NCBI GenBank assembly: GCA_040285825.1
Contig: JAUPSS010000003.1
Span: 1,736,001-1,800,000 of the forward strand
DNA length: 64,000 bases
Reading direction: 5' to 3'
From: Eukaryota sp. TZLM1-RC
Lineage: Eukaryota > Protista > Metamonada: BaSk clade
Under the pieces are notes generated by a model, which ran no database searches, was not told the origin of the DNA, and saw nothing but the letters and a program-made list of their open reading frames with translations. This document shows positions 1 through 64,000 of this stretch, piece by piece. A program made the translations under genes and the position numbers. Numbering within the stretch: position 1 is the stretch's first letter; each line of letters begins with the position of its first letter.

Positions 1-1369
1 CGGAATATCCACTTATGGATTGAATGTGTTACAATATATCACCACCTGAAGTGATTTATGAAAGCAAGTTGAACCTCATACAAACCGACTAAACCAGCTC
101 AATGGCAGTTCATTTGGTTGGAGGCTCTTAACAAGATTGCCAAAATAGCATAGTCAAATCAACTAATACATTATTCTTCAAAGTCAATGTGTGTAGGTTG
201 TTACTGAAGAGAAACTTGCTCATATTACAAAGAGTTCCAACTTACTCACATCAACTAAGACAAATGAAAGTCTATAATTAACAGAAGTCTTTACAAGAGA
301 ACAGCAACTATGATCATTGTAGTGTTATTGATTACCAAGAATCAGATCTAATACCCCTTTCTTGAAGCTAGAACAAAAACACAAACTAGACACTTCTCTC
401 TACAACGGTGGGACTCGGAGATGTCAAAACCCCATTATAATGATGCCGAAACTGTTGTACACAGCGAAGCTATCAATAGGGACCATATTGTATTGATCAA
501 ACAATTGGCTTTCATCAATTTGAACCACTAGTGATCTGAAGATTCATCCATCAGGAACTATTAAAGAAACAACCATTCTAAGGAGGTTCTGAATTACAGC
601 CTGGCAAAATTACATTCAAAATCTGTCAAAAAAATCGTAAACTAAAGTAAATCATACTTTTTATTTACAACTTTGACCGAATACTATAATTTTACAAGTA
701 ATATTTGATCCAAAATATCCGAATAAAATGATCTAATAGCAATCCGTAGACAAATGTACACATAGACAGTTCAATCTTCTAGACACTTTTTGTATTGTTG
801 GTGGTTCAACTATAATTATTAATGTTGCAACCGATGAGGCTTTATTGATTTCGAAAAGTACCGAAGTAATTACAAGATTAAAACATGCATTTGTTTGTTT
901 GGTGAAAATTATTTCTGACATAGCAAGAAAACAGATTGAGCCAATTGATGCCGTTAGGAAGAAATACCAAAAAAAGAAAAGACAGAAAAGAGCATTTATT
1001 AATCAAAATATTTGTTCGCAAAAAAAGTACCGTGTCTTCACGTGAAATCCCGAGACACCTAATAGCCTAGTTGACCAACAACAACAACATTTGTTAAACG
1101 TTGTCACCTTGAAGAAGTTCAGACTACAAGAAATTCAGGAAAATCATTTGAAGAAGGAATTATTGACTTAACTCAAGGAAGTCAGGGAAGCCATTATCGG
1201 CGATACTTTGATGAACTTCCTATCAATGGTCACAATGTTTTTCCCTTTCCCCAGTCAGAGTTGATTTTGAAGTTGTTTGCTTATGTGAAACATTGTTTAA
1301 CTCCAACATTTATTAAGGGTAAAAATCTTTATTATACTCAATCAGCCAAGCCATTGAAATTTCTCTGAA

Positions 1370-1416
1370 ATTGAATGGTTCTGTTACTATTTTATATAGT
1401 AACAGAACCATTCAAT
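1370..1416. repeat. Perfect 21-bp inverted repeat (hairpin) with 5-nt loop
   Basis: ATTGAATGGTTCTGTTACTAT (1370-1390), loop TTTAT, ATAGTAACAGAACCATTCAAT (1396-1416). Confidence 0.9.
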
Positions 1417-1559
1417 CATTTTGTTCCCATGATGGAAAACTTTTGTCAGTCAGTAATCCTTTTCCGTTGACAACTACGATGATTTCACAGCATATAAGAC
1501 ACGATATTGGCTCAACGAAAGATCTATGAAGTTAAAAGGGAGAACAAATGACATAAGAT

Positions 1560-2408
1560 CATCAGTTTTTACCGAAATACTAACTGATAAGGTATTAGAA
1601 TGATAAAAACGTGAGACTAAAGGCTGCTTTCAATTGAAATTTTCCTCAATTGCAACAGACGGGATTGCTTGCTCAGTGGTTTTAATTGGTAAAATCATGG
1701 TTGATGAAAATTTAAATGCTTATAAGAATTTTACCTGCAAGACGTTAGCGTACCCAGAGAGATACATGCATTCCTTGTCTGAAAATGTGGAAAGGTTGAA
1801 GTTAAAAGATAAAAGAATAGTTGCCATCGACCCTAACGAGTACGATTTAATGCACTGTATTTCTTTAAATCCTGCTGTAACTGTTACCCCATAACAAATT
1901 TCACAAGATGTGTTTTATAAAAAAAGACAACTTCCAGAAATCAAAAGCAAAAAACGCAAAGGTATTAAAAGAAGAAAGAAACAAGTACAAAACCTATCAA
2001 TCCAAGGGAAATTTTGAAGAATGTGTCAATGATTCTAGTATTAAAGTGTTAGGTCCTAAGGGCAAACGACAATTAAAAAGAAAAGCAAAAAAGTTAAAAC
2101 AAGAAATTGAATTATTGAATCAAAGGAATCCTACTAGAAAAAGAGATTTTCAACGAAAATGGGATGAACAGAAGGATTCATTAGAAGTAAAAGCAGAATC
2201 AACATTGTGGGGTTTAGTGAAGTGTCAGACGTGCAGCATGTATTGGTATAGAAACTTGAACTCTGCCATAAATATATATTCCATTATAACAGCTGCAATC
2301 AACGGTGAAGGTAGACCATCCATTTTCGAGAGACCAAAAACTCACACAAAAGATTTCGAGAATGCATCATCTACTTCACAGAATGATCAGAAACAGAAAA
2401 CTGCTTAG
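1560..2408 (+). pseudogene. Degenerate Fanzor (eukaryotic TnpB-like RNA-guided nuclease), Fanzor1-like
   Basis: ORF 1634-1894 has FSSIATDGIACSVVL and RuvC-I-like IVAIDPN; ORF 1908-2408 has LWGLVKCQTC (Zn ribbon), WYRNLNSAINI (RuvC-III-like, D>N) and GEGRP. Interrupted by a stop/frameshift; RuvC-II not recognisable. Confidence 0.75.
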
Positions 2409-2644
2409 AAGGACAAAAAACCGAGAAGATGTGTTCTATGTCGTGGAGAAGGCCACAACAGAAGAAGCTGTCCATCGCAAGTTCCTGAAACAAGCACAAC
2501 CTCATCGAGTGTCAAAAGAAGACAGGGAGGAACTAAGAAGAGAGTAGTCAAAAAGATCTCTGTAGAAGAAAATATCTTTTTCAATATAATTTTTAAACAA
2601 CGTGACAGCTCAATAGTGCCTGGTATTGTAATGAAGAATTTTCA

Positions 2645-4870
2645 ACAAAATATTATCTGGTCAACTCAAATACCCAGAAGAATTAAGAAGTTCTCGTTTG
2701 ACTGCACTTTTCAAAAATTCAAAAATGGATGTTCGTCCTATCGCAGTCTCTGAGAGCTTACACAATATTTTTTCTGCGTGTTGCTTAAGCAGGTTCAATG
2801 AGAAAGCAAAAAAAATTTATTACCCTTTCAATATGGTATTAATACCACAGATGGAGTCTCTTCAGCGATATTTGCTACTGATGTTTTATTTCGCCAACAT
2901 GAATCCAATGTTTGTATGTCATTGGATTTTAGTAATGCTTTCAATTCACTAAGTCTTCGCAGTATCCATTGTGCGCTATTCCAATATATGCCGGAATTAA
3001 TACCGTATTTTCAATCAACATATTGCACATATTCTAATTTACATTTTGGTAATAACATTTTGAGTTCATCAAGTGGTGTAAAGCAAGGAGATCCATTAGG
3101 GCCTCTTTTGTTTTGTTTGGCCATTCATCCTATTTTGCTGCAAGTTCAAGAGATTTTTCCTTTACTAAAAATGATTGCATATATGGATGATGTTGTGCTT
3201 ATTGGTGATTTAAATATTGTGAAACAAGCAACTGTATGTTTTAAAGAATTATTTACCAAAATTGGTCTCCGACTTGATTTACTTAAATGTGATTTGTTAT
3301 CGAATTCTCCAGTTTCCACAATGGTTGATGGTATTGAAATTCAAGTCAAATTATATTCCATTGATGCTATTTGGGTTCGTTTTTAGGAAATAATGATGAA
3401 ATTACCGAAAAATTGTTTGAAAAGTTGAACTCAATTTCTGACAAAATTGACCGAATGATGAGTTTAGATGTAAAAAAACACATCAAATTTACCATTAAAA
3501 GACTGTGTTTTAGTTCCAATTTTAATCATGTATTTCGATCTACAAATCCTCTCGTCACTAGACCTTGGGCTCAGAAGTTTAATGAGTTACGTGCAAAAGT
3601 TTTGTCTCAATTACTGGAATGTAAAATGCTTCAAATTCCAGATCATGCTTACCTTAGTTCACATTATAGCGGTTTAGGGTGGACGAAGGCTTCTATTCTT
3701 ACCTCGTGTGCTTTTGTTGGTGGATGCAGCAATGCAATCTTTGAGTTTTCCGAAAGATTTGCAGATTGGGAAGATTTATTGATGACAACGCAAAGTTCCA
3801 CTGTTTTTGCATTAAATGAAGAAATTTCAAAAATTGATGTAGAAAAATGGGGTCGATGTTTTCCCCAATCATTCAATGGCAATATTCCAGAAAAAAATGT
3901 TTTAAATTTGAAGTACACTCTTCGAACATTACAGAAACGATTGACTGGAATATATGAAAAAGATCTTTATAATAATATATGCAGCTCGGCTGTTTTAAAT
4001 CAAGATCTTCACTCATTGTTATTGGAAAAGGGTGTTTGTGAAAACAAGTCGTCAGATTCTTCACTTTTTGTAACTATTGTACCACGAAGATTTGAATTGT
4101 GTGCCACTAATGAAGCATTTGTAACAAAAATGAGATTATATTTGAACATCCCCATTAACCAATTATTATCAAAAGAAAAATGTATTTGTTCGAATTCACC
4201 TCAACTCACTTTGCTCCATGCTCTAAATTGCTCTAAATTGATAACTTATCGTTCTTCATTACATGATGCTGTTAGAGACACTGTTTTCAATATGGCACAA
4301 ACTGCAAGGATATCGTGTATCAAAGAGCCCATGCTGAAGGAAACACTTTCTCTGAATAATTTTGGTTCTGATGATAGAGGTGATGTATACTGTGATTGGA
4401 TTGATAATTCTGAAGCTATTGATGACTTTGTCTCATGTAATGTTGCAAACGATACTTTGGTTCACAGAAGAAAACTGAATCCTGTGGCTGCTCTGGATTT
4501 TAAAGCAAAAGAAAAACATAGAAAATATGATAAAGAAAGTGAAGATGCAAATGGCGATAGAAATACACAGCTGGTTTTTATTGCTTTCCCATTTTCGATA
4601 AATGGAAGATTATCAGATGAAGCAGAAACTTTTTTGGATGACTTCCAAAAAATGGTGAAAGAAAAAACAATGAAAAGATTTTATATTTTTTTATGGCGTT
4701 CACGGATTCAATTTGCCATTATTAATAGACTACCACGGTTTTCAATCGAATAAGAGAAGCTTTAGCTAGACAGCAAGCAGATCAAGATTTTGTAGAGGAA
4801 ATCTTGGTTCAATGATAGTCGTCCCCTTAGTATTGAGTTAATTTAATTAAGTGTGCAAATTCAATAAATA
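2645..4870 (+). mobile_element. 5'-truncated non-LTR retrotransposon (family A): RT + restriction-like endonuclease, CRE-like
   Basis: RT motifs VRPIAVSE, LDFSNAFNS, GVKQGDPLGP, YMDD; C-terminal C-x-C..H..C, HDAVRD, EP, RGD, K..KY RLE motifs; frameshifts; AATAAA near 4863. Confidence 0.9.
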
Positions 4871-4872
4871 CA

Positions 4873-5628
4873 ATGAAGAATGGATTTTCAATGGCGAATT
4901 CAAGGTTTGGTAAATTCATTTGGATTTGCCCTCACAGTCTTAAAACCATTATTATAGACAATATCTGTTTCAATGACCAGGTAATGTTCTTCCCAAATTG
5001 GATATGTACACATCATCGCAATGGTACTGCTGTTGCGGAGGATTCTTTGCAGCAAGAATGCTCTTTTGTTGTTCTTGTTGGCAACAGTTCGCCTTTGCCT
5101 TTGTTCAACTATGCTGTACAAGGTGCTCTTCGCAATATTAGAACTGTTTGGCTTATGAGTAACCCCAGATATAACTCCCTTTTCCAGATAAGACCTTCTT
5201 TGGATCACCAGACCCTTAAGAAAATCTCCTTCAAGTTTGTTTCATCATATTCTGACGTTATCCTCTATTTTGCCAATATTCATTTATTAGAAGATCATGA
5301 ATTACCGTCTCTTCTGTTTCTGGATGAATTTCAACTCTCATGCACTGGTACTGAGTACTCACCACAGATGTTTGCTCGGACCCTTGCGTTTGCCCTGGAT
5401 GCGGCCAATCATGTAACAGACAGAAAGAAGAAACTTGATGAAGCTGATGAAGGGTGTTTAATTGTGGTTTCGGTTGATGTATTAGATTCGATTCCGGGGA
5501 ATATTTTAAAAAAGTTTGGAAGTTATTTTTTGTTTGTGAATGAAATTTCCAGTGGTTTCAAGGTAGATTTGCAATATTCTGATAGTATTCATAAGCAGTT
5601 TCTATTTGAAGGAACCATGGATTCTTAG
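4873..5628 (+). CDS. SWSAP1-like (Shu complex RAD51-paralog-like) protein; true start may be the ATG at 4984
   Basis: Pattern LFNYA..VWLM..LKKISFKF..DVILYFANIH..PSLLFLDEF resembles SWSAP1; Walker A degenerate. Confidence 0.55.
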   Translation: MKNGFSMANSRFGKFIWICPHSLKTIIIDNICFNDQVMFFPNWICTHHRNGTAVAEDSLQQECSFVVLVGNSSPLPLFNYAVQGALRNIRTVWLMSNPRYNSLFQIRPSLDHQTLKKISFKFVSSYSDVILYFANIHLLEDHELPSLLFLDEFQLSCTGTEYSPQMFARTLAFALDAANHVTDRKKKLDEADEGCLIVVSVDVLDSIPGNILKKFGSYFLFVNEISSGFKVDLQYSDSIHKQFLFEGTMDS

Positions 5629-6027
5629 ATTTTGGTTTGCTATTTTTTTAATATAAATATTTTTATTTTGTTCGCTAATTTACTCATTAAATCAATGGTA
5701 TAATATTTCATTCTTTATCTGGATTTTTTTAATTTATACTATTTCGATTTTTGAGGGGTTTGTTCGGAAAAGCAACGATTATTGTGCCCTTTGGTTCATT
5801 GATTTAAACAAAACTTTCATCATATAGAGCCATTAACTTGAGAAACTGAATAATGGATGTTGATAGCTCATACTTGAACCAAAATTTTTATCTATTAACC
5901 TATTCAATTCATGAGGTTTGTTAGCTTTGGCGGTCACAAACAAAGTAAGCGAGAAAATTAGAATTTTTTTGGAAAGGAGAATGTAATGGAAACTATTTGA
6001 TATGGAATCCTATCAATTTAGCAAGTA

Positions 6028-6076
6028 TCAACATCACGGCAATTTTATAATATTATAAATAGGGCGGTGATGTTGA
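6028..6076. repeat. Intergenic hairpin
   Basis: TCAACATCAC / GTGATGTTGA 10-bp stem enclosing palindromic TTTATAATATTATAAA. Confidence 0.6.
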
Positions 6077-6347
6077 AGGGCTTCTGAATTTGTGATAATT
6101 TTAAATGTATATAGTTTTATTCATTTTGCTACAATGAACTCGTAGCATTGAATATTAATATTGGTTTAATATTGGCAAACACTCATAAACTTGAGAAATT
6201 TTGTTGAAATCTTGCATTTATTGAAAAGATGCATTCTCGATTTATAATGATAAATTATGAAAAAAAGTAAAACACAAACACAAAAAATGACTAATTATGA
6301 AAAAAAACTATACCAAAAAATTAATTAAATAAATAATATTAAAAAAA

Positions 6348-9221
6348 CTAAATATATAAACTGGCACTGAAAGCAATATCTCTTTTTATAGATTTTATCG
6401 CAGCCACAAACTTGAGCTCAAGTTCATCATTGCAAATATTCTTGGCAACAACACTTAACTGACGTAGAAGCTCATCCAACCGCTTAATAACTTTGATGAT
6501 TTGGCCTTCAAATTCCTCAGTTTGATCCATAATATCCTTAAAACTTGCCCCCTCGCTCCAATCCATAACAATTTTCATCATTGAAGGTTTGAATTTGGCG
6601 ACATAGTCATCTACAGAGATATCTAGTCGAGCTTGCTGAGCAGCTTCTCCAACAGTCTTGGCCCGTGATAGTAAATCTTCATAAACTGACTTAATGGAGG
6701 CTGGAATTGCATATTCTTTGTTTTTCTTTTCCTTACGTTCATCAATGGCAAAGCAAGACAAAAGACCATTGATCTGAGTTGGAGTTAGTGGTAAAAAGGT
6801 ACCATCCAAGATTAGTTCAGCCAACATCAGCTCATCGCCTGTGCTTATTTCAGCAGCAACTCTTCCTTTGGTGGTGACACCATTGTCGTCTACAAAGCCA
6901 AGTGTTCGTAATACACGTTTCATTCCAGTCAATTCTGATTGGAGCAAGACTTTCTGAGAAGTCCGTATCTCATTTTGGATTTTCTCTTTATTTTCTTTCA
7001 ATTTTTGCGACTTAACGTATTTTTCAAATGATGGTAAAATATTGTCCTGTTTGTAATAAACATGATCACGTAACATTTCATCAACATCAACTAATTGGAG
7101 ATAAGCATCATCAAGTTCATCTGATTTGATTTTCATATCTTTAAGAGGATCAAGGAGTGGTAAATCGCCTCTAAAATGACTAACTATATGTTCTAAATTC
7201 CCCATTAATTGCTTTTTCCCCTCTAAAGAGTCCAATTTGGTAGCACTAACTTGTAATCGTAGTCTAGAAATCGCGCTTATACAGTCCAAATCAAACGTCA
7301 CTACTTCAGGTTTCTTTTCAAGAGGTTTAGCATTAGACTTACATGGTAATTGATTGTAATTATCAGTAGCATCTGTATTAACGAGGCATCGAACTTGGTG
7401 AATTACAGTTTCCCCAATCTGACTCCTTGTTGTTTCAATGACAACTCCCCAACCATATTCTAAAGTTGAATCATCTTGTTCTGAATTGCTCCAAGACACA
7501 TTATGAGGTCGTTTTAGTTTAACAGGTCGTAGAGGATTCAGAAAGGGGATAATATTGGTGGGTTCGACTATAATAGAAAGTATTTTAGCTTCAAGCTCTT
7601 CTTTTACAGAGTTTAAAGTATATAGACTCTCGAATTCTTCTAAATCTACATCATAACGTTCCAAATCTTGGTAAATATCCTTAATTTCTTGTTCTAATTC
7701 CTCAACTTTAGCTTCTAGTTCAGGAATTTGTCGACTTTTTTGAAAAGATAGATAACTCTTGTCTATCAAATCCTCTGCAGTGATTTCCTCTACTCTCATT
7801 GTGTTCAAAATCATATTATAACTTAAATGAAACTTTGAATCTAAAGTATTACTCCTCCCCATCATCATTTCCTTCATCTCAGGCGGCTCAACTCTATCAT
7901 TAAGCATGACAATAACTAAACCTTCCGTATCTTTACCCCTTCTTCCCGCTCTTCCACTCATTTGAATATACTCCCCACTATTGAGTTTTCGTTCAGATAC
8001 ACCATCAAACTTTGTGATATCTGTAAATACGACAGTTTTTGCAGGCATGTTGAGCCCCATAGAAAAAGTTTCAGTCGCAAAAAGCACCTTAACCAAGCCT
8101 TCTTGGAATAAAATCTCCGTTACTTCTTTTAGTATTGGAAATAATCCTGAATGATGAATCCCAATTCCTTGTTTAAGTAAAGGAAGTGATGATTTGATAG
8201 CAGGGATTTGCTTATCGTCCTCAGAAAGACCTTCAATTGCCGCATTAAAGATGAAATCAACTTGAAACTTTTCATCACTAGTGGTAAGATCAAATTTCTG
8301 AATCGAAAGGGCATTAGTTTCACACTCTTTGCGTGCGAATGAGAAAATAATGACTGGGAAGTAATTAAATTCTTTTAAATGCTTAATTAAAGTATTAAGT
8401 TCTAAATCCAACCTTCCCTTTTTCTTCCTCCCACCCCTCCTCAACTCCATTTGGCTCGTATTACTAGCCTTTTCGCTAATTAAACCAATGGCCTGTGCAA
8501 ACTTATCATCATTAAACTTGCCAGATTTATCGATAACATTGACAAACTTCGAGCTTCCTTGGGGGAAAACATAATGCAAAAGTGGAGTAGGTCTGAAATC
8601 CGTGTGAACGACAGTAACTGGTTGTTTATGGACACTTTCCACCCACCCAGCAAATTCCTTGGCATTGGGGACGGTAGCTGAAAGGAAAACAAAACGTACA
8701 GTGGATGGTAGCAATATCAGTGTTTCTTCCCAGACCACACCCCTTTCAGGATCCATTAGGTAATGAACCTCATCAAAAACAACCCATGCTACCTCTTTAA
8801 CGACTTCTGATCCCCTGTAGAGCATGGAACGAAGGATTTCAGTGGTCATCACGAGGCATTGTGCGTTGGGAGAGATGGTGACGTCACCAGTCATTAGGCC
8901 AACGTCTTTGAATTCGGATTGGAAGTCACGGTACTTCTGGTTAGAAAGAGCTTTGATAGGGGAGGTGTAGACAACACGTTGGGAGTTGCGAATGGACTGG
9001 GCAATAGCGTATTCAGCGACAACGGTTTTACCAGCGGAGGTATGAGCAGAAACCAGCACAGATTGTTGATTTTCAATGCAAGTGACAGCTTCACGTTGGA
9101 AAGAGTCGAGTTCAAAGGGATAGACTTTTGCAGGAGTTTTTTCAGGAGAAGGGCGCTTAGAAGGTTCAACAGGAAGATCTGCCTCACTGTGAAGTCGCTT
9201 AGATACAGTGACTTCCGCCAT
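6348..9221 (-). CDS. MTR4: Exosome RNA helicase MTR4 (Ski2-like DExH)
   Basis: SAHTSAGKT, YTSPIKALSNQK, DEVH, QMSGRAGRRG, arch/KOW insertion, C-terminal KRDIAFSASLY. Confidence 0.97.
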   Translation of the reverse strand: MAEVTVSKRLHSEADLPVEPSKRPSPEKTPAKVYPFELDSFQREAVTCIENQQSVLVSAHTSAGKTVVAEYAIAQSIRNSQRVVYTSPIKALSNQKYRDFQSEFKDVGLMTGDVTISPNAQCLVMTTEILRSMLYRGSEVVKEVAWVVFDEVHYLMDPERGVVWEETLILLPSTVRFVFLSATVPNAKEFAGWVESVHKQPVTVVHTDFRPTPLLHYVFPQGSSKFVNVIDKSGKFNDDKFAQAIGLISEKASNTSQMELRRGGRKKKGRLDLELNTLIKHLKEFNYFPVIIFSFARKECETNALSIQKFDLTTSDEKFQVDFIFNAAIEGLSEDDKQIPAIKSSLPLLKQGIGIHHSGLFPILKEVTEILFQEGLVKVLFATETFSMGLNMPAKTVVFTDITKFDGVSERKLNSGEYIQMSGRAGRRGKDTEGLVIVMLNDRVEPPEMKEMMMGRSNTLDSKFHLSYNMILNTMRVEEITAEDLIDKSYLSFQKSRQIPELEAKVEELEQEIKDIYQDLERYDVDLEEFESLYTLNSVKEELEAKILSIIVEPTNIIPFLNPLRPVKLKRPHNVSWSNSEQDDSTLEYGWGVVIETTRSQIGETVIHQVRCLVNTDATDNYNQLPCKSNAKPLEKKPEVVTFDLDCISAISRLRLQVSATKLDSLEGKKQLMGNLEHIVSHFRGDLPLLDPLKDMKIKSDELDDAYLQLVDVDEMLRDHVYYKQDNILPSFEKYVKSQKLKENKEKIQNEIRTSQKVLLQSELTGMKRVLRTLGFVDDNGVTTKGRVAAEISTGDELMLAELILDGTFLPLTPTQINGLLSCFAIDERKEKKNKEYAIPASIKSVYEDLLSRAKTVGEAAQQARLDISVDDYVAKFKPSMMKIVMDWSEGASFKDIMDQTEEFEGQIIKVIKRLDELLRQLSVVAKNICNDELELKFVAAIKSIKRDIAFSASLYI

Positions 9222-9299
9222 TGTTTAAGAAGTCAAAAAGTGGAAATGGAATGACTGGTTTCTATTTACTTATTTGATTCAAACGAAATTATTAAAAAC

Positions 9300-9324
9300 C
9301 ATACCTGGGCATGACGTCATGACA
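9300..9324. repeat. Orphan terminus of the hAT-type MITE family
   Basis: CATACCTGGGCATGACGTCATGACA is the exact reverse complement of 9713-9737. Confidence 0.8.
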
Positions 9325-9643
9325 CTGTCATGACAAACAGCCTTTTTGTCATGGTTCATGACAGTCTGATTTTAGTAGTTCAGTCACTTGTTATAATAGT
9401 TGAACATCACAATCAAAACTCTTTTTCATTCACTATATGTCATCAACATTGACTGAGCAATATGTTGTCATGACAACATGAAGATGATTAAATGATCGGC
9501 AAAAATCAATAGACAAAGATGGTGTTGTTATTATCCTTGAATGTAGAATCGCATACTCATTATGTCCTCTGACCAGTTGCAGTTTCCCTTCATGGCTCGC
9601 TTGGACCTCTTGCGTTATCTTTGTTGGATGATTTTGTTAAAAT

Positions 9644-9737
9644 CATACCTGGGCATGACACCCACCCTCGTTTGTCATGACAAAATGTTAATTTATTGGT
9701 TTTTAATATTGTTGTCATGACGTCATGCCCAGGTATG
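9644..9737. mobile_element. 94-bp non-autonomous hAT-type MITE
   Basis: 16-bp TIR CATACCTGGGCATGAC..GTCATGCCCAGGTATG flanked by a perfect 8-bp TSD GTTAAAAT (9636-9643, 9738-9745). Confidence 0.9.
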
Positions 9738-10865
9738 GTTAAAATTGTGAAACAACGTACTGGAAGAGTTTTTTGACAAGAGTTTTTGGCAATACAGAAT
9801 TGTATTTTCAATTTTCAAAGGTGTTGTTCCCTTATTATCTTCAACATTGTTATCTCTTGGACGCTTTAATGAAAGAAAAACTTCCAGTCAATTCTTCTTG
9901 GCTGATTTGGGTTATGAGGATACAGAATTTTAACTTTATCGTATAGCTTTTTATTGCAATTAATCATTGTCTGATGAAAAAAGACGGTGTTGTCAATCTT
10001 AATAAGTGAGTAATTTTTCAGGAGTAACAAATTTTCAAAATTAGTAATTTGATATGTTTCTCTATTTCCAATTCAGAAATTGATTGAAGCTCATTACCTA
10101 GTTTTTCAACAACTTCATTAAGATTTTTAGTTTCATCAACATTTCCTAACCAACAACCTAAAAAACGAGAAGCTTCGTGAAAATAATTGGAAAAGGAATT
10201 TTACAATTATTAATTTCAAACTTTGGAATGACTTTGTGTTTTGATTTTACAACATTTGTTATTAGCACATACCTGTGAATTCCATAATGCCTGGAATCCT
10301 TTAAGTATTTCTTTAAGTATTTGGAATTCTGGAATTCCACATCTGAAATTCCGAAATTCCAAAATGAAAAACCATAATCTATTAATGATTCTTAGAATTA
10401 ATATTGTTTGGTATGAGACTGAAATTTACCACGATTCAACAGCAATTCGTTTGCCAGATCCTGACCTGTCATCTCTAATTCTCTTAAAGAAATGATGATG
10501 GTAAATTTTATTCAATAGAAATTCAATGTTAATTAATTTTATATAAACAAAGTTGTGGATGTCTCAAGAAAGTTGATGTTTTGTTTTGAATTGTCGTTGC
10601 TTCTTTTCCTGATGAAGGTCCATCTTTGTATACGACCAAATAGTTCAGTTGACAGGAGCAAGTGGCCATACAGAAGCAACTTATGAATTTGTTGTTATGT
10701 AAGCTCGAGTAACGCCCTATGTCCTTTAGTTAACCTAAAATTTCTGCTTTAGTACCAATAAAAGTCCAATTCGATCGTGTTCATGCTTAATTCAGCTGTA
10801 ACAACATTTGGTATGTCAAAGTCCACTAAAAAAGCATGAAAAGTACTACTGACATTTATGAGTAA

Positions 10866-11375
10866 TCATTCAGAAAACCATCCTCCAATATCCTCAATGC
10901 ACTCCTTCTCAACCACAAAACGTTTAATCTTCAGGGACCGAAAGAACTGTGTAAAGTACTTGATCTCTAGCAAATCATGCAAATTAACAAGACATCCATT
11001 GTTAAAGCAGTTTACGAGAACTAAAACATCTGATTCTGAAGCATTGTCATGGTGACTGCAATCTAAAAGAAAGGCTAAACAATCAATAACACCACTACGA
11101 AGCTCAATATCCGAAATTACATACATAAATTTGAAAATGGAAGGGGTGAAGGACCTCCATAATGACATCAACGGTGAGCCCAATTCTATGAGTTCAACAA
11201 GTTGATTATGTTTTGAGGTCAACAGTATAGTTTCTTTTCCAACAGTGGGGCGACACGAGGGGAATTCATTGGTTGATAAGAGATGCTGTTCATTGATAAA
11301 GTTCTTCAAAATCATGGAGATGAACGTCTTACCAGCAGAAGGTCCCAACAACAACACTGACAAGGGTGAGGACAT
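10866..11375 (-). CDS. ARL16: ARL16-like Arf-family small GTPase (divergent)
   Basis: LLLGPSAGKT P-loop, RPTVG switch I, ELGS..W in place of DxxG as in ARL16; G4 NKxD degenerate. Confidence 0.7.
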   Translation of the reverse strand: MSSPLSVLLLGPSAGKTFISMILKNFINEQHLLSTNEFPSCRPTVGKETILLTSKHNQLVELIELGSPLMSLWRSFTPSIFKFMYVISDIELRSGVIDCLAFLLDCSHHDNASESDVLVLVNCFNNGCLVNLHDLLEIKYFTQFFRSLKIKRFVVEKECIEDIGGWFSE

Positions 11376-11488
11376 TGGTGAACATTGAGGTGCACGTTAT
11401 TGTAAACAAAAAGAATCTGCATTGGTTCAAAAAACACAACACCTTTTCATATAAAGCGCTTCTTCACTTTGCTTAAGTATCTTTAAGA

Positions 11489-14400
11489 ATGGACTTCGAG
11501 CCATATCTCTCGTGGTTCCGAAACAAAGTTTCTTTCGCATTAGGTCTCAATCCTCTGGTGTTTGATTCATTTATTCAAGATGATAACAACTACCAGCTTC
11601 TCTGTGACTTTCTTCTATTTAACCATTCTTCTACATCAAATGCAAGCATTCTTTTGTTTTACACTGAACCTATCCCTGAGGAAGAGATAGCTTCACATTC
11701 TCCATTACCAGAGAGCACTCTTGACTCTCCATCTCATGATCAACCACTAATAGAGGAAAATAACACACATTCACCTCATCAAGACAATCCTGAATCACCC
11801 GAGACAACATCACAAGACAATCCTCCCAATGAAACTGAACCTGTTGAGACTTCAGAAGTAGAAGAAGAATCTAAGGAAGTCCAACCAAATTCTAACGCAT
11901 CTCCTTCAAACTCACCTTCTCCTCTAGCTCCTGCCCCCTCTAAGTTGGAAATACCCCCTCCACAACCCCCAAAAGACCGTCTTGAATCACTCTTATCAAG
12001 TAATTATCGGTTGATAGCATGTGGAGATACAGAAACCATTGCCAATTTTGATGATCTTCAAGTCTTTTACCTTCTCAAAAAGTATTCCCTCCAAGATTCT
12101 ATCTCCATGGTAAGAGAGTCTGAAGCATTGGAAGATGACGAAGATCCTCCAATCAACCTGGTTTTATCTCTATGTCTTGATTTTGGACTTATACTGGGCC
12201 ACCCTCTTTCTTCACTTGAACGTACTGCCAGAGATATATTTTTACCAATAACAGAATCAGGAGCACTCACTTCACTCTCCACCATGCCCTCCTCACCTTA
12301 CTCTACCTCTACTTCCCCCATACATCCACAAACTCCAGATTCAGCAACGAGAGACTCACATGGTTTAACCATGAAGGAGAGAAGTGAGTTTTCTGGTACG
12401 TTGAAGAGGTTTAGTAAGTCTGTAATGCATTCGGCAGTACAGATCAGTGGAGATTCTAAGCTGGAAATACCAAATATTAAGCTTCCCGAGAATAAGGAAG
12501 ACTTGATCCCTTTTCTTGATGATTCTGAGCTAATCAATCAATTATCCACGTCAGCACAAGAGTGGACACGTGTCATCTCGTCAGTTATTTATGAAGCAGA
12601 GTCACTAACCACTAATTCTGATACCCCAATGTCGGAAGTTGAGCTTTGGCGGGACAGAACTTCTCTATTAGCTGCAGTATTTCAGCAATTATCAACTCCC
12701 AAAGTAAAATCCATTTGCCTAATTCTCGAAATGGCAGAAGTGCCGTGTTATTCTCTTTTTAAGCATCAATTTAATATTCTTTCAAGCCATTATTTAGAAG
12801 CAAAAGACAATGCAAAGTTTTTAGGAACCCTGGATCGTTATTTTAAACTATTATCCTACGGATCTTTGCCTACGATCACTGACTCCATCCCTTCTCTTAT
12901 GAATGCCCTCAGAATGGTTTGGATCATTTCCAGACATTATAACACAGATGAAAGAATGAGGCCTTTATTACATAAAATAGCTTTATATATATGCGAAAGA
13001 GTTGGGAGCACTTTGAAACTAAAAACAAGATTGGCAAAACATAACCTATTACCATTAGTGGAAAAACTGAATCAAGCCAAGGCATTGCTTGATAAGTGGA
13101 AGTCTACCTATCTAGAAGTTCGACTTAAAATCGAAGAATCAGCTCGTGATTCACGCTGGGAATTCGACCAAAGACTTTTATTCGGACAAACTTCTTTCAT
13201 GTCTGATCGATGTTCGGAATTGTTAAAAATTGTCAACTCGGTCATTTATTTCAGAAGTCTTTTAGGTAACAAGCTTAAGTCAGTTACCGGCACGTCTTCA
13301 ACTATTGATGATGTTAAATCTGAAGTTGATGGACTTCTTGCACCTTTTGTTTCCGCATCGTTTGATATTTTTGACCCTAATAACCACTCTCTTTGGACTA
13401 CAATGGTTCTGCATTTTGAATCATCAGTTAAATCGATTCAGACAAGAGTTCGTGCACTTTTTGATGATGTCTTTTCCTCAATTACCTCAACCGAAGCTGC
13501 TCTGGCTTTATTCAAGGAATTCTCTGAACTTCACACGTCATCGAGTGTGTCGCTTGGCCAAGAAGTCGTTATGGCTGAGCCTGATCTACTCTTGAGTTCA
13601 TCTAGTCATGGTGACTCACGGTCAGATCTCAATACACAACTACAACGTAAGCTAGAGGCCATACTGCTGCAGTACGGCGCTCTGGTAGACTCTATTCAGC
13701 GTGAATTCGAACTTCGCATACAAGATCCACCCATTCCTAAGCATTTGACTCCTGTTACTGGTACTATTATTTTCTGCAGGACCCTTTTCCACCGTCTAAA
13801 ACGACCTTTTGTACAGTTCCAGAAGGTGGTGGACATGGACTCTATTGGCACCGGGAAGCATATCAACCAGCAGTATTTTTCCACGGCAAAGCAAATTAGA
13901 GATTATGAATTATCAATATTTAATAAGTGGAATTCAATGGTGGAAAGTGATGCGATTTCTTTACTACGAGCCAAGTTATTTACTGAGCATAAGGAGGAAT
14001 TCAAGGGTGTAAAAGTTACCAAATTTTCAGTCAATTTTTCGCCAGCTCTACACGAGCTCATCAACGAAGCTCTATCACTTGACCGAATTGGCTTTACCAT
14101 TGGCGATGTTGCTTTAAATATAGCTTTACAGTCTGAAATGTATTTTTCCCATGTGGGAGTGCTCAAAGACTTAATCAATTCATACGACTCACTTTTGGAA
14201 ACATTGTCGCCAATAGAACTTCAACTCTTATCCCAACCACTCAATCAATTATTATCAGTAATGTCTAGAGGTAGCAAGGTTTTGAATTGGACTTCTCTAT
14301 CAATACCCGAATTCTTGGATTCTTGCCATGCCTCTATCACTGATTTTAATTCCTTGATAACTAGAATGAGAAGATCACACTCTGAAATTGAAACTGCGGT

Positions 14401-17400
14401 CAATTATATTTCAACTGTAGAACTTGTACCTCCTCTAAATGTACTGTTAGATAAGGCTAATTTGGATTTAGAATCTGGTACTTTGCCTGATGTTCGGGAA
14501 TTTACAGATTTGATTGAATTAAATGTCTCCAATTTATTAAAAACTGCCTTGGAAAAGTACAATGATCTTAGGCCTCGATTTGAGAAAATTGAAGAACTCT
14601 TATTTGGGCAAAAAACAGGTTCATGTGAGCAAATGGTTGGTTATTACTCTTATTGGGAATCACGAATACTCTCTGCGCTGTCTACCTCCACTCTCACTGC
14701 TCTCCAGCACTTCTATTCGCTTCTAGTCGACTCAAAACAAGGTCCTTTGTTCAAACTGACTGCTTCACTAGTGGCATTGGATATTGTTTTAGATCCTTCT
14801 TGGAACGACGTTCATAAATCCACACTCAAGATTTACCACACTATTCTTAACTTTGGATTTAATTTCGTCAAATGGTATCCCAAAACTTGTATAATCAATA
14901 CTGAAAGTAGTATTAATTTCAAGGAAGATTTACTTTCCGATCCTTCCATTTCCCAACTCCAAACTGATATTCCTTTGGCCACACAGCAAGTCTGGGCTAG
15001 TGTAAATGAGTCAATTAACCCTTGGCAGTCATATTCCTTCTTGTGGAAGGTTTCTAGGGAAGAAATGATGGAGAAGTACATACAAGACACTGTTGAAATC
15101 AATAATGTAACCAAAACTCTTGAATTTTTCCAAGATGTTGTTGATTCACTCTGCTGTGCAACGGAATTCTTAGATGTGTTGTTTATTAGAATTGATTTCT
15201 CAAAGCTGATCAATGACATCAATTCTTTGTGTACACATTGGATCTCTGTATTGTGCTCCACCTTTGAACAGCAATGTGATCAGCTTTTGGAAAAACTTAC
15301 TTCAGAAATTGCTCAGTTCCAGCATGATATGACAAAGGTTCCAGAGAATATTGATGATTTAAAGTTTGTTCTGTCTGTAATATCGACCCTCAATGATAGA
15401 ACCATGGATGTAGAATTTGAACATTTGAATTGCGAGTCTGTCTATCATTTGCTTGTTCAATTTGGTCACAAATCGGAGACTTTATTAGATAATTACTCCA
15501 GAGCTCAGGCTCTTTCTTCTGATTGGCAATCATTACAAGAAACATCACGTGAACGGTTGACTTTTCTTGAAACGACAAAAGCGGAATTTACAGAGGTTAC
15601 CAAGAAGGACGTTGTCAAGTTCAAGGAGCGGGTTTCTGAATTTTTGGCTGATATTGAAGCAAACGGACCTGGAAAAGAAGGTATTGATTTAGACGAAGGT
15701 TTTGAAATTTTGAAAAAGAGCTCAGAGAAGCTTGAAAATTTTGCATTAGACAGAGATCGATTTATTAATGCAGAAAAATTATTTGATTTGCCCATCTCAA
15801 CTTATCCAGAATTAATCAAAATTTCCAAAATTTTGAATGATTTAAAAACAATTTATGATTTTTACCAAACTGTAAAAAATCAAATTGAAGAATGGTCAAA
15901 TATTTACTGGAGCGAGCTCAATCTACAACTATTAGAAGATCAGTTGGAAGATTTGTCCAGAAAACATCGGAAAATGAAAGATTTGAAGAGTTACCCACCT
16001 TATAATTCTGTTGCAACAATTATTAATAATTTTAAAGAATCAATTCCTCTAATGCAAGATTTAAAATCAGACGCTTTGAGACCTCGTCATTGGGAAAGTC
16101 TTATGGAAGCTACAGGCCAGCATTTTGATGTAGATGGAAAGTCTTTCACTCTGAGTGCAATTTTCAAAATGGAATTACATAAATATGCTTCAAATATCTC
16201 TGAAATTGTTGCTTTTGCTTCAAGAGAACTTCAAATTGAATCAGCATTGACTGAAATTGATGCTCTTTGGCGGAAATTCCAATTTGAGTTGGCAGTTTAC
16301 GCGCCAAGAGAAGATAATTCAGAAAAAACATTCATTCTTCGTGGAATTGACGAAATCACTACCAATCTAGAAGAATCTCTCACCACCATTCAATCAATGC
16401 TTTCCTCTAAATTTGTTTCTTTCTTCTTGACGGAAGTCCAATCCTGGGAACGGAAACTCTCCCACGTTTCTGAAGTTTGTGCTATTTGGATACAAGTGCA
16501 GGTAAAGTGGATGTACCTTGAGGGAATCTTTTTAGGCACAGACGATATTAGAAACCAGTTACCTGAAGAAGCAGAAAAGTTTGAAGTTATCGATAAGACT
16601 TGGAAGAAGATTATGACAGAAACGGAAAGAGTCAAAAACGTTGTTCATTGCTGTCACGCTGAAAATAGACTCGATCTACTCGAGCAAGTGGGTCGTGAAC
16701 TTGAGTCTTGCCAGAAAAGTTTGTCTGATTATTTAGACGTCAAAAGGACGGCTTATCCAAGATTTTATTTTATTTCTGATGATGAATTACTATCAATACT
16801 AGGTACAGATGACTCCCACAATGTGCAAGAGCACTGTATAAAGCTTTTCGACAACACTTCCTGCCTTTTGTTTGGCGAGGGAGCAAAAAGGAACACTGTA
16901 CAAGGGATGAAGTCTTCAGAGGGAGAGGAGTTTAGGTTCTTAACCGAGGTAAAAGCAGAAGGTCCAGTAGAAGAATGGTTACTTAAAGTGGATGAAGAAA
17001 TGAAAGCTACTCTTCACAGACTCACTAAGGAAGCCGTCTTTTCTTATGCTTCTTCACCACGCCCAGACTGGGTCCTTAATAATATTGGTATGAATGTTCT
17101 TTCAGGATCGCAGATTTGGTGGACATGGGAGGTTGAGGATGTTTTTGATGAGGTGCAGAAAGGTAATAAACGAGCAATGAAGCTTTTGCTCAAGCATTTG
17201 GTTTTACAATTGAATGATTTAACAGAAAAAGTGCTCGGAAAATTGTCAAAAAATAATAGACTCAAGCTCAATACTCTAATCATCATCGACGTTCACGCAC
17301 GTGATGTTGTTGATCGATTCGTCCGTGATTCTATTCTCAACCGCCAGGAATTTGATTGGGAGTCGCAATTAAGATTTTATTGGGATAAATTTAAGGATGA

Positions 17401-18133
17401 TATAGTTATTCGCCAATGCACTGGCGCTTTCCAATATGGATACGAATTCATGGGAATCAACGGGAGGCTTGTCATTACCCCTTTGACTGATCGATGCTAC
17501 ATGACTCTAACCCAAGCTCTGTCAATGTATCTCGGGGGTTCACCAGCAGGGCCAGCTGGTACAGGCAAGACAGAAACTGTAAAAGATTTAGCCAAAGCAA
17601 TGGCTCTTTTATGTAACGTTTTTAATTGTGGTGAAGGTCTAGACTATAAAGCAATGGCAAGAATTTTTGCTGGTCTTTCAGAATGTAGTGCGTGGGGTTG
17701 CTTTGACGAATTCAACAGAATCAATGCATCTGTATTGTCAGTTGTTTCGGAACAAATTAGAACAATTCAGAGAGCTTTAATTAATGATTCTGATAGTTTC
17801 ATATTTTCTGGAAGAGAAATTAAATTGGGCAGAAATATAGGTATTTTTATTACAATGAATCCTGGATATGCCGGAAGAACAGAGTTGCCTGATAATTTGA
17901 AAGCTCTTTTCAGGCCAGTAACAATGGTGACCCCTGATTTAGAAATAATTGCAGAGGTTGAGTTGTTGTCCTATGGATTCAAAGATGCAAAAACATTGGC
18001 AAGAAAAATTGTTACCTTCTATCAGCGAGCCTCTCAGATATTGTCAAAACAGCATCATTATGATTGGGGACTTCGTGCTATGAAATCTGTTTTGCGTTAT
18101 GCAAGTGAACTCAAACAGCAGCAAAAGAAGTGA
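11489..18133 (+). CDS. DNAH10: Axonemal dynein heavy chain, DNAH10/inner-arm I1-alpha type; tail + linker + AAA1 only
   Basis: MVWIISRHYNTDERM, PRFYFISDDELL, RLVITPLTDRCY, GPAGTGKTETVKDL, CFDEFNRI, MNPGYAGRTELP, HYDWGLRA; stops at 2214 aa. Confidence 0.93.
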   Translation: MDFEPYLSWFRNKVSFALGLNPLVFDSFIQDDNNYQLLCDFLLFNHSSTSNASILLFYTEPIPEEEIASHSPLPESTLDSPSHDQPLIEENNTHSPHQDNPESPETTSQDNPPNETEPVETSEVEEESKEVQPNSNASPSNSPSPLAPAPSKLEIPPPQPPKDRLESLLSSNYRLIACGDTETIANFDDLQVFYLLKKYSLQDSISMVRESEALEDDEDPPINLVLSLCLDFGLILGHPLSSLERTARDIFLPITESGALTSLSTMPSSPYSTSTSPIHPQTPDSATRDSHGLTMKERSEFSGTLKRFSKSVMHSAVQISGDSKLEIPNIKLPENKEDLIPFLDDSELINQLSTSAQEWTRVISSVIYEAESLTTNSDTPMSEVELWRDRTSLLAAVFQQLSTPKVKSICLILEMAEVPCYSLFKHQFNILSSHYLEAKDNAKFLGTLDRYFKLLSYGSLPTITDSIPSLMNALRMVWIISRHYNTDERMRPLLHKIALYICERVGSTLKLKTRLAKHNLLPLVEKLNQAKALLDKWKSTYLEVRLKIEESARDSRWEFDQRLLFGQTSFMSDRCSELLKIVNSVIYFRSLLGNKLKSVTGTSSTIDDVKSEVDGLLAPFVSASFDIFDPNNHSLWTTMVLHFESSVKSIQTRVRALFDDVFSSITSTEAALALFKEFSELHTSSSVSLGQEVVMAEPDLLLSSSSHGDSRSDLNTQLQRKLEAILLQYGALVDSIQREFELRIQDPPIPKHLTPVTGTIIFCRTLFHRLKRPFVQFQKVVDMDSIGTGKHINQQYFSTAKQIRDYELSIFNKWNSMVESDAISLLRAKLFTEHKEEFKGVKVTKFSVNFSPALHELINEALSLDRIGFTIGDVALNIALQSEMYFSHVGVLKDLINSYDSLLETLSPIELQLLSQPLNQLLSVMSRGSKVLNWTSLSIPEFLDSCHASITDFNSLITRMRRSHSEIETAVNYISTVELVPPLNVLLDKANLDLESGTLPDVREFTDLIELNVSNLLKTALEKYNDLRPRFEKIEELLFGQKTGSCEQMVGYYSYWESRILSALSTSTLTALQHFYSLLVDSKQGPLFKLTASLVALDIVLDPSWNDVHKSTLKIYHTILNFGFNFVKWYPKTCIINTESSINFKEDLLSDPSISQLQTDIPLATQQVWASVNESINPWQSYSFLWKVSREEMMEKYIQDTVEINNVTKTLEFFQDVVDSLCCATEFLDVLFIRIDFSKLINDINSLCTHWISVLCSTFEQQCDQLLEKLTSEIAQFQHDMTKVPENIDDLKFVLSVISTLNDRTMDVEFEHLNCESVYHLLVQFGHKSETLLDNYSRAQALSSDWQSLQETSRERLTFLETTKAEFTEVTKKDVVKFKERVSEFLADIEANGPGKEGIDLDEGFEILKKSSEKLENFALDRDRFINAEKLFDLPISTYPELIKISKILNDLKTIYDFYQTVKNQIEEWSNIYWSELNLQLLEDQLEDLSRKHRKMKDLKSYPPYNSVATIINNFKESIPLMQDLKSDALRPRHWESLMEATGQHFDVDGKSFTLSAIFKMELHKYASNISEIVAFASRELQIESALTEIDALWRKFQFELAVYAPREDNSEKTFILRGIDEITTNLEESLTTIQSMLSSKFVSFFLTEVQSWERKLSHVSEVCAIWIQVQVKWMYLEGIFLGTDDIRNQLPEEAEKFEVIDKTWKKIMTETERVKNVVHCCHAENRLDLLEQVGRELESCQKSLSDYLDVKRTAYPRFYFISDDELLSILGTDDSHNVQEHCIKLFDNTSCLLFGEGAKRNTVQGMKSSEGEEFRFLTEVKAEGPVEEWLLKVDEEMKATLHRLTKEAVFSYASSPRPDWVLNNIGMNVLSGSQIWWTWEVEDVFDEVQKGNKRAMKLLLKHLVLQLNDLTEKVLGKLSKNNRLKLNTLIIIDVHARDVVDRFVRDSILNRQEFDWESQLRFYWDKFKDDIVIRQCTGAFQYGYEFMGINGRLVITPLTDRCYMTLTQALSMYLGGSPAGPAGTGKTETVKDLAKAMALLCNVFNCGEGLDYKAMARIFAGLSECSAWGCFDEFNRINASVLSVVSEQIRTIQRALINDSDSFIFSGREIKLGRNIGIFITMNPGYAGRTELPDNLKALFRPVTMVTPDLEIIAEVELLSYGFKDAKTLARKIVTFYQRASQILSKQHHYDWGLRAMKSVLRYASELKQQQKK

Positions 18134-18341
18134 TTCAATATGTATAATAAAATTATTTAATTTTTGTTTGTTAAATGGGATTCTTTTTTGTAATTTGAGA
18201 AATTTCTAAATCATCAGGGAAAAGCATTTTTTATGAAAATCCATATAAAATAAAATCGGAATAAAAGATGCAAAAATAGAAAAAATAAACATAAATGTCT
18301 TTTTTTCTGTAATAATTTCTATTTACAACAGTGAATTGTTT

Positions 18342-21300
18342 TCACAAACTAAAAATATCCCTAGCACTAACAATGTCCTCGTTAGCAAAACTAACACCAC
18401 TAGGACGAACTCTTTTCATTACTGAATCTCTGGACTTTGTATCTCCAAATATAAGAAAAATACTATCCAACCTGCCACCACCTCCAGCAATTACTGAGCC
18501 GCAGGTTGAGACAAAAATTTCCAATCCAATAGCTTCATGGGCAGAAGATCGTTCAAAAACACTGATAATTGACCTTCTATCAATAATCCTTCGTTGAGTA
18601 AGCCTAAATAATATATCAGGAGTATTACTTTCAGTACAAATGCAAGAAAGGTCCAAAGCTTCCAATGGATTCATAAAAGTCGGTGGCAAAGTTCCCAGTT
18701 TCCGTGCAATTTCTTGTCCAGCAGAAAGAATATTTTGGGATGGAATTGATTTGAGCAAACCATTATTAATACAGCTTTGGACAATTAAGTGCATCGAGAG
18801 GTTAGTCACTATTAATACACTTGGGGAGGAATCAAGGGTATTTGACACGAGCCCAACATGATGAATTGATTCGATGGTTTCCTCAGAACTACAAATTAAA
18901 CTTTCTAAAGTGGAGATACTGCTGATAACCGAGCCAAATGACAATGGCGAATAGGGAAGAGGTGTTGAATTATTGGAGAAAAATGCCTGAATTTTGTATA
19001 CAGTTGAGAGAGCTTCTGATTTTGAAACAGGAAAACTTCTAGAATCACAAACTAAATCTTGGTACTTTTCATCTTGTGAATCCACCTGATCAGGATTAAC
19101 TTTTAAAGGTGGAAATTTTGATAGTATTGTGTAGTCAATGCTTAAATTGCTCCGTACCATACTTGAATTCAAATGTCGCGATTGTCGAACACCCAGATTG
19201 TTGAGAGTCTTGTAATTTCTGATTGACCATACAAAACGCCACGTGGCACTTGACTCGAATTGAGAGCGCACAGCACTGTGTGCAAGTCGTTTAACAAGTG
19301 ATCTGTTCTCCAAAATTTCAGAATTGTGACGTCTTAGGTAGTTGAATAACGTTGATTCATAAACTGATTCTGATTTACGGAAAGACTTCATCATCTGCCT
19401 GTAAACAGAAAGACAATTGTCAGTGATTGTGTCAAAAACTCTTGTGCAATCAGCTAGAATTCCTTGTTTGATAGCTAGTGCGGGTTCTAGCAACAAGCTT
19501 CGAAGTTCAAATGATTCACTTAAAACAAAAGATTTGAATTCCAAATCAGTTTCCCTTGACAAAAGCTCAAACCCATTGAAGTAGTCTTGAGACGATATAG
19601 CACTGGATAGGCCGCTACACTTTGAAGCATACGTCTTGACCAAAGATGGAAAGAATCTGTTCAAAACATGCCAAATTTTCACAGTCCACGAAAGAGAAAA
19701 AGGACTCTTAATTTCATCATTTGGTTCTATGGAAAGTAAACTTGGAACTGAATAGGATAGCAAAAACTTTGCGATTATCTTCATAAGCTTATCATCTCTG
19801 TTGAATGTAATTAAATGAAGATTATTATAAATCAACGGGCCGAGTAATTCCGGCACATTATCCCTTTTATGAGCAGAATTAATACCCACAGACCATTCCA
19901 AAAGCAACGGGAGTAAATGGAAAACATCATTAAAAGCGCCAGATTTTAAAACTTTAAAAATAATTGCAGGGGAAATCTTTGAAATTAAATCTAATACCCA
20001 ATCGAGAACAGTAAAAGCCAAGTGACTGGCTTCATTTTGAGTATCATCCTGAGCAGATTTTTCGTCTATTAATTTGACAATTCCAAGCAGCCTACTGCAA
20101 ATAATAGAGATCACCGAGTTCAAAGCGCCAAATATTGGGGGCTCAAAGGATTGAAGAGTTCGCAAATATGGAATCAAAAGCTGGCTTAGATGCCGGCAAA
20201 AAGTCTTGTACACCGTAACAACTGAACTAAACCTCACAAAGTCTTTTTCCTGTGGAATAACTTGAGAAATTGCACCAACCAGACGAGATTTATCACCATC
20301 TAGAACTAGTAGAACGACCATAGAAGCCGTTAACTTGAGCAACGAACCAGATAACGAAATGTGCTGAGATAGTGGAAAAGGTGACAAGGCGTGCTCTGAA
20401 TCTTCGTCATCAGAATTGCAAGGACTTTCAGCAGGAAATCTCAAGACTTCTTCATCAATGTTATCCTCTGAGAATTGATTAAAACCAAAGGAATCTGGTG
20501 TCAGCGAGAGGGTGAGATCATTTTCATTTTCACCAGCATCAAAATCGAATTCTTCCATTAGAAATTTTTCGAGTGTCTCAAACTCAAAATCATGATCCAC
20601 AGTTGATCCATCAAGTGTCAAGAGGAGATCACCCAAATATTTGGCAGAATTTTCGATTCTTTTTGGGAGTGATCCTAGCTGTTGATTTGATGTAGAAACC
20701 TTAGAAAGACATTGTCGAATGAAAAGAATATACAAATCGACGCAGACTTCAGCAATCTGGCGGTCAAAAGGGGAAGACTTTGCAAGACCTTCAAGCAAAG
20801 TCAATGAAAGCTGAACACATCTACCCATGGATGACGTGATTGGAAACGTCACTGTTTTGACGTGATGACTCAGCAGTTCCTTAAACGAATCAAGCATAAC
20901 ATCAGAGTCTGGATCTAATGCCCAAATCAATTTGAGCGAATTAAACCCAAAAGAATTCGCAGTGGAAAATAAAATTAATTTTGAAGCAAACTCTACTGGT
21001 ATAGTAGTAATAAAAGAGTAGATACAGTACCAAAGATTGACATCACGGGAAGCACGTAGCCAATCGTCACTTACACAAGAGAAATCTAAAGCAACACGAA
21101 TAAGAGAGGAAGCAACTGCATAGTTGCTAGAATTTTTATTTAAAAAGGGTAAAATGTGAGAGGGTTGGATGAACGACAAGAGTTTTTTGGATGCTCCTTT
21201 TTCTTTTCGTTGTATGGCTTGGCTACATAGTTTTTGGAGCACATAAATGATGAAAGAGCAATTGTGCACACTGCTGGTCGAATATTTTAAATTTTTCTTA

Positions 21301-24300
21301 TTTTCCCCATTATTTAGAGAACTCAGACTAGGAATTGATACGCAACAATTAAGTAGAGCGACCGTATCACGAATTCTTTCTCCAATCAAATCATCACGTG
21401 ACGAATTGAGAAGTAAATCAAACAGATTACGAATACTGTCAATCTCAGAATAAAGAGTTTTAGACACAATAGATAAAATTGTAGAAAAAGACTTGTGGAG
21501 TTTGGCATAAGAGAAAGCTAGTCTTTTGAAGAAAATGGTAATCAAAGTGGGATTGATAGCAGCAAACAGATGGGTACATTCGAGAAAGCAATCAAATAAT
21601 GATTGATCAAAAACGTCATCATCTTCTAGTCCAATAAGTGACATTAGTTTAACCAAATGACTATCTGAAAAAAACTTGGAAGAATTACCAGAATTAAACA
21701 TTGAGGAAAGGATTACTGATATGTTTGAGCAATGAAACCCATTTACTGGCTTGTGTGACAACGCATGTCGAAATGATTTACAAGAATTTGCTAATAAACA
21801 AAGTGAATCAATAGTAGAATCAAATAAATCTGAGGAAGAACAATTACTAAAAAGATATCCAAAGAACTCAATTCCATCTAAATAAAACAATGAAGATAGT
21901 GATGTTGAAAATTTGAGACAATGTGTTGTATTATCATTAGTGATCTCATTTACTACAAAAGAAGGATGTGGTAAGTGAGTTTCAGTGGAGGAAACGTGAG
22001 AAAATTGATTGATTGAAGAACAACCACCCACAGTGGAAGGTAGGACACCAAAACCTTCAGAAAAATGTTTAATAAAATGAGCACCGGGGGACTCGAACCC
22101 GGAACCGCCAAACTTTGATAGCTTATTAAACTCTAAAGGTGACAAAACTTGGTTATAAATTCTTGGTTCAGCAACACAAATTCGATCTGATACAGTCAAA
22201 TGAAAAGATTGAGTAGAAGTGAAAACTTTAAATAAATGTTTTGAAACATTTGAAGGAATTGATGAACTCAATAACGTAGTAGTTTGGTCAAAATAAACAC
22301 TAACTTTCCAGGAGAATCGTTGTTTAAAAATACTGAAGCAAAAAAGTTTCCAATTAAGTTCAGAATCCACACATACAGTGTCTGAACTTACAGTGAATGG
22401 ATAGCGGCTACCAGAGGCATCTTGAAATATTAAAACAAGTCGTGACTTATTTATTTCCAATGAAATTGTGGTTCCTAATATTGATAAAAGTTCTAAATTC
22501 GAGGTTGAAAGGTCCAAAAACCGCAGAAAACAAGAGAAACTGAGCCCATTAGAACCAAAATCAATCTTTTTTGATTGGGAAGGTGACGTGGAACTGGACA
22601 AAAAAGGATTAAAAAAATCACCATTAGATTCCTCGAATTGGTACTTGCCAGTTTCCAACACGAAATAAGGTGTCGAAAAAGACATCAAGTTCAGAAAATG
22701 AAGTAAATTACTAGAAATATTACAATTCGCATCCAAGAGTTTCTCAGTAATCAAACACAAATCTAAAGGAGTGCAAGCAACCGAGAAGATACGACTAATA
22801 AGAGTTTCTAGACAACAAATCAACACGTCAGCTTCAGAGATTTCAAGGGAATTCTCATACAAGCTCAAAAGTAAATTGATCGCGTGATAGCAAACGTGGC
22901 AGTCTGCGAAAAGTCTGGCAGTTGAAGGGCGGAGAGATAATGATGTAGCGGTGTCGATAAAATCTTCATATAACAAAAGATTGGAATCAGAATTGATAGA
23001 GTTGAAAATGACATTTAAAATGGAAGCAAATAAGCAACCATTGTTTAAAGTTAAGTTTAGATGAATTTCTTCTTCTAATTTTGGTGAGGATGAGCAAATT
23101 TTTAATACTTGCAGCAGACAAGTCCTAGAGGACTCAATACTACCAAAAAAGTCATAATAAAGCTCACTCCACTTGTCAAGATTGAGCTCTTCTTGTAAGG
23201 CGAATTCTATAAAATTTAAATGTTTGACTGAATCACTAAAGCTTGAGAACTTGTGAAACAAAGAAGCCAAAGCTATAGAAACCATTTCCCTCAAATGAGG
23301 TTTACTGAAGAACAAAATCAGCAATCTTTCAACTACCTTTGCACACCCCAAAGCTCTGATTAAGCACACGGAGCTCTCTTCTGCAGAAAATATCGACTGT
23401 GTTAAGATAGCCAAGATAGAGGAAGTTGCCTTGACTTTGGTTGACTTTGAAGACTCGCAAAGACTGATGACGTGGTCCAAAAAACCAGTAGGAACAAAAG
23501 AATCATCTATAAACTCCCTATCTAAAGAGCTCAGAGTAAATAACAAAGCCTTCAAGACTATCACACTACTATTCTGCACAAGTAAGTTACTATGAGCCAC
23601 AAGATCAATAAAACAAAAAGAAGAATTAATCATGATGTACCTCAATACTGAAGAAGAAACTGCAACTGTTGACAAAAAACGACAAACTATTTGGTATGCG
23701 TGAATGAGGTTTTCATCGATTGCAATAGATTCGTCTGCAAGATTTTGAAACCTTTTGGCAAAGGATTGGGAAATAAGAACTGAGTTTGTGAGAAAACCAC
23801 ATTCACCAAGGCTACAAGCTAGCTGACGAGCTGAATTTTTCGAAAACGAGCGCACACAGTCATTAATAGTGGAATAGAGCTCAACTATCAAATCCAAAAT
23901 ATTCACACTGTCCAAATTTTCAACCTTTTCCCTAACCACAACTAAAACAGAAGCCAACGAAGCCAAGACACTTAACCCTGCTACCCCCACATCTTCCTCC
24001 TTGACTCTCCCTTCAATGTCTACCACACCACCGCTACACCTACAAACTGACGACAGCAAAGACATAATTGAACTTCGTGGAGAAGAAGGAAGGTCCTGAG
24101 TTAAGGAGAGAAAAAGCTCATCAATGGATCGTGAACAACTAAATGATGCAATGAAGAGGTTATGAGGGTGGTCGTCAAGAACGGACTGAACCGTCTTGAT
24201 AATAAGGCTTGCGAAAATTTCACGAGTTTCGATAGAGATCAAACAATCAGAATATAGTTGACTTAAAATTTCAATAGTTTCAGGATTCATTAGCGTACCT

Positions 24301-25406
24301 TTAGACTCAGTAGTGGTCGTGTTGATCAAAGCCATTGACCCCAGACACATGAGTAAGGAAGTGAAAAAACTAGATGAAGTTTTGATGGCTAGACGATCAG
24401 TAGAAGCAATAGTTGTCAAATATTTCAAAAAATCACGTGATGTTGGCAAAACGGAAGCTGATTGGTTAAACAGTTCAAAACCTCGCTGAACCATTATTGG
24501 AAACAAATCAAAACCAGCATTCTCTTTAAATAGAGAAAATAAAGATGGAACGTGAACTAAACAACAAGTAAAGGAAGAAAATAAATTGGAAATACTTGAT
24601 TCTAAAGGGAAACTGGATAAGTAAAAGTTATCAAAAATTGATTTAAAAAACCAAATACTAATTCGAATAAAATCAGATTTTTCAAAATTTAATTCATCAA
24701 AATTTAAACACAACATAGATTTAGAAAAGGATAAATAAACTACCTTGAAAATTATACACGGCACATACAGAAATGACTCTGAAAAGGAAACTCTACTACA
24801 AAAACTTTCAAAAATAGTAAACAATGATTTAAAAGGCGAAAGTTTTATCAATTCCAGATTTTTTGATGGCAAAAGTTTGTCCAAGTCAATAAAACTACAC
24901 GAGTAACAACTAAAATCTGTTAAATTTCTGAATGTTTCTAAAGGAAAAAGTCCTGCACATCGAACGACAATGCAGCTAGTCACCTCAGAAATGGTTGAAT
25001 CACTAGAGTCGGCAGCCAGGGCGCATCTGTGTGCACAAATAGCAGGAATACCGGAAGAACAGAGAGCTTTGTGGTTGAGAGAGGTACGTAGAAGACCCAG
25101 AACAGCAGTATAACAGTCTAATGAATTGTAAGAGAATGACTTGAGATTTGAGGAGAGAAAATGGGTAAGTTCAGAGCACAGCAGTTCAAAAAGTGTAGAA
25201 ACGACGTCTGGTGAAGATATAGTAGGTGAAAAGTGTGAAGATAAGGAAGCTGTACGTTCAAACTTACACAAGTCAGAGATTATGAGAGACAAGCTCGTAG
25301 AGGAAGGTGCTGGTGAAGGAGCTGCATTAGAACGTCTTCCCTTGAAGAACATTAGAATTAGTTCAAAGAATTCTTTATAAAAATCTGCATTGTAGCGGTC
25401 TGTCAT
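18342..25406 (-). CDS. BEACH-family-like protein (helical repeats, ConA/LamG-like domain, PH-BEACH-type PH) lacking BEACH and WD40 domains
   Basis: 2354-aa ORF; beta-rich segment near aa 950-1100 (GLSFSCFL..WKLFCFSI); C-terminal ISVFERS..IGLEIF..SIFLIF..RDSVMKRV resembles the PH domain that precedes BEACH. Confidence 0.65.
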   Translation of the reverse strand: MTDRYNADFYKEFFELILMFFKGRRSNAAPSPAPSSTSLSLIISDLCKFERTASLSSHFSPTISSPDVVSTLFELLCSELTHFLSSNLKSFSYNSLDCYTAVLGLLRTSLNHKALCSSGIPAICAHRCALAADSSDSTISEVTSCIVVRCAGLFPLETFRNLTDFSCYSCSFIDLDKLLPSKNLELIKLSPFKSLFTIFESFCSRVSFSESFLYVPCIIFKVVYLSFSKSMLCLNFDELNFEKSDFIRISIWFFKSIFDNFYLSSFPLESSISNLFSSFTCCLVHVPSLFSLFKENAGFDLFPIMVQRGFELFNQSASVLPTSRDFLKYLTTIASTDRLAIKTSSSFFTSLLMCLGSMALINTTTTESKGTLMNPETIEILSQLYSDCLISIETREIFASLIIKTVQSVLDDHPHNLFIASFSCSRSIDELFLSLTQDLPSSPRSSIMSLLSSVCRCSGGVVDIEGRVKEEDVGVAGLSVLASLASVLVVVREKVENLDSVNILDLIVELYSTINDCVRSFSKNSARQLACSLGECGFLTNSVLISQSFAKRFQNLADESIAIDENLIHAYQIVCRFLSTVAVSSSVLRYIMINSSFCFIDLVAHSNLLVQNSSVIVLKALLFTLSSLDREFIDDSFVPTGFLDHVISLCESSKSTKVKATSSILAILTQSIFSAEESSVCLIRALGCAKVVERLLILFFSKPHLREMVSIALASLFHKFSSFSDSVKHLNFIEFALQEELNLDKWSELYYDFFGSIESSRTCLLQVLKICSSSPKLEEEIHLNLTLNNGCLFASILNVIFNSINSDSNLLLYEDFIDTATSLSLRPSTARLFADCHVCYHAINLLLSLYENSLEISEADVLICCLETLISRIFSVACTPLDLCLITEKLLDANCNISSNLLHFLNLMSFSTPYFVLETGKYQFEESNGDFFNPFLSSSTSPSQSKKIDFGSNGLSFSCFLRFLDLSTSNLELLSILGTTISLEINKSRLVLIFQDASGSRYPFTVSSDTVCVDSELNWKLFCFSIFKQRFSWKVSVYFDQTTTLLSSSIPSNVSKHLFKVFTSTQSFHLTVSDRICVAEPRIYNQVLSPLEFNKLSKFGGSGFESPGAHFIKHFSEGFGVLPSTVGGCSSINQFSHVSSTETHLPHPSFVVNEITNDNTTHCLKFSTSLSSLFYLDGIEFFGYLFSNCSSSDLFDSTIDSLCLLANSCKSFRHALSHKPVNGFHCSNISVILSSMFNSGNSSKFFSDSHLVKLMSLIGLEDDDVFDQSLFDCFLECTHLFAAINPTLITIFFKRLAFSYAKLHKSFSTILSIVSKTLYSEIDSIRNLFDLLLNSSRDDLIGERIRDTVALLNCCVSIPSLSSLNNGENKKNLKYSTSSVHNCSFIIYVLQKLCSQAIQRKEKGASKKLLSFIQPSHILPFLNKNSSNYAVASSLIRVALDFSCVSDDWLRASRDVNLWYCIYSFITTIPVEFASKLILFSTANSFGFNSLKLIWALDPDSDVMLDSFKELLSHHVKTVTFPITSSMGRCVQLSLTLLEGLAKSSPFDRQIAEVCVDLYILFIRQCLSKVSTSNQQLGSLPKRIENSAKYLGDLLLTLDGSTVDHDFEFETLEKFLMEEFDFDAGENENDLTLSLTPDSFGFNQFSEDNIDEEVLRFPAESPCNSDDEDSEHALSPFPLSQHISLSGSLLKLTASMVVLLVLDGDKSRLVGAISQVIPQEKDFVRFSSVVTVYKTFCRHLSQLLIPYLRTLQSFEPPIFGALNSVISIICSRLLGIVKLIDEKSAQDDTQNEASHLAFTVLDWVLDLISKISPAIIFKVLKSGAFNDVFHLLPLLLEWSVGINSAHKRDNVPELLGPLIYNNLHLITFNRDDKLMKIIAKFLLSYSVPSLLSIEPNDEIKSPFSLSWTVKIWHVLNRFFPSLVKTYASKCSGLSSAISSQDYFNGFELLSRETDLEFKSFVLSESFELRSLLLEPALAIKQGILADCTRVFDTITDNCLSVYRQMMKSFRKSESVYESTLFNYLRRHNSEILENRSLVKRLAHSAVRSQFESSATWRFVWSIRNYKTLNNLGVRQSRHLNSSMVRSNLSIDYTILSKFPPLKVNPDQVDSQDEKYQDLVCDSRSFPVSKSEALSTVYKIQAFFSNNSTPLPYSPLSFGSVISSISTLESLICSSEETIESIHHVGLVSNTLDSSPSVLIVTNLSMHLIVQSCINNGLLKSIPSQNILSAGQEIARKLGTLPPTFMNPLEALDLSCICTESNTPDILFRLTQRRIIDRRSIISVFERSSAHEAIGLEIFVSTCGSVIAGGGGRLDSIFLIFGDTKSRDSVMKRVRPSGVSFANEDIVSARDIFSL

Positions 25407-25565
25407 TCATTCGATTATAACTAATGGGTGGTATACACTTTGAAGGAGCTGCATTAGAACGTCTTCCCTTGAAGAACATAAGAATTAGTTCAAAGAATTC
25501 TTTATAAAAATCTGCATTGTAGCGGTCTGTCATTCATTCGATTATATCTAATGGGTGGTATACAC
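25314..25565. repeat. Tandem duplication (125-bp unit, period 127) of the start codon region of the BEACH-like gene
   Basis: 25314-25438 and 25441-25565 nearly identical (2 substitutions seen). Confidence 0.95.
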
Positions 25566-25934
25566 GCATGAAGCATTAAAATATTGACAAAACTTTGGGA
25601 AGTCACCTGAACCAAAAATTCTTTAGGGCCAATTTTTACAGACACATTTTATTGCAAAACCTTCGCTAATTACTGTTTGGTTCCTTTTATAACATTATGG
25701 GCCATTGCATTATTTTTTTCAAACAAACATAGTTTTCCTTCAATAAAAGTTGGTCATTCGGAGTATTCAAATACACTTTGATCTTTTGTTACAAACGCTT
25801 CATTTTCAACAAATATCCCACATATTCGAAAAGATCATATTCTAAACAACCGTTGTGGCGAAGTTCACAGGGTATTTTTTGAATTTATGAAATTTTTCCA
25901 TGTAGACTGCCATTGAGTGATTGGGGAAGTGATT

Positions 25935-25975
25935 TGATGATGTTGATGCGTGTATTGAGGATATTGAGTTCTATT
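25935..25975 (+). mobile_element. Short 3'-end relic of non-LTR family B
   Basis: GATGCGTGTATTGAGGATATTGAG matches the DACLEDIE terminus at 61660-61689. Confidence 0.55.
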
Positions 25976-26079
25976 TTTTTGTTTAATGTTTGGTTAGCGT
26001 TGAAAATAAAAAATATTCTTCCAAAAAAAGTGATTGGGGAAAGCATCGACTCCATTTTTTGACAATTCAGGGCGCTGAC

Positions 26080-26225
26080 GAATTCAAATCTCCATAATTA
26101 ATAGATTACCTCGGTTCTTCTCGAATACGAGAAAAAAAGCTGATCCCTCTTTTGCAGAGAAACTCTTGGTTAACTAAATTAGTCCCATTAGTTATGAGTT
26201 TAATGTGAGTTGTGGTTCAATAAAC
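26080..26225 (+). mobile_element. 3'-end relic of non-LTR family A
   Basis: ATTAATAGATTACCTCGGTT..CTTGGTT..TTCAATAAA parallels 4705-4868. Confidence 0.7.
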
Positions 26226-26414
26226 AACTTTTCTACATCAATTGCTGAAATTCCTTAATTTGATGCAAAAAAAATAAATTCTGGGTAGTCCTTAATGAAT
26301 CTTCCGAGTCTCTAAATCTTTCTGATGATTAATTGTGGTGCTTCAATTCTATAAATTAAAAGAATTGTTCCAATTCAATTGAATTTCCCCTCATTAGCTT
26401 TCAATTGGGGCCTT

Positions 26415-28054
26415 ATGCTGCCAGGCTTTTCTGATAATCTTAAACTAGCACGAGAGTACTCGCTGCTAGGTGATTATGAAGCAGCCTCAATATGTTACTC
26501 TGGTACTATAAGTCAACTTGATCTTTTCCACCAGGAGTCTTGCCCTTCTGGTTCACAAAAGTCTAAAGATATTATGTCTGCACTAAATGCCCTCAAAAGT
26601 GAACGAGACCTTGTTGAGAGCATTCGTGAAGAACTCAAACGTTTCACCACGAAGGGTTCTTCTAAATCTTCAACACCCGAACCTAGTGTTCCCTGTTTTG
26701 ACTCCGATTATCCTTCTTCTGACCACCAAAAACGTCACATCCTACAGGAAGATCCTCCTCCACCATTTAGACGTATACCAGATCATCTTAAAAACAAGCT
26801 TGCACACAATCGTCCTCCTCGTAACAAAACACCTCCGAAAGAACTACACAAACCCAACCCTAAACGGGCGCAGCTTCTTGCTCATGATAAGAGGCACAAG
26901 CAACCACAGCAGCCAGTGAAGTCCCGGTTGATGGCTCCCACAGCTGCTTCCCGTGGCCAAGCCAAAGTCCAACCTCCTCCTCGCCAAAGCCCTGAACGCT
27001 CTTCTTCTCCCCCCGAACGACCTGTGTCTCCCAAGTTCCAGACAGATGACCCTGCAATTGCTGAAAGAATAGAAAGAGAAATGATTGATAGATCTGTGAA
27101 TACAAAAATGACTGATGTGGCTGGCTTAGCTGATGCGAAGAGGGTTTTGCACGAAGCGGTCATACTTCCGAGACTGCGACCAGATTTCTTTACCGGAATA
27201 CGGCGTCCATGGAAGGGTATTCTGCTGCATGGTCCCCCTGGTATGGATTGGTTTTATTTCTGCTAATATTAGGTACGGGTAAAACGTTATTAGCCAAGGC
27301 TGTTGCTAATGAATGTGGTTCCAAGTTTTTTGCAGTGTCAGCTTCTACTTTGGTAAATAAATTATTGGGAGAATCTGAAAAAACTATCAGAGTTTTATTT
27401 GAAATGGCTCGTTTTTATGCTCCTTCAATCATTTTCCTGGATGAAATTGATGCCGTTTTTAATACTAGAGGCAAGAGTGGAGAACATGATGCTTCTAGGA
27501 GAATAAAGTCGCAATTGTTAATTATGATGGAAGGTCTTTCTAATGACCAATTAGAGGAAGATTCATGTAAGAATGTTATGGTACTTGCTGCCACTAATTT
27601 TCCGTGGGATTTGGATGAGGCGCTAAGGAGAAGACTTGAAAAAAGGGTTTATATACCACTGCCTGATACTGAGGGTCGGAAACAGTTATTAACTGATTGT
27701 CTCAAAGATCAAAAATTAGCTGGTGCTAAAGATGAATCATCAAAGGACGAAGAATCAGAAGAGAAATCACAGTCTAAAGGTCAGGACTATGTGGATATTG
27801 ATAAGCTAGTTGAATTAACAGATGGGTATTCTGGTGCAGATCTGACTAATATTTGTAGGGATGCTTCCTTCTCAGTAATTAGGAAAGCTATCGCTGGACT
27901 TTCTCCTGAACAAATTCAACATTTGGATAAAGATAAGGTTGATACTATCCACATGTCTGATTTTCTTGATTGTTTAGAAAGAATTAAACCATCAGTTGAT
28001 AAAAAAGATGTGGAGAGGCATGTTCTGTGGGCTAATGAATTTGGAAGTAAATAA
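26415..28054 (+). CDS. KATNA1: Katanin p60 catalytic subunit; one 32-nt intron (27241-27272)
   Basis: MIT-like [23 protein letters not shown]; Walker A GPPGTGKT restored by removing GTATGG..GCTAATATTAG; [27 protein letters not shown]-terminal EFGS. Confidence 0.95.
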
Positions 28055-28152
28055 GCTTCTTATTGTTGATTTGAAAATTAAGGAATACAATTCTATTTAT
28101 ACAATTGAATAAATTACGACTAAACACTTTAAACAATTCTTGTAATAAAATT

Positions 28153-30191
28153 TCAATTTTTTCTTTTATCAATTACAGGAATTCTGTTATAAATGCACAA
28201 ACTATCAATAAATCTTTGGCAATCATTACTTGAAAAACCAGCCAAATCCAAAGTTCTCGAAGAACACACCAGACTAAGTAAAAGCTCAGAGTCTCTTAAT
28301 TCTAATGGTAATTTGGTAGTATCCGATCCTCCATGCCAATGTCCTCTTATTAAACATGAAATATCAGATAAGGGAACTGATTTCACCTTGGAATCTATGA
28401 TTAGTTTGTTTTTGAAACAGAAATTCTAGGAGGAGCGTATCAGTTGAATTCAATGAAGTGAAAACAACTTTCTGAATCCTCCATTTAAAAAAAGCTCTTA
28501 AACATACCGTTTCCGCCAACAATTTTCCATTTGAGTTTTGAATTCTTGACAAAAAAATGTCTTTTATGTGGTTTCCCTGACAAAATTCCTTTTTTCCCCA
28601 GCCCCTTCATGAAAATAAAACCTCTTTCTAATACACTAAATACTTCCCTCTCTACTTTATCATTAACTAATTGAATAACACCATCAATTAGACCATTACA
28701 GATATCAATAGCAGCAGCATTTGCTTCTCGATGACGTGAGATCTGCTTTTCTAATACATCAAAATCAATTCCACCAGATAATACTCTTCTGGGGGTTTTT
28801 ACACTTCTCAAGTGTTCCAAAACTCCAGAAACTGGTTGGCTAGAGTGAGTTTGAGGAGTTGAGCTAAAACTATCTGGACTATGGGACCTTACACTTGAAT
28901 CATGATTGGAACCCCTTTCTTGACTTGGACTGAGCTCTAGACTTGGACTGCTGTTAGGGTTAGGGTTAGGGTTAGCTACAAATTCTTCAATTCCTTCATT
29001 TAAATCAAATTCTTCTTCACATGAGTTTGTTTCAAAAGTTGTCTTATTGGAAGAAGCAACCAAAGAAACATCTTCATGAAAATCACCCTCACTCTCATCA
29101 ACACTGATCTCTTCTTCATGTGACAGCTTGTCAACAGACTCTACAATGATCTCTTCTTCAATATTTACATTATTTGTTCTAGGTTTTGGTGTAACCGGGG
29201 GACATGGTAAATGAGAATACAATCTAGAAGGAGTTGACTTATACCGTTGCCTCAGCTTAGAGGTGGGTTCCATTTTAATCTTGACCTTATTTTTAACTGT
29301 TTTAGGGGTTTCCTGGACAACACGTGACTGCTGACGTGGCGAGACAGCTCTTTTTGACCTAGACTTGGAGTTGACTAATCGGGACTTTTCAGCCGCTTGT
29401 TGACTATTCTCCCTTGATCCAACCAAACTTTTCTCATTCCTTTTCTCATTCCTTCGCCCCCCAGCCCTTCCTCTTGGTTCTTCCTTATTGAGCTTTGCTT
29501 CTTCACTAATGTTTAGTTTGGGAACGTCAGGAACATTACTTTGAAAAACTGAATAATTCGCCAAAGATTTCTTGATTGCATCTCTTTTTGGCGAGGTTGC
29601 CCTTTGTTTAGATTTCAATGGAGAATATACAGGATTCAACTCGGGAGACGTGTTGAGTGTGGATGAAATGGGAGAAACAGCAGAGCATGGGGTATGTGAA
29701 TTGTCAAGGGACTTCTTCTGATCGGAAGGGAAAAGTGGAGAATCAAGGAAAGGTGAATCATTGGATTGAATGGAGGAAAGCTTAGGTACGATTGGTTCAG
29801 GTTGGGGTATTTGTGAAGGAGAGGAGTGAAGTGAGGTGGAGGTGGGGGATACGGAGAGTTCTGGAAGGTTGAACAGATCTTCCTCATCAGTGAAATCTTG
29901 CAGTTCTATAGGAGAAAGCTGAAGTCCCTGCGTGGAACTGTAAGGAGAGTTGTGTGTAGAAGTTGGGGATGACTTTGAGTGAATATCAACAAAACGTGAG
30001 TCATTAACAAATAACTGGAATTCCGAGAACTTTTCAAGAGTAGTACCAGAGCTCGTTTCAAACTTAGTTTCAAGCGGTAGATCGTTGATTTGAAGTTTGG
30101 AGAAGTGATCCTTGGAACCTACAGGTCTCAGTGATAAAATAGCAGTATTGTTAACACCTGAGAGCAGGAGGTCGCCCTCATTGGTATCCAT
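28153..30191 (-). CDS. Ser/Pro-rich protein with C-terminal PH-like domain; one 113-nt intron (28395-28507)
   Basis: First ATG at 30191; removing GTATGT..ACTAATCATAG joins GFIFMK..PHKRHF..LKWK in frame to VPLSDI..RG..SRTLDL (PLC/Mcp5-type PH pattern). Confidence 0.75.
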
Positions 30192-30259
30192 TGAGATTCT
30201 GTGATTTGGTAGTTTGTCAAGAGAATAACTTTTAAATTTGCAATCTCTTAGACTATTCA

Positions 30260-33200
30260 ATGCAAGATTTCAATGTATCTCAGCAGTTTCATATAAAACC
30301 CATTAGCCGTAAAGCTTATTCTCTTTCTCTTCCAGACAACACTTCCCATGTTCCCAGAACTACTAGAGCTGGCTTAGTTTTATGTCTTCACATTGGTTTT
30401 GAACCACCTGATGATTGTTGGGTCGATGGTCAACCTAGAGCTGTTATGGAATGTTTCTTAAATCCTGCGACTCTTCCTCTTGCCAGTGCAAATTCCTTTG
30501 TAGCAAAAGAACTACGTACTCAGTTTAAACAAATCAAACTATCTGAATCATCCTTAGAATGTGCCGTTGACCTCGTGGTTGAGAACATCCACGCTTTCTG
30601 CACTAACCTTCGCCGTCTCCATCCTACCGAACAATATGATGACTCCCGGCGATCACACATCCACACAGATCGTGTCCTTTTCTACTACAATGGACATGGG
30701 GTACCTCGCCCTACATCAACCGAGTTGTGGTTCCTCAATAAGCATCACACCAAGTACATGCCAGCCAAGATTGATCACATCGCAAAGTACATTGGTAACC
30801 CCGCTACCTATATTCTTGATTGCTCCAATGCAGGCGAACTTGTCCCTTTCCTCTCCAACTTACCTGACGTCTACGTCTTTTCAGCCACTTCTGAAGGACA
30901 GCTTCTCCCCATTGATCCTAATCTTCCAGCTGATCTCTTCACCTCATGCTTAACTGCTCCTATAGAGACGTGTTTGTCTTGGTATGCCACTCGATCACAT
31001 TTGTCTGAGGTCAATTATTCTGTGGTATCTAAATTAAAAAGATTTAATTCTGGTCAAGTAAACGATAAAAAAACCATTCTTGGAGAATTACATTCTATTT
31101 TCACTGCAATAACAGATGCAATTTGTTGGAACCTATTACCACCATTATTATTCAGAAAACTTCTCCGCCAAGATAATCCAACTGCTTATTTATTTAGACA
31201 TTTTCTACTTGCGGATAGACTGTTTGGTTATCTAGGAGTTAAACCACTCTCTGTTCCTAAACTTCCACCAACAAGTCATCATTTCCTTTGGTTATCATGG
31301 GATAGGACTCTTGATTTGTTCATGAGGTCAATAGTCTTCAACCACGAAGGACAAATACAGTCAGTAGACCGTCCTTGTTTTTTCTCTGAGCAATTAAAAG
31401 CTTTTTCACACTATGTCTCTTTCCGACCATCCGCTCCCCCCAGTTCCTCTGTCTACCACTTACCTATTCTTCTACAAGCGGTTATTGGCCAGTCTCACCG
31501 TGACTTAGCTGTGGAGTTGTTGGCAAAGTTTATTGATTTTGGGTCTTGGGCAGCTGAATCATTGTTAGAAGTTGGGTTTGTGACTTATTTAAGAAAGCTA
31601 GTCGATAACAAGTATTTCAAACAAGAATTTGTACATCTTTGGGCAAAACTAATGCTATACGCACGACCTCGATTAATTGCTGTCATTGAAGGTAAAAATT
31701 CTAGGAGTTCAATGGATTTAAAGTTATTCGTAGCCTTAGTATGTACCTCTCCAAATTATCGTATCAAGGCTCTTGCTTGTTTTGTTGTTGCGCAGTTCAT
31801 AGACTCGAATCCTCAGTGCTTGTTGAAATCGTTGTCAATGTCGAGAGCTCAGAAATTGATTGATCTTTTGATTGATGTTGGTGAAAATTTCAGAGAAGTT
31901 GACGATTCTGATTTTAATTTATTTTTACAATGGTTATGTCTATGTGTGTACCAGATTTTTTCCAAATACAATTCACAAATCAGCTGTACAGAAGCTGTTG
32001 TCATTTCATTGTCAAATATTCAACTGATCTCTTCTTGTCACCTTGTCAGATCAACATGTTTTGCTGCTTTAAGATCTGTTTTCTGTTATTTCGCTCGGTT
32101 CAAGGCACTTTCTAATGAATTAATAACGGCACTTTTAGAAACTTGTAATTCTTTTTGTTCTGATTGTAGTTTTGTGGTGCGAACAGAAGCTTTTTTGTTT
32201 ATTTTGAATTTAATTGAGAAAACTGTAATTCAAACCAACGATTATTCGCTCCAATTGATCCCAATTGTCAATATTTTACTGTACGCCACTTTTGATCCCG
32301 ACTTGTCAGTCAGTTTCTTTTTTTGTAATCAAATTTTAGAATTACGTGATAAACTTTCCGCTGTCCTCTCATCAAGGTCAAGGGAGTTGGAAGCCTCTTT
32401 AAATGAGGTTTTTTCACAAACTGAAGCAAGAGTTGAACATTTTGGCTTGCGACATCCTCTTATTTATTCTGACAAACCTGATTCAAAATCAAACAAGTAC
32501 AAGAAATCCCGAAAAACAAGTGATCCATTGTCTGTTGAGCCCACTGTTTGTGACATCCCAGAAGTTTCAGGAATTCAATCAATTTTGACCGATTTATTTA
32601 ATGATGTCACCGTAGATGGAAAGATAACGTCACCTACAGATTCTGTAGATCAAATGAAGCTCAATATTCGTAATCAATCAATTATGGAGTCGACATCACG
32701 TGATAATGATCACATCTCCAACCCAATCGGCTTTAATGTAGGTGTGCTTCAGCTTTTATATCCAAATTCAACCAATTTCTCCATTCAAAAACTTTTATTT
32801 CACCCTTTTGATCTCACCACCATAGCAGTTGATCCTCAAGGTTTAGCTGTCCTTCAGTCGTGGAATCCTAATAATAACAAGGAATTCCCCAATGGTTATT
32901 TCACTGCTGTGCCTTTTGGTCATTGTGAATTCCATGGAAGTCAAGTGTGTGATGCTTTTCTGACAGATTCCAAATTTTCTGATGGCAGTCTTGTCAGCTC
33001 TACTAGTGATGGTGCGATTTTTATTTCAAAATTACCATCACTTGAAGAAGGTAATTCTTTTGATAAGTCTTTAATTTCGGGCTTTCGACCAGTCAAGAAT
33101 TCTAAATATTGGTCGTCTTTGGGTGATACCAGTCTATGCTCATTGAGTTTTCATCGAATTGCAAATTCCCCAGACGGCAGTCTTGTTTCGTCAATGGGAA

Positions 33201-33796
33201 TAGGTCAAAATCTTTCCATTATTGACCTTTCTTCCTTGACTATCCGAGAAAGTTTTGATTTAGACCCGAATACTGACCCCTGTGCCTTGACCTGGCTTGA
33301 CGATAACTTTATAGTATTGGGTTCGTCTGACGGTAAGCTCTCACATTTTGATTTGCGATCCAATCAACTTGGAGACGTAATCAATACTGGATTAGCAGAT
33401 GTTGTAGACATTCAAACTCAAAAAAAAGATCCATTTACTTTTATTGCTGCCGATTCAACTGGTTTTGTTCAAGTTTTCGATATCAGAAACCAAACCAAAC
33501 CTCTAACCTCAATAAGGTGTTTTTCTGGAAGCATTGTTTCCTTTGATCTTCATCAAAATGCTCCTTATTTTGTTACACTAGATAGTAGAAATGGTGTTTC
33601 TGCCTTTAATACTGATTGTGAGTTGTTGTCCAGCCAGAAGTACACTTCACTGCAATTGCTAAGCCACTGTAGAGCTTTGGGATGTTTATTGCATCCTCAT
33701 AGATCTCTGGTTGCCGTTTATGATGATTTTTCTAATTTGAGTTTTCTGGCAAAAGATCGAGAGTTCAAGCTACATTATGATAGTTGCGGTTTGTAA
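30260..33796 (+). CDS. RPTOR: Raptor/KOG1 (TORC1 scaffold)
   Basis: RNC domain LVLCLHIG..PPD, RVLFYYNGHGVPRPT, DCSNAG, LPADLFTSCLTAP; HEAT repeats; C-terminal WD40. Confidence 0.95.
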   Translation: MQDFNVSQQFHIKPISRKAYSLSLPDNTSHVPRTTRAGLVLCLHIGFEPPDDCWVDGQPRAVMECFLNPATLPLASANSFVAKELRTQFKQIKLSESSLECAVDLVVENIHAFCTNLRRLHPTEQYDDSRRSHIHTDRVLFYYNGHGVPRPTSTELWFLNKHHTKYMPAKIDHIAKYIGNPATYILDCSNAGELVPFLSNLPDVYVFSATSEGQLLPIDPNLPADLFTSCLTAPIETCLSWYATRSHLSEVNYSVVSKLKRFNSGQVNDKKTILGELHSIFTAITDAICWNLLPPLLFRKLLRQDNPTAYLFRHFLLADRLFGYLGVKPLSVPKLPPTSHHFLWLSWDRTLDLFMRSIVFNHEGQIQSVDRPCFFSEQLKAFSHYVSFRPSAPPSSSVYHLPILLQAVIGQSHRDLAVELLAKFIDFGSWAAESLLEVGFVTYLRKLVDNKYFKQEFVHLWAKLMLYARPRLIAVIEGKNSRSSMDLKLFVALVCTSPNYRIKALACFVVAQFIDSNPQCLLKSLSMSRAQKLIDLLIDVGENFREVDDSDFNLFLQWLCLCVYQIFSKYNSQISCTEAVVISLSNIQLISSCHLVRSTCFAALRSVFCYFARFKALSNELITALLETCNSFCSDCSFVVRTEAFLFILNLIEKTVIQTNDYSLQLIPIVNILLYATFDPDLSVSFFFCNQILELRDKLSAVLSSRSRELEASLNEVFSQTEARVEHFGLRHPLIYSDKPDSKSNKYKKSRKTSDPLSVEPTVCDIPEVSGIQSILTDLFNDVTVDGKITSPTDSVDQMKLNIRNQSIMESTSRDNDHISNPIGFNVGVLQLLYPNSTNFSIQKLLFHPFDLTTIAVDPQGLAVLQSWNPNNNKEFPNGYFTAVPFGHCEFHGSQVCDAFLTDSKFSDGSLVSSTSDGAIFISKLPSLEEGNSFDKSLISGFRPVKNSKYWSSLGDTSLCSLSFHRIANSPDGSLVSSMGIGQNLSIIDLSSLTIRESFDLDPNTDPCALTWLDDNFIVLGSSDGKLSHFDLRSNQLGDVINTGLADVVDIQTQKKDPFTFIAADSTGFVQVFDIRNQTKPLTSIRCFSGSIVSFDLHQNAPYFVTLDSRNGVSAFNTDCELLSSQKYTSLQLLSHCRALGCLLHPHRSLVAVYDDFSNLSFLAKDREFKLHYDSCGL

Positions 33797-34271
33797 TGGC
33801 TGTGATTATTTAATTAAACATGCTACAATCGAAATGATTCTTAACTTTTTTTCTTCTTTTGTTATAATTTTTTTTAAATAGAAGTGGCTGGTTTTGCTTC
33901 GATTCAAAAATTGAAATTTATTATTAAAGTTATTTAATGTATATCTTAATAAGTGTTGTTTAAATAAGGTATTCTTTGTCGCTTTGAATTCACTCTTCTT
34001 TTGATCATTTCTGTGGGTGTTCTTTTGATAGTGACCCTATTGTAAATTTGTTTTGAGGTGGCGATTCTACTTTTCCACTCCTTATTTGTTAGATATTGCT
34101 TTTAATTCATTTAATTTTCGTTTTCATTCATGTTAGACAAGTAAATTTTAAATATATTTTAAATTCTGGTAATTTTTTTTCTGACGGAAATTATTGAATA
34201 ACCACAAATTAAATTATTATATTTACAATTATTATACAAATCTACAAGATACCATTCAAAAACAAAACCCT

Positions 34272-35117
34272 TCACTGATATGCATAATCACTCCAATCAC
34301 TCCAATGAAATTCAACTTGCTCTAACAATTCCTTTCCCGAAATGGTAATCGTAGCTTCCGAAGAAACATAGATTAGAAATGTAAAATCATAATCAGTTGC
34401 ATAACATTCGCCACCATCAATTGCAGAATAGGCTGCATCAAAAATAGACGTATCTAATTCATAGTGAGAATTGCCAAAATCCCGAACAACATACAAACGA
34501 TCACAATTAAGTATAATTAAAAAATTCATTAATTGATCAATACCTATAAAAGTGGCAAAGTCAACCATATTAAAGGCTTCTGTGAATGGTGGGCGCTCTT
34601 CTACGATGGGGTACCATTGACTGTGTTCAGAGAATGGTTTGAACGATTCTACATTAAATTGAGAGACCAAATTGGATCTGATTGCTTCCACTTCCTTGAA
34701 ACTTAACGTTCTTCTGAAAGGGAGTGGTTCTATGGAAAAAAGGTGAGATTCAGGAAGGTTCTCTACAAAAGACACACATCTTCGTTTTTCTTCTTCAATG
34801 GCTTTGGACTCGAGTTCAGACGCTGTGACTACAAAAACATCGTGAGCTCCAAAAATAAGTTTAGATAGATACTTGCGAAATTCAACAACACGGTGATTGT
34901 TCAGGTCTACCTCTGGGTTGATTTTTTCAACTTCTCTCAAGATGAGTACAAGTGATCTATATCGAGCTATTCTGTCAAGTGTTGTTGGTGATTTAAGGAA
35001 GGAAGAGGGTAAGTTTTCTTCATAATCTTCCAGGTACTCTTCAAAAGATTCTACAAGATAAGCTCTTAGACAATGATGCAGTGCTTGGCACAAAAGGGTG
35101 TCAAAGCGATTGGACAT
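34272..35117 (-). CDS. Hypothetical protein, intronless
   Basis: 281-aa ATG-initiated ORF with globular composition; no recognised eukaryotic family. Confidence 0.7.
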   Translation of the reverse strand: MSNRFDTLLCQALHHCLRAYLVESFEEYLEDYEENLPSSFLKSPTTLDRIARYRSLVLILREVEKINPEVDLNNHRVVEFRKYLSKLIFGAHDVFVVTASELESKAIEEEKRRCVSFVENLPESHLFSIEPLPFRRTLSFKEVEAIRSNLVSQFNVESFKPFSEHSQWYPIVEERPPFTEAFNMVDFATFIGIDQLMNFLIILNCDRLYVVRDFGNSHYELDTSIFDAAYSAIDGGECYATDYDFTFLIYVSSEATITISGKELLEQVEFHWSDWSDYAYQ

Positions 35118-35479
35118 TGGCTAGTAGCACAAAAAGGTCAAGTAATAGTAGCCTGTTGAGATTACTGGAAGATGCTGATGAAATGGATCAAGTTTTTTTA
35201 AATAGAAACAACCGTTATATTAGTGATAGACAAGACATAGATTTGCTCTCTGACATTATTATGTACTTTACTTCTAAATGTAATAAAACGTTTACAGTTC
35301 AGAAGATGAGTAAACAAAAGATGTTTTCCACACTTTTTTGGATAATGTTTTTCGGAAAATAATGTCACCACTGTAGTGAATGGTGCTATTCGAGAACATA
35401 ACATTTCTGCAATATCAAAGTTTTATAAGGTTGTTGATAAAGGTACCCTTTCAAAAAAAAATTGAATATTGAATCAGAG

Positions 35480-35853
35480 TATGTAGTTTTCCGATATTGT
35501 TTCAAAGAAGGTTGTTGAGGGTCGACTCCGGGGCAAAATTAATTCAGAGTATTTGGAGATAAAAGCTCTTGGAATTCCTCTCATAAATATAATACAAACA
35601 TCAATAGATCTGTAGCATTTTTGGATTTTTTCATTTGAGGATAGTAACAAATCCCAGATTTTATCAGAGAGAAAAGCATCCAGTTACTATTTGTCATATT
35701 TTATTAGCATGTAATAGTGAGAGTTGCAAACTCAGTAAGAAAGGCTCAACAAAGCTCTTCAATAGAAAAAAGCTGGCTTGTTTGAACATGTTTGCAATTA
35801 CTGAAGCCGGAATGAGTGGTAATGAAAGGCCTCAGTATCTGTGCAGTAGATAG
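35480..35853 (+). pseudogene. Fanzor C-terminal relic
   Basis: CHILLACNSESC..LFNRKKLACLNM..GNERPQYLCSR matches the Fanzor1 Zn ribbon/RuvC-III/RP-YL tail; decayed TPG motif upstream. Confidence 0.7.
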
Positions 35854-35856
35854 TTT

Positions 35857-35915
35857 TTGTAATTATTCCACACGAAAATTGAGCGTGTATTTATGGGAAA
35901 TTCCCACACTTACAA
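35857..35915 (+). ncRNA. Candidate Fanzor omega-RNA scaffold
   Basis: Directly after the stop; TTGTAA/TTACAA closing stem around ACACG/CGTGT and TGGGAA/TTCCCA hairpins. Confidence 0.35.
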
Positions 35916-36399
35916 GTTAAATGATAGGGCCCTTTAGTTATAGTTTCTTCAACTATTTGATTGATGTACAATTGTTTTTCAACGCTATTGTCAATGACGA
36001 GTGGTTTCCTTGCTTTGGTTTAACTAAAAGTAGTGCTAAACTTTTATAGGATGTAATGTACTTTTTGGTAGCAATAAATTTCTATTTTCCAAGTTGGATC
36101 GTTTCGTTTATGTTGATATAATAAATGAATGGCTGAAACAAAAATCATATTGCAAGCTGATCTTCAAACTCCATTCATAGTTCATGATACCAAGCATTAT
36201 GTATCAAGCATAAAATTTGTAGCAATTATGGTGTTTCTTTTAGAAAAAACCAAAAAGGTAAAACTGCAGATCGATACTTGAAATGAAGAATAGAAGATAA
36301 CTACCAACCTCCTCTAAAAATCCCCCAAGAAATACATCCCTCGAAATGAAATGAATTTGCTATTGTTTTAAAAAAAAATTGGTTCAATTATGTAAAGGA

Positions 36400-37503
36400 A
36401 AGTATGCTATCAATATTTTCTGGAGATTCTTTGGCTCTTTTTGTGCTCCTTTTGAACAAAATTTTGTTGAAAATTCTGTAGATAACTAATAATGCACCAC
36501 GAGAAGTTTCATCTGAGAAATTGAGCAAATTGTTTGAAGATAAATGCTTTCATAACAAGTGGTCTAGTGTTTTGTCTACTTTAAATCCAGGAGTCAAAGC
36601 CGCCAATAATCAAGAAACTGTAGATAAACTCAAGATCCTACATCCATTTGAAAACCCAATAATGGATTATAATTATTATGGAGATTACTGGGCCATTCAT
36701 TGATGACATCAGAGGTATTTTCAGTGATCAAAAAGCGGTCATGTGAAAAGTTTGCAGGTCTTTCTGGGCTTTCTATTGATCATATCAAAGCTGCGGTTTT
36801 TTCTTTAGAAGATAGTCTATTTTTGTTAAACAAATTTTTGAATAGAGTATTATCTGGTCAACTCAAATATCCTGAAGAATTAGAATGTTCACGATTGACT
36901 ACACTTGTAAAGAACTCAAAATTGGATGTTCGTCCAATTGCAGTCTCTGAAAGTTTGCACAACATTTTTTGTGCTTGCTGCTTCAATAAATTCAATGAAA
37001 AAGCAAAAATAATTTTGTTGCCGTTTAATATGGAATCAATACGACTGACGGAGTTGCTTCAGCAGTATTTGCTACAGATGTTCTATTTCATCAAAATGAA
37101 TTTACTGTTTGTATGTTGTTGCATTTTAGCAATACATTCAATTCAATTGATGTAGAAAAATGGAGTCGATGCTTTTTCCAATCATTCAATGGTAGTATTC
37201 CTGAAAAGAATTTTTTAAATTTAAAATACACTCTTCGAACATTACAGAAACGATTGACTGGAATGTATGAAGATGATCTTTATAATATTATATGCAGCTC
37301 GGCTGTTTTAAATCGAGATCTTCACTCATTGTTATTGGAAAAAGGTGTTTGTGAAAATAAGTCATCAGATTCTTCACTTTTTGTAACCATTGTACCACGA
37401 AGATTTGGATTGTGTGCCATTAATGAAGCATTTGTAACAAAATTGAGACTATAATTGAATATACCCATTAATCAATAATTATTAAAAGAAAAATGTATTT
37501 GTT
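36400..37503 (+). mobile_element. Non-LTR family A relic with internal deletion of the RT core
   Basis: Strong nucleotide similarity to 2650-2945 and 3830-4190; jumps from SNTFNS directly to IDVEKW. Confidence 0.9.
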
Positions 37504-37977
37504 CCTTGACATGCTCAACACGTCCTAGCTGAGATAAGGGCTCATTGTGCTTTTTGATTTTGCACTTTTCAGCAAAGCAGAGCGCAGTTTCATCCTTATT
37601 GGCATATCCAATTGCTGAATCCTTACAAACATCAACAGTGACAACATCGACAACTTTTATCACACCATCAGACCCTGGTGTAATTAAATCAACACGGCGT
37701 TTCCCAAAAGTATTTTCATCTTCATTTTCAGGTGACAACTTACGCACAAGAGGTTCAACAAAAGCTTCAATGCGATGACTTTTGCACATAGCGTATAGTT
37801 GGTCTCTCACAGCATCGTGAACAAATATGTAATATTAAATTTACAATTGAATAAATGATTCAAATTGATGAGCTGACCATAACGACAAATCAAATCATTT
37901 GGCACACTGCATGGCCACAGAAAACACCTCAACCTTAGGGCAGTTGTCCATTGATCATCATTCAACAATTAACCATA
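37504..37977 (-). mobile_element. Non-LTR family B relic (RLE region), interrupted by the LTR insertion; continues at 52528-52650
   Basis: RDQLYAMCKS..EPLVRKLS..GKRRVDL..LGRVEHVK homologous to 60950-61420. Confidence 0.9.
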
Positions 37978-38056
37978 TGTTGGCGCCCTAAGGCTTATAT
38001 AATATGAATAGAAAATAAATCAGACTTTTCTTTACTACAATAGACTTTAGGCAACA
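37978..38056 (+). repeat. 5' LTR of outer element (79 bp)
   Basis: TGTTGGCGCC..GGCAACA, repeated at 52449-52527. Confidence 0.95.
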
Positions 38057-38330
38057 ATAATTATTGGCCATTTTAAAGTCAAAAGGTATACCATAACTTC
38101 AGCACTTTACTAGTAAACATCCCCAGAAACCAGAAACCTTTACAGCATGTCAGACATCTTTCAGCAAGATATCTCTGACCCCAATTCCTCACCTAACATG
38201 CAGCAACAGGAACCAGCGAACATACACATATACATAATAAAGAGGGTAACGAGGCAACGGACCAGGATCCCACCTCCCCTCCCTAAAAGTAGAAGAAGAT
38301 GAAAGAGCGGACGAGGTCCCTCAACCTTCA

Positions 38331-38480
38331 GCAATGGAAGAGGTAACGAGAACGGACCCGGCTCCCTCTCCCCTCAAAGCAATGGAAGAGGCAACGAGAA
38401 CGGACCCGGCTCCCTCTCCCCTCAAGTATACAGAATTGTCCTCGGAGGCAACGAGAACGGACCGGGCTCAATCTCCCCTC
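38331..38480 (+). repeat. 48-bp-unit tandem repeat in the pre-Gag region
   Basis: Encodes MEE(V/A)TRTDPAPSPLK repeats; third copy diverged. Confidence 0.85.
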
Positions 38481-39486
38481 CCAATTCTAGAACCTGTCTC
38501 AAAGGGAACGGATGGAAATCCCACCTTAGACACGTCTTCCCCATTAGGAGAATATGAAGAAATTCAATCTCAAGGATGAAATGGAGGGAGAAGACGACTC
38601 ATCCGAGGGGTTCTACAAGTTTTTAAGAGAGGATGCAGAGGCTTACCTCGAACCAACAGATTTCTGTCTGTTCGAGCAGCTTCCCCCGCTATGGAGTTAC
38701 ATTCAAAAAAGAGGCAGAAACGTTGGTTTCCAGACCCTCGGAACGATTGGGGATACCCAAAAGGTATTGGAAATTGTCCTCAATGAAAGGAATGAACTCA
38801 TAAAGGCTCTCGATAAATTGAGTAGAGATACATTCGGGCGTAACGCAGAGCGACGCCACAGCGTCTCGGGTATGGACAAGAAAATCAACGAAAGGATGTC
38901 CCTTCCCATCAAAGACAGATTGGATTGGAAGGCCTCCTTCCTAGATCAACACGGTAGGAGAATAAGGTTTCTCTCCATCGAGCAGAGAAGTAGGACCGAC
39001 TCGGAAGACATCCTACAATCCAAATTGCCTGCCTGGTTTGATCCTAACTTTGATACGGAAATCCATAATTACACGGAGCTGACAGAGGGCGCTCCCACAT
39101 ATTTTAGGGAATTTATGGAGCAAGAGGATAGTAGTGAACAAGACAAGCTTGAACCAGTAACACCCTGGTTTGACGCAGATGCTCTGAATAACATTCATAC
39201 GGAACGATCAGCTGTATCCACGTATGGGAGCCGTCCTAACAACTACATTCAACAACGAGGTAACTCGTTCACGAAACAACGAGAGTTTAGACAATGGGTA
39301 ACGGGAAATCCATCCAGTTCTCTACCTTCCCAAATTGCCTGTTGTAGCTCCTATAGTTTTTGAAAAAAGCCAACCAATACAGGTCTGCTCCATCGACAGC
39401 ATACCCGAACACGTTCCAACAGTGAACGTCCCGGAACCTATAACAAGACAAGACGTTGCACCTCAGGACCAACTATCTCCCAACCT

Positions 39487-42400
39487 ATGGAAAGTGAAAT
39501 TGGAGAAGACATAGAGTTGAGCGGGCCAATCGTTGGAGAAACGGCTCCTCCTCAACCCTCAGTAAAAAACTCTTCTTCCGATAGACCTATGCGTATTGAA
39601 GACTTACAAACCTCAAGAAGAGCTATTGACATGAGCATAGCTAGTAGCCTTCATAGACAGATTGATCCGCAGTCTAAGGATATCGACTATAAAAGACCTC
39701 GATTATTCGCTGATGACCCTATCAAGAAAATGTCTATCATAGCTTTTCTTTTAAAATATCAAACTTGGGATAAATACGGGCGAAAGATAGCTAATAGAAG
39801 CTTTGAAGCCCCAGGTCAATCAGATTGGACCAGAGCCTTTATGATAGCTACCCAGCTATTTGGAGAAGGCCAAGCAGAAATAACCCAAGATAGGATTAAA
39901 GATCTCCCCAAACATATACGCGACGAGATCACCAGATATACAACACAGCCTTTGGTAAGAATTGACCCAGCTATAACAAATAAGCTCGGACCACCAATCC
40001 ACCATTATGATTTATTTAGGGGCATGATGATGAGCACTTGCCCTACAAGAATATCCAGCATGATCGACCCTAGCCTTCTATCTAGATGGCAGAGTCAAGG
40101 TTTACTCGGTGTTGATTATACCGACGCCGACGTCATGGTATTTCTGTTAAAAAGAACGCAATTCACATCATATCATGAGGCTTGTACAGCTCTAATGAAG
40201 CCTAGAATTAACTGGAGAAAAATCCACAATAGGCATGAGGCTGACAACGAGTTTGCCCGTTATGTAGAAGATTTTGGAGACGTCTTGAGAATGACCACCT
40301 ACATGACCGACCTAACCATCCCCGATTTAATTAGAGGAAGCAGTGGGCTGATAACCATATCTCCCGCTCTAATAGTCGAGTACTTCCTTATGGGTTTGGA
40401 TAACTTTGCTATATCAAGCGAACTCCTCCCAGTATGGACCAGGGAATCTTTGTGGGACTCACCGAACAGAACAACTCTACTTGATTTGATATCGACAACG
40501 AGAAGACATTTCCTCGCTTGGTGCTTCACAGCAGGAAATAAGCCCACAATGCATGTACTAAGGAACAGGGCTAACGAAGAAGATATTCCTTTGGGACTCA
40601 CGGCGATGAGAACTTACTCAAGAGGAGTAACACCATCAGCCCAGGCTCCAACAAAACGAGCAAGACGATCAGGTGGAAAGTCAAGAGGAACCCCTCAACA
40701 CAAATACACCCCTGAAAAGCATGAACGAGAAGGGTCAAAATTCTGTACATTCTGCAGTAACGTCGAAGATAACAATCCTGTTGGCCACACTGTATTCGAA
40801 TGCAAAGACCCTCGTTGTCCCAGAAGCAGAGTTCCCAAAGAAGAAAGATTTAGACTAGGAGAACAAGAGACGCCTGCTAGTAGAGGCAGTGTAGAAAGGG
40901 GCCGAGGTGGCCGTGGTAGACGTGTACATAGATTTAAATTTAGAGGCCGTGGAGGCCGTTTTAGAGGTCATAAAGGAAGAGGTCAGTATAGACCTATTTA
41001 TAACATCAATACTACAGAGGATATATCATCAAACGCATCCCCTACTGAGTCAAAACCGACCCGTTCGAGTACGGTTCCTCACAGACGGATCAACAACAGC
41101 AATCGGAACAGCAGGACAGGCAACTTTCCTAATCGGGTACATATCAACGCAATCAATCACAATCAATCAACAACCGATTTAGGAAACCCGGTCAACAAGT
41201 TTCCAACAGCTCAACAAAATCTTTTAATTCCTCTACAAATTCACCAAACCAGCTCTGATATCAATAGTTTTTTTGATATTAATTCTACGGTTAGTGAAAA
41301 CCACATCAGGTCCCCGCGTTCTCCATTTCTAAGACTGGAGATATCAATAAATGATATTAAAATGATTGCGACTATAGATTCGGCTGCGTTTTGTTCAGTT
41401 ATTACTGCAGATTTAGCTGAACAATGCCATATGTCAATCAATAGCAAGGATACTATTAAGTTCTTACCAGCTAATAACGTATCCACAAAATCGCTAGGGA
41501 GTGCAACTGGTATTCTGTCGTTCAACGTAGGAAGCATTGCGCAACAAGTTCATTATAAACATACTCTTCCCATAGTTCCGGGTTCGAACAAATTATTAAT
41601 AGGGACAGACATGTTAAAAGCACTTGGGCTTCAGACGGATGATGGTCTTTTCATTAGATTAGACAAAGAACACCGCACTTTGTTAAATGCAGAATCAGAA
41701 TTCGACTCTAGGATCGCTCAACATTCGATTGGGAACTTAGATAACCAATCACCAAGTCCTTCTGATTTTGAGGAGCAATTAGCAAGATCTGGATGTGAGA
41801 TAAATTTAGATGATAGTAATAATAAATTAAAATTAACGAGTCTACTAAAATTATTCAGCGATGTTTTTAGTGAAACTCCTAATAGAAAAGGAATCGATTG
41901 TAATCCTCTAACAATCCCCTTTAGAGATGAGAATGCTATAGTACACAAGCCTGCTAGACGGTTAAATCCCAGCAAAATGGAAATAGCAAACAAAATATTT
42001 GATGAACTGGTCGAAATGGGCTATGCAGTTGAATCTAATTATAAATTCAGCTATCCTATTGTCTTAGTTATATATCCTGACAGCAAGAAACCCAGGTTAA
42101 CTGGAGACTTTAGTGGTAAAGATGGAGTTAATGTTCATACGATTTCAGTAGAGCCTAATCTACCTAGGATTAGTGATATTTTAGAATTTTTGAGTAGAGC
42201 AAATTACATCGCCACGCTTGATTTACCAAAAGCTTTCTGGCAGATGAATGTAGCTGAGAAGGATATTGAGAAAACATCAATCTCAATTCCTGGAAGGTCA
42301 ATCATGTTTAAAAGAGCTTGCTTTGGATTAAAGAACATCCCAGCAGTTTTTCAAAACGTAATGATGGAAATTTTCCAAATAGACGGCGTTTTCATATACA

Positions 42401-42763
42401 TTGACGATATCATAATAGTTGGAACGACATTCGAAGAATTTTATAAGAGATTACAAAGAGTCCTCCAATGCGCCAGAAATAGACGTGTAAATATAGGCTT
42501 ACGTAAATGTAAATTCGTAACATCAAAACACCCTATCGACATTTTAGGAAGTACCTTCCAGGATAAAACTAAATTTATAAGTAAGAAAAAAATCGAAGCC
42601 TTGATGAGAATCCCTAGACCAAAAACAGTGAAAGAAGTTCACTCATTGGTAGGATCCATCAATTATATTAGAGATTGGCTTCCAGGTATTTCTGAATTAA
42701 TCGCTCCAATTAACGAGCTAATCAAAGGAAAACCCAGAATAATTAAATGGACTAGCAAGCATG
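39487..42763 (+). CDS. Outer element Gag-PR-RT (cut by the nested element)
   Basis: Cys/His knuckle CTFC..H..EC..C, RG-rich tract, protease IDSAA, RT LDLPKAFWQ, FGLKN, YIDD. Confidence 0.92.
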
Positions 42764-42903
42764 TGATGATCTGTGGGGGTTAGACATTGAGTATACCTTA
42801 AATGTAATTTATTACAGGGAAATAAGGATTTCCCTAAACTTAAGCGCATAGGCGCAATAAATACAAATACTATTAATAAACTATAAATAAACTATTATAA
42901 ATA

Positions 42904-45900
42904 TTATCCAAGGCTAACACTGCCCTTTCTTCTTTTCGAGCGTCGAGGCCTGATAGGAGTTGGATTAACATTATTGTTAATATTAACAGAACGACGTTTA
43001 CGGCGTGAAGGACGAGAGCGAGTATTAGAAACAGACTTGGAGAATTCTTTATAGGCAGAGGTGTTTTGAACAGTCGAAACCAGCTCAGTGGTAATATGAT
43101 TGCCAGGCCATTGGACTTGACAGTAATCACCATCCTGACTGAGGACTTTCTGGATCACGTGCTCTTCTGCATCGCCAGCAGCAACCCAGGAGTGAAATTC
43201 ATCATCTACTGGTAAACTGGAATGCCAAGGTTGGAGGTGCTTCACACTGGCTTTAACAACCATACCAGTACACAGGTTCTTGATGTCAGCTGTGGAGGTA
43301 GAGGGTGTGTCGATAACTAAGAATGGTCCTTTGTAGTTACCATGTAACTTAGCAGTGGAAGACGAAGCTCGTTTGACCAATTGGCCAGGAGAGAAAGGGT
43401 TGGCTTCGATTTGGGAATCACGAGGAGGAGCCTTGGAAGCTTGACGGAGCTCTGCTTCCTCCTGTTTCTTCTTCAATCTGGCAAATTTGGATTGAATGTT
43501 GTTGATGTAGGTTGACTCAGACGTTGAGCTTTCGAGGGTCTCTATGATTTTGCCGGGGTCAGCTCTTGGGCTAAAATCTGAACCAAACATGAGCTCGTAT
43601 GGTGAGTAACCTGTAATCGAACTCTTGGATGAGTTGATTAACAATTGTACATAGGGTATGTACTCTGACCATGCGTCGTAGGCGTTAAAATCTACGAGCA
43701 GCTTCCTCAAGTTCTGCAAAATGTCGCGGTGACGGCGTTCGACTAAACCGTTGGACTGAGAGAAGTGAGGGACGGACTTTGAGACCTCTATGCCCAAAAA
43801 CTCACATAGAGCGTCGAAAACAGCTTTAGAGAACTCAGGACCGTTGTCACTATGAACTATGAACGGGATCCCGAATATCGCGCATACCTTCCATATGAGA
43901 GCGTCAGCGGTAAGGTTGGCGTTGAGTTCTTTGAGGGGGACTATGATAGTGAACCTCGTGAAGCTATCCACAAATACAAGAATGTATCTGTGGCCGTCTT
44001 GATCTTCAGGAAGAGGACCAATGACGTCGACGTTAACTCTTGCGAATGGTCTGTCAGCCCACAAGGAACCAGTTGTAGGGACATGCAGTTTGGGGACTGC
44101 TGCTGTCTTCTGACAGGAGGGGCATTCTTGGACGTGCTTGGTCATGTCTGAAAGCATGTTAGGCCACCAGTAGTCGCTGTTCTTGAGTCTGAGGAGACTT
44201 TCTGCCTTACTGGGGTGGCCACCTTGCGGGAGTCCATGTAGAAGGTTAAGCGTATCCTTAACCAGTGATTGAGGAATCACGATCTTGTGCTCTGGAGTCA
44301 GATAAAGATCTAGACGATTATCCAAAGTACAGTTGTTAAATGAGGTGTCCTGGTTAGCGAGGGCTCGCTTTTGTTCGGACCTGATCTTGCAGAGCCATGG
44401 CTCGAAGAGTGGAAGGTCATTGGAGCATCTGTCTTGAAGGATGAGCACCTTCTCAAATGTATGGAGATCTTCAACGAAGCATCTCTCTGACTCAGTTTCG
44501 TCAATCCTATTTGTGTAGTAGATAGGGTGAAACTCTTGGTCATTAGAATGTACCAGATGGTTGATGGTATGATTGTCTTGGGGCGGTACTATCCTAGATA
44601 GCATGTCTGCCCAATGGTTCTCTTCCCCTTTGTATGAACTATGTCGAATAGGAACTCAGAAAAGATGGGAAGCCACCTTCTGACTATTCTGTTTTTGTTC
44701 GGAGCGGTGAGCATGTAAGTAAGGTTTTGGTGATCTGTGAAAATGATCAGGCGCCTTCCTTTGAGGTAGTTCTCGAAGCCACTTTCGGTAAGCATGAGAA
44801 GGATAGCGTAAAGCTCTTTCTGTACCGTGGGCCAGTTCTGCTGGGAGTTAGTCAACAATCTGCTGAAGAAGCTGATTGGTCTACATTTCCTATTGAGTAA
44901 GGAAGTACCAGGGTCCTTAGTGGGTTCTAATTGTTCCCAAATCACGCCGCCAACTGCTATATCAGAGGCATCGCAACTAATTAGTACTTGGTTATCCACC
45001 GGAGGAAAGTTTAGAGGCATATGCTCCGCGATCAGGCGTTTGATTTCGGCTAAATGGTGGTCGTGAGTGTCTTTCCACTGCAGGCGACGTGGTTTGCCGT
45101 GTGTTAGTTTGATGATCGGGGCAACATGCTTGGTTACCTGGGGAAGCCATTCCCTAATGAAGTTGACTGAGCCGATAAGGCTACGGGCGTCTTTCACAGT
45201 CTTAGGTCTGGGAAGATTCAGTAAAGACTCTGTGCGTGTAGGATCAATGGTCCTGGTTTTGTGTTGGAATCTGCTACCAAGGATCTTTATTGGGTGTCTA
45301 GAGGACACAAAATGGCACTTGGGCAGTCCAAGGCTAACTCTACGGGTTCGAGCCTTCTCGAGGACACGTCTTAGACGTCCGAGGAACTCGTTGAAAGTTC
45401 TACCTACTATAATGATGTCATCTATATAGATGAATACACCGTCTCCGGAGAAGATGTCTGCCATAACGTTCTGGAAAACTGCAGGAACGTTCTTGAGGCC
45501 GAAAGCAGCACGTTTAAACATGATGCTTTTGCCAGGGATGCTTAAGGCAGTCTTCTCCCAGTCCTTTTCTGCAATTTTTAGTTGCCAAAAGGCTTTGGGG
45601 AGGTCAAGGGTACCGATGAAATTGGCTTCTGAAAGGAAGACTAGCACATCGGATATTCTGGGGAGATTAGGTTCAACGGGAATAGTGTTGGCGTTGACTC
45701 CGTCCTTGCCGCTGTAATCACCAGTAAGACGAGGCTTACGATGATCAGGGTATACCACAAGACATACTGGAGAGCTGAACTCATGGTTCGATGGTACAGC
45801 AAATCCAGACTCGACGAGTTCATCGAAGATCTGTTCGGCGACTTTCTGTTTCTCGGGGTTAACCTACGAGGGGGTCGTCTGACTCGAATACTTTCATCGT

Positions 45901-48900
45901 GAAAGTTGATCTCCATTGGAGGACAGTCAATCCCATCAGCATGCGGCTTAAGGGTGAATGTCTCTTCGAACTCTTTCAAGGTTAGAAGTAAGGTCTTCTT
46001 GTCGTTGTCACAGTCGAGGTTAATAGTACAACCAGAAGACTGTATGTGCTCCAACCAACGTCTGGGGACGTTGACGACATCTGAGACTTGGGAGATTCGA
46101 TGGTCGAATTCAGCCTCAGGCAGAAGTAATGTACGATGTTCCTCATCCATCTTGATGAAGAGGCCTTCATCGTTCAATAAGCCTAGGTGATGCAGCAGGT
46201 CTCTGCCAATTAGTAACATATTGTTGCCAGGAATGATGGCCAAGCTATGTTTCACATGAACTAATTGGGTTACACTACCGAGTCTGAAGCTCAGTGTGCC
46301 TTCTGCTGATCCTAAAGACTTCGACATGATGTTGTTTGCAGACTTAAAGTTTATGCAATGGTTAGTCTTTACCATGTTGCATCTCTCTGCTAAATCAACA
46401 GTGATGACTGATATCGAAGCTCCAGAGTCGATGATCCCTTCTATTTCGCAGTTATTTATTGAAAATTTCAATTTTAAATTTTTGCGTGCGACATCTGCGG
46501 TGCGAACCATGAAGATATCACTGTGGGACTCTGAGTCTGGGTTCGAGTCGAACTCATGAATGAAACAGGGTTTATTTGGTGTTTCTATCGTTGTAGCTGT
46601 TTTAGAATTCTGGGTAGTCAAAGGATTAGTTAAGCACTTAATCCACTGGTTGGAGACTGAGGTTTGTTTTATGTTTGGTGTTTTACGTGCTGGAGAGCTG
46701 TCTTGCTCTATAGTAAACAAGGAACATTTGTTTGAACGTTGCTTTGATGTATTACCTGTTGGAGAGCTATCTTGCTCTATAGTAAACATAGAATATTTAT
46801 GGGAACGTTTATTACTACTAGAAGGGCCCTTGCCTCTTCCTCTACGTCTACCTCTGCCTCTACTACTACTATTACTACTACCCCTAGCCAAATATGCTCG
46901 AACGGCATCTGGGTTGGCTTTTCGCCATTGCTTGGATCGCTGGCAATCAGGGTCGGGACATTCGTTAATGGAGTGGCCTGGAAGACCACAGAATCTACAG
47001 AGACCAGCTTTATCTCTTTCTTTCTTAATTTGCGACTTGCTCCTTTTGGTAAGTTGAGCAGGGGCGACGCTGGAACCCGCAGGCTTAAATTTGCCTATTC
47101 TTTTCTTGTCCTTTGGGTTTGCTCTAACATAGTGACCCATATGTTGTTGATAGCTGTCACTGATGTTGGCCCTTTGCTCGTCATAGGATCTTGCTGAACA
47201 CCAACTCATGTATTCAGCAGCAAGGATGTCGACAAATTGTTGTAAAGTATGGTGTTGCCAAACATTGGGTGTGGACCATACTGTTCTCAGGTTGTCACTG
47301 ATGGCCTGAATACCAACAGAATCGATCATATGGGTTGCAATTTCCCAGTTTTGAATACGCTGTAGAAAGTGTTGACCATACAAGGCACGGTCGCTTGCCC
47401 TGACGTCAGAAATGGCAGTACTTCGTGAAACCGTTCTCATTAGCCTCACTGTGAAGTCGCCCCAGCGATTCCTAAAGTCCTGAATATTCCAATTCATCTG
47501 GACTCTATATAACTGATTCCTCGCCGTTTCTAATGTACTATACTGGCTGAGGTGTAAAATCGATTCCCATATTTGCTCCTCATTGATGTTGTCGATAGCT
47601 GAGATACTATCAGACATGGACGAAAACCTGCCTTGAGCTCTCAGAGCGGCCAAGCATTCTGGAGTAACACAGGAGGCGATCCTGCGAGGGTCGACTTGAG
47701 CAGCAGCTCTGAATCGGTCCCACTCGTGGAGGGGTTACCATATCTCTGATCGAGAGGGAGGTTCCGGTTTTCTCTGCTTATGGATTGAGGAGTGGCAGGA
47801 GGACGAGAACGTTCCTCAAGTTGCCTTCTTAATTCAGACACTTCTCTTGCTAGTCTGACTTGAGTAGGATCAGATTCATTGATGTCTCTCTCTTCAATGG
47901 TCCTCTCAGTCCTAGCATACAGAATAAATCTGTCGATGAATTTCAAGATCCTTACTGGGTCAGAGATATCGTTGGCTTCCAGGGTGGGTTTTCTAGGACG
48001 ACCACCTCTTTGTCTATCTCTATCTCTATCTTGTGAACTCGCCATAGCTTCCATCAGTAGGGTGTTGGAATACTGGGGAGCTATGGGAGTGTTAGAAGGA
48101 GTTACTCCTAGGAGCCTAGGGTCCTGAGGAACCTGGGAAGGAGTTGATGGATCCTGAGATTGGACAACTACAGGTTGTTGCACTGACTCAACAGTGTCAG
48201 TAGTCGCCATTGGCTCATCTTGTTGTTGGTCATCTTGAGGCTCAATGCTCAAAGATGAGAAAACTGTGTCTGTCTCAACTGGGTCAGGCTCAGAAGTTCT
48301 CAATTCTACTGGGTCATGATCGCTCGGATAGTAACTTTGCACATTACCATCAACATTGACCCACAGAAGAGAACTAGAATTGGTGACACCAATGTTCTCC
48401 TGTACATTCATCAGGGCGTCCCTTAGTGGCCTATTCCTTCTATGTTCTGGACCAAAATATGACGCGCAATGGTCTGGTCTGCGCTCTTGAAGGTACAATC
48501 TTTGGTAGTTCGTGGTGTAAGTGTACCACAATCCAGTCCTGAAGTCTCTATTGATATAAATATCAAGAGAGGCATTCTATCCAGGGCTAAACCTGGGGAA
48601 AGGACATGGGTTACATCGGTTGAGGAAGAGATTCAGCTCATCACCAGCGAAGATCCTCTGTACACCTTCACGAGGAGTTCTGAACCCTCCAACAGTATCC
48701 CGTTGAGGATAAATTGGAGGAGGGTCACAACGAACCGTAAGATTGTCTACTTCTTCCGTTGGGAAGTAGGGACCTATTCTTCTGCGGATCCTAAAGCCGT
48801 GATCATTAACCACTTCTGGACCCCAAAATGGGGGTAAAGCAGCAATGAGTTCATTGGGAGGAATCGATGCAGGATCTCCTAGCATTAACTCAATACCAGC

Positions 48901-50046
48901 ATTGAGAACTAAGTTTTGAGCTTCAGTTCTCTGTTGGGTAGAGATGAAAGGAGAATCTGATTCCTGGGGCTGGCTTGGGGCTTGATAAGTGTTAGGCTGT
49001 GCAGCACTAAGCACCTGCCAAGCAGCAGGAATAGAAGAAACAACGTGACCTTGCTGAGGAGTCTGGCCAGAGGTTGGAGGGACATGAATTACTCCTCTAG
49101 TAGGAACTCCCGAAGGAGGAACAGATGGAGTTGAATGGACTTCTGTAGGAGCTACCGTAGTAGGAGCAGAAGTATCAGGAAGGCCTGCTACAGGAACTTC
49201 TTGAGAAGGAGTAGTAGGATTTGGGCTACCAGCAGGGACTGCAGGAGGAGCTGGTTGTTGTGGAGGGCTGCTTTCCATAGGTACTTCTCTAGAAGGAATG
49301 GAAGGAGCTTGTTGTCCTTCCCCAGGAGCTTCCGTAGAAGAAGTAGAAGGAACTTGTTGTCCTTCCCCAGGAGCTTCCGTAGAAGAAGTGGAAGGAACTT
49401 GTTGTCCTTCCCCAGGAGCTTCCGTAGAAGAAGTGGAAGGGGCAACAGGAGCGCAAACAATAGGTGAAGAGGGAGGCTCTACTCTCTTGAGCTTCAACAG
49501 CTCAGATATCTTGTTGCTGGCTGAGTCAGGGTCAGTCTGGTTGATGATATACTTCAGATATTCATCTAAAGTACTGAACTGTTCAGGACCTAAAAGGGAA
49601 TCTTCAACCTCTCCTTCAGAACCAGGGGGGGGAGAAAGAGGTATAAAGTTTTCCACATTAGCGGGAGGAACAGGAAGACTGATAGGAACCACAGGAACGT
49701 CATCCGTAGATGGAGTGGAACCTTGACCCGAGGGTTGAGAGGAAGTGTCACTTCTCTCGCCACCAGAGGGTTGTTCTGTTCCCAACTGAGGAGTTTGGGA
49801 GGAAGAACTTGAAACATTGGGTTGTGTAACAGAATCTCCGGAAGGAGGAGTTAACACAGGAGGAGGAGAAGCATTGCTTCCCTCGGACCCAGTTGTCAAG
49901 GGTTGTTCTGGTCCCGACTGAGGAGTTCGGGAGGAAGAACTCGAAGAGTGAGACGTAGGAGGATCAGTCCTAACAGTCTCGGAGTTGTCATTGGAACCAC
50001 CCAAAGGTGATCCAATACGTATTGATGATCTGTGGGGGTTAGACAT
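42904..50046 (-). CDS. Inner element polyprotein (about 2380 aa reconstructed): Pro/Ser-rich N-terminus, Gag, PR, RT, RNase H, integrase, chromodomain-like C-terminus
   Basis: CRFCGLPGHSINEC, IDSGAS, YIDD, CDASD..TDH, HHCC, VHSDNGPEF, NGLVER, YKGPF, EEHVIQKVL..VQW; broken by one TAG (48577-48579) and three 1-bp deletions in base runs. Confidence 0.9.
49301..49440 (-). repeat. 45-bp tandem repeat x3 in the inner ORF
   Basis: Encodes PSTSSTEAPGEGQQ(V/A) three times. Confidence 0.95.
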
Positions 50047-50182
50047 TGAGTATACCTTAAATGTAATTTATTACAGGGAAATAAGGATTTCCCTAAACTT
50101 AAGCGCATAGGCGCAATAAATACAAATACTATTAATAAACTATAAATAAACTATTATAAATATTATCCAAGGCTAACACATG

Positions 50183-52320
50183 ACGATTACTTAAAACAAA
50201 TAAAAGACTTAATAGTAAACCACATGCCCCTTGAATTACCAGCTCCGGGCAAGCGAGTATTGATAAGTACAGACGCTTCAGATGTAGCAGTAGGAGGTGT
50301 TATTTGGCAAGAAATTGAACCCTACTCCCCTGCAGGAACCCCGCTAAATAAAAGGAAAGTAAAACCTTTGTCATTCTATAGTAGATTACTTACAGAAACA
50401 CAAAGAAAATGGTCCACTTTACAAAAAGAATTATATGCAATACTTTTGATTTTAACTGAAAGTTGTTTAGAAAGCTACTTGTTAACTAGACATTTAACAA
50501 TTTTCACAGATCATAAAAACATTGCATTCCTGGCTACAGCCCCAGAGAAAGATAGAATTGTAAAGAGATGGCTGCCGATACTATCTGAATTCGACTTTGA
50601 CATAGTCCACGAACCTGGTGAAGACAACCATTGGGCAGATATGTTATCGAGGAATATTGATTTGGATCAAAACGAGGAAACTTCTTCTATTTGTAGTATA
50701 AATATACCAGATACTTTACTTTCAAATTACGAGATACCTCCACTAGACGATGATTCTGATTCGGATCTTGAAGATATCCCATCAATCTCATCTCTAAGTA
50801 GACACCAAGACCCACCTATTTTTTCTTCTTGGTTCTCTAAGATAAGATCTGAACAACAAATAGCCAAAAACAGCAACGACTCATTATTTGAAAATGCAAT
50901 TCTAGATGAAAATACTCAAATTTGGAAAAATAATAAAAGCAAAATTTTGATTCCAAAGAGCCTCAGAAAACAGACACTACTATAAATACATGGTTTGGTT
51001 CAATCTGGTCACCGTAGCAAAAACGATAGTTTACACAAACTATCCAAAAGCGATTTCGACTGGCCCAATATGAGAAAGGACCTTATTAATCATGTCGAAA
51101 GATGCCCAACTTGTCAAAAAACGGCTCCAGTTAAAAGATCAAAAACACCTTCCACAGGATCTTTATGGGCAGATCGTCCTTTTGCCAGATTAAACGTCGA
51201 TACAATTGGACCCCTGAATTCTGACAACGAAAAAAAAATATCTATTAGTATTTGTAGACTCTTTTACTGGATATACAATTTTAGTTCCTCTTAAAGAACT
51301 CAATGCCTTAGAAACCGCAGATGCCTTAATTTGGAATGTTTGCGCTATCTTTGGCATACCTATGTTAATTCATAGTGATAATGGACCTGAGTTCGCCAAT
51401 GAGACTTTCAAAATAGTGTGTAACAGATTAGCGATTGAGATGAGTAACTCAATTCCCCACTATTCAGAAAGTAATGGACTTGTAGAACGTAAACATAGAG
51501 ACGTTCTTCAATGCTTAAGGAAACTATTAATAGATTTCAATGATTACAGAAATTGGTCTACATATGTACCTATATCCCAACTGTTAATAAATTCTACTAA
51601 AAACAGAAAAACTGGTTTTACCCCATACGAACTCATGTTCGGTTCTTCGATTAGTCCAAGAACAGACCCTGCTGATATATTAGGAAATTTATCCAAATTT
51701 GAAACTAATATCCCCTTATTAGATGACATCAAAATGAAAAACACTCGTCTACAAGAAAAAAGGGAAGAAGCAGAGCGTCATCAAACATTAAATACTCCGT
51801 CTTCAGTAGATAATACTAATTCGTGTTTTTTAGCATTAAATATTGGTGACTACGTCTTACGTAAAACCAAGCAAAATAATAAATTGCATGGATCTTGGAA
51901 TAGACCATTTTTAGTTATTGACCCTCCTTCCAAATCCACTTTATTATTGAAGAATCTTACCACTGGCACCGAATTAAAGGCTGCTAAGAAAGATTGTAAG
52001 ATCTATAACGCAGAAAATCCACAGGACATTGAGTTCCTCAAGGCAGTCGCTGCAGGCGATTCCGAAAAACACGTTATAGAGAAAATCCTCTGAGAATACC
52101 ACTCTGATTCAGGTAGTTTCTGTACTGTTCAGTGGTTTGGTGGTGAGACAACAGAAGAGTCACTCCATTCGGTTAAACACTCAGAAGCTTGTAAGTTATT
52201 TAGTAAGGATAACAAGAAAATTGGAAAACGTACCACTAGTCGACGACAAGGTACCTCCAATGAGTCTACGCCTTCTAAGAAGCCTAGACGCAGTAATAGA
52301 ATTAGGAAGAGGAGCTAATT
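50183..52320 (+). pseudogene. Outer element RNase H-integrase-chromodomain-like region with stops and a frameshift
   Basis: TDASD, FTDHKN, CPTCQK, HSDNGPEF, SNGLVER, EKHVIEKIL*..CTVQW. Confidence 0.92.
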
Positions 52321-52448
52321 CTTAGTTTATATCGATTATTTATATTATATCGATTATATGTATTTATTTTTAGTTATTTCGTTATTTGTATATAGTTTTT
52401 ATTTCATATTCATATAAACTGATTTATTTTGAAAAAGGGAAGAAGCAG

Positions 52449-52527
52449 TGTTGGCGCCCTGAGGCTTATATAATATGAATAGAAAATAAATCAGACTTTT
52501 CTTTACTAAAATAGACTTTAGGCAACA
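52449..52527 (+). repeat. 3' LTR of outer element (79 bp)
   Basis: Direct repeat of 37978-38056, followed by TSD CATA. Confidence 0.95.
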
Positions 52528-52650
52528 CATAGACATTTGGAATCTGGGAAATGAAACAACTTGAGCTACTTTCCTTAAGATCAATTAAAGAGTTAGCAAA
52601 AACGGGATTCATTTCCTTAACCAAGCTTAGACGTACAGTCAAAAGGACGT
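52528..52650 (-). mobile_element. Continuation of the non-LTR family B relic
   Basis: VRLSLVKEMNPVFANSLIDL..ISQIPNVY homologous to 60835-60945. Confidence 0.9.
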
Positions 52651-52867
52651 GAAGCACTTGTCAACCAGTGAATTGAATACAAGCAAATTGTCCAGTTGTT
52701 GCATGGCCGAGATTATTCAAACAGGTTTATGGCAGATGTGTATTTGTACTGGGTGTCAAATAGTATATGACAGAGATATTTCCGCTGCAAAAGATATTCA
52801 AATTAAGAAGAAAGTGGAATTGTGGCCGGAACGATACATTTGCCCAGAATCTCTGTTGAGGAGATGA
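52651..52867 (+). pseudogene. Fanzor/TnpB C-terminal relic
   Basis: ELNTSKLSSCC (RuvC-II-like E + Zn pair), CTGC, YDRDISAAKDI (RuvC-III). Confidence 0.8.
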
Positions 52868-52963
52868 ATGGGGAAGCTGAGCATACAGAAACAAAAACTT
52901 TTGAAAAACTTGTATTTTATTTTGAGTTTTTTATTTTATTTTTGATTTTCTTAAAAAACTTTT

Positions 52964-53055
52964 GAGACCGATCCACAAATGCATTTGTAGCATTTGTTAG
53001 ATCTACTTAGACACATCAAGCCGCGAGGCCTTGTTCTGTGAAAGCAAATGGTAAA
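52964..53055 (+). ncRNA. Structured RNA candidate (possible omega-RNA)
   Basis: GATC-ACAAATGC / GCATTTGT-GATC hairpin, CAAGCC-GCGA-GGCCTTG GNRA hairpin, TGT-GAAA-GCA; about 100 nt after the Fanzor relic. Confidence 0.4.
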
Positions 53056-53166
53056 TCTTTAATTTCAATCCAGAAAATCATCTTTGAAGTAAATAATGAT
53101 TTCCAGAAATAACTAATATTAACTATTATCAACTCCATCTGTCAATTAATAAACTACACCTCCTGA

Positions 53167-55824
53167 ATGGTGCTTTTTTCCACTAAGACCTGGTGGCAAG
53201 CTCATCTTTCTTCATCAGAGCAATCTAGTCCTGATGCATTTTGTATAGGTAACTTAGACAATGGGTCATCTGGTGACTCCAAAATTGCCTCTGGAACTCT
53301 CAGTGGCATCATTCGCATATATCAACCTCAAGAGAGTCAAGAATCCTCAGCAGAAGACCTTCTACTTGAGCAAGATCTTACTGAACCCATCCTACAACTC
53401 TCATGTGGTCGTTTCATCCCAAACTCAGAGTCTTTCGCCCTTGCTGTCCTCCATCCTCGTCGTCTATCAGTCTACCTCCTCTCTTTCACCTCTGGCGCAG
53501 CTACATCTGGATCATACTCTTCTCTAGACCTTCTCTATGATCACCAGCTTCCTTACAATGCCTTCTCCATGATTTTTGGCTCATTTGGAGGTCGTGCAGG
53601 GAAGGACCTTATTTGTATTCAATCCATGGACTCACACTTAGTCTTTATTGAACATGATAAGTTCATGTTTGCTTGTGCTCTTTCCCCTTCACTTTTCCTC
53701 ATGCCCGGTCCCCTTTCTTATGATCCTGTCACGGATTCTTTCCTCATTGGCTCAACCTCACAGGAACTGTTTTGCTATTCTTTCAGGTCATTATCTGCTA
53801 CATCTCACGTGATGAGTAATCAATCACAAGACTTTTCAGGACCAGTTTCCGAATGGTCAGTTAATTTAGGAGACCATACTGTTTCTATTTGTGCACTGGG
53901 AAAATGTAAATTTATTGCTATTGTTTGTGAACATTCCCTGGTTTTTGTTTCTCATAGAGGTGACGTTCTCACTCAAGTTAAGATTGATTACGTCCCAGTT
54001 GCCGCTTGTTTGTATCCTAGTCAAAAAGTCAATGAAAGTCTCGTCAGCACGACACTTGTCAATCATAATTTGATTGTTTCGACTAGCTCTCGTAATTTAT
54101 TGGTGTATTCAGAGCTTGGTGATTTATTATGGTTGTCCAAGACTCCTTCAGTAGGACGATCTCTTCTTGTCAGTTGTTTCGGTGACACGTCGGGATTGAT
54201 CTCCGCTTTGACGAGTGACAATTACCTGAATATTTGGTATTTAGGCACAGAACAGTCTGATGAAGTCAAGGTTAGTCAATTGACTTCTGAAGACGCTGTT
54301 ACTATGGAAAAACAGCGAGCCAAACTACAACACCAGGTAAATAAGCAACTTGCTGGTGGTAGAGGTTCAAAATCAAGACGTGATGAGGTCAAAATTGATG
54401 TAGTTTCTGTTTCTGATGTTGTTGTCTGTGAACGTGACCGATGTGTCACGATTGACTCACTTGATTTTGATTGTATAGCTCAGAATCTATCAGTTTTGAT
54501 TGAAGACGGAGCTGATTTTAGACCAGGTCTAATTGGTTCAGGTTTTGCTGTAGAAACCACAGTTAGAATATCATTATCCACTAATCATGACCTTGATGAC
54601 GTGATCATCTCATCATCTACCACATCTCCCATCATTTCCCTTGATTCGCAAGTCAAAATTTCAACTCTAAAACGGAAAAATTCCACCCCTGTAGTGATTC
54701 CTTTGACTTTTGTCTGTATCCATAATAATCCTAATGTTTGTGTCTGTCCTGGCTCATTAGTGGCTTGTATTTCAGTTTCTTATTCAGTGATTAACACAAA
54801 TTCAAAGAATTCAAAGGTGTTTGAGGTACCCTTACCACTTAATTTGGTTGCAGTTCCCATAAATCCGGTGAAGTCTTGCGAATTCAAGGCCACTTTTGAA
54901 CTTTCGAGGCCAATTGATATAATGAATGTGTTTTTCTCCAACATTTTTTCATCATCTGAATCTAGTCCAATTGAACCCTCAATAGTTCAAAACTATAAGA
55001 ATCTTTACGAGTCGAGAGGAAACGTCACCGGTCAAGTAGTTTCCTTTAGATTATGTGATGCCTCCGAAGTTTCCATTTTTGAGCGATCTTCTGGAAAAGT
55101 CAAACTACGAATTCAATCAAGTCATTTTGAATCAATGTATTTATTTTTTAATTATATATTGAATTATTTAAACACTCAAGATGATGTCAATATCAACTTC
55201 AAAGATCCACTGCCGATCTCTGATTTATTTTCTTTAGTAGACATTCATTTAAACACAAGACATCAGTTTATTCAATTGCAGGAAGAGTTGAGCAAGAAAG
55301 CTAAAATGTTTAGGTCCATTCAAAAGCGTTTAATAGTTCGTTATAAGGAAAAAAACCCCCCGCCTCTAAATGGTATTGATCTTATACTTGGTTCCACTCA
55401 TGCTGATATAGCAACTTTATGTAAAGATGCTACAAATGTTAAGAATTGTCTTGTTAGACTATCAATTGGATTAAGTTTCACTGTCAGATATTTTTTAAAA
55501 TTAATGGTTATTAAATATAGTTTAAATCCAGAAGAAGAATCCATTGTGGAATCTCAGTTGTGTCCTGATCTTCTGCTATCCAATTCTTTTGACGTTCGGA
55601 ATTACGAACCTGATGATGGAACAACCATTGAAGATTTTGGGTGGCAGGAAACTGTGTTTAATTCCTTGTCTAGTTTAATCAAAACTAGTCAGAAAAATTC
55701 AAGAGATAGGTCAAAAATAGCTCCAGGAGTCATGATGATTCCTGATGATGTTAATAAGTTACACAAGGTTTTTCTTTTGTTTTTAGAATCTCTAACGTCT
55801 TCTGAATCACAAAAGGTGAGTTGA
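53167..55824 (+). CDS. BBS9: BBSome subunit BBS9/PTHB1
   Basis: MVLFSTKTWW, LAVLHPRRL, DLICIQSMD, FRSIQKRLIVRYKEKNP, GWQE; 885 aa. Confidence 0.95.
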   Translation: MVLFSTKTWWQAHLSSSEQSSPDAFCIGNLDNGSSGDSKIASGTLSGIIRIYQPQESQESSAEDLLLEQDLTEPILQLSCGRFIPNSESFALAVLHPRRLSVYLLSFTSGAATSGSYSSLDLLYDHQLPYNAFSMIFGSFGGRAGKDLICIQSMDSHLVFIEHDKFMFACALSPSLFLMPGPLSYDPVTDSFLIGSTSQELFCYSFRSLSATSHVMSNQSQDFSGPVSEWSVNLGDHTVSICALGKCKFIAIVCEHSLVFVSHRGDVLTQVKIDYVPVAACLYPSQKVNESLVSTTLVNHNLIVSTSSRNLLVYSELGDLLWLSKTPSVGRSLLVSCFGDTSGLISALTSDNYLNIWYLGTEQSDEVKVSQLTSEDAVTMEKQRAKLQHQVNKQLAGGRGSKSRRDEVKIDVVSVSDVVVCERDRCVTIDSLDFDCIAQNLSVLIEDGADFRPGLIGSGFAVETTVRISLSTNHDLDDVIISSSTTSPIISLDSQVKISTLKRKNSTPVVIPLTFVCIHNNPNVCVCPGSLVACISVSYSVINTNSKNSKVFEVPLPLNLVAVPINPVKSCEFKATFELSRPIDIMNVFFSNIFSSSESSPIEPSIVQNYKNLYESRGNVTGQVVSFRLCDASEVSIFERSSGKVKLRIQSSHFESMYLFFNYILNYLNTQDDVNINFKDPLPISDLFSLVDIHLNTRHQFIQLQEELSKKAKMFRSIQKRLIVRYKEKNPPPLNGIDLILGSTHADIATLCKDATNVKNCLVRLSIGLSFTVRYFLKLMVIKYSLNPEEESIVESQLCPDLLLSNSFDVRNYEPDDGTTIEDFGWQETVFNSLSSLIKTSQKNSRDRSKIAPGVMMIPDDVNKLHKVFLLFLESLTSSESQKVS

Positions 55825-56799
55825 TTGTTTTTTTGGTAGCGAGTTGTTTTATATACTGTATATTTAATAAAAAAATTAAATTTTCATTTATATTAAATTT
55901 GTCTCTTAATTTAATGTACTTGTCCAAGGCGTGCATTCATAGGTGACGCTGTGGCAAAAATGTATGTGAAAGCTTATTTTCAGTTAGTTGGTTTCCCATT
56001 TGAAAGTTCATTGATTAAGCTTTGTATCCTTTGTGATACCTCTCTTACAATGACTCAGCACGTTTATAAAACAATTTTGTTATTGTCAAGAGCAATAGCT
56101 TTCTGCAATTGTCGGTTCAAGTGACACTTTTCCGTTTTGTTGACATTAGGTACATCTGATTTCATTGGTCTTGCAACTGTTTGTATTTATTTGTATATGT
56201 AGATTCATTTATCATGATTGCACATTATGTATTTCAAATGTTCTGCAGTGTTGTTTTATTTCCTTTCTTCATGATACTGACAACACTACAAAGGCAAAAA
56301 AATGAAAGTGTTAAGTTGAGATTTCAACTGGTGATCAACATTTCTATTGATTTCTATTGTCTTTGTAAAATGTGGAATGTTGATAAAAAACATTTGTTGT
56401 GTTTTTTTGACAGATTGAGAACAATTTTCAATGGAACCCACTGAATGCACTTACAATTGTTGCTTTCAAAAAACAAGCAATGTTTCTTTTCTTCCGATAA
56501 TTAGGCTATTAATGTTGCTATAATGTGTTTTCAATCATCAAGGAGTATTATTCAAGTTTATATTTTTTATTTTAATTAATGTGTTCAAATTCTGAGGCCG
56601 GAATTAGTGGTAATGTTAGATGTTAAAGATTGAGTAGAAGGAAATTTATGTTTTTATGGCAGATAAAAAAAGATAGTTAATACAATATGATGGGGGTCAA
56701 TTCATCCATAGCAGTAAATTGCAAATTTTTCATTTTGTAAATTCAGTGCATCTTACAAAAAAATTCAATCAAATTCAAAAATTTCAGTACTATTGGATT

Positions 56800-57442
56800 T
56801 CTGGAAACCTAGAAAAAATGGAGTAGTGGCATTTAAAGATGTGGATTCATCAACATAAGATAAAATCTACCCAATCATACCCAAGAGAAAAACGACAAAT
56901 GGATGCATGTAATGTTTAAATGAACAAACAAAATGTGACAACATCAATTATATCTGAGTGCTCGAAAAGCATTGAGAAGAAACACATTTGATTTCTTTAT
57001 AAGAAAACAGAAAAGATTCAGCTCAATTATCAACAAAGTGAAACAATTTGCAGACGGTCGAGAAGTAAAGGTGTTGTTTGGCAATGGAGGTGGTGGTACA
57101 TCACGTCAAAAAGTGAAAACTCCACGTAAGGCGTTTCTCAAGTTGTTACAATGTTCATTTGCTAATGTGAAGATCGGAGATGAATATATGACATCTGCAA
57201 AGGTGAACTGCTGTAAGATGCTACACCGAAAGATCTATCGAGAAGTTGATGGTGAAGTGAAAGTTCACAACGGATATTTCAGTTGTCCGGAATGTAAACA
57301 AGTTTGGACTAGAGACATTTCTACATCACTAAATCAGCAAAAAATTGCAATTAGTGAGCACTACTATGAAACAAGACCAGAGACGACAAAGAAACTAGCT
57401 TCAAAGGTACGTATTGTTCTAGAGGAGAAATGGGCTCGCTGA
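56800..57442 (+). pseudogene. Fanzor1-like relic (bridge helix, RuvC-II, Zn finger, RuvC-III)
   Basis: FDFFIRKQK, VLFGNG, TPRK, DEYMTS..CC, CPECKQVWTRDISTSLN, TRP; 5' part decayed. Confidence 0.88.
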
Positions 57443-57562
57443 GATTGGTGGCCAATTATTCGAGGATACCAGAACGTCTGTAGACGATCTCACCAAGGAT
57501 GAAAGTTCTGGGAATAAGATTGAATGATGCTTGAAAGTATGCATTCCAAATGAAAATCTCAG
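57439..57562 (+). ncRNA. Candidate Fanzor omega-RNA scaffold
   Basis: CTGAGATT/AATCTCAG closing stem; internal TTATTC/GAATAA, CCAGAAC/GTTCTGG and GAATG-ATGCT/AGTAT-CATTC stems. Confidence 0.5.
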
Positions 57563-57596
57563 ACAAGTCTCTCTTCTTATACTTTCTCATCTGCAC

Positions 57597-58127
57597 ATGT
57601 CCGATTTAGAATTTGATACGTTTGTCATGCCGTTTTCGATCCTCATAGTAGCGCTGGAGCTGGAGCTTCTTTGACTATCCCCAAGTCTGCTGGTACCATC
57701 CGTAAGGGTGATCACGCCATTCTCAAAGGTCATCCTTGCAAGATCGCCGATGTCAGAGTATCCAAAACCGGAAAGCATGGTCATGCCAAGGCCAATTTTG
57801 TTGGATATGACATCTTCACCAACAACAAGTATGAGGATATGTGTCCCACATCCCACAACATGGACTGTCCTGTCATCAAGAGAGTTGAATATCAACTCAT
57901 GTACATTGAAGACAATCATTGCCATCTCCTCGATCCTGAAGCTGGTTTGCATTCTTGTTTGTTACTGTCTCACTGCAGGTGAAACTAGAGAGGATATTCC
58001 CCTTCCTTCTGGTGAATATGGAGAAAAGCTCCAAGAAGAATACGATGCTGGTAAAAACATTTTTGTCACTGTTTTAGATGCTATGAATAAGGAGGCAATT
58101 GTTTCCCACCGTGAAGTTCGTGATTAA
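57597..58127 (+). CDS. EIF5A: Translation factor eIF5A; introns 57620-57651 (32 nt) and 57945-57978 (34 nt)
   Basis: Hypusine motif SKTGKHGHAK, CPTSHNMDCP; both GTTTG..AG introns restore the frame. Confidence 0.97.
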
Positions 58128-58339
58128 TTTCGTAGTTTGTTGTTTATTTATGAAAGGGTTTTTTGTGGTAAGATCCCTAAATTCGAAAGTGTATACACTC
58201 TCATTTACAATTATTATTGTTGTTAAAAGGATAAGCCTTGCAGCGTAATAAACGACACACATTCAGTTTAATGTTAATATTAGTCATAAGATAATATGAA
58301 TGAGGCAAGTCTTCAAACTTGACTTGGGCCTTGAATCGT

Positions 58340-58610
58340 TGCCCAAGGTGTCACGTTTTCTGTTTAGGATGATGTTTTCAAAATTGAATTTACAAGAGCC
58401 CAACATTGAGAGTTATCTCACTACAATAGAACTTTTATGGATCTGTTAAGAGGTGATTTGGTTGTTCCTGGCTTAAATGGAACCTTCATTTCAGATGTTA
58501 TGTCTTTTGACCCTTGTTATTCTCCTAAACATTTAATTAATTCTTATGTCAATAATCGTGTTTTTGCTGTGGAAAAATACAAGATTGCTCAAAAACTAGA
58601 TGCGAAACCT
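58340..58610 (+). mobile_element. RLE endonuclease relic of a further non-LTR family
   Basis: RGDLVVPG..SDV..DP..AVEKYKI resembles the RLE R.D..D..K motif set. Confidence 0.6.
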
Positions 58611-58999
58611 ATGTCAAATGTTGATTTGACAAAAAATAGGTCTTCTATTACAATTTCTATAAAAACTGTCAGTTGAATAACAGATTGTGTGAATAATTTA
58701 CGAATACAGTTGACCTTCAATTAATCAAATTCGGACCACATTTTTTGATTTAATTGTAGATTTGAGGTATTCGGTATGAAGGCGAAAATACTGTGTCATT
58801 TACGAAACCCAGTGGAAAACCCAATAGTTATCAATAAATCACTTTTTCCTTAAGATTATTTGTGTACAAAGTCGACAACATTTGTATGTATGAAACTATT
58901 TTAATTCCCTTTTGGCAGAATGCATGACTTCAATTAATTTCTTGACTCTATCTGTTAAGTGGTACATTGGAATAGTTGTCAGCTGTCTGCTTCCGAATG

Positions 59000-61734
59000 A
59001 TTTCTTCTATTTTTCTGCTATATTCGGTTTCTTGTTTATTTTAATTTCTTGTTAGTGCATTTGTTTACTGAAAATCTCCGTAAAGGATTATGGGATGTTA
59101 CGCCTATTTGGAAATTTTTTCTGAAAAAAGATAAAAAACTTTTATCGAAAAAATCAAATTTTAAAAAAAATGTTTTTTCGAAAGAAAAATTAGTGAGAAA
59201 ATTAGCTTTAAAAGGACGTTTTGGATCTGCAAAACAATGTTTATTTTCTTCTGATTTAGCTGAATGTAATGAAAGCACATTGTTCCAATTGAATCATCTT
59301 CATCCGGAAGAAAATTTTCATTGTACTAAACCAGATTCAGTTGATTATTGGCTGCAAAATCCTGTCAATGCTTCTGAGGTATTGAAACTGATTCAGCAAA
59401 TGCCTACTGGAAAAGCTCCTGGGCCATCTTTGTTGAATTTTGACATGATCAAATCAGCTGTTGGACAGTGTCCTGAAATTGCTGACGATCTTGTTCTTTT
59501 TTTCAACAATCTTCTTACGTTAAAAATTAAAGTCCCTTTTGAGATGACCAGTGCTCGCTTAATTGCCCTTAAAAAAGTCAATCCAAAATCCGTCCAATTG
59601 CAATTGGAGAATCTTTTTCAAGAATTCTTGCGTCTCTTGTTTTCAATAGAATTGGAAAAAAAGCCAAGGAATTTTTCAGTCCGTTTCAATTTGGAATCAA
59701 GACAATTGATGGTGCTTCTTCTGCTGCTCTTTCGTCGGATGTGTTTTTTAATTCTAGTGATTCTAATTACATCTTCAATTTAGATTTTAAGAATGCTTTC
59801 AATTCTGTATCTCGTTCTTCCATTTTACCTTTGCTGCAAAAGCATTTTCCTGAAGTTGAGCCTTTTTTCTATTCATTTTATGGAAAATCATCCACATTGG
59901 TCTATGAAAATTTTGACCTGCTTTCGTCTTCAGGTGTTAAACAAGGTGATCCATTTGGTCCTTTTTTCTTTTGTCTGGCAATTCATCCATTAATGTGCGA
60001 ATTGAAAGAAAAATTCCCAGAAATAGATATTGTAGCATATATGGATGACATTTCTGTAATTGCTCCTATTACAATTCTGAAACAAATAGCAACTTTTATT
60101 CAACAGCGTTATGAAGATATTGGTCTCTCATTGAATATCTCCAAATGTTTGATTATTGGCCATGAACCAATTGATTTTTTTCATTAATGATGTAAATGTC
60201 CCCTTTATCAATTATGATCAGTCTGGTTTTCGTTTTTTGGGTTGTTATCTCGGAAATATTGATGAAGTGAAAAGCCAACTTTCGACTCTGTTGACTCAAT
60301 TTGGAAATGAATTAGAATCAATAGAAAATTTAAATATTGAGAAACATTTGAAATTCTTTTTCCTCAAAATCTGTTATTCTGGAAAATTTACTCATATTTT
60401 GAGATCAACATCACCATCAATTTCCTTGGAGTTCTGTCGCATTTTTAATGAACAAAGAACTAATTTTTTAGCAAAATTATTGGAAATTGATGCATCTCAG
60501 TTACGAAGCCACATTTTTTGTGGTACAAATTTTGGTGGTGTTGATTTTCATAAGTCAAGCTACCTTTGTAAAGCTGCCTTTATTGGAGGTGGAAAGAATT
60601 TTATTTATGAATTTGTGAATCGTTTTCCTGAAAAATTCATCTCATTGAAAATTGTGGCAGCTCCTATCTTATTTCTTTGCAACAGGAAATTGAAACTCTT
60701 TCACCCAATATTTGGGCTAAATGTTTCCCCTCTGATATTGTGGAACTTCCTTCAAGAAGCTTGCTCTCCTTACCATTGACTTTTGCAAAATTGCAGAAAA
60801 AAATTTTGAAAGTTTTAGAAAACTTGGATTATATTGTACGTCTTAGCTTGGCTAAGGAAAAAAATCCCGTTTTTGCAAACTTTTTGATTGATCTTGAAGA
60901 CAGTTGCTCAAGTTGCTTAATCTCCCAAATTCCCAACATTTACGGCCTTCTACTTAATGATCACCAATGGACCACTGCAATGAGATTGAGATGTTTTCTA
61001 TGGCCTTGCTCATTGCCAAATGATTTAATTTGTCGCTGCAAGAGTGTTGTTACGCTTTCCCATATTTTTAAACTGTAAGTATTTCATAACTTATCGCTCA
61101 CTTGTTCATGACTCAGTTCGTGATCAATTATATGCCATGTGCAAAAAGTTTCAATATAGAGGCATTTATTGAGCCACTAGTACGTAAGCTGTCTTCAGAT
61201 CAAACTGATGATTCCTTTGGTAAAAGAAGGGCAGATTTAGTAGCTCCAGGGATCGATGGTGTTCTCAATGTTGTAGACGTTGTCTCAGTGGATGTTTGCA
61301 AAAATTCTGCTGCTCGTTTAGTGTATTCCGCTGACTCGCCGTTATCTAACGCCGAAAAAAAGAAGATAAAAAAATATGAAGAACCTTTGGCACAGTTAGG
61401 TAGAGTGGAACATGTGAAATATCAGTTTGTGCCGTTTGCAATTTCTCTTTTTGGCAATATTGGACCTTCAGGCTTGCACTTTTTGGAAAATTTTAAAAAA
61501 GTGTTACTGAATAGGTCTGGTAAAACAATGAACTCCACTTTCTGGTTAAATAGAATTGTTTTTTGCATTTTCAAGTCTATTCCAACAATGATTTCAAAGG
61601 CACTTTTAGCTATTGGTGTAGAATATGAACGTAATGCTGTGAGTAGGTTCAGTAATAGTGACGCTTGTTTGGAGGATATTGAATTATAGATGGTTATTTT
61701 TATCTCAATAAATAAATAAATAAATAAAAAAAAA
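59000..61734 (+). mobile_element. Near full-length non-LTR retrotransposon (family B), RT + RLE, CRE-like; 5' boundary approximate
   Basis: LHP, GKAPGPS, ARLIALKK, LDFKNAFNSVSR, GVKQGDPFGP, YMDD, CRC..H, EP..RADL..D..EKKKIKKY; (AATA)n/A tail 61706-61734; several frameshifts in A/T runs. Confidence 0.93.
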
Positions 61735-61741
61735 GCATTTG

Positions 61742-62389
61742 TTAGAATATGAACTGAATGATGATCAATTCCAATATATCCTGGAGATAACTGTGTTCTT
61801 TGAGGAAAAACTTTATAGATGAACAAATCGTTGGGTTCAATAAAGTCACTTGGTGACACTTCGGCATTTTGAGTAGATTAACGACAATCAAATCGTGATA
61901 TTCCATCATCGCATTTCTTTTGTTCATGTCTGATGACAAAACTTCTATTCTTTTCATCAATTTAATTGATTCTAAAAAATAATTTCTCCATTTATTCTTT
62001 AAATCGTAGAAAATACCATTATCTGATAAGGATAAGTCCAAAAAGTCGAGCATTCTATTGACAGGAATACATTCTTCATACTCATTGAAAAATTCAATTG
62101 GATTATCAATAGGATTAGATTTAAGACGACAATCTTCTAATACCAATAAATCTTCTACTACTAATGACCTCATTATTTTGAAACGAGTTAACAGCTCGTG
62201 ACGAAGATGTTGTTTTCCCTCTTTTATTACGTAATTGATAAGTAATTCCAACTGCTGTGAAGATAATGACTGATCACTAGTACCCAATTGATTGACAATG
62301 GCCATTATGTTGTTGCCAATTTTTTGTTCTATATATTTTTTATGCTTCTTTGGTAATTTGGGTTTGACTCTGATTACAATTTCAATCAA
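61742..62389 (-). CDS. Hypothetical ORF or gene relic
   Basis: Frame stays open to about 62518 with no ATG near its 5' end; no recognised motif. Confidence 0.35.
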   Translation of the reverse strand: MIEIVIRVKPKLPKKHKKYIEQKIGNNIMAIVNQLGTSDQSLSSQQLELLINYVIKEGKQHLRHELLTRFKIMRSLVVEDLLVLEDCRLKSNPIDNPIEFFNEYEECIPVNRMLDFLDLSLSDNGIFYDLKNKWRNYFLESIKLMKRIEVLSSDMNKRNAMMEYHDLIVVNLLKMPKCHQVTLLNPTICSSIKFFLKEHSYLQDILELIIIQFIF

Positions 62390-62601
62390 TGTATTCCATT
62401 CTGTATGACATTGATTTTGTTCTGCAACTTGTTCCTTCTTGTCATCTTCTGCATCCTTTTTTGGAATTTCCTGAAGAGCATTGAGTGTTGAAGTTGAGAA
62501 ATTAAAGTTGCAACAAAATTACATTTCAGAGAAAGTACATCCCAAACTTTATTAAACTACATATCTAAACTGTATCCACTACCTATCCTACCTTATTCCA
62601 G

Positions 62602-63385
62602 ATGAGTCTTTTTATTGGCAGATTAACCCACGACATCAGGGAGGCAGATGTCAGGGAAGCTTTCGACAAGTTCGGAGAAATTACTCGTTGTGACCTAAGA
62701 GGCAGCTTCGGCTTTGTCACCTTTAAAGAAGATTCACAAGCAGAGAAGTGCATCGATGAGTATCACGAGCGCCCTCTAATGCCCGGTGGATCACGAATTG
62801 CCGTGGAATGGGCTAAGAGCTCTCCTCGCTACAATGGCTCTTCCGGTCCAGCTCGTCGTTCCTCTGGAGGTCCAAGAGGAGGATGCTACAAGTGTTTGTT
62901 TAAATTATACACTCATTACAGGCGGTAGTACTAGTCACTATGTACGAGATTGTCCTGAAGAACGTTTTGCCCGTGACCGTCGCAGGTCACCCTCTCCTCC
63001 TTACCGTCGTTCTCGCTATGAAGATAGGTACGATGATCGTCGCCCTCGTTATGACGACCGGCGTTCTCGCTATGAAGATAGATACGATGATCGTCGCCCT
63101 CGTTTTGATGATAGAGAATATAGAGATCGCAGTCCCGTAAGAGGCCCTAGTCCCAGACGCTGGAGTCCTGATCGTGATGATCGCAGAAGAGCCGATACTG
63201 GTCATCGCTCTCCGCCTAGAGGACGTTCTCCACCTCCCAGATCTCCTCCTCTACGACGTGAGTCTCCTCGCTTTGAAGATCGCCCTCAGAGTCCAGCTTG
63301 GGGTTCTGGACAACAGGATTACGGTCTCAAGCGCGGCTCTGGTATAGATAATCAACCTGAAGAAAAACGTCCTCGCGAAGATTAG
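62602..63385 (+). CDS. SR-type splicing factor (RRM + CCHC knuckle + RS/RD-rich tail, SRSF7/RS2Z-like); 28-nt intron 62894-62921
   Basis: LFIGRL, GSFGFVTF, VEWAK; intron removal gives CYKCGSTSHYVRDC. Confidence 0.92.
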
Positions 63386-63799
63386 CTTTCCCCCATTTTG
63401 TTCTTTCTGTAGATGCTCCTAATTATAAAAGTCTGTATTTTGCCATGCTGCCAGAAACACTCTGGAGACCAATGCCCGCTTTGTCTCTGTCTTATTGTTT
63501 GTCCATCATTTATTTAATTGTGTAAATATTTTTTCAGTCTGTCCATTGTTCTATGAGCTTGTCAAACGTTATGTTTAACGGAATTTATAAAGTTGCCATA
63601 GAATTTTTATTTTGTTGTCTGGACTTCTCACTATCGTTGATTACGCTTGTTAATTCAATGACTGAAGTTTTAGCAATAAATTGATCCTTTGTGTAGGTCC
63701 AATATTTAATACTAATGATTGGACATCACTTGTTTTTTCAATAATATTGTTCTAAGTGGATTAATGTAACATGATACTCAAAAAAACGAAAGCCCTTTA

Positions 63800-64000
63800 T
63801 CCTCAACGTCTACCTTTTTGGCATCAGAACCTGTTATTAAATGTCAATGTTATTAAATGGTTTATTAGCTTGCAATTGTCAGAATTATAAATCCAGTAAC
63901 AATGGCTCAACAAAGCGTTTCAATAGAAATAAACTGGTTTGTCTGAATATGGTTGCAATAGGTGAAGCCAGAATGAGTGGTAATGAAAAGCCTCAGTATT
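63800..64000 (+). pseudogene. Fanzor C-terminal relic, same family as 35480-35853; runs off the window
   Basis: NGLLACNCQNY..RFNRNKLVCLNM..GNEKPQY; clear DNA similarity to 35700-35838. Confidence 0.7.

What the first reader, a model, noticed from the sequence alone, without database searches (positions are those of the whole stretch)
11489..18133. Half a dynein: intact 2214-aa DNAH10-type ORF stops just after the AAA1 core
Seen: an uninterrupted ORF with conserved motifs ends at HYDWGLRAMKSVLRYASELKQQQKK*, followed by AT-rich UTR-like DNA with AATAAA. No downstream frame resembles dynein and no cis-intron rescues it. Known: dynein heavy chains are about 4000-4600 aa; AAA2-6, stalk and microtubule-binding domain are missing here. 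Giardia has fragmented, trans-spliced outer-arm dynein genes. Inference: an independent gene fission of an inner-arm dynein, made either as two polypeptides that assemble a motor ring or joined by trans-splicing (the stop sits in GAA|GTGATT, a poor match to the local GTWTG donor).
Basis: partly seen in the sequence, partly recalled or inferred. Interest (0 to 1): 0.82.

Follow-up and report, generated by a model that had tools for sequence, protein, structure and literature searches.

The report
Inner-arm dynein gene split in two
In the flagellate Skoliomonas litria, the giant inner-arm dynein motor gene (DNAH10 type) is broken into two intact, exactly complementary genes 49 kb apart on opposite strands. 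They are most likely made as two proteins that reassemble, which adds one more natural case of a split dynein.

Summary
Window 11489-18133 (+) is an intact 2214-aa ORF with the dynein tail, the linker and the first 231 of 327 positions of the AAA1 Pfam model. No other dynein-like sequence lies in the window.

The genome is Skoliomonas litria TZLM1-RC (GCA_040285825.1). I found the missing half: P9112_004806, 2506 aa, on the same contig and opposite strand. Its ATG lies 49 kb upstream of the N-half ATG, and it covers AAA1 positions 230-327 through the C-terminal domain.

Against the unsplit orthologue of Skoliomonas sp. GEM-RC1 the two halves abut to the codon, with nothing lost or duplicated. 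The fission is therefore specific to S. litria relative to GEM-RC1.

- The N-half adds five codons and a TGA, followed by an ordinary-looking 3' flank.
- The C-half has its own ATG and a 36-aa acidic, Ser/Thr-rich leader.
- This genome's strict intron signals (GTATG ... YTRAY-N3-AG) are absent at both break ends.
- The flanks show no complementarity above chance, and neither half evolves faster than the unsplit orthologue.

I favour two polypeptides (253 and 283 kDa) that reassemble. Trans-splicing, recent inactivation and an assembly or allelic artefact are less likely. No RNA data could be reached.

The scan had already flagged the C-half (s1-656417). It also followed up a split outer-arm dynein in the same genome (s1-656329).

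The parts
11489..18133 (+). N-terminal half-gene of the inner-arm I1/f alpha (DNAH10-type) dynein heavy chain: 2214 aa, about 253 kDa
   Evidence: ORF list, Pfam, collinear with the GEM-RC1 orthologue L001 7735-14221, called as one gene in GCA_040285825.1, mass
12533..14314 (+). Tail region, DHC_N1 (residues 349-942)
   Evidence: Pfam PF08385, E 3e-118, profile 1-562/562
15818..17035 (+). Linker, DHC_N2 (residues 1444-1849)
   Evidence: Pfam PF08393, E 3e-128, profile 3-403/403
17435..18127 (+). AAA1 large subdomain and most of the AAA1 lid (AAA_6 positions 1-231 of 327). Includes Walker A GPAGTGKT (residue 2021), Walker B FDEFN (2072) and the sensor-II helix HYDWGLRAMKS
   Evidence: Pfam PF12774, motif search, alignment A1
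18115..18116 (+). Break point. The last homologous codon (K of SELK) ends at 18115. The orthologue's next codon continues at L003:10109 in the other half-gene
   Evidence: BLASTP (P0001 1-1407 against the N-half, 1408-1708 against C-half residues 37-337). tblastx (L001 14221|14222, same frame). Pfam AAA_6 1-231 and 230-327
18116..18133 (+). New tail QQQKK plus the TGA stop, with no counterpart in other dyneins
   Evidence: Sequence, alignment A1
18134..18341 (.). 208-bp A/T-rich spacer shared with the convergent 2354-aa ORF. It is the probable 3' UTR and poly(A) region of the N-half, with TAATAAA 11 nt after the stop. It holds no GTATG donor, and none of its sequence recurs in the window or in the C-half locus (L003)

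Best explanation
A genomic rearrangement in the Skoliomonas litria lineage cut the single-copy-type inner-arm I1/f alpha dynein heavy-chain gene. The cut falls just after the sensor-II helix of the AAA1 lid, ahead of a short variable loop.

Two independent genes resulted. One is the N-half in this window: tail, linker, AAA1 large subdomain and most of the lid, 2214 aa. The other is the C-half, P9112_004806, at JAUPSS010000003.1 1690925-1698445 on the minus strand. It carries the rest of the AAA1 Pfam model, AAA2-AAA6, the stalk with the microtubule-binding domain and the C-terminal domain, 2506 aa. Its ATG lies 49,043 bp upstream of the N-half ATG, in divergent orientation.

Shown here: the two halves are exactly complementary, the sister species' gene is unsplit, both ORFs are intact with no rate acceleration, each has its own start and stop, and the local splice signals and flank pairing are absent.

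Inferred: each half is transcribed and translated on its own. The two chains, 253 and 283 kDa, then associate non-covalently. The likely contacts are the normally tight AAA1-lid/AAA2-large interface, the AAA6/AAA1 interface and linker docking. The main ATPase site would then be built from two polypeptides: Walker A/B, sensor I and sensor II on the N-half, and the arginine finger on the C-half. This is how the Ustilago, Schizophyllum and Wallemia split cytoplasmic dyneins are thought to work.
For: - Partner half: found on the same 3.72-Mb contig.
- Codon-exact abutment: shown against GEM-RC1 protein P0001 and locus L001. Pfam AAA_6 covers positions 1-231 in one half and 230-327 in the other.
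- Unsplit orthologue: the GEM-RC1 gene runs unbroken over L001 7729-21650.
- C-half is complete: all Pfam motor domains match end to end, up to Dynein_C 3-309/309.
- No decay: S. litria is as close to three outgroups as the unsplit GEM-RC1 gene is (N-half 61/58/58% against 62/60/58%). Lineage-unique changes at conserved sites number 45 in S. litria and 46 in GEM-RC1 over 1888 columns.
- Own stop: a TGA five codons after homology ends, followed by a 3' flank like those of 14 other genes.
- Own start: the first in-frame ATG, followed by a 36-aa leader. Its first 44 residues carry a net charge of -8.
- Local intron rule: four introns give GTATG...YTRAY-N3-AG. No GTATG occurs in window 17800-18700, and no YTRAY-N3-AG occurs between the last in-frame stop (L003 9790) and homology start (10109).
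- No flank pairing: the best helix between the flanks is at or below shuffled controls, and duplex energy is unremarkable.
- Break position: it falls at the end of a predicted helix, before a variable 8-residue loop.
- Precedents: split dyneins made as separate polypeptides are described in PMC5100056 and PMC4540427. The AAA1S/AAA2L rigid pairing and the tripartite AAA1 site are described in PMC4879348.
Against: - No RNA evidence: no RNA run was served for this organism.
- Assembly not checked by reads: the two DNA runs gave only low-depth 151-bp unitigs. None was shown to bridge 18000-18340.
- Full-length paralogue not excluded: a full-length DNAH10 paralogue or an intact allele elsewhere in S. 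litria could not be ruled out. The one search aimed at it was swamped by animal sequences.
- Age unknown: if the split is very recent, intact ORFs and normal rates would not prove continued function.
- Demanding position: cutting next to the main catalytic site is structurally demanding.
- Unexplained open frame: the C-half frame is open for 70 further codons upstream of its ATG. The whole 106-codon open run has a chance probability of about 1e-4, and the model does not explain it.
Confidence: 0.58

Rival explanations
1. Spliceosomal trans-splicing, as for the Giardia outer-arm dynein and Hsp90 genes. The two loci would be transcribed separately and the pre-mRNAs joined into one mRNA for a single ~4680-aa chain.
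For: Related metamonads (Giardia, Spironucleus) trans-splice split dynein genes (PMC5100056; papers listed). The break is codon-exact with nothing lost. The C-half frame stays open for 106 codons upstream of homology, which read-through of a joined mRNA might require. A weak GT lies at 18130 (AAGAA|GTGATT).
Against: All four introns recovered here follow GTATG...YTRAY-N3-AG. No such donor lies within 900 nt around the N-half end, and no such branch/acceptor lies in the open frame ahead of the C-half. No complementarity between the flanks exceeds shuffles, whereas Giardia split introns pair extensively. GEM-RC1 has no intron at this position. The N-half has an in-frame stop and a normal-looking 3' flank, and the C-half has its own ATG.
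Confidence: 0.12
2. A recent inactivating rearrangement. The gene was simply broken, so the halves are young pseudogenes, or only one of them keeps a reduced role, such as a motor-less scaffold in the I1 complex.
For: The split is absent from GEM-RC1, so it could be young. The region upstream of the C-half is a mosaic of repeats and transposon-like fragments, which suggests recent rearrangement. Expression is unproven.
Against: About 14 kb of coding sequence in a 35-39% GC genome carries no stop or frameshift in either half. S. litria shows no excess of lineage-specific changes at conserved sites. All catalytic motifs and Pfam domains are full length. An in-frame ATG with an open leader occurs by chance only about 5% of the time. 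Per an earlier follow-up note of this scan, which I did not test, another dynein in this genome is split with the cut conserved in three species (s1-656329).
Confidence: 0.17
3. An assembly artefact or structural heterozygosity. The true genome, or one haplotype, carries a contiguous gene, and the assembled contig shows a mis-joined or inverted arrangement.
For: I could not lay reads across the junctions. Only sparse 151-bp unitigs at depth 2-4 matched, and none was shown to bridge 18000-18340. A misjoin would also give a codon-exact break.
Against: Both junctions lie deep inside a 3.72-Mb contig from a Nanopore (41x) plus Illumina (206x) assembly (PMC11316075). Two wrong joins about 56 kb apart would be needed. 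A misjoin does not predict an in-frame ATG with an open 36-codon leader, nor a stop followed by a normal 3' flank. The genome's own RNA-seq-trained and manually curated annotation calls two genes with exactly these limits.
Confidence: 0.1

Closest known systems
Split cytoplasmic dynein heavy chains of Basidiomycota: Ustilago maydis Dyn1/Dyn2, Schizophyllum commune dhc1/dhc2, and Wallemia (split within AAA1)
   Same: One dynein heavy chain is encoded by two separate genes with complementary coverage. Each has its own start and stop, and they are thought to be translated separately and assembled (PMC5100056; PMC4540427). The Wallemia cut is also inside AAA1.
   Different: Those are cytoplasmic dynein-1 in fungi. 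This is an axonemal inner-arm I1/f alpha (DNAH10-type) chain in a free-living metamonad. The cut here is after the sensor-II helix of the AAA1 lid. The two genes lie 49 kb apart in divergent orientation. Separate translation is inferred here, not shown.
Trans-spliced split outer-arm dynein genes of Giardia (DHC beta and gamma) and the partial DHC genes of Spironucleus
   Same: These are fragmented axonemal dynein heavy-chain genes in metamonads, with pieces at distant loci (PMC5100056).
   Different: Giardia pieces carry canonical splice sites and complementary intron halves and are joined at the RNA level. Here the local donor, the branch/acceptor motif and flank pairing are all absent. The dynein class also differs: inner-arm I1 alpha rather than outer arm.
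Split outer-arm beta dynein of the same genome (scan finding s1-656329, with s1-644021)
   Same: The organism is the same and the reading is the same: two genes, separate polypeptides, a leader on the C-terminal piece. This rests on an earlier AI note that I did not test.
   Different: That cut is inside AAA2 and is said to be conserved in three species. The cut described here is at the AAA1 lid and is absent from GEM-RC1, so it is younger and independent.
Unsplit DNAH10 / Chlamydomonas DHC1 (1-alpha) type I1 dynein heavy chains
   Same: Identity is 50-57% over the linker and AAA1, and 75% to the GEM-RC1 orthologue in that region. The domain order is the same and all motifs are kept.
   Different: Those are single chains of about 4300-4700 aa. 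Here the same content is spread over chains of 2214 and 2506 aa.

Membership tests
Axonemal inner-arm I1/f alpha dynein heavy chain (DNAH10 / DHC1-alpha orthologues) | Dynein tail (DHC_N1), linker (DHC_N2) and a catalytic AAA1 with Walker A/B and sensor II | tested here: met
   Pfam, motifs, alignment
Axonemal inner-arm I1/f alpha dynein heavy chain (DNAH10 / DHC1-alpha orthologues) | Closest similarity to DNAH10 / 1-alpha rather than to other dynein classes | tested here: met
   Named top hits are DNAH10, 'Dynein-1-alpha heavy chain' and 'dynein-1 subspecies f' at 50-57% identity. No class-level phylogeny was built.
Axonemal inner-arm I1/f alpha dynein heavy chain (DNAH10 / DHC1-alpha orthologues) | Tail, six AAA+ modules, stalk and C-terminal domain on one polypeptide | tested here: not met
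   The content is complete but spread over two genes.
Split dynein genes translated as separate polypeptides (Ustilago Dyn1/Dyn2 type) | Two genes whose products together cover a full heavy chain without overlap | tested here: met
   Codon-exact abutment against GEM-RC1. AAA_6 1-231 plus 230-327.
Split dynein genes translated as separate polypeptides (Ustilago Dyn1/Dyn2 type) | Each piece has its own start codon, stop codon and flanking signals | tested here: met
   TGA with an ordinary 3' flank, and the first in-frame ATG with a leader. Promoter and poly(A) use are not shown.
Split dynein genes translated as separate polypeptides (Ustilago Dyn1/Dyn2 type) | Separate mRNAs with no bridging transcripts, and the two proteins in one complex | not testable with these tools
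   No RNA run was served. No proteomics is available.
Giardia-type spliceosomal trans-spliced split genes | Consensus 5' splice site at the end of the upstream piece | tested here: not met
   No GTATG or GTAYG in window 17800-18700. Only GTGATT overlaps the stop.
Giardia-type spliceosomal trans-spliced split genes | Branch-point/acceptor motif just ahead of the downstream piece | tested here: not met
   No YTRAY-N3-AG between L003 9790 and 10109.
Giardia-type spliceosomal trans-spliced split genes | Base-pairing between the two intron halves | tested here: not met
   The best helices are at or below shuffled controls within 320 and 730 nt of flank. Duplex energy is within controls.
Giardia-type spliceosomal trans-spliced split genes | Chimeric mature mRNA | not testable with these tools
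   No RNA data.
Split-intein protein trans-splicing | An N-intein of about 100 aa at the end of the first piece, and a C-intein ending in HN followed by Cys/Ser/Thr at the start of the second | tested here: not met
   The N-half extension is only QQQKK. The 36-aa leader is acidic and Ser/Thr/Pro-rich with no terminal His-Asn. The intein features are from my own knowledge.

The most novel reading that the evidence does not exclude
Skoliomonas litria may tolerate repeated, independent fission of its giant dynein heavy chains. At least the inner-arm I1 alpha is split, and the scan's notes add the outer-arm beta and a third chain cut at the AAA1/AAA2 boundary. The I1-alpha cut is young: it is absent from GEM-RC1, and it splits the main catalytic site between two polypeptides. 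If both halves work, S. litria and GEM-RC1 give a natural before-and-after pair. That pair would show that a dynein AAA+ ring can be closed non-covalently at the AAA1-lid/AAA2 junction. It would also hint at a lineage-specific aid to assembly, or at a non-canonical way of joining RNA.
Probability: 0.3. Interest if true: 0.65.

Novelty: new member of a known kind. Interest (0 to 1): 0.5.

Why it matters
Dynein heavy chains are among the largest single-chain motors, and very few natural cases show that the ring can be built from two chains. This cut lies beside the main ATPase site. Walker A/B, sensor I and sensor II would sit on one chain and the arginine finger on the other. A closely related species still has the uncut gene. 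If expression of both halves is confirmed, this gives a clean comparative system for studying how an AAA+ ring tolerates a break. It also shows where inner-arm I1 dynein can be cut for engineering. It adds to evidence that metamonad genomes fragment giant flagellar genes by more than one route. Annotators should pair these two 'hypothetical proteins' as one dynein.

Tried and rejected
- **Reads.** Only two low-share DNA runs were served. They gave 151-bp unitigs at depth 2-4 plus spurious 21-37-nt matches from large bacterial contigs. No RNA was available and no contig was shown to bridge the junction, so neither misassembly nor expression could be tested.
- **Third large protein search.** The query was P0060, region 685-1500. 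It was meant to reveal a full-length (>4000 aa) skoliomonad DNAH10, either an S. litria paralogue or the RCL orthologue. Animal and fungal DNAH10 filled the list, and even the positive control P0121 was missing, so it says nothing.
- **Synteny.** I first read the match L001 24151-24475 to window 59587-59911 as synteny downstream of the gene. That stretch is a frameshifted, repeated transposon-like region, so I withdrew the reading.
- **Single inversion breaking both convergent genes.** If one inversion had also cut the neighbouring 2354-aa ORF, its missing part should lie just upstream of the C-half ATG. The genes there are a 122-aa ORF and a PLD gene, so this is not supported.
- **Same split in Carpediemonas.** P0182 (2551 aa) starts at an internal Met about 50 residues before this break. 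That is a different position and probably a truncated gene model.
- **Split intein.** Rejected on the lengths and sequences of the two extensions.
- **Global RNA duplex energy.** Not informative. It was replaced by a best-helix test.
- **Joined protein.** Each half was handled separately by reference. The structure prediction used the naturally unsplit GEM-RC1 segment.


Full report
**Observation**

It runs from 11489 to 18133 on the plus strand, 2214 aa, from ATG to TGA. Pfam finds DHC_N1, DHC_N2 and positions 1-231 of the 327-position AAA_6 (AAA1) model, all at E-values below 1e-110. tblastn with five DNAH10-type proteins shows homology ending at 18115-18118 (…SELK). Nothing else in the 64-kb window resembles dynein. 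The convergent 2354-aa ORF that starts 208 bp downstream has no Pfam match, even at E = 5.

**Source**

The exact protein is called on contig JAUPSS010000003.1 (3.72 Mb) of GCA_040285825.1. Its partner protein on that same contig is labelled 'Eukaryota sp. TZLM1-RC'. TZLM1-RC is the type strain of Skoliomonas litria (PMC11603281). The genome is described in PMC11316075, which mentions neither dynein nor trans-splicing. The window is bases 1736001-1800000 of that contig.

**The other half**

The best relative of the ORF is P0001 of the sister species Skoliomonas sp. GEM-RC1. P0001 continues for 300 residues past the point where the S. litria ORF stops. I searched with those residues and found P0121 = P9112_004806 of TZLM1-RC. 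It is 2506 aa, 75% identical, and on the same contig.

P0121 lies at 1690925-1698445 on the minus strand (locus L003:10001-17521). Its ATG is 49,043 bp upstream of the N-half ATG, in divergent orientation. Pfam finds AAA_6 positions 230-327, then AAA_5, AAA_7, AAA_8, the stalk (MT), AAA_9, Dynein_heavy, AAA_lid_11 and Dynein_C, all essentially end to end.

**Exact complementarity and an unsplit relative**

- P0001 residues 1-1407 align to the N-half, and residues 1408-1708 align to residues 37-337 of the C-half.
- At the DNA level, GEM-RC1 L001 …14221 matches window …18115, and L001 14222… matches L003 10109…, in the same frame.
- Nothing is lost or duplicated.
- In GEM-RC1 the whole gene is contiguous (L001 7729-21650), although it is annotated as six fragmentary models.
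- GEM-RC1 has no intron at the break position.

The fission therefore arose in the S. litria lineage after it separated from GEM-RC1.

**What was added at the break**

The N-half gains QQQKK and a TGA. Its 3' flank is T/A-rich, with TAATAAA 11 nt after the stop. The same kind of motif follows the stop of several of the 14 other genes I compared, including the C-half.

The C-half begins at the first in-frame ATG with 36 extra residues. The first 44 residues carry a net charge of -8 and hold 16 Ser/Thr and 5 Pro.

Upstream of that ATG the DNA is a mosaic of repeats:

- a ~1.2-kb transposon-like stretch;
- a 111-nt element that elsewhere sits close upstream of gene starts;
- an 81-nt copy of a sequence found at window 25931-26010.

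This fits a rearranged, transposon-rich origin for the new 5' region. That origin is an inference.

**Trans-splicing test**

Four introns recovered from the window and the fetched loci share one strict design. The donor is GTATG, and the branch motif YTRAY sits exactly three bases before the AG. Lengths are 27-113 nt.

| Signal | Region searched | Result |
|---|---|---|
| GTATG or GTAYG donor | window 17800-18700 | none |
| YTRAY-N3-AG branch/acceptor | L003 9790 (last in-frame stop) to 10109 (homology start) | none |
| Complementary helix between the flanks | 320 nt and 730 nt of flank | 9-17 paired bases, at or below shuffles |
| Duplex energy between the flanks | same flanks | within controls |

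The Giardia-type mechanism is therefore not supported by sequence. A non-canonical version cannot be excluded without RNA data.

**Is the gene decaying?**

I aligned each S. litria half with the matching GEM-RC1 pieces and three outgroups. Identity to the outgroups is the same for both species: N-half 61/58/58% against 62/60/58%, with the C-half pieces equal or better. Changes unique to one lineage at otherwise conserved sites number 45 for S. litria and 46 for GEM-RC1. Both ORFs are uninterrupted over 14 kb in DNA of 35-39% GC. The catalytic motifs are present. Either selection continues on both halves or the split is very recent.

**Where the cut falls in the protein**

I predicted the structure of the naturally unsplit GEM-RC1 segment from a 22-sequence alignment (mean pLDDT 69). 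The break falls at the C-terminal end of the helix that carries HYDFGLR…LK, the sensor-II helix of the AAA1 lid. An 8-residue loop follows, and that loop is the only variable stretch nearby.

In dynein the AAA1 lid normally packs tightly on the AAA2 large subdomain. The AAA1 ATP site is a three-part interface of the AAA1 large subdomain, the AAA1 lid and the AAA2 large subdomain. Sensor II comes from the lid, and the arginine finger comes from AAA2 (PMC4879348). In S. litria this site would be shared between two chains.

**Mechanism and rivals**

I favour two separately made polypeptides of 253 and 283 kDa that reassemble (0.58). Rivals, with my estimates:

| Reading | Confidence |
|---|---|
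| Two polypeptides that reassemble | 0.58 |
| Recent inactivation, or only partial function retained | 0.17 |
| Trans-splicing | 0.12 |
| Misassembly or an intact second allele | 0.10 |

Fungal cytoplasmic dyneins provide a precedent for separate polypeptides. Ustilago is cut in AAA4, Agaricomycetes before the motor, and Wallemia inside AAA1. In those cases EST data cover the gene ends but never bridge them (PMC5100056; PMC4540427).

An earlier follow-up note of this scan reports that the outer-arm beta dynein of this same genome is also two genes (s1-656329). That note says the cut is conserved in three species. I did not test it.

**Limits**

- No RNA run was available.
- The DNA runs were too shallow to check the junctions.
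- The search for a full-length paralogue failed for technical reasons.

**Verdict**

This is a genuine, lineage-specific fission of the I1 alpha inner-arm dynein gene, with the partner half identified. It is a new member of a known but rare kind. Interest is moderate until expression is shown.

Noticed in passing
L003:9791-10108 (upstream part of the C-half gene; JAUPSS010000003.1 about 1698338-1698655, minus strand): The C-half reading frame is open for 106 codons before dynein homology begins. Of these, 36 follow the ATG and 70 precede it, and the 70 contain no ATG. The chance of this is about 1e-4 at local base composition. The 70-codon stretch matches nothing in the loci at hand, and no model explains it.
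   Followed up: partly
window 4759-4869; L003 9349-9459, 18395-18479, 22619-22711, 26449-26559: A ~111-nt element at 94-96% identity recurs upstream of gene starts. It ends 3 nt before the ATG of the SWSAP1-like ORF at 4873 and about 50-70 nt before the gene starts at L003 18551 and 22763. One copy lies 540 nt upstream of the C-half ATG. This may be the 'portable promoter cassette' of note s1-656370.
   Followed up: partly
window 18342-25406 (-): A convergent 2354-aa ORF ends 208 bp from the dynein stop and has no Pfam match even at E = 5. First readers called it BEACH-like and truncated. Its stop (…AGTTTGTGAAAA) does not lie in this genome's GTATG donor consensus. If one inversion had cut it too, its missing part should lie just upstream of the C-half ATG, but no gene model there fits.
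   Followed up: partly
window 27241-27272 (+), 28395-28507 (-); L003 intron in gene 1562-3439 (-); L001 intron in gene 7255-7673 (-): Skoliomonad introns are few and follow a rigid design: GTATG donor and YTRAY branch motif exactly three bases before the AG, with lengths of 27-113 nt. This resembles the fused branch/acceptor motifs of Giardia and Trichomonas.
   Followed up: yes
L001 7729-21650 (GEM-RC1, JAUFOQ010000003.1): The unsplit GEM-RC1 orthologue is annotated as six separate 'hypothetical proteins' (753, 1710, 225, 290, 841 and 707 aa) separated by gaps of 10-90 nt. This looks like frameshifts or annotation breaks rather than real fissions.
   Followed up: partly
window 59049-61689 (+); L003 8112-9348; L001 21938-24475: A frameshifted transposon-like repeat family is shared by S. 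litria and GEM-RC1. One copy lies just upstream of the C-half, and one lies just downstream of the GEM-RC1 dynein gene. It can be mistaken for synteny.
   Followed up: partly
P0182 (Carpediemonas membranifera, 2551 aa): This dynein model has no tail or linker. It starts at an internal Met in AAA1, about 50 residues before the S. litria break. It is either a truncated gene model or another, differently placed split in a fornicate.
   Followed up: no
P0002 (labelled UNVERIFIED_CONTAM, Acipenser sinensis, 3148 aa): This is the second-best HMMER hit to the N-half region, at 1260 bits against about 1000 for typical DNAH10. It is flagged as contamination in a sturgeon assembly and may come from a protist closer to skoliomonads than animals are.
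   Followed up: no
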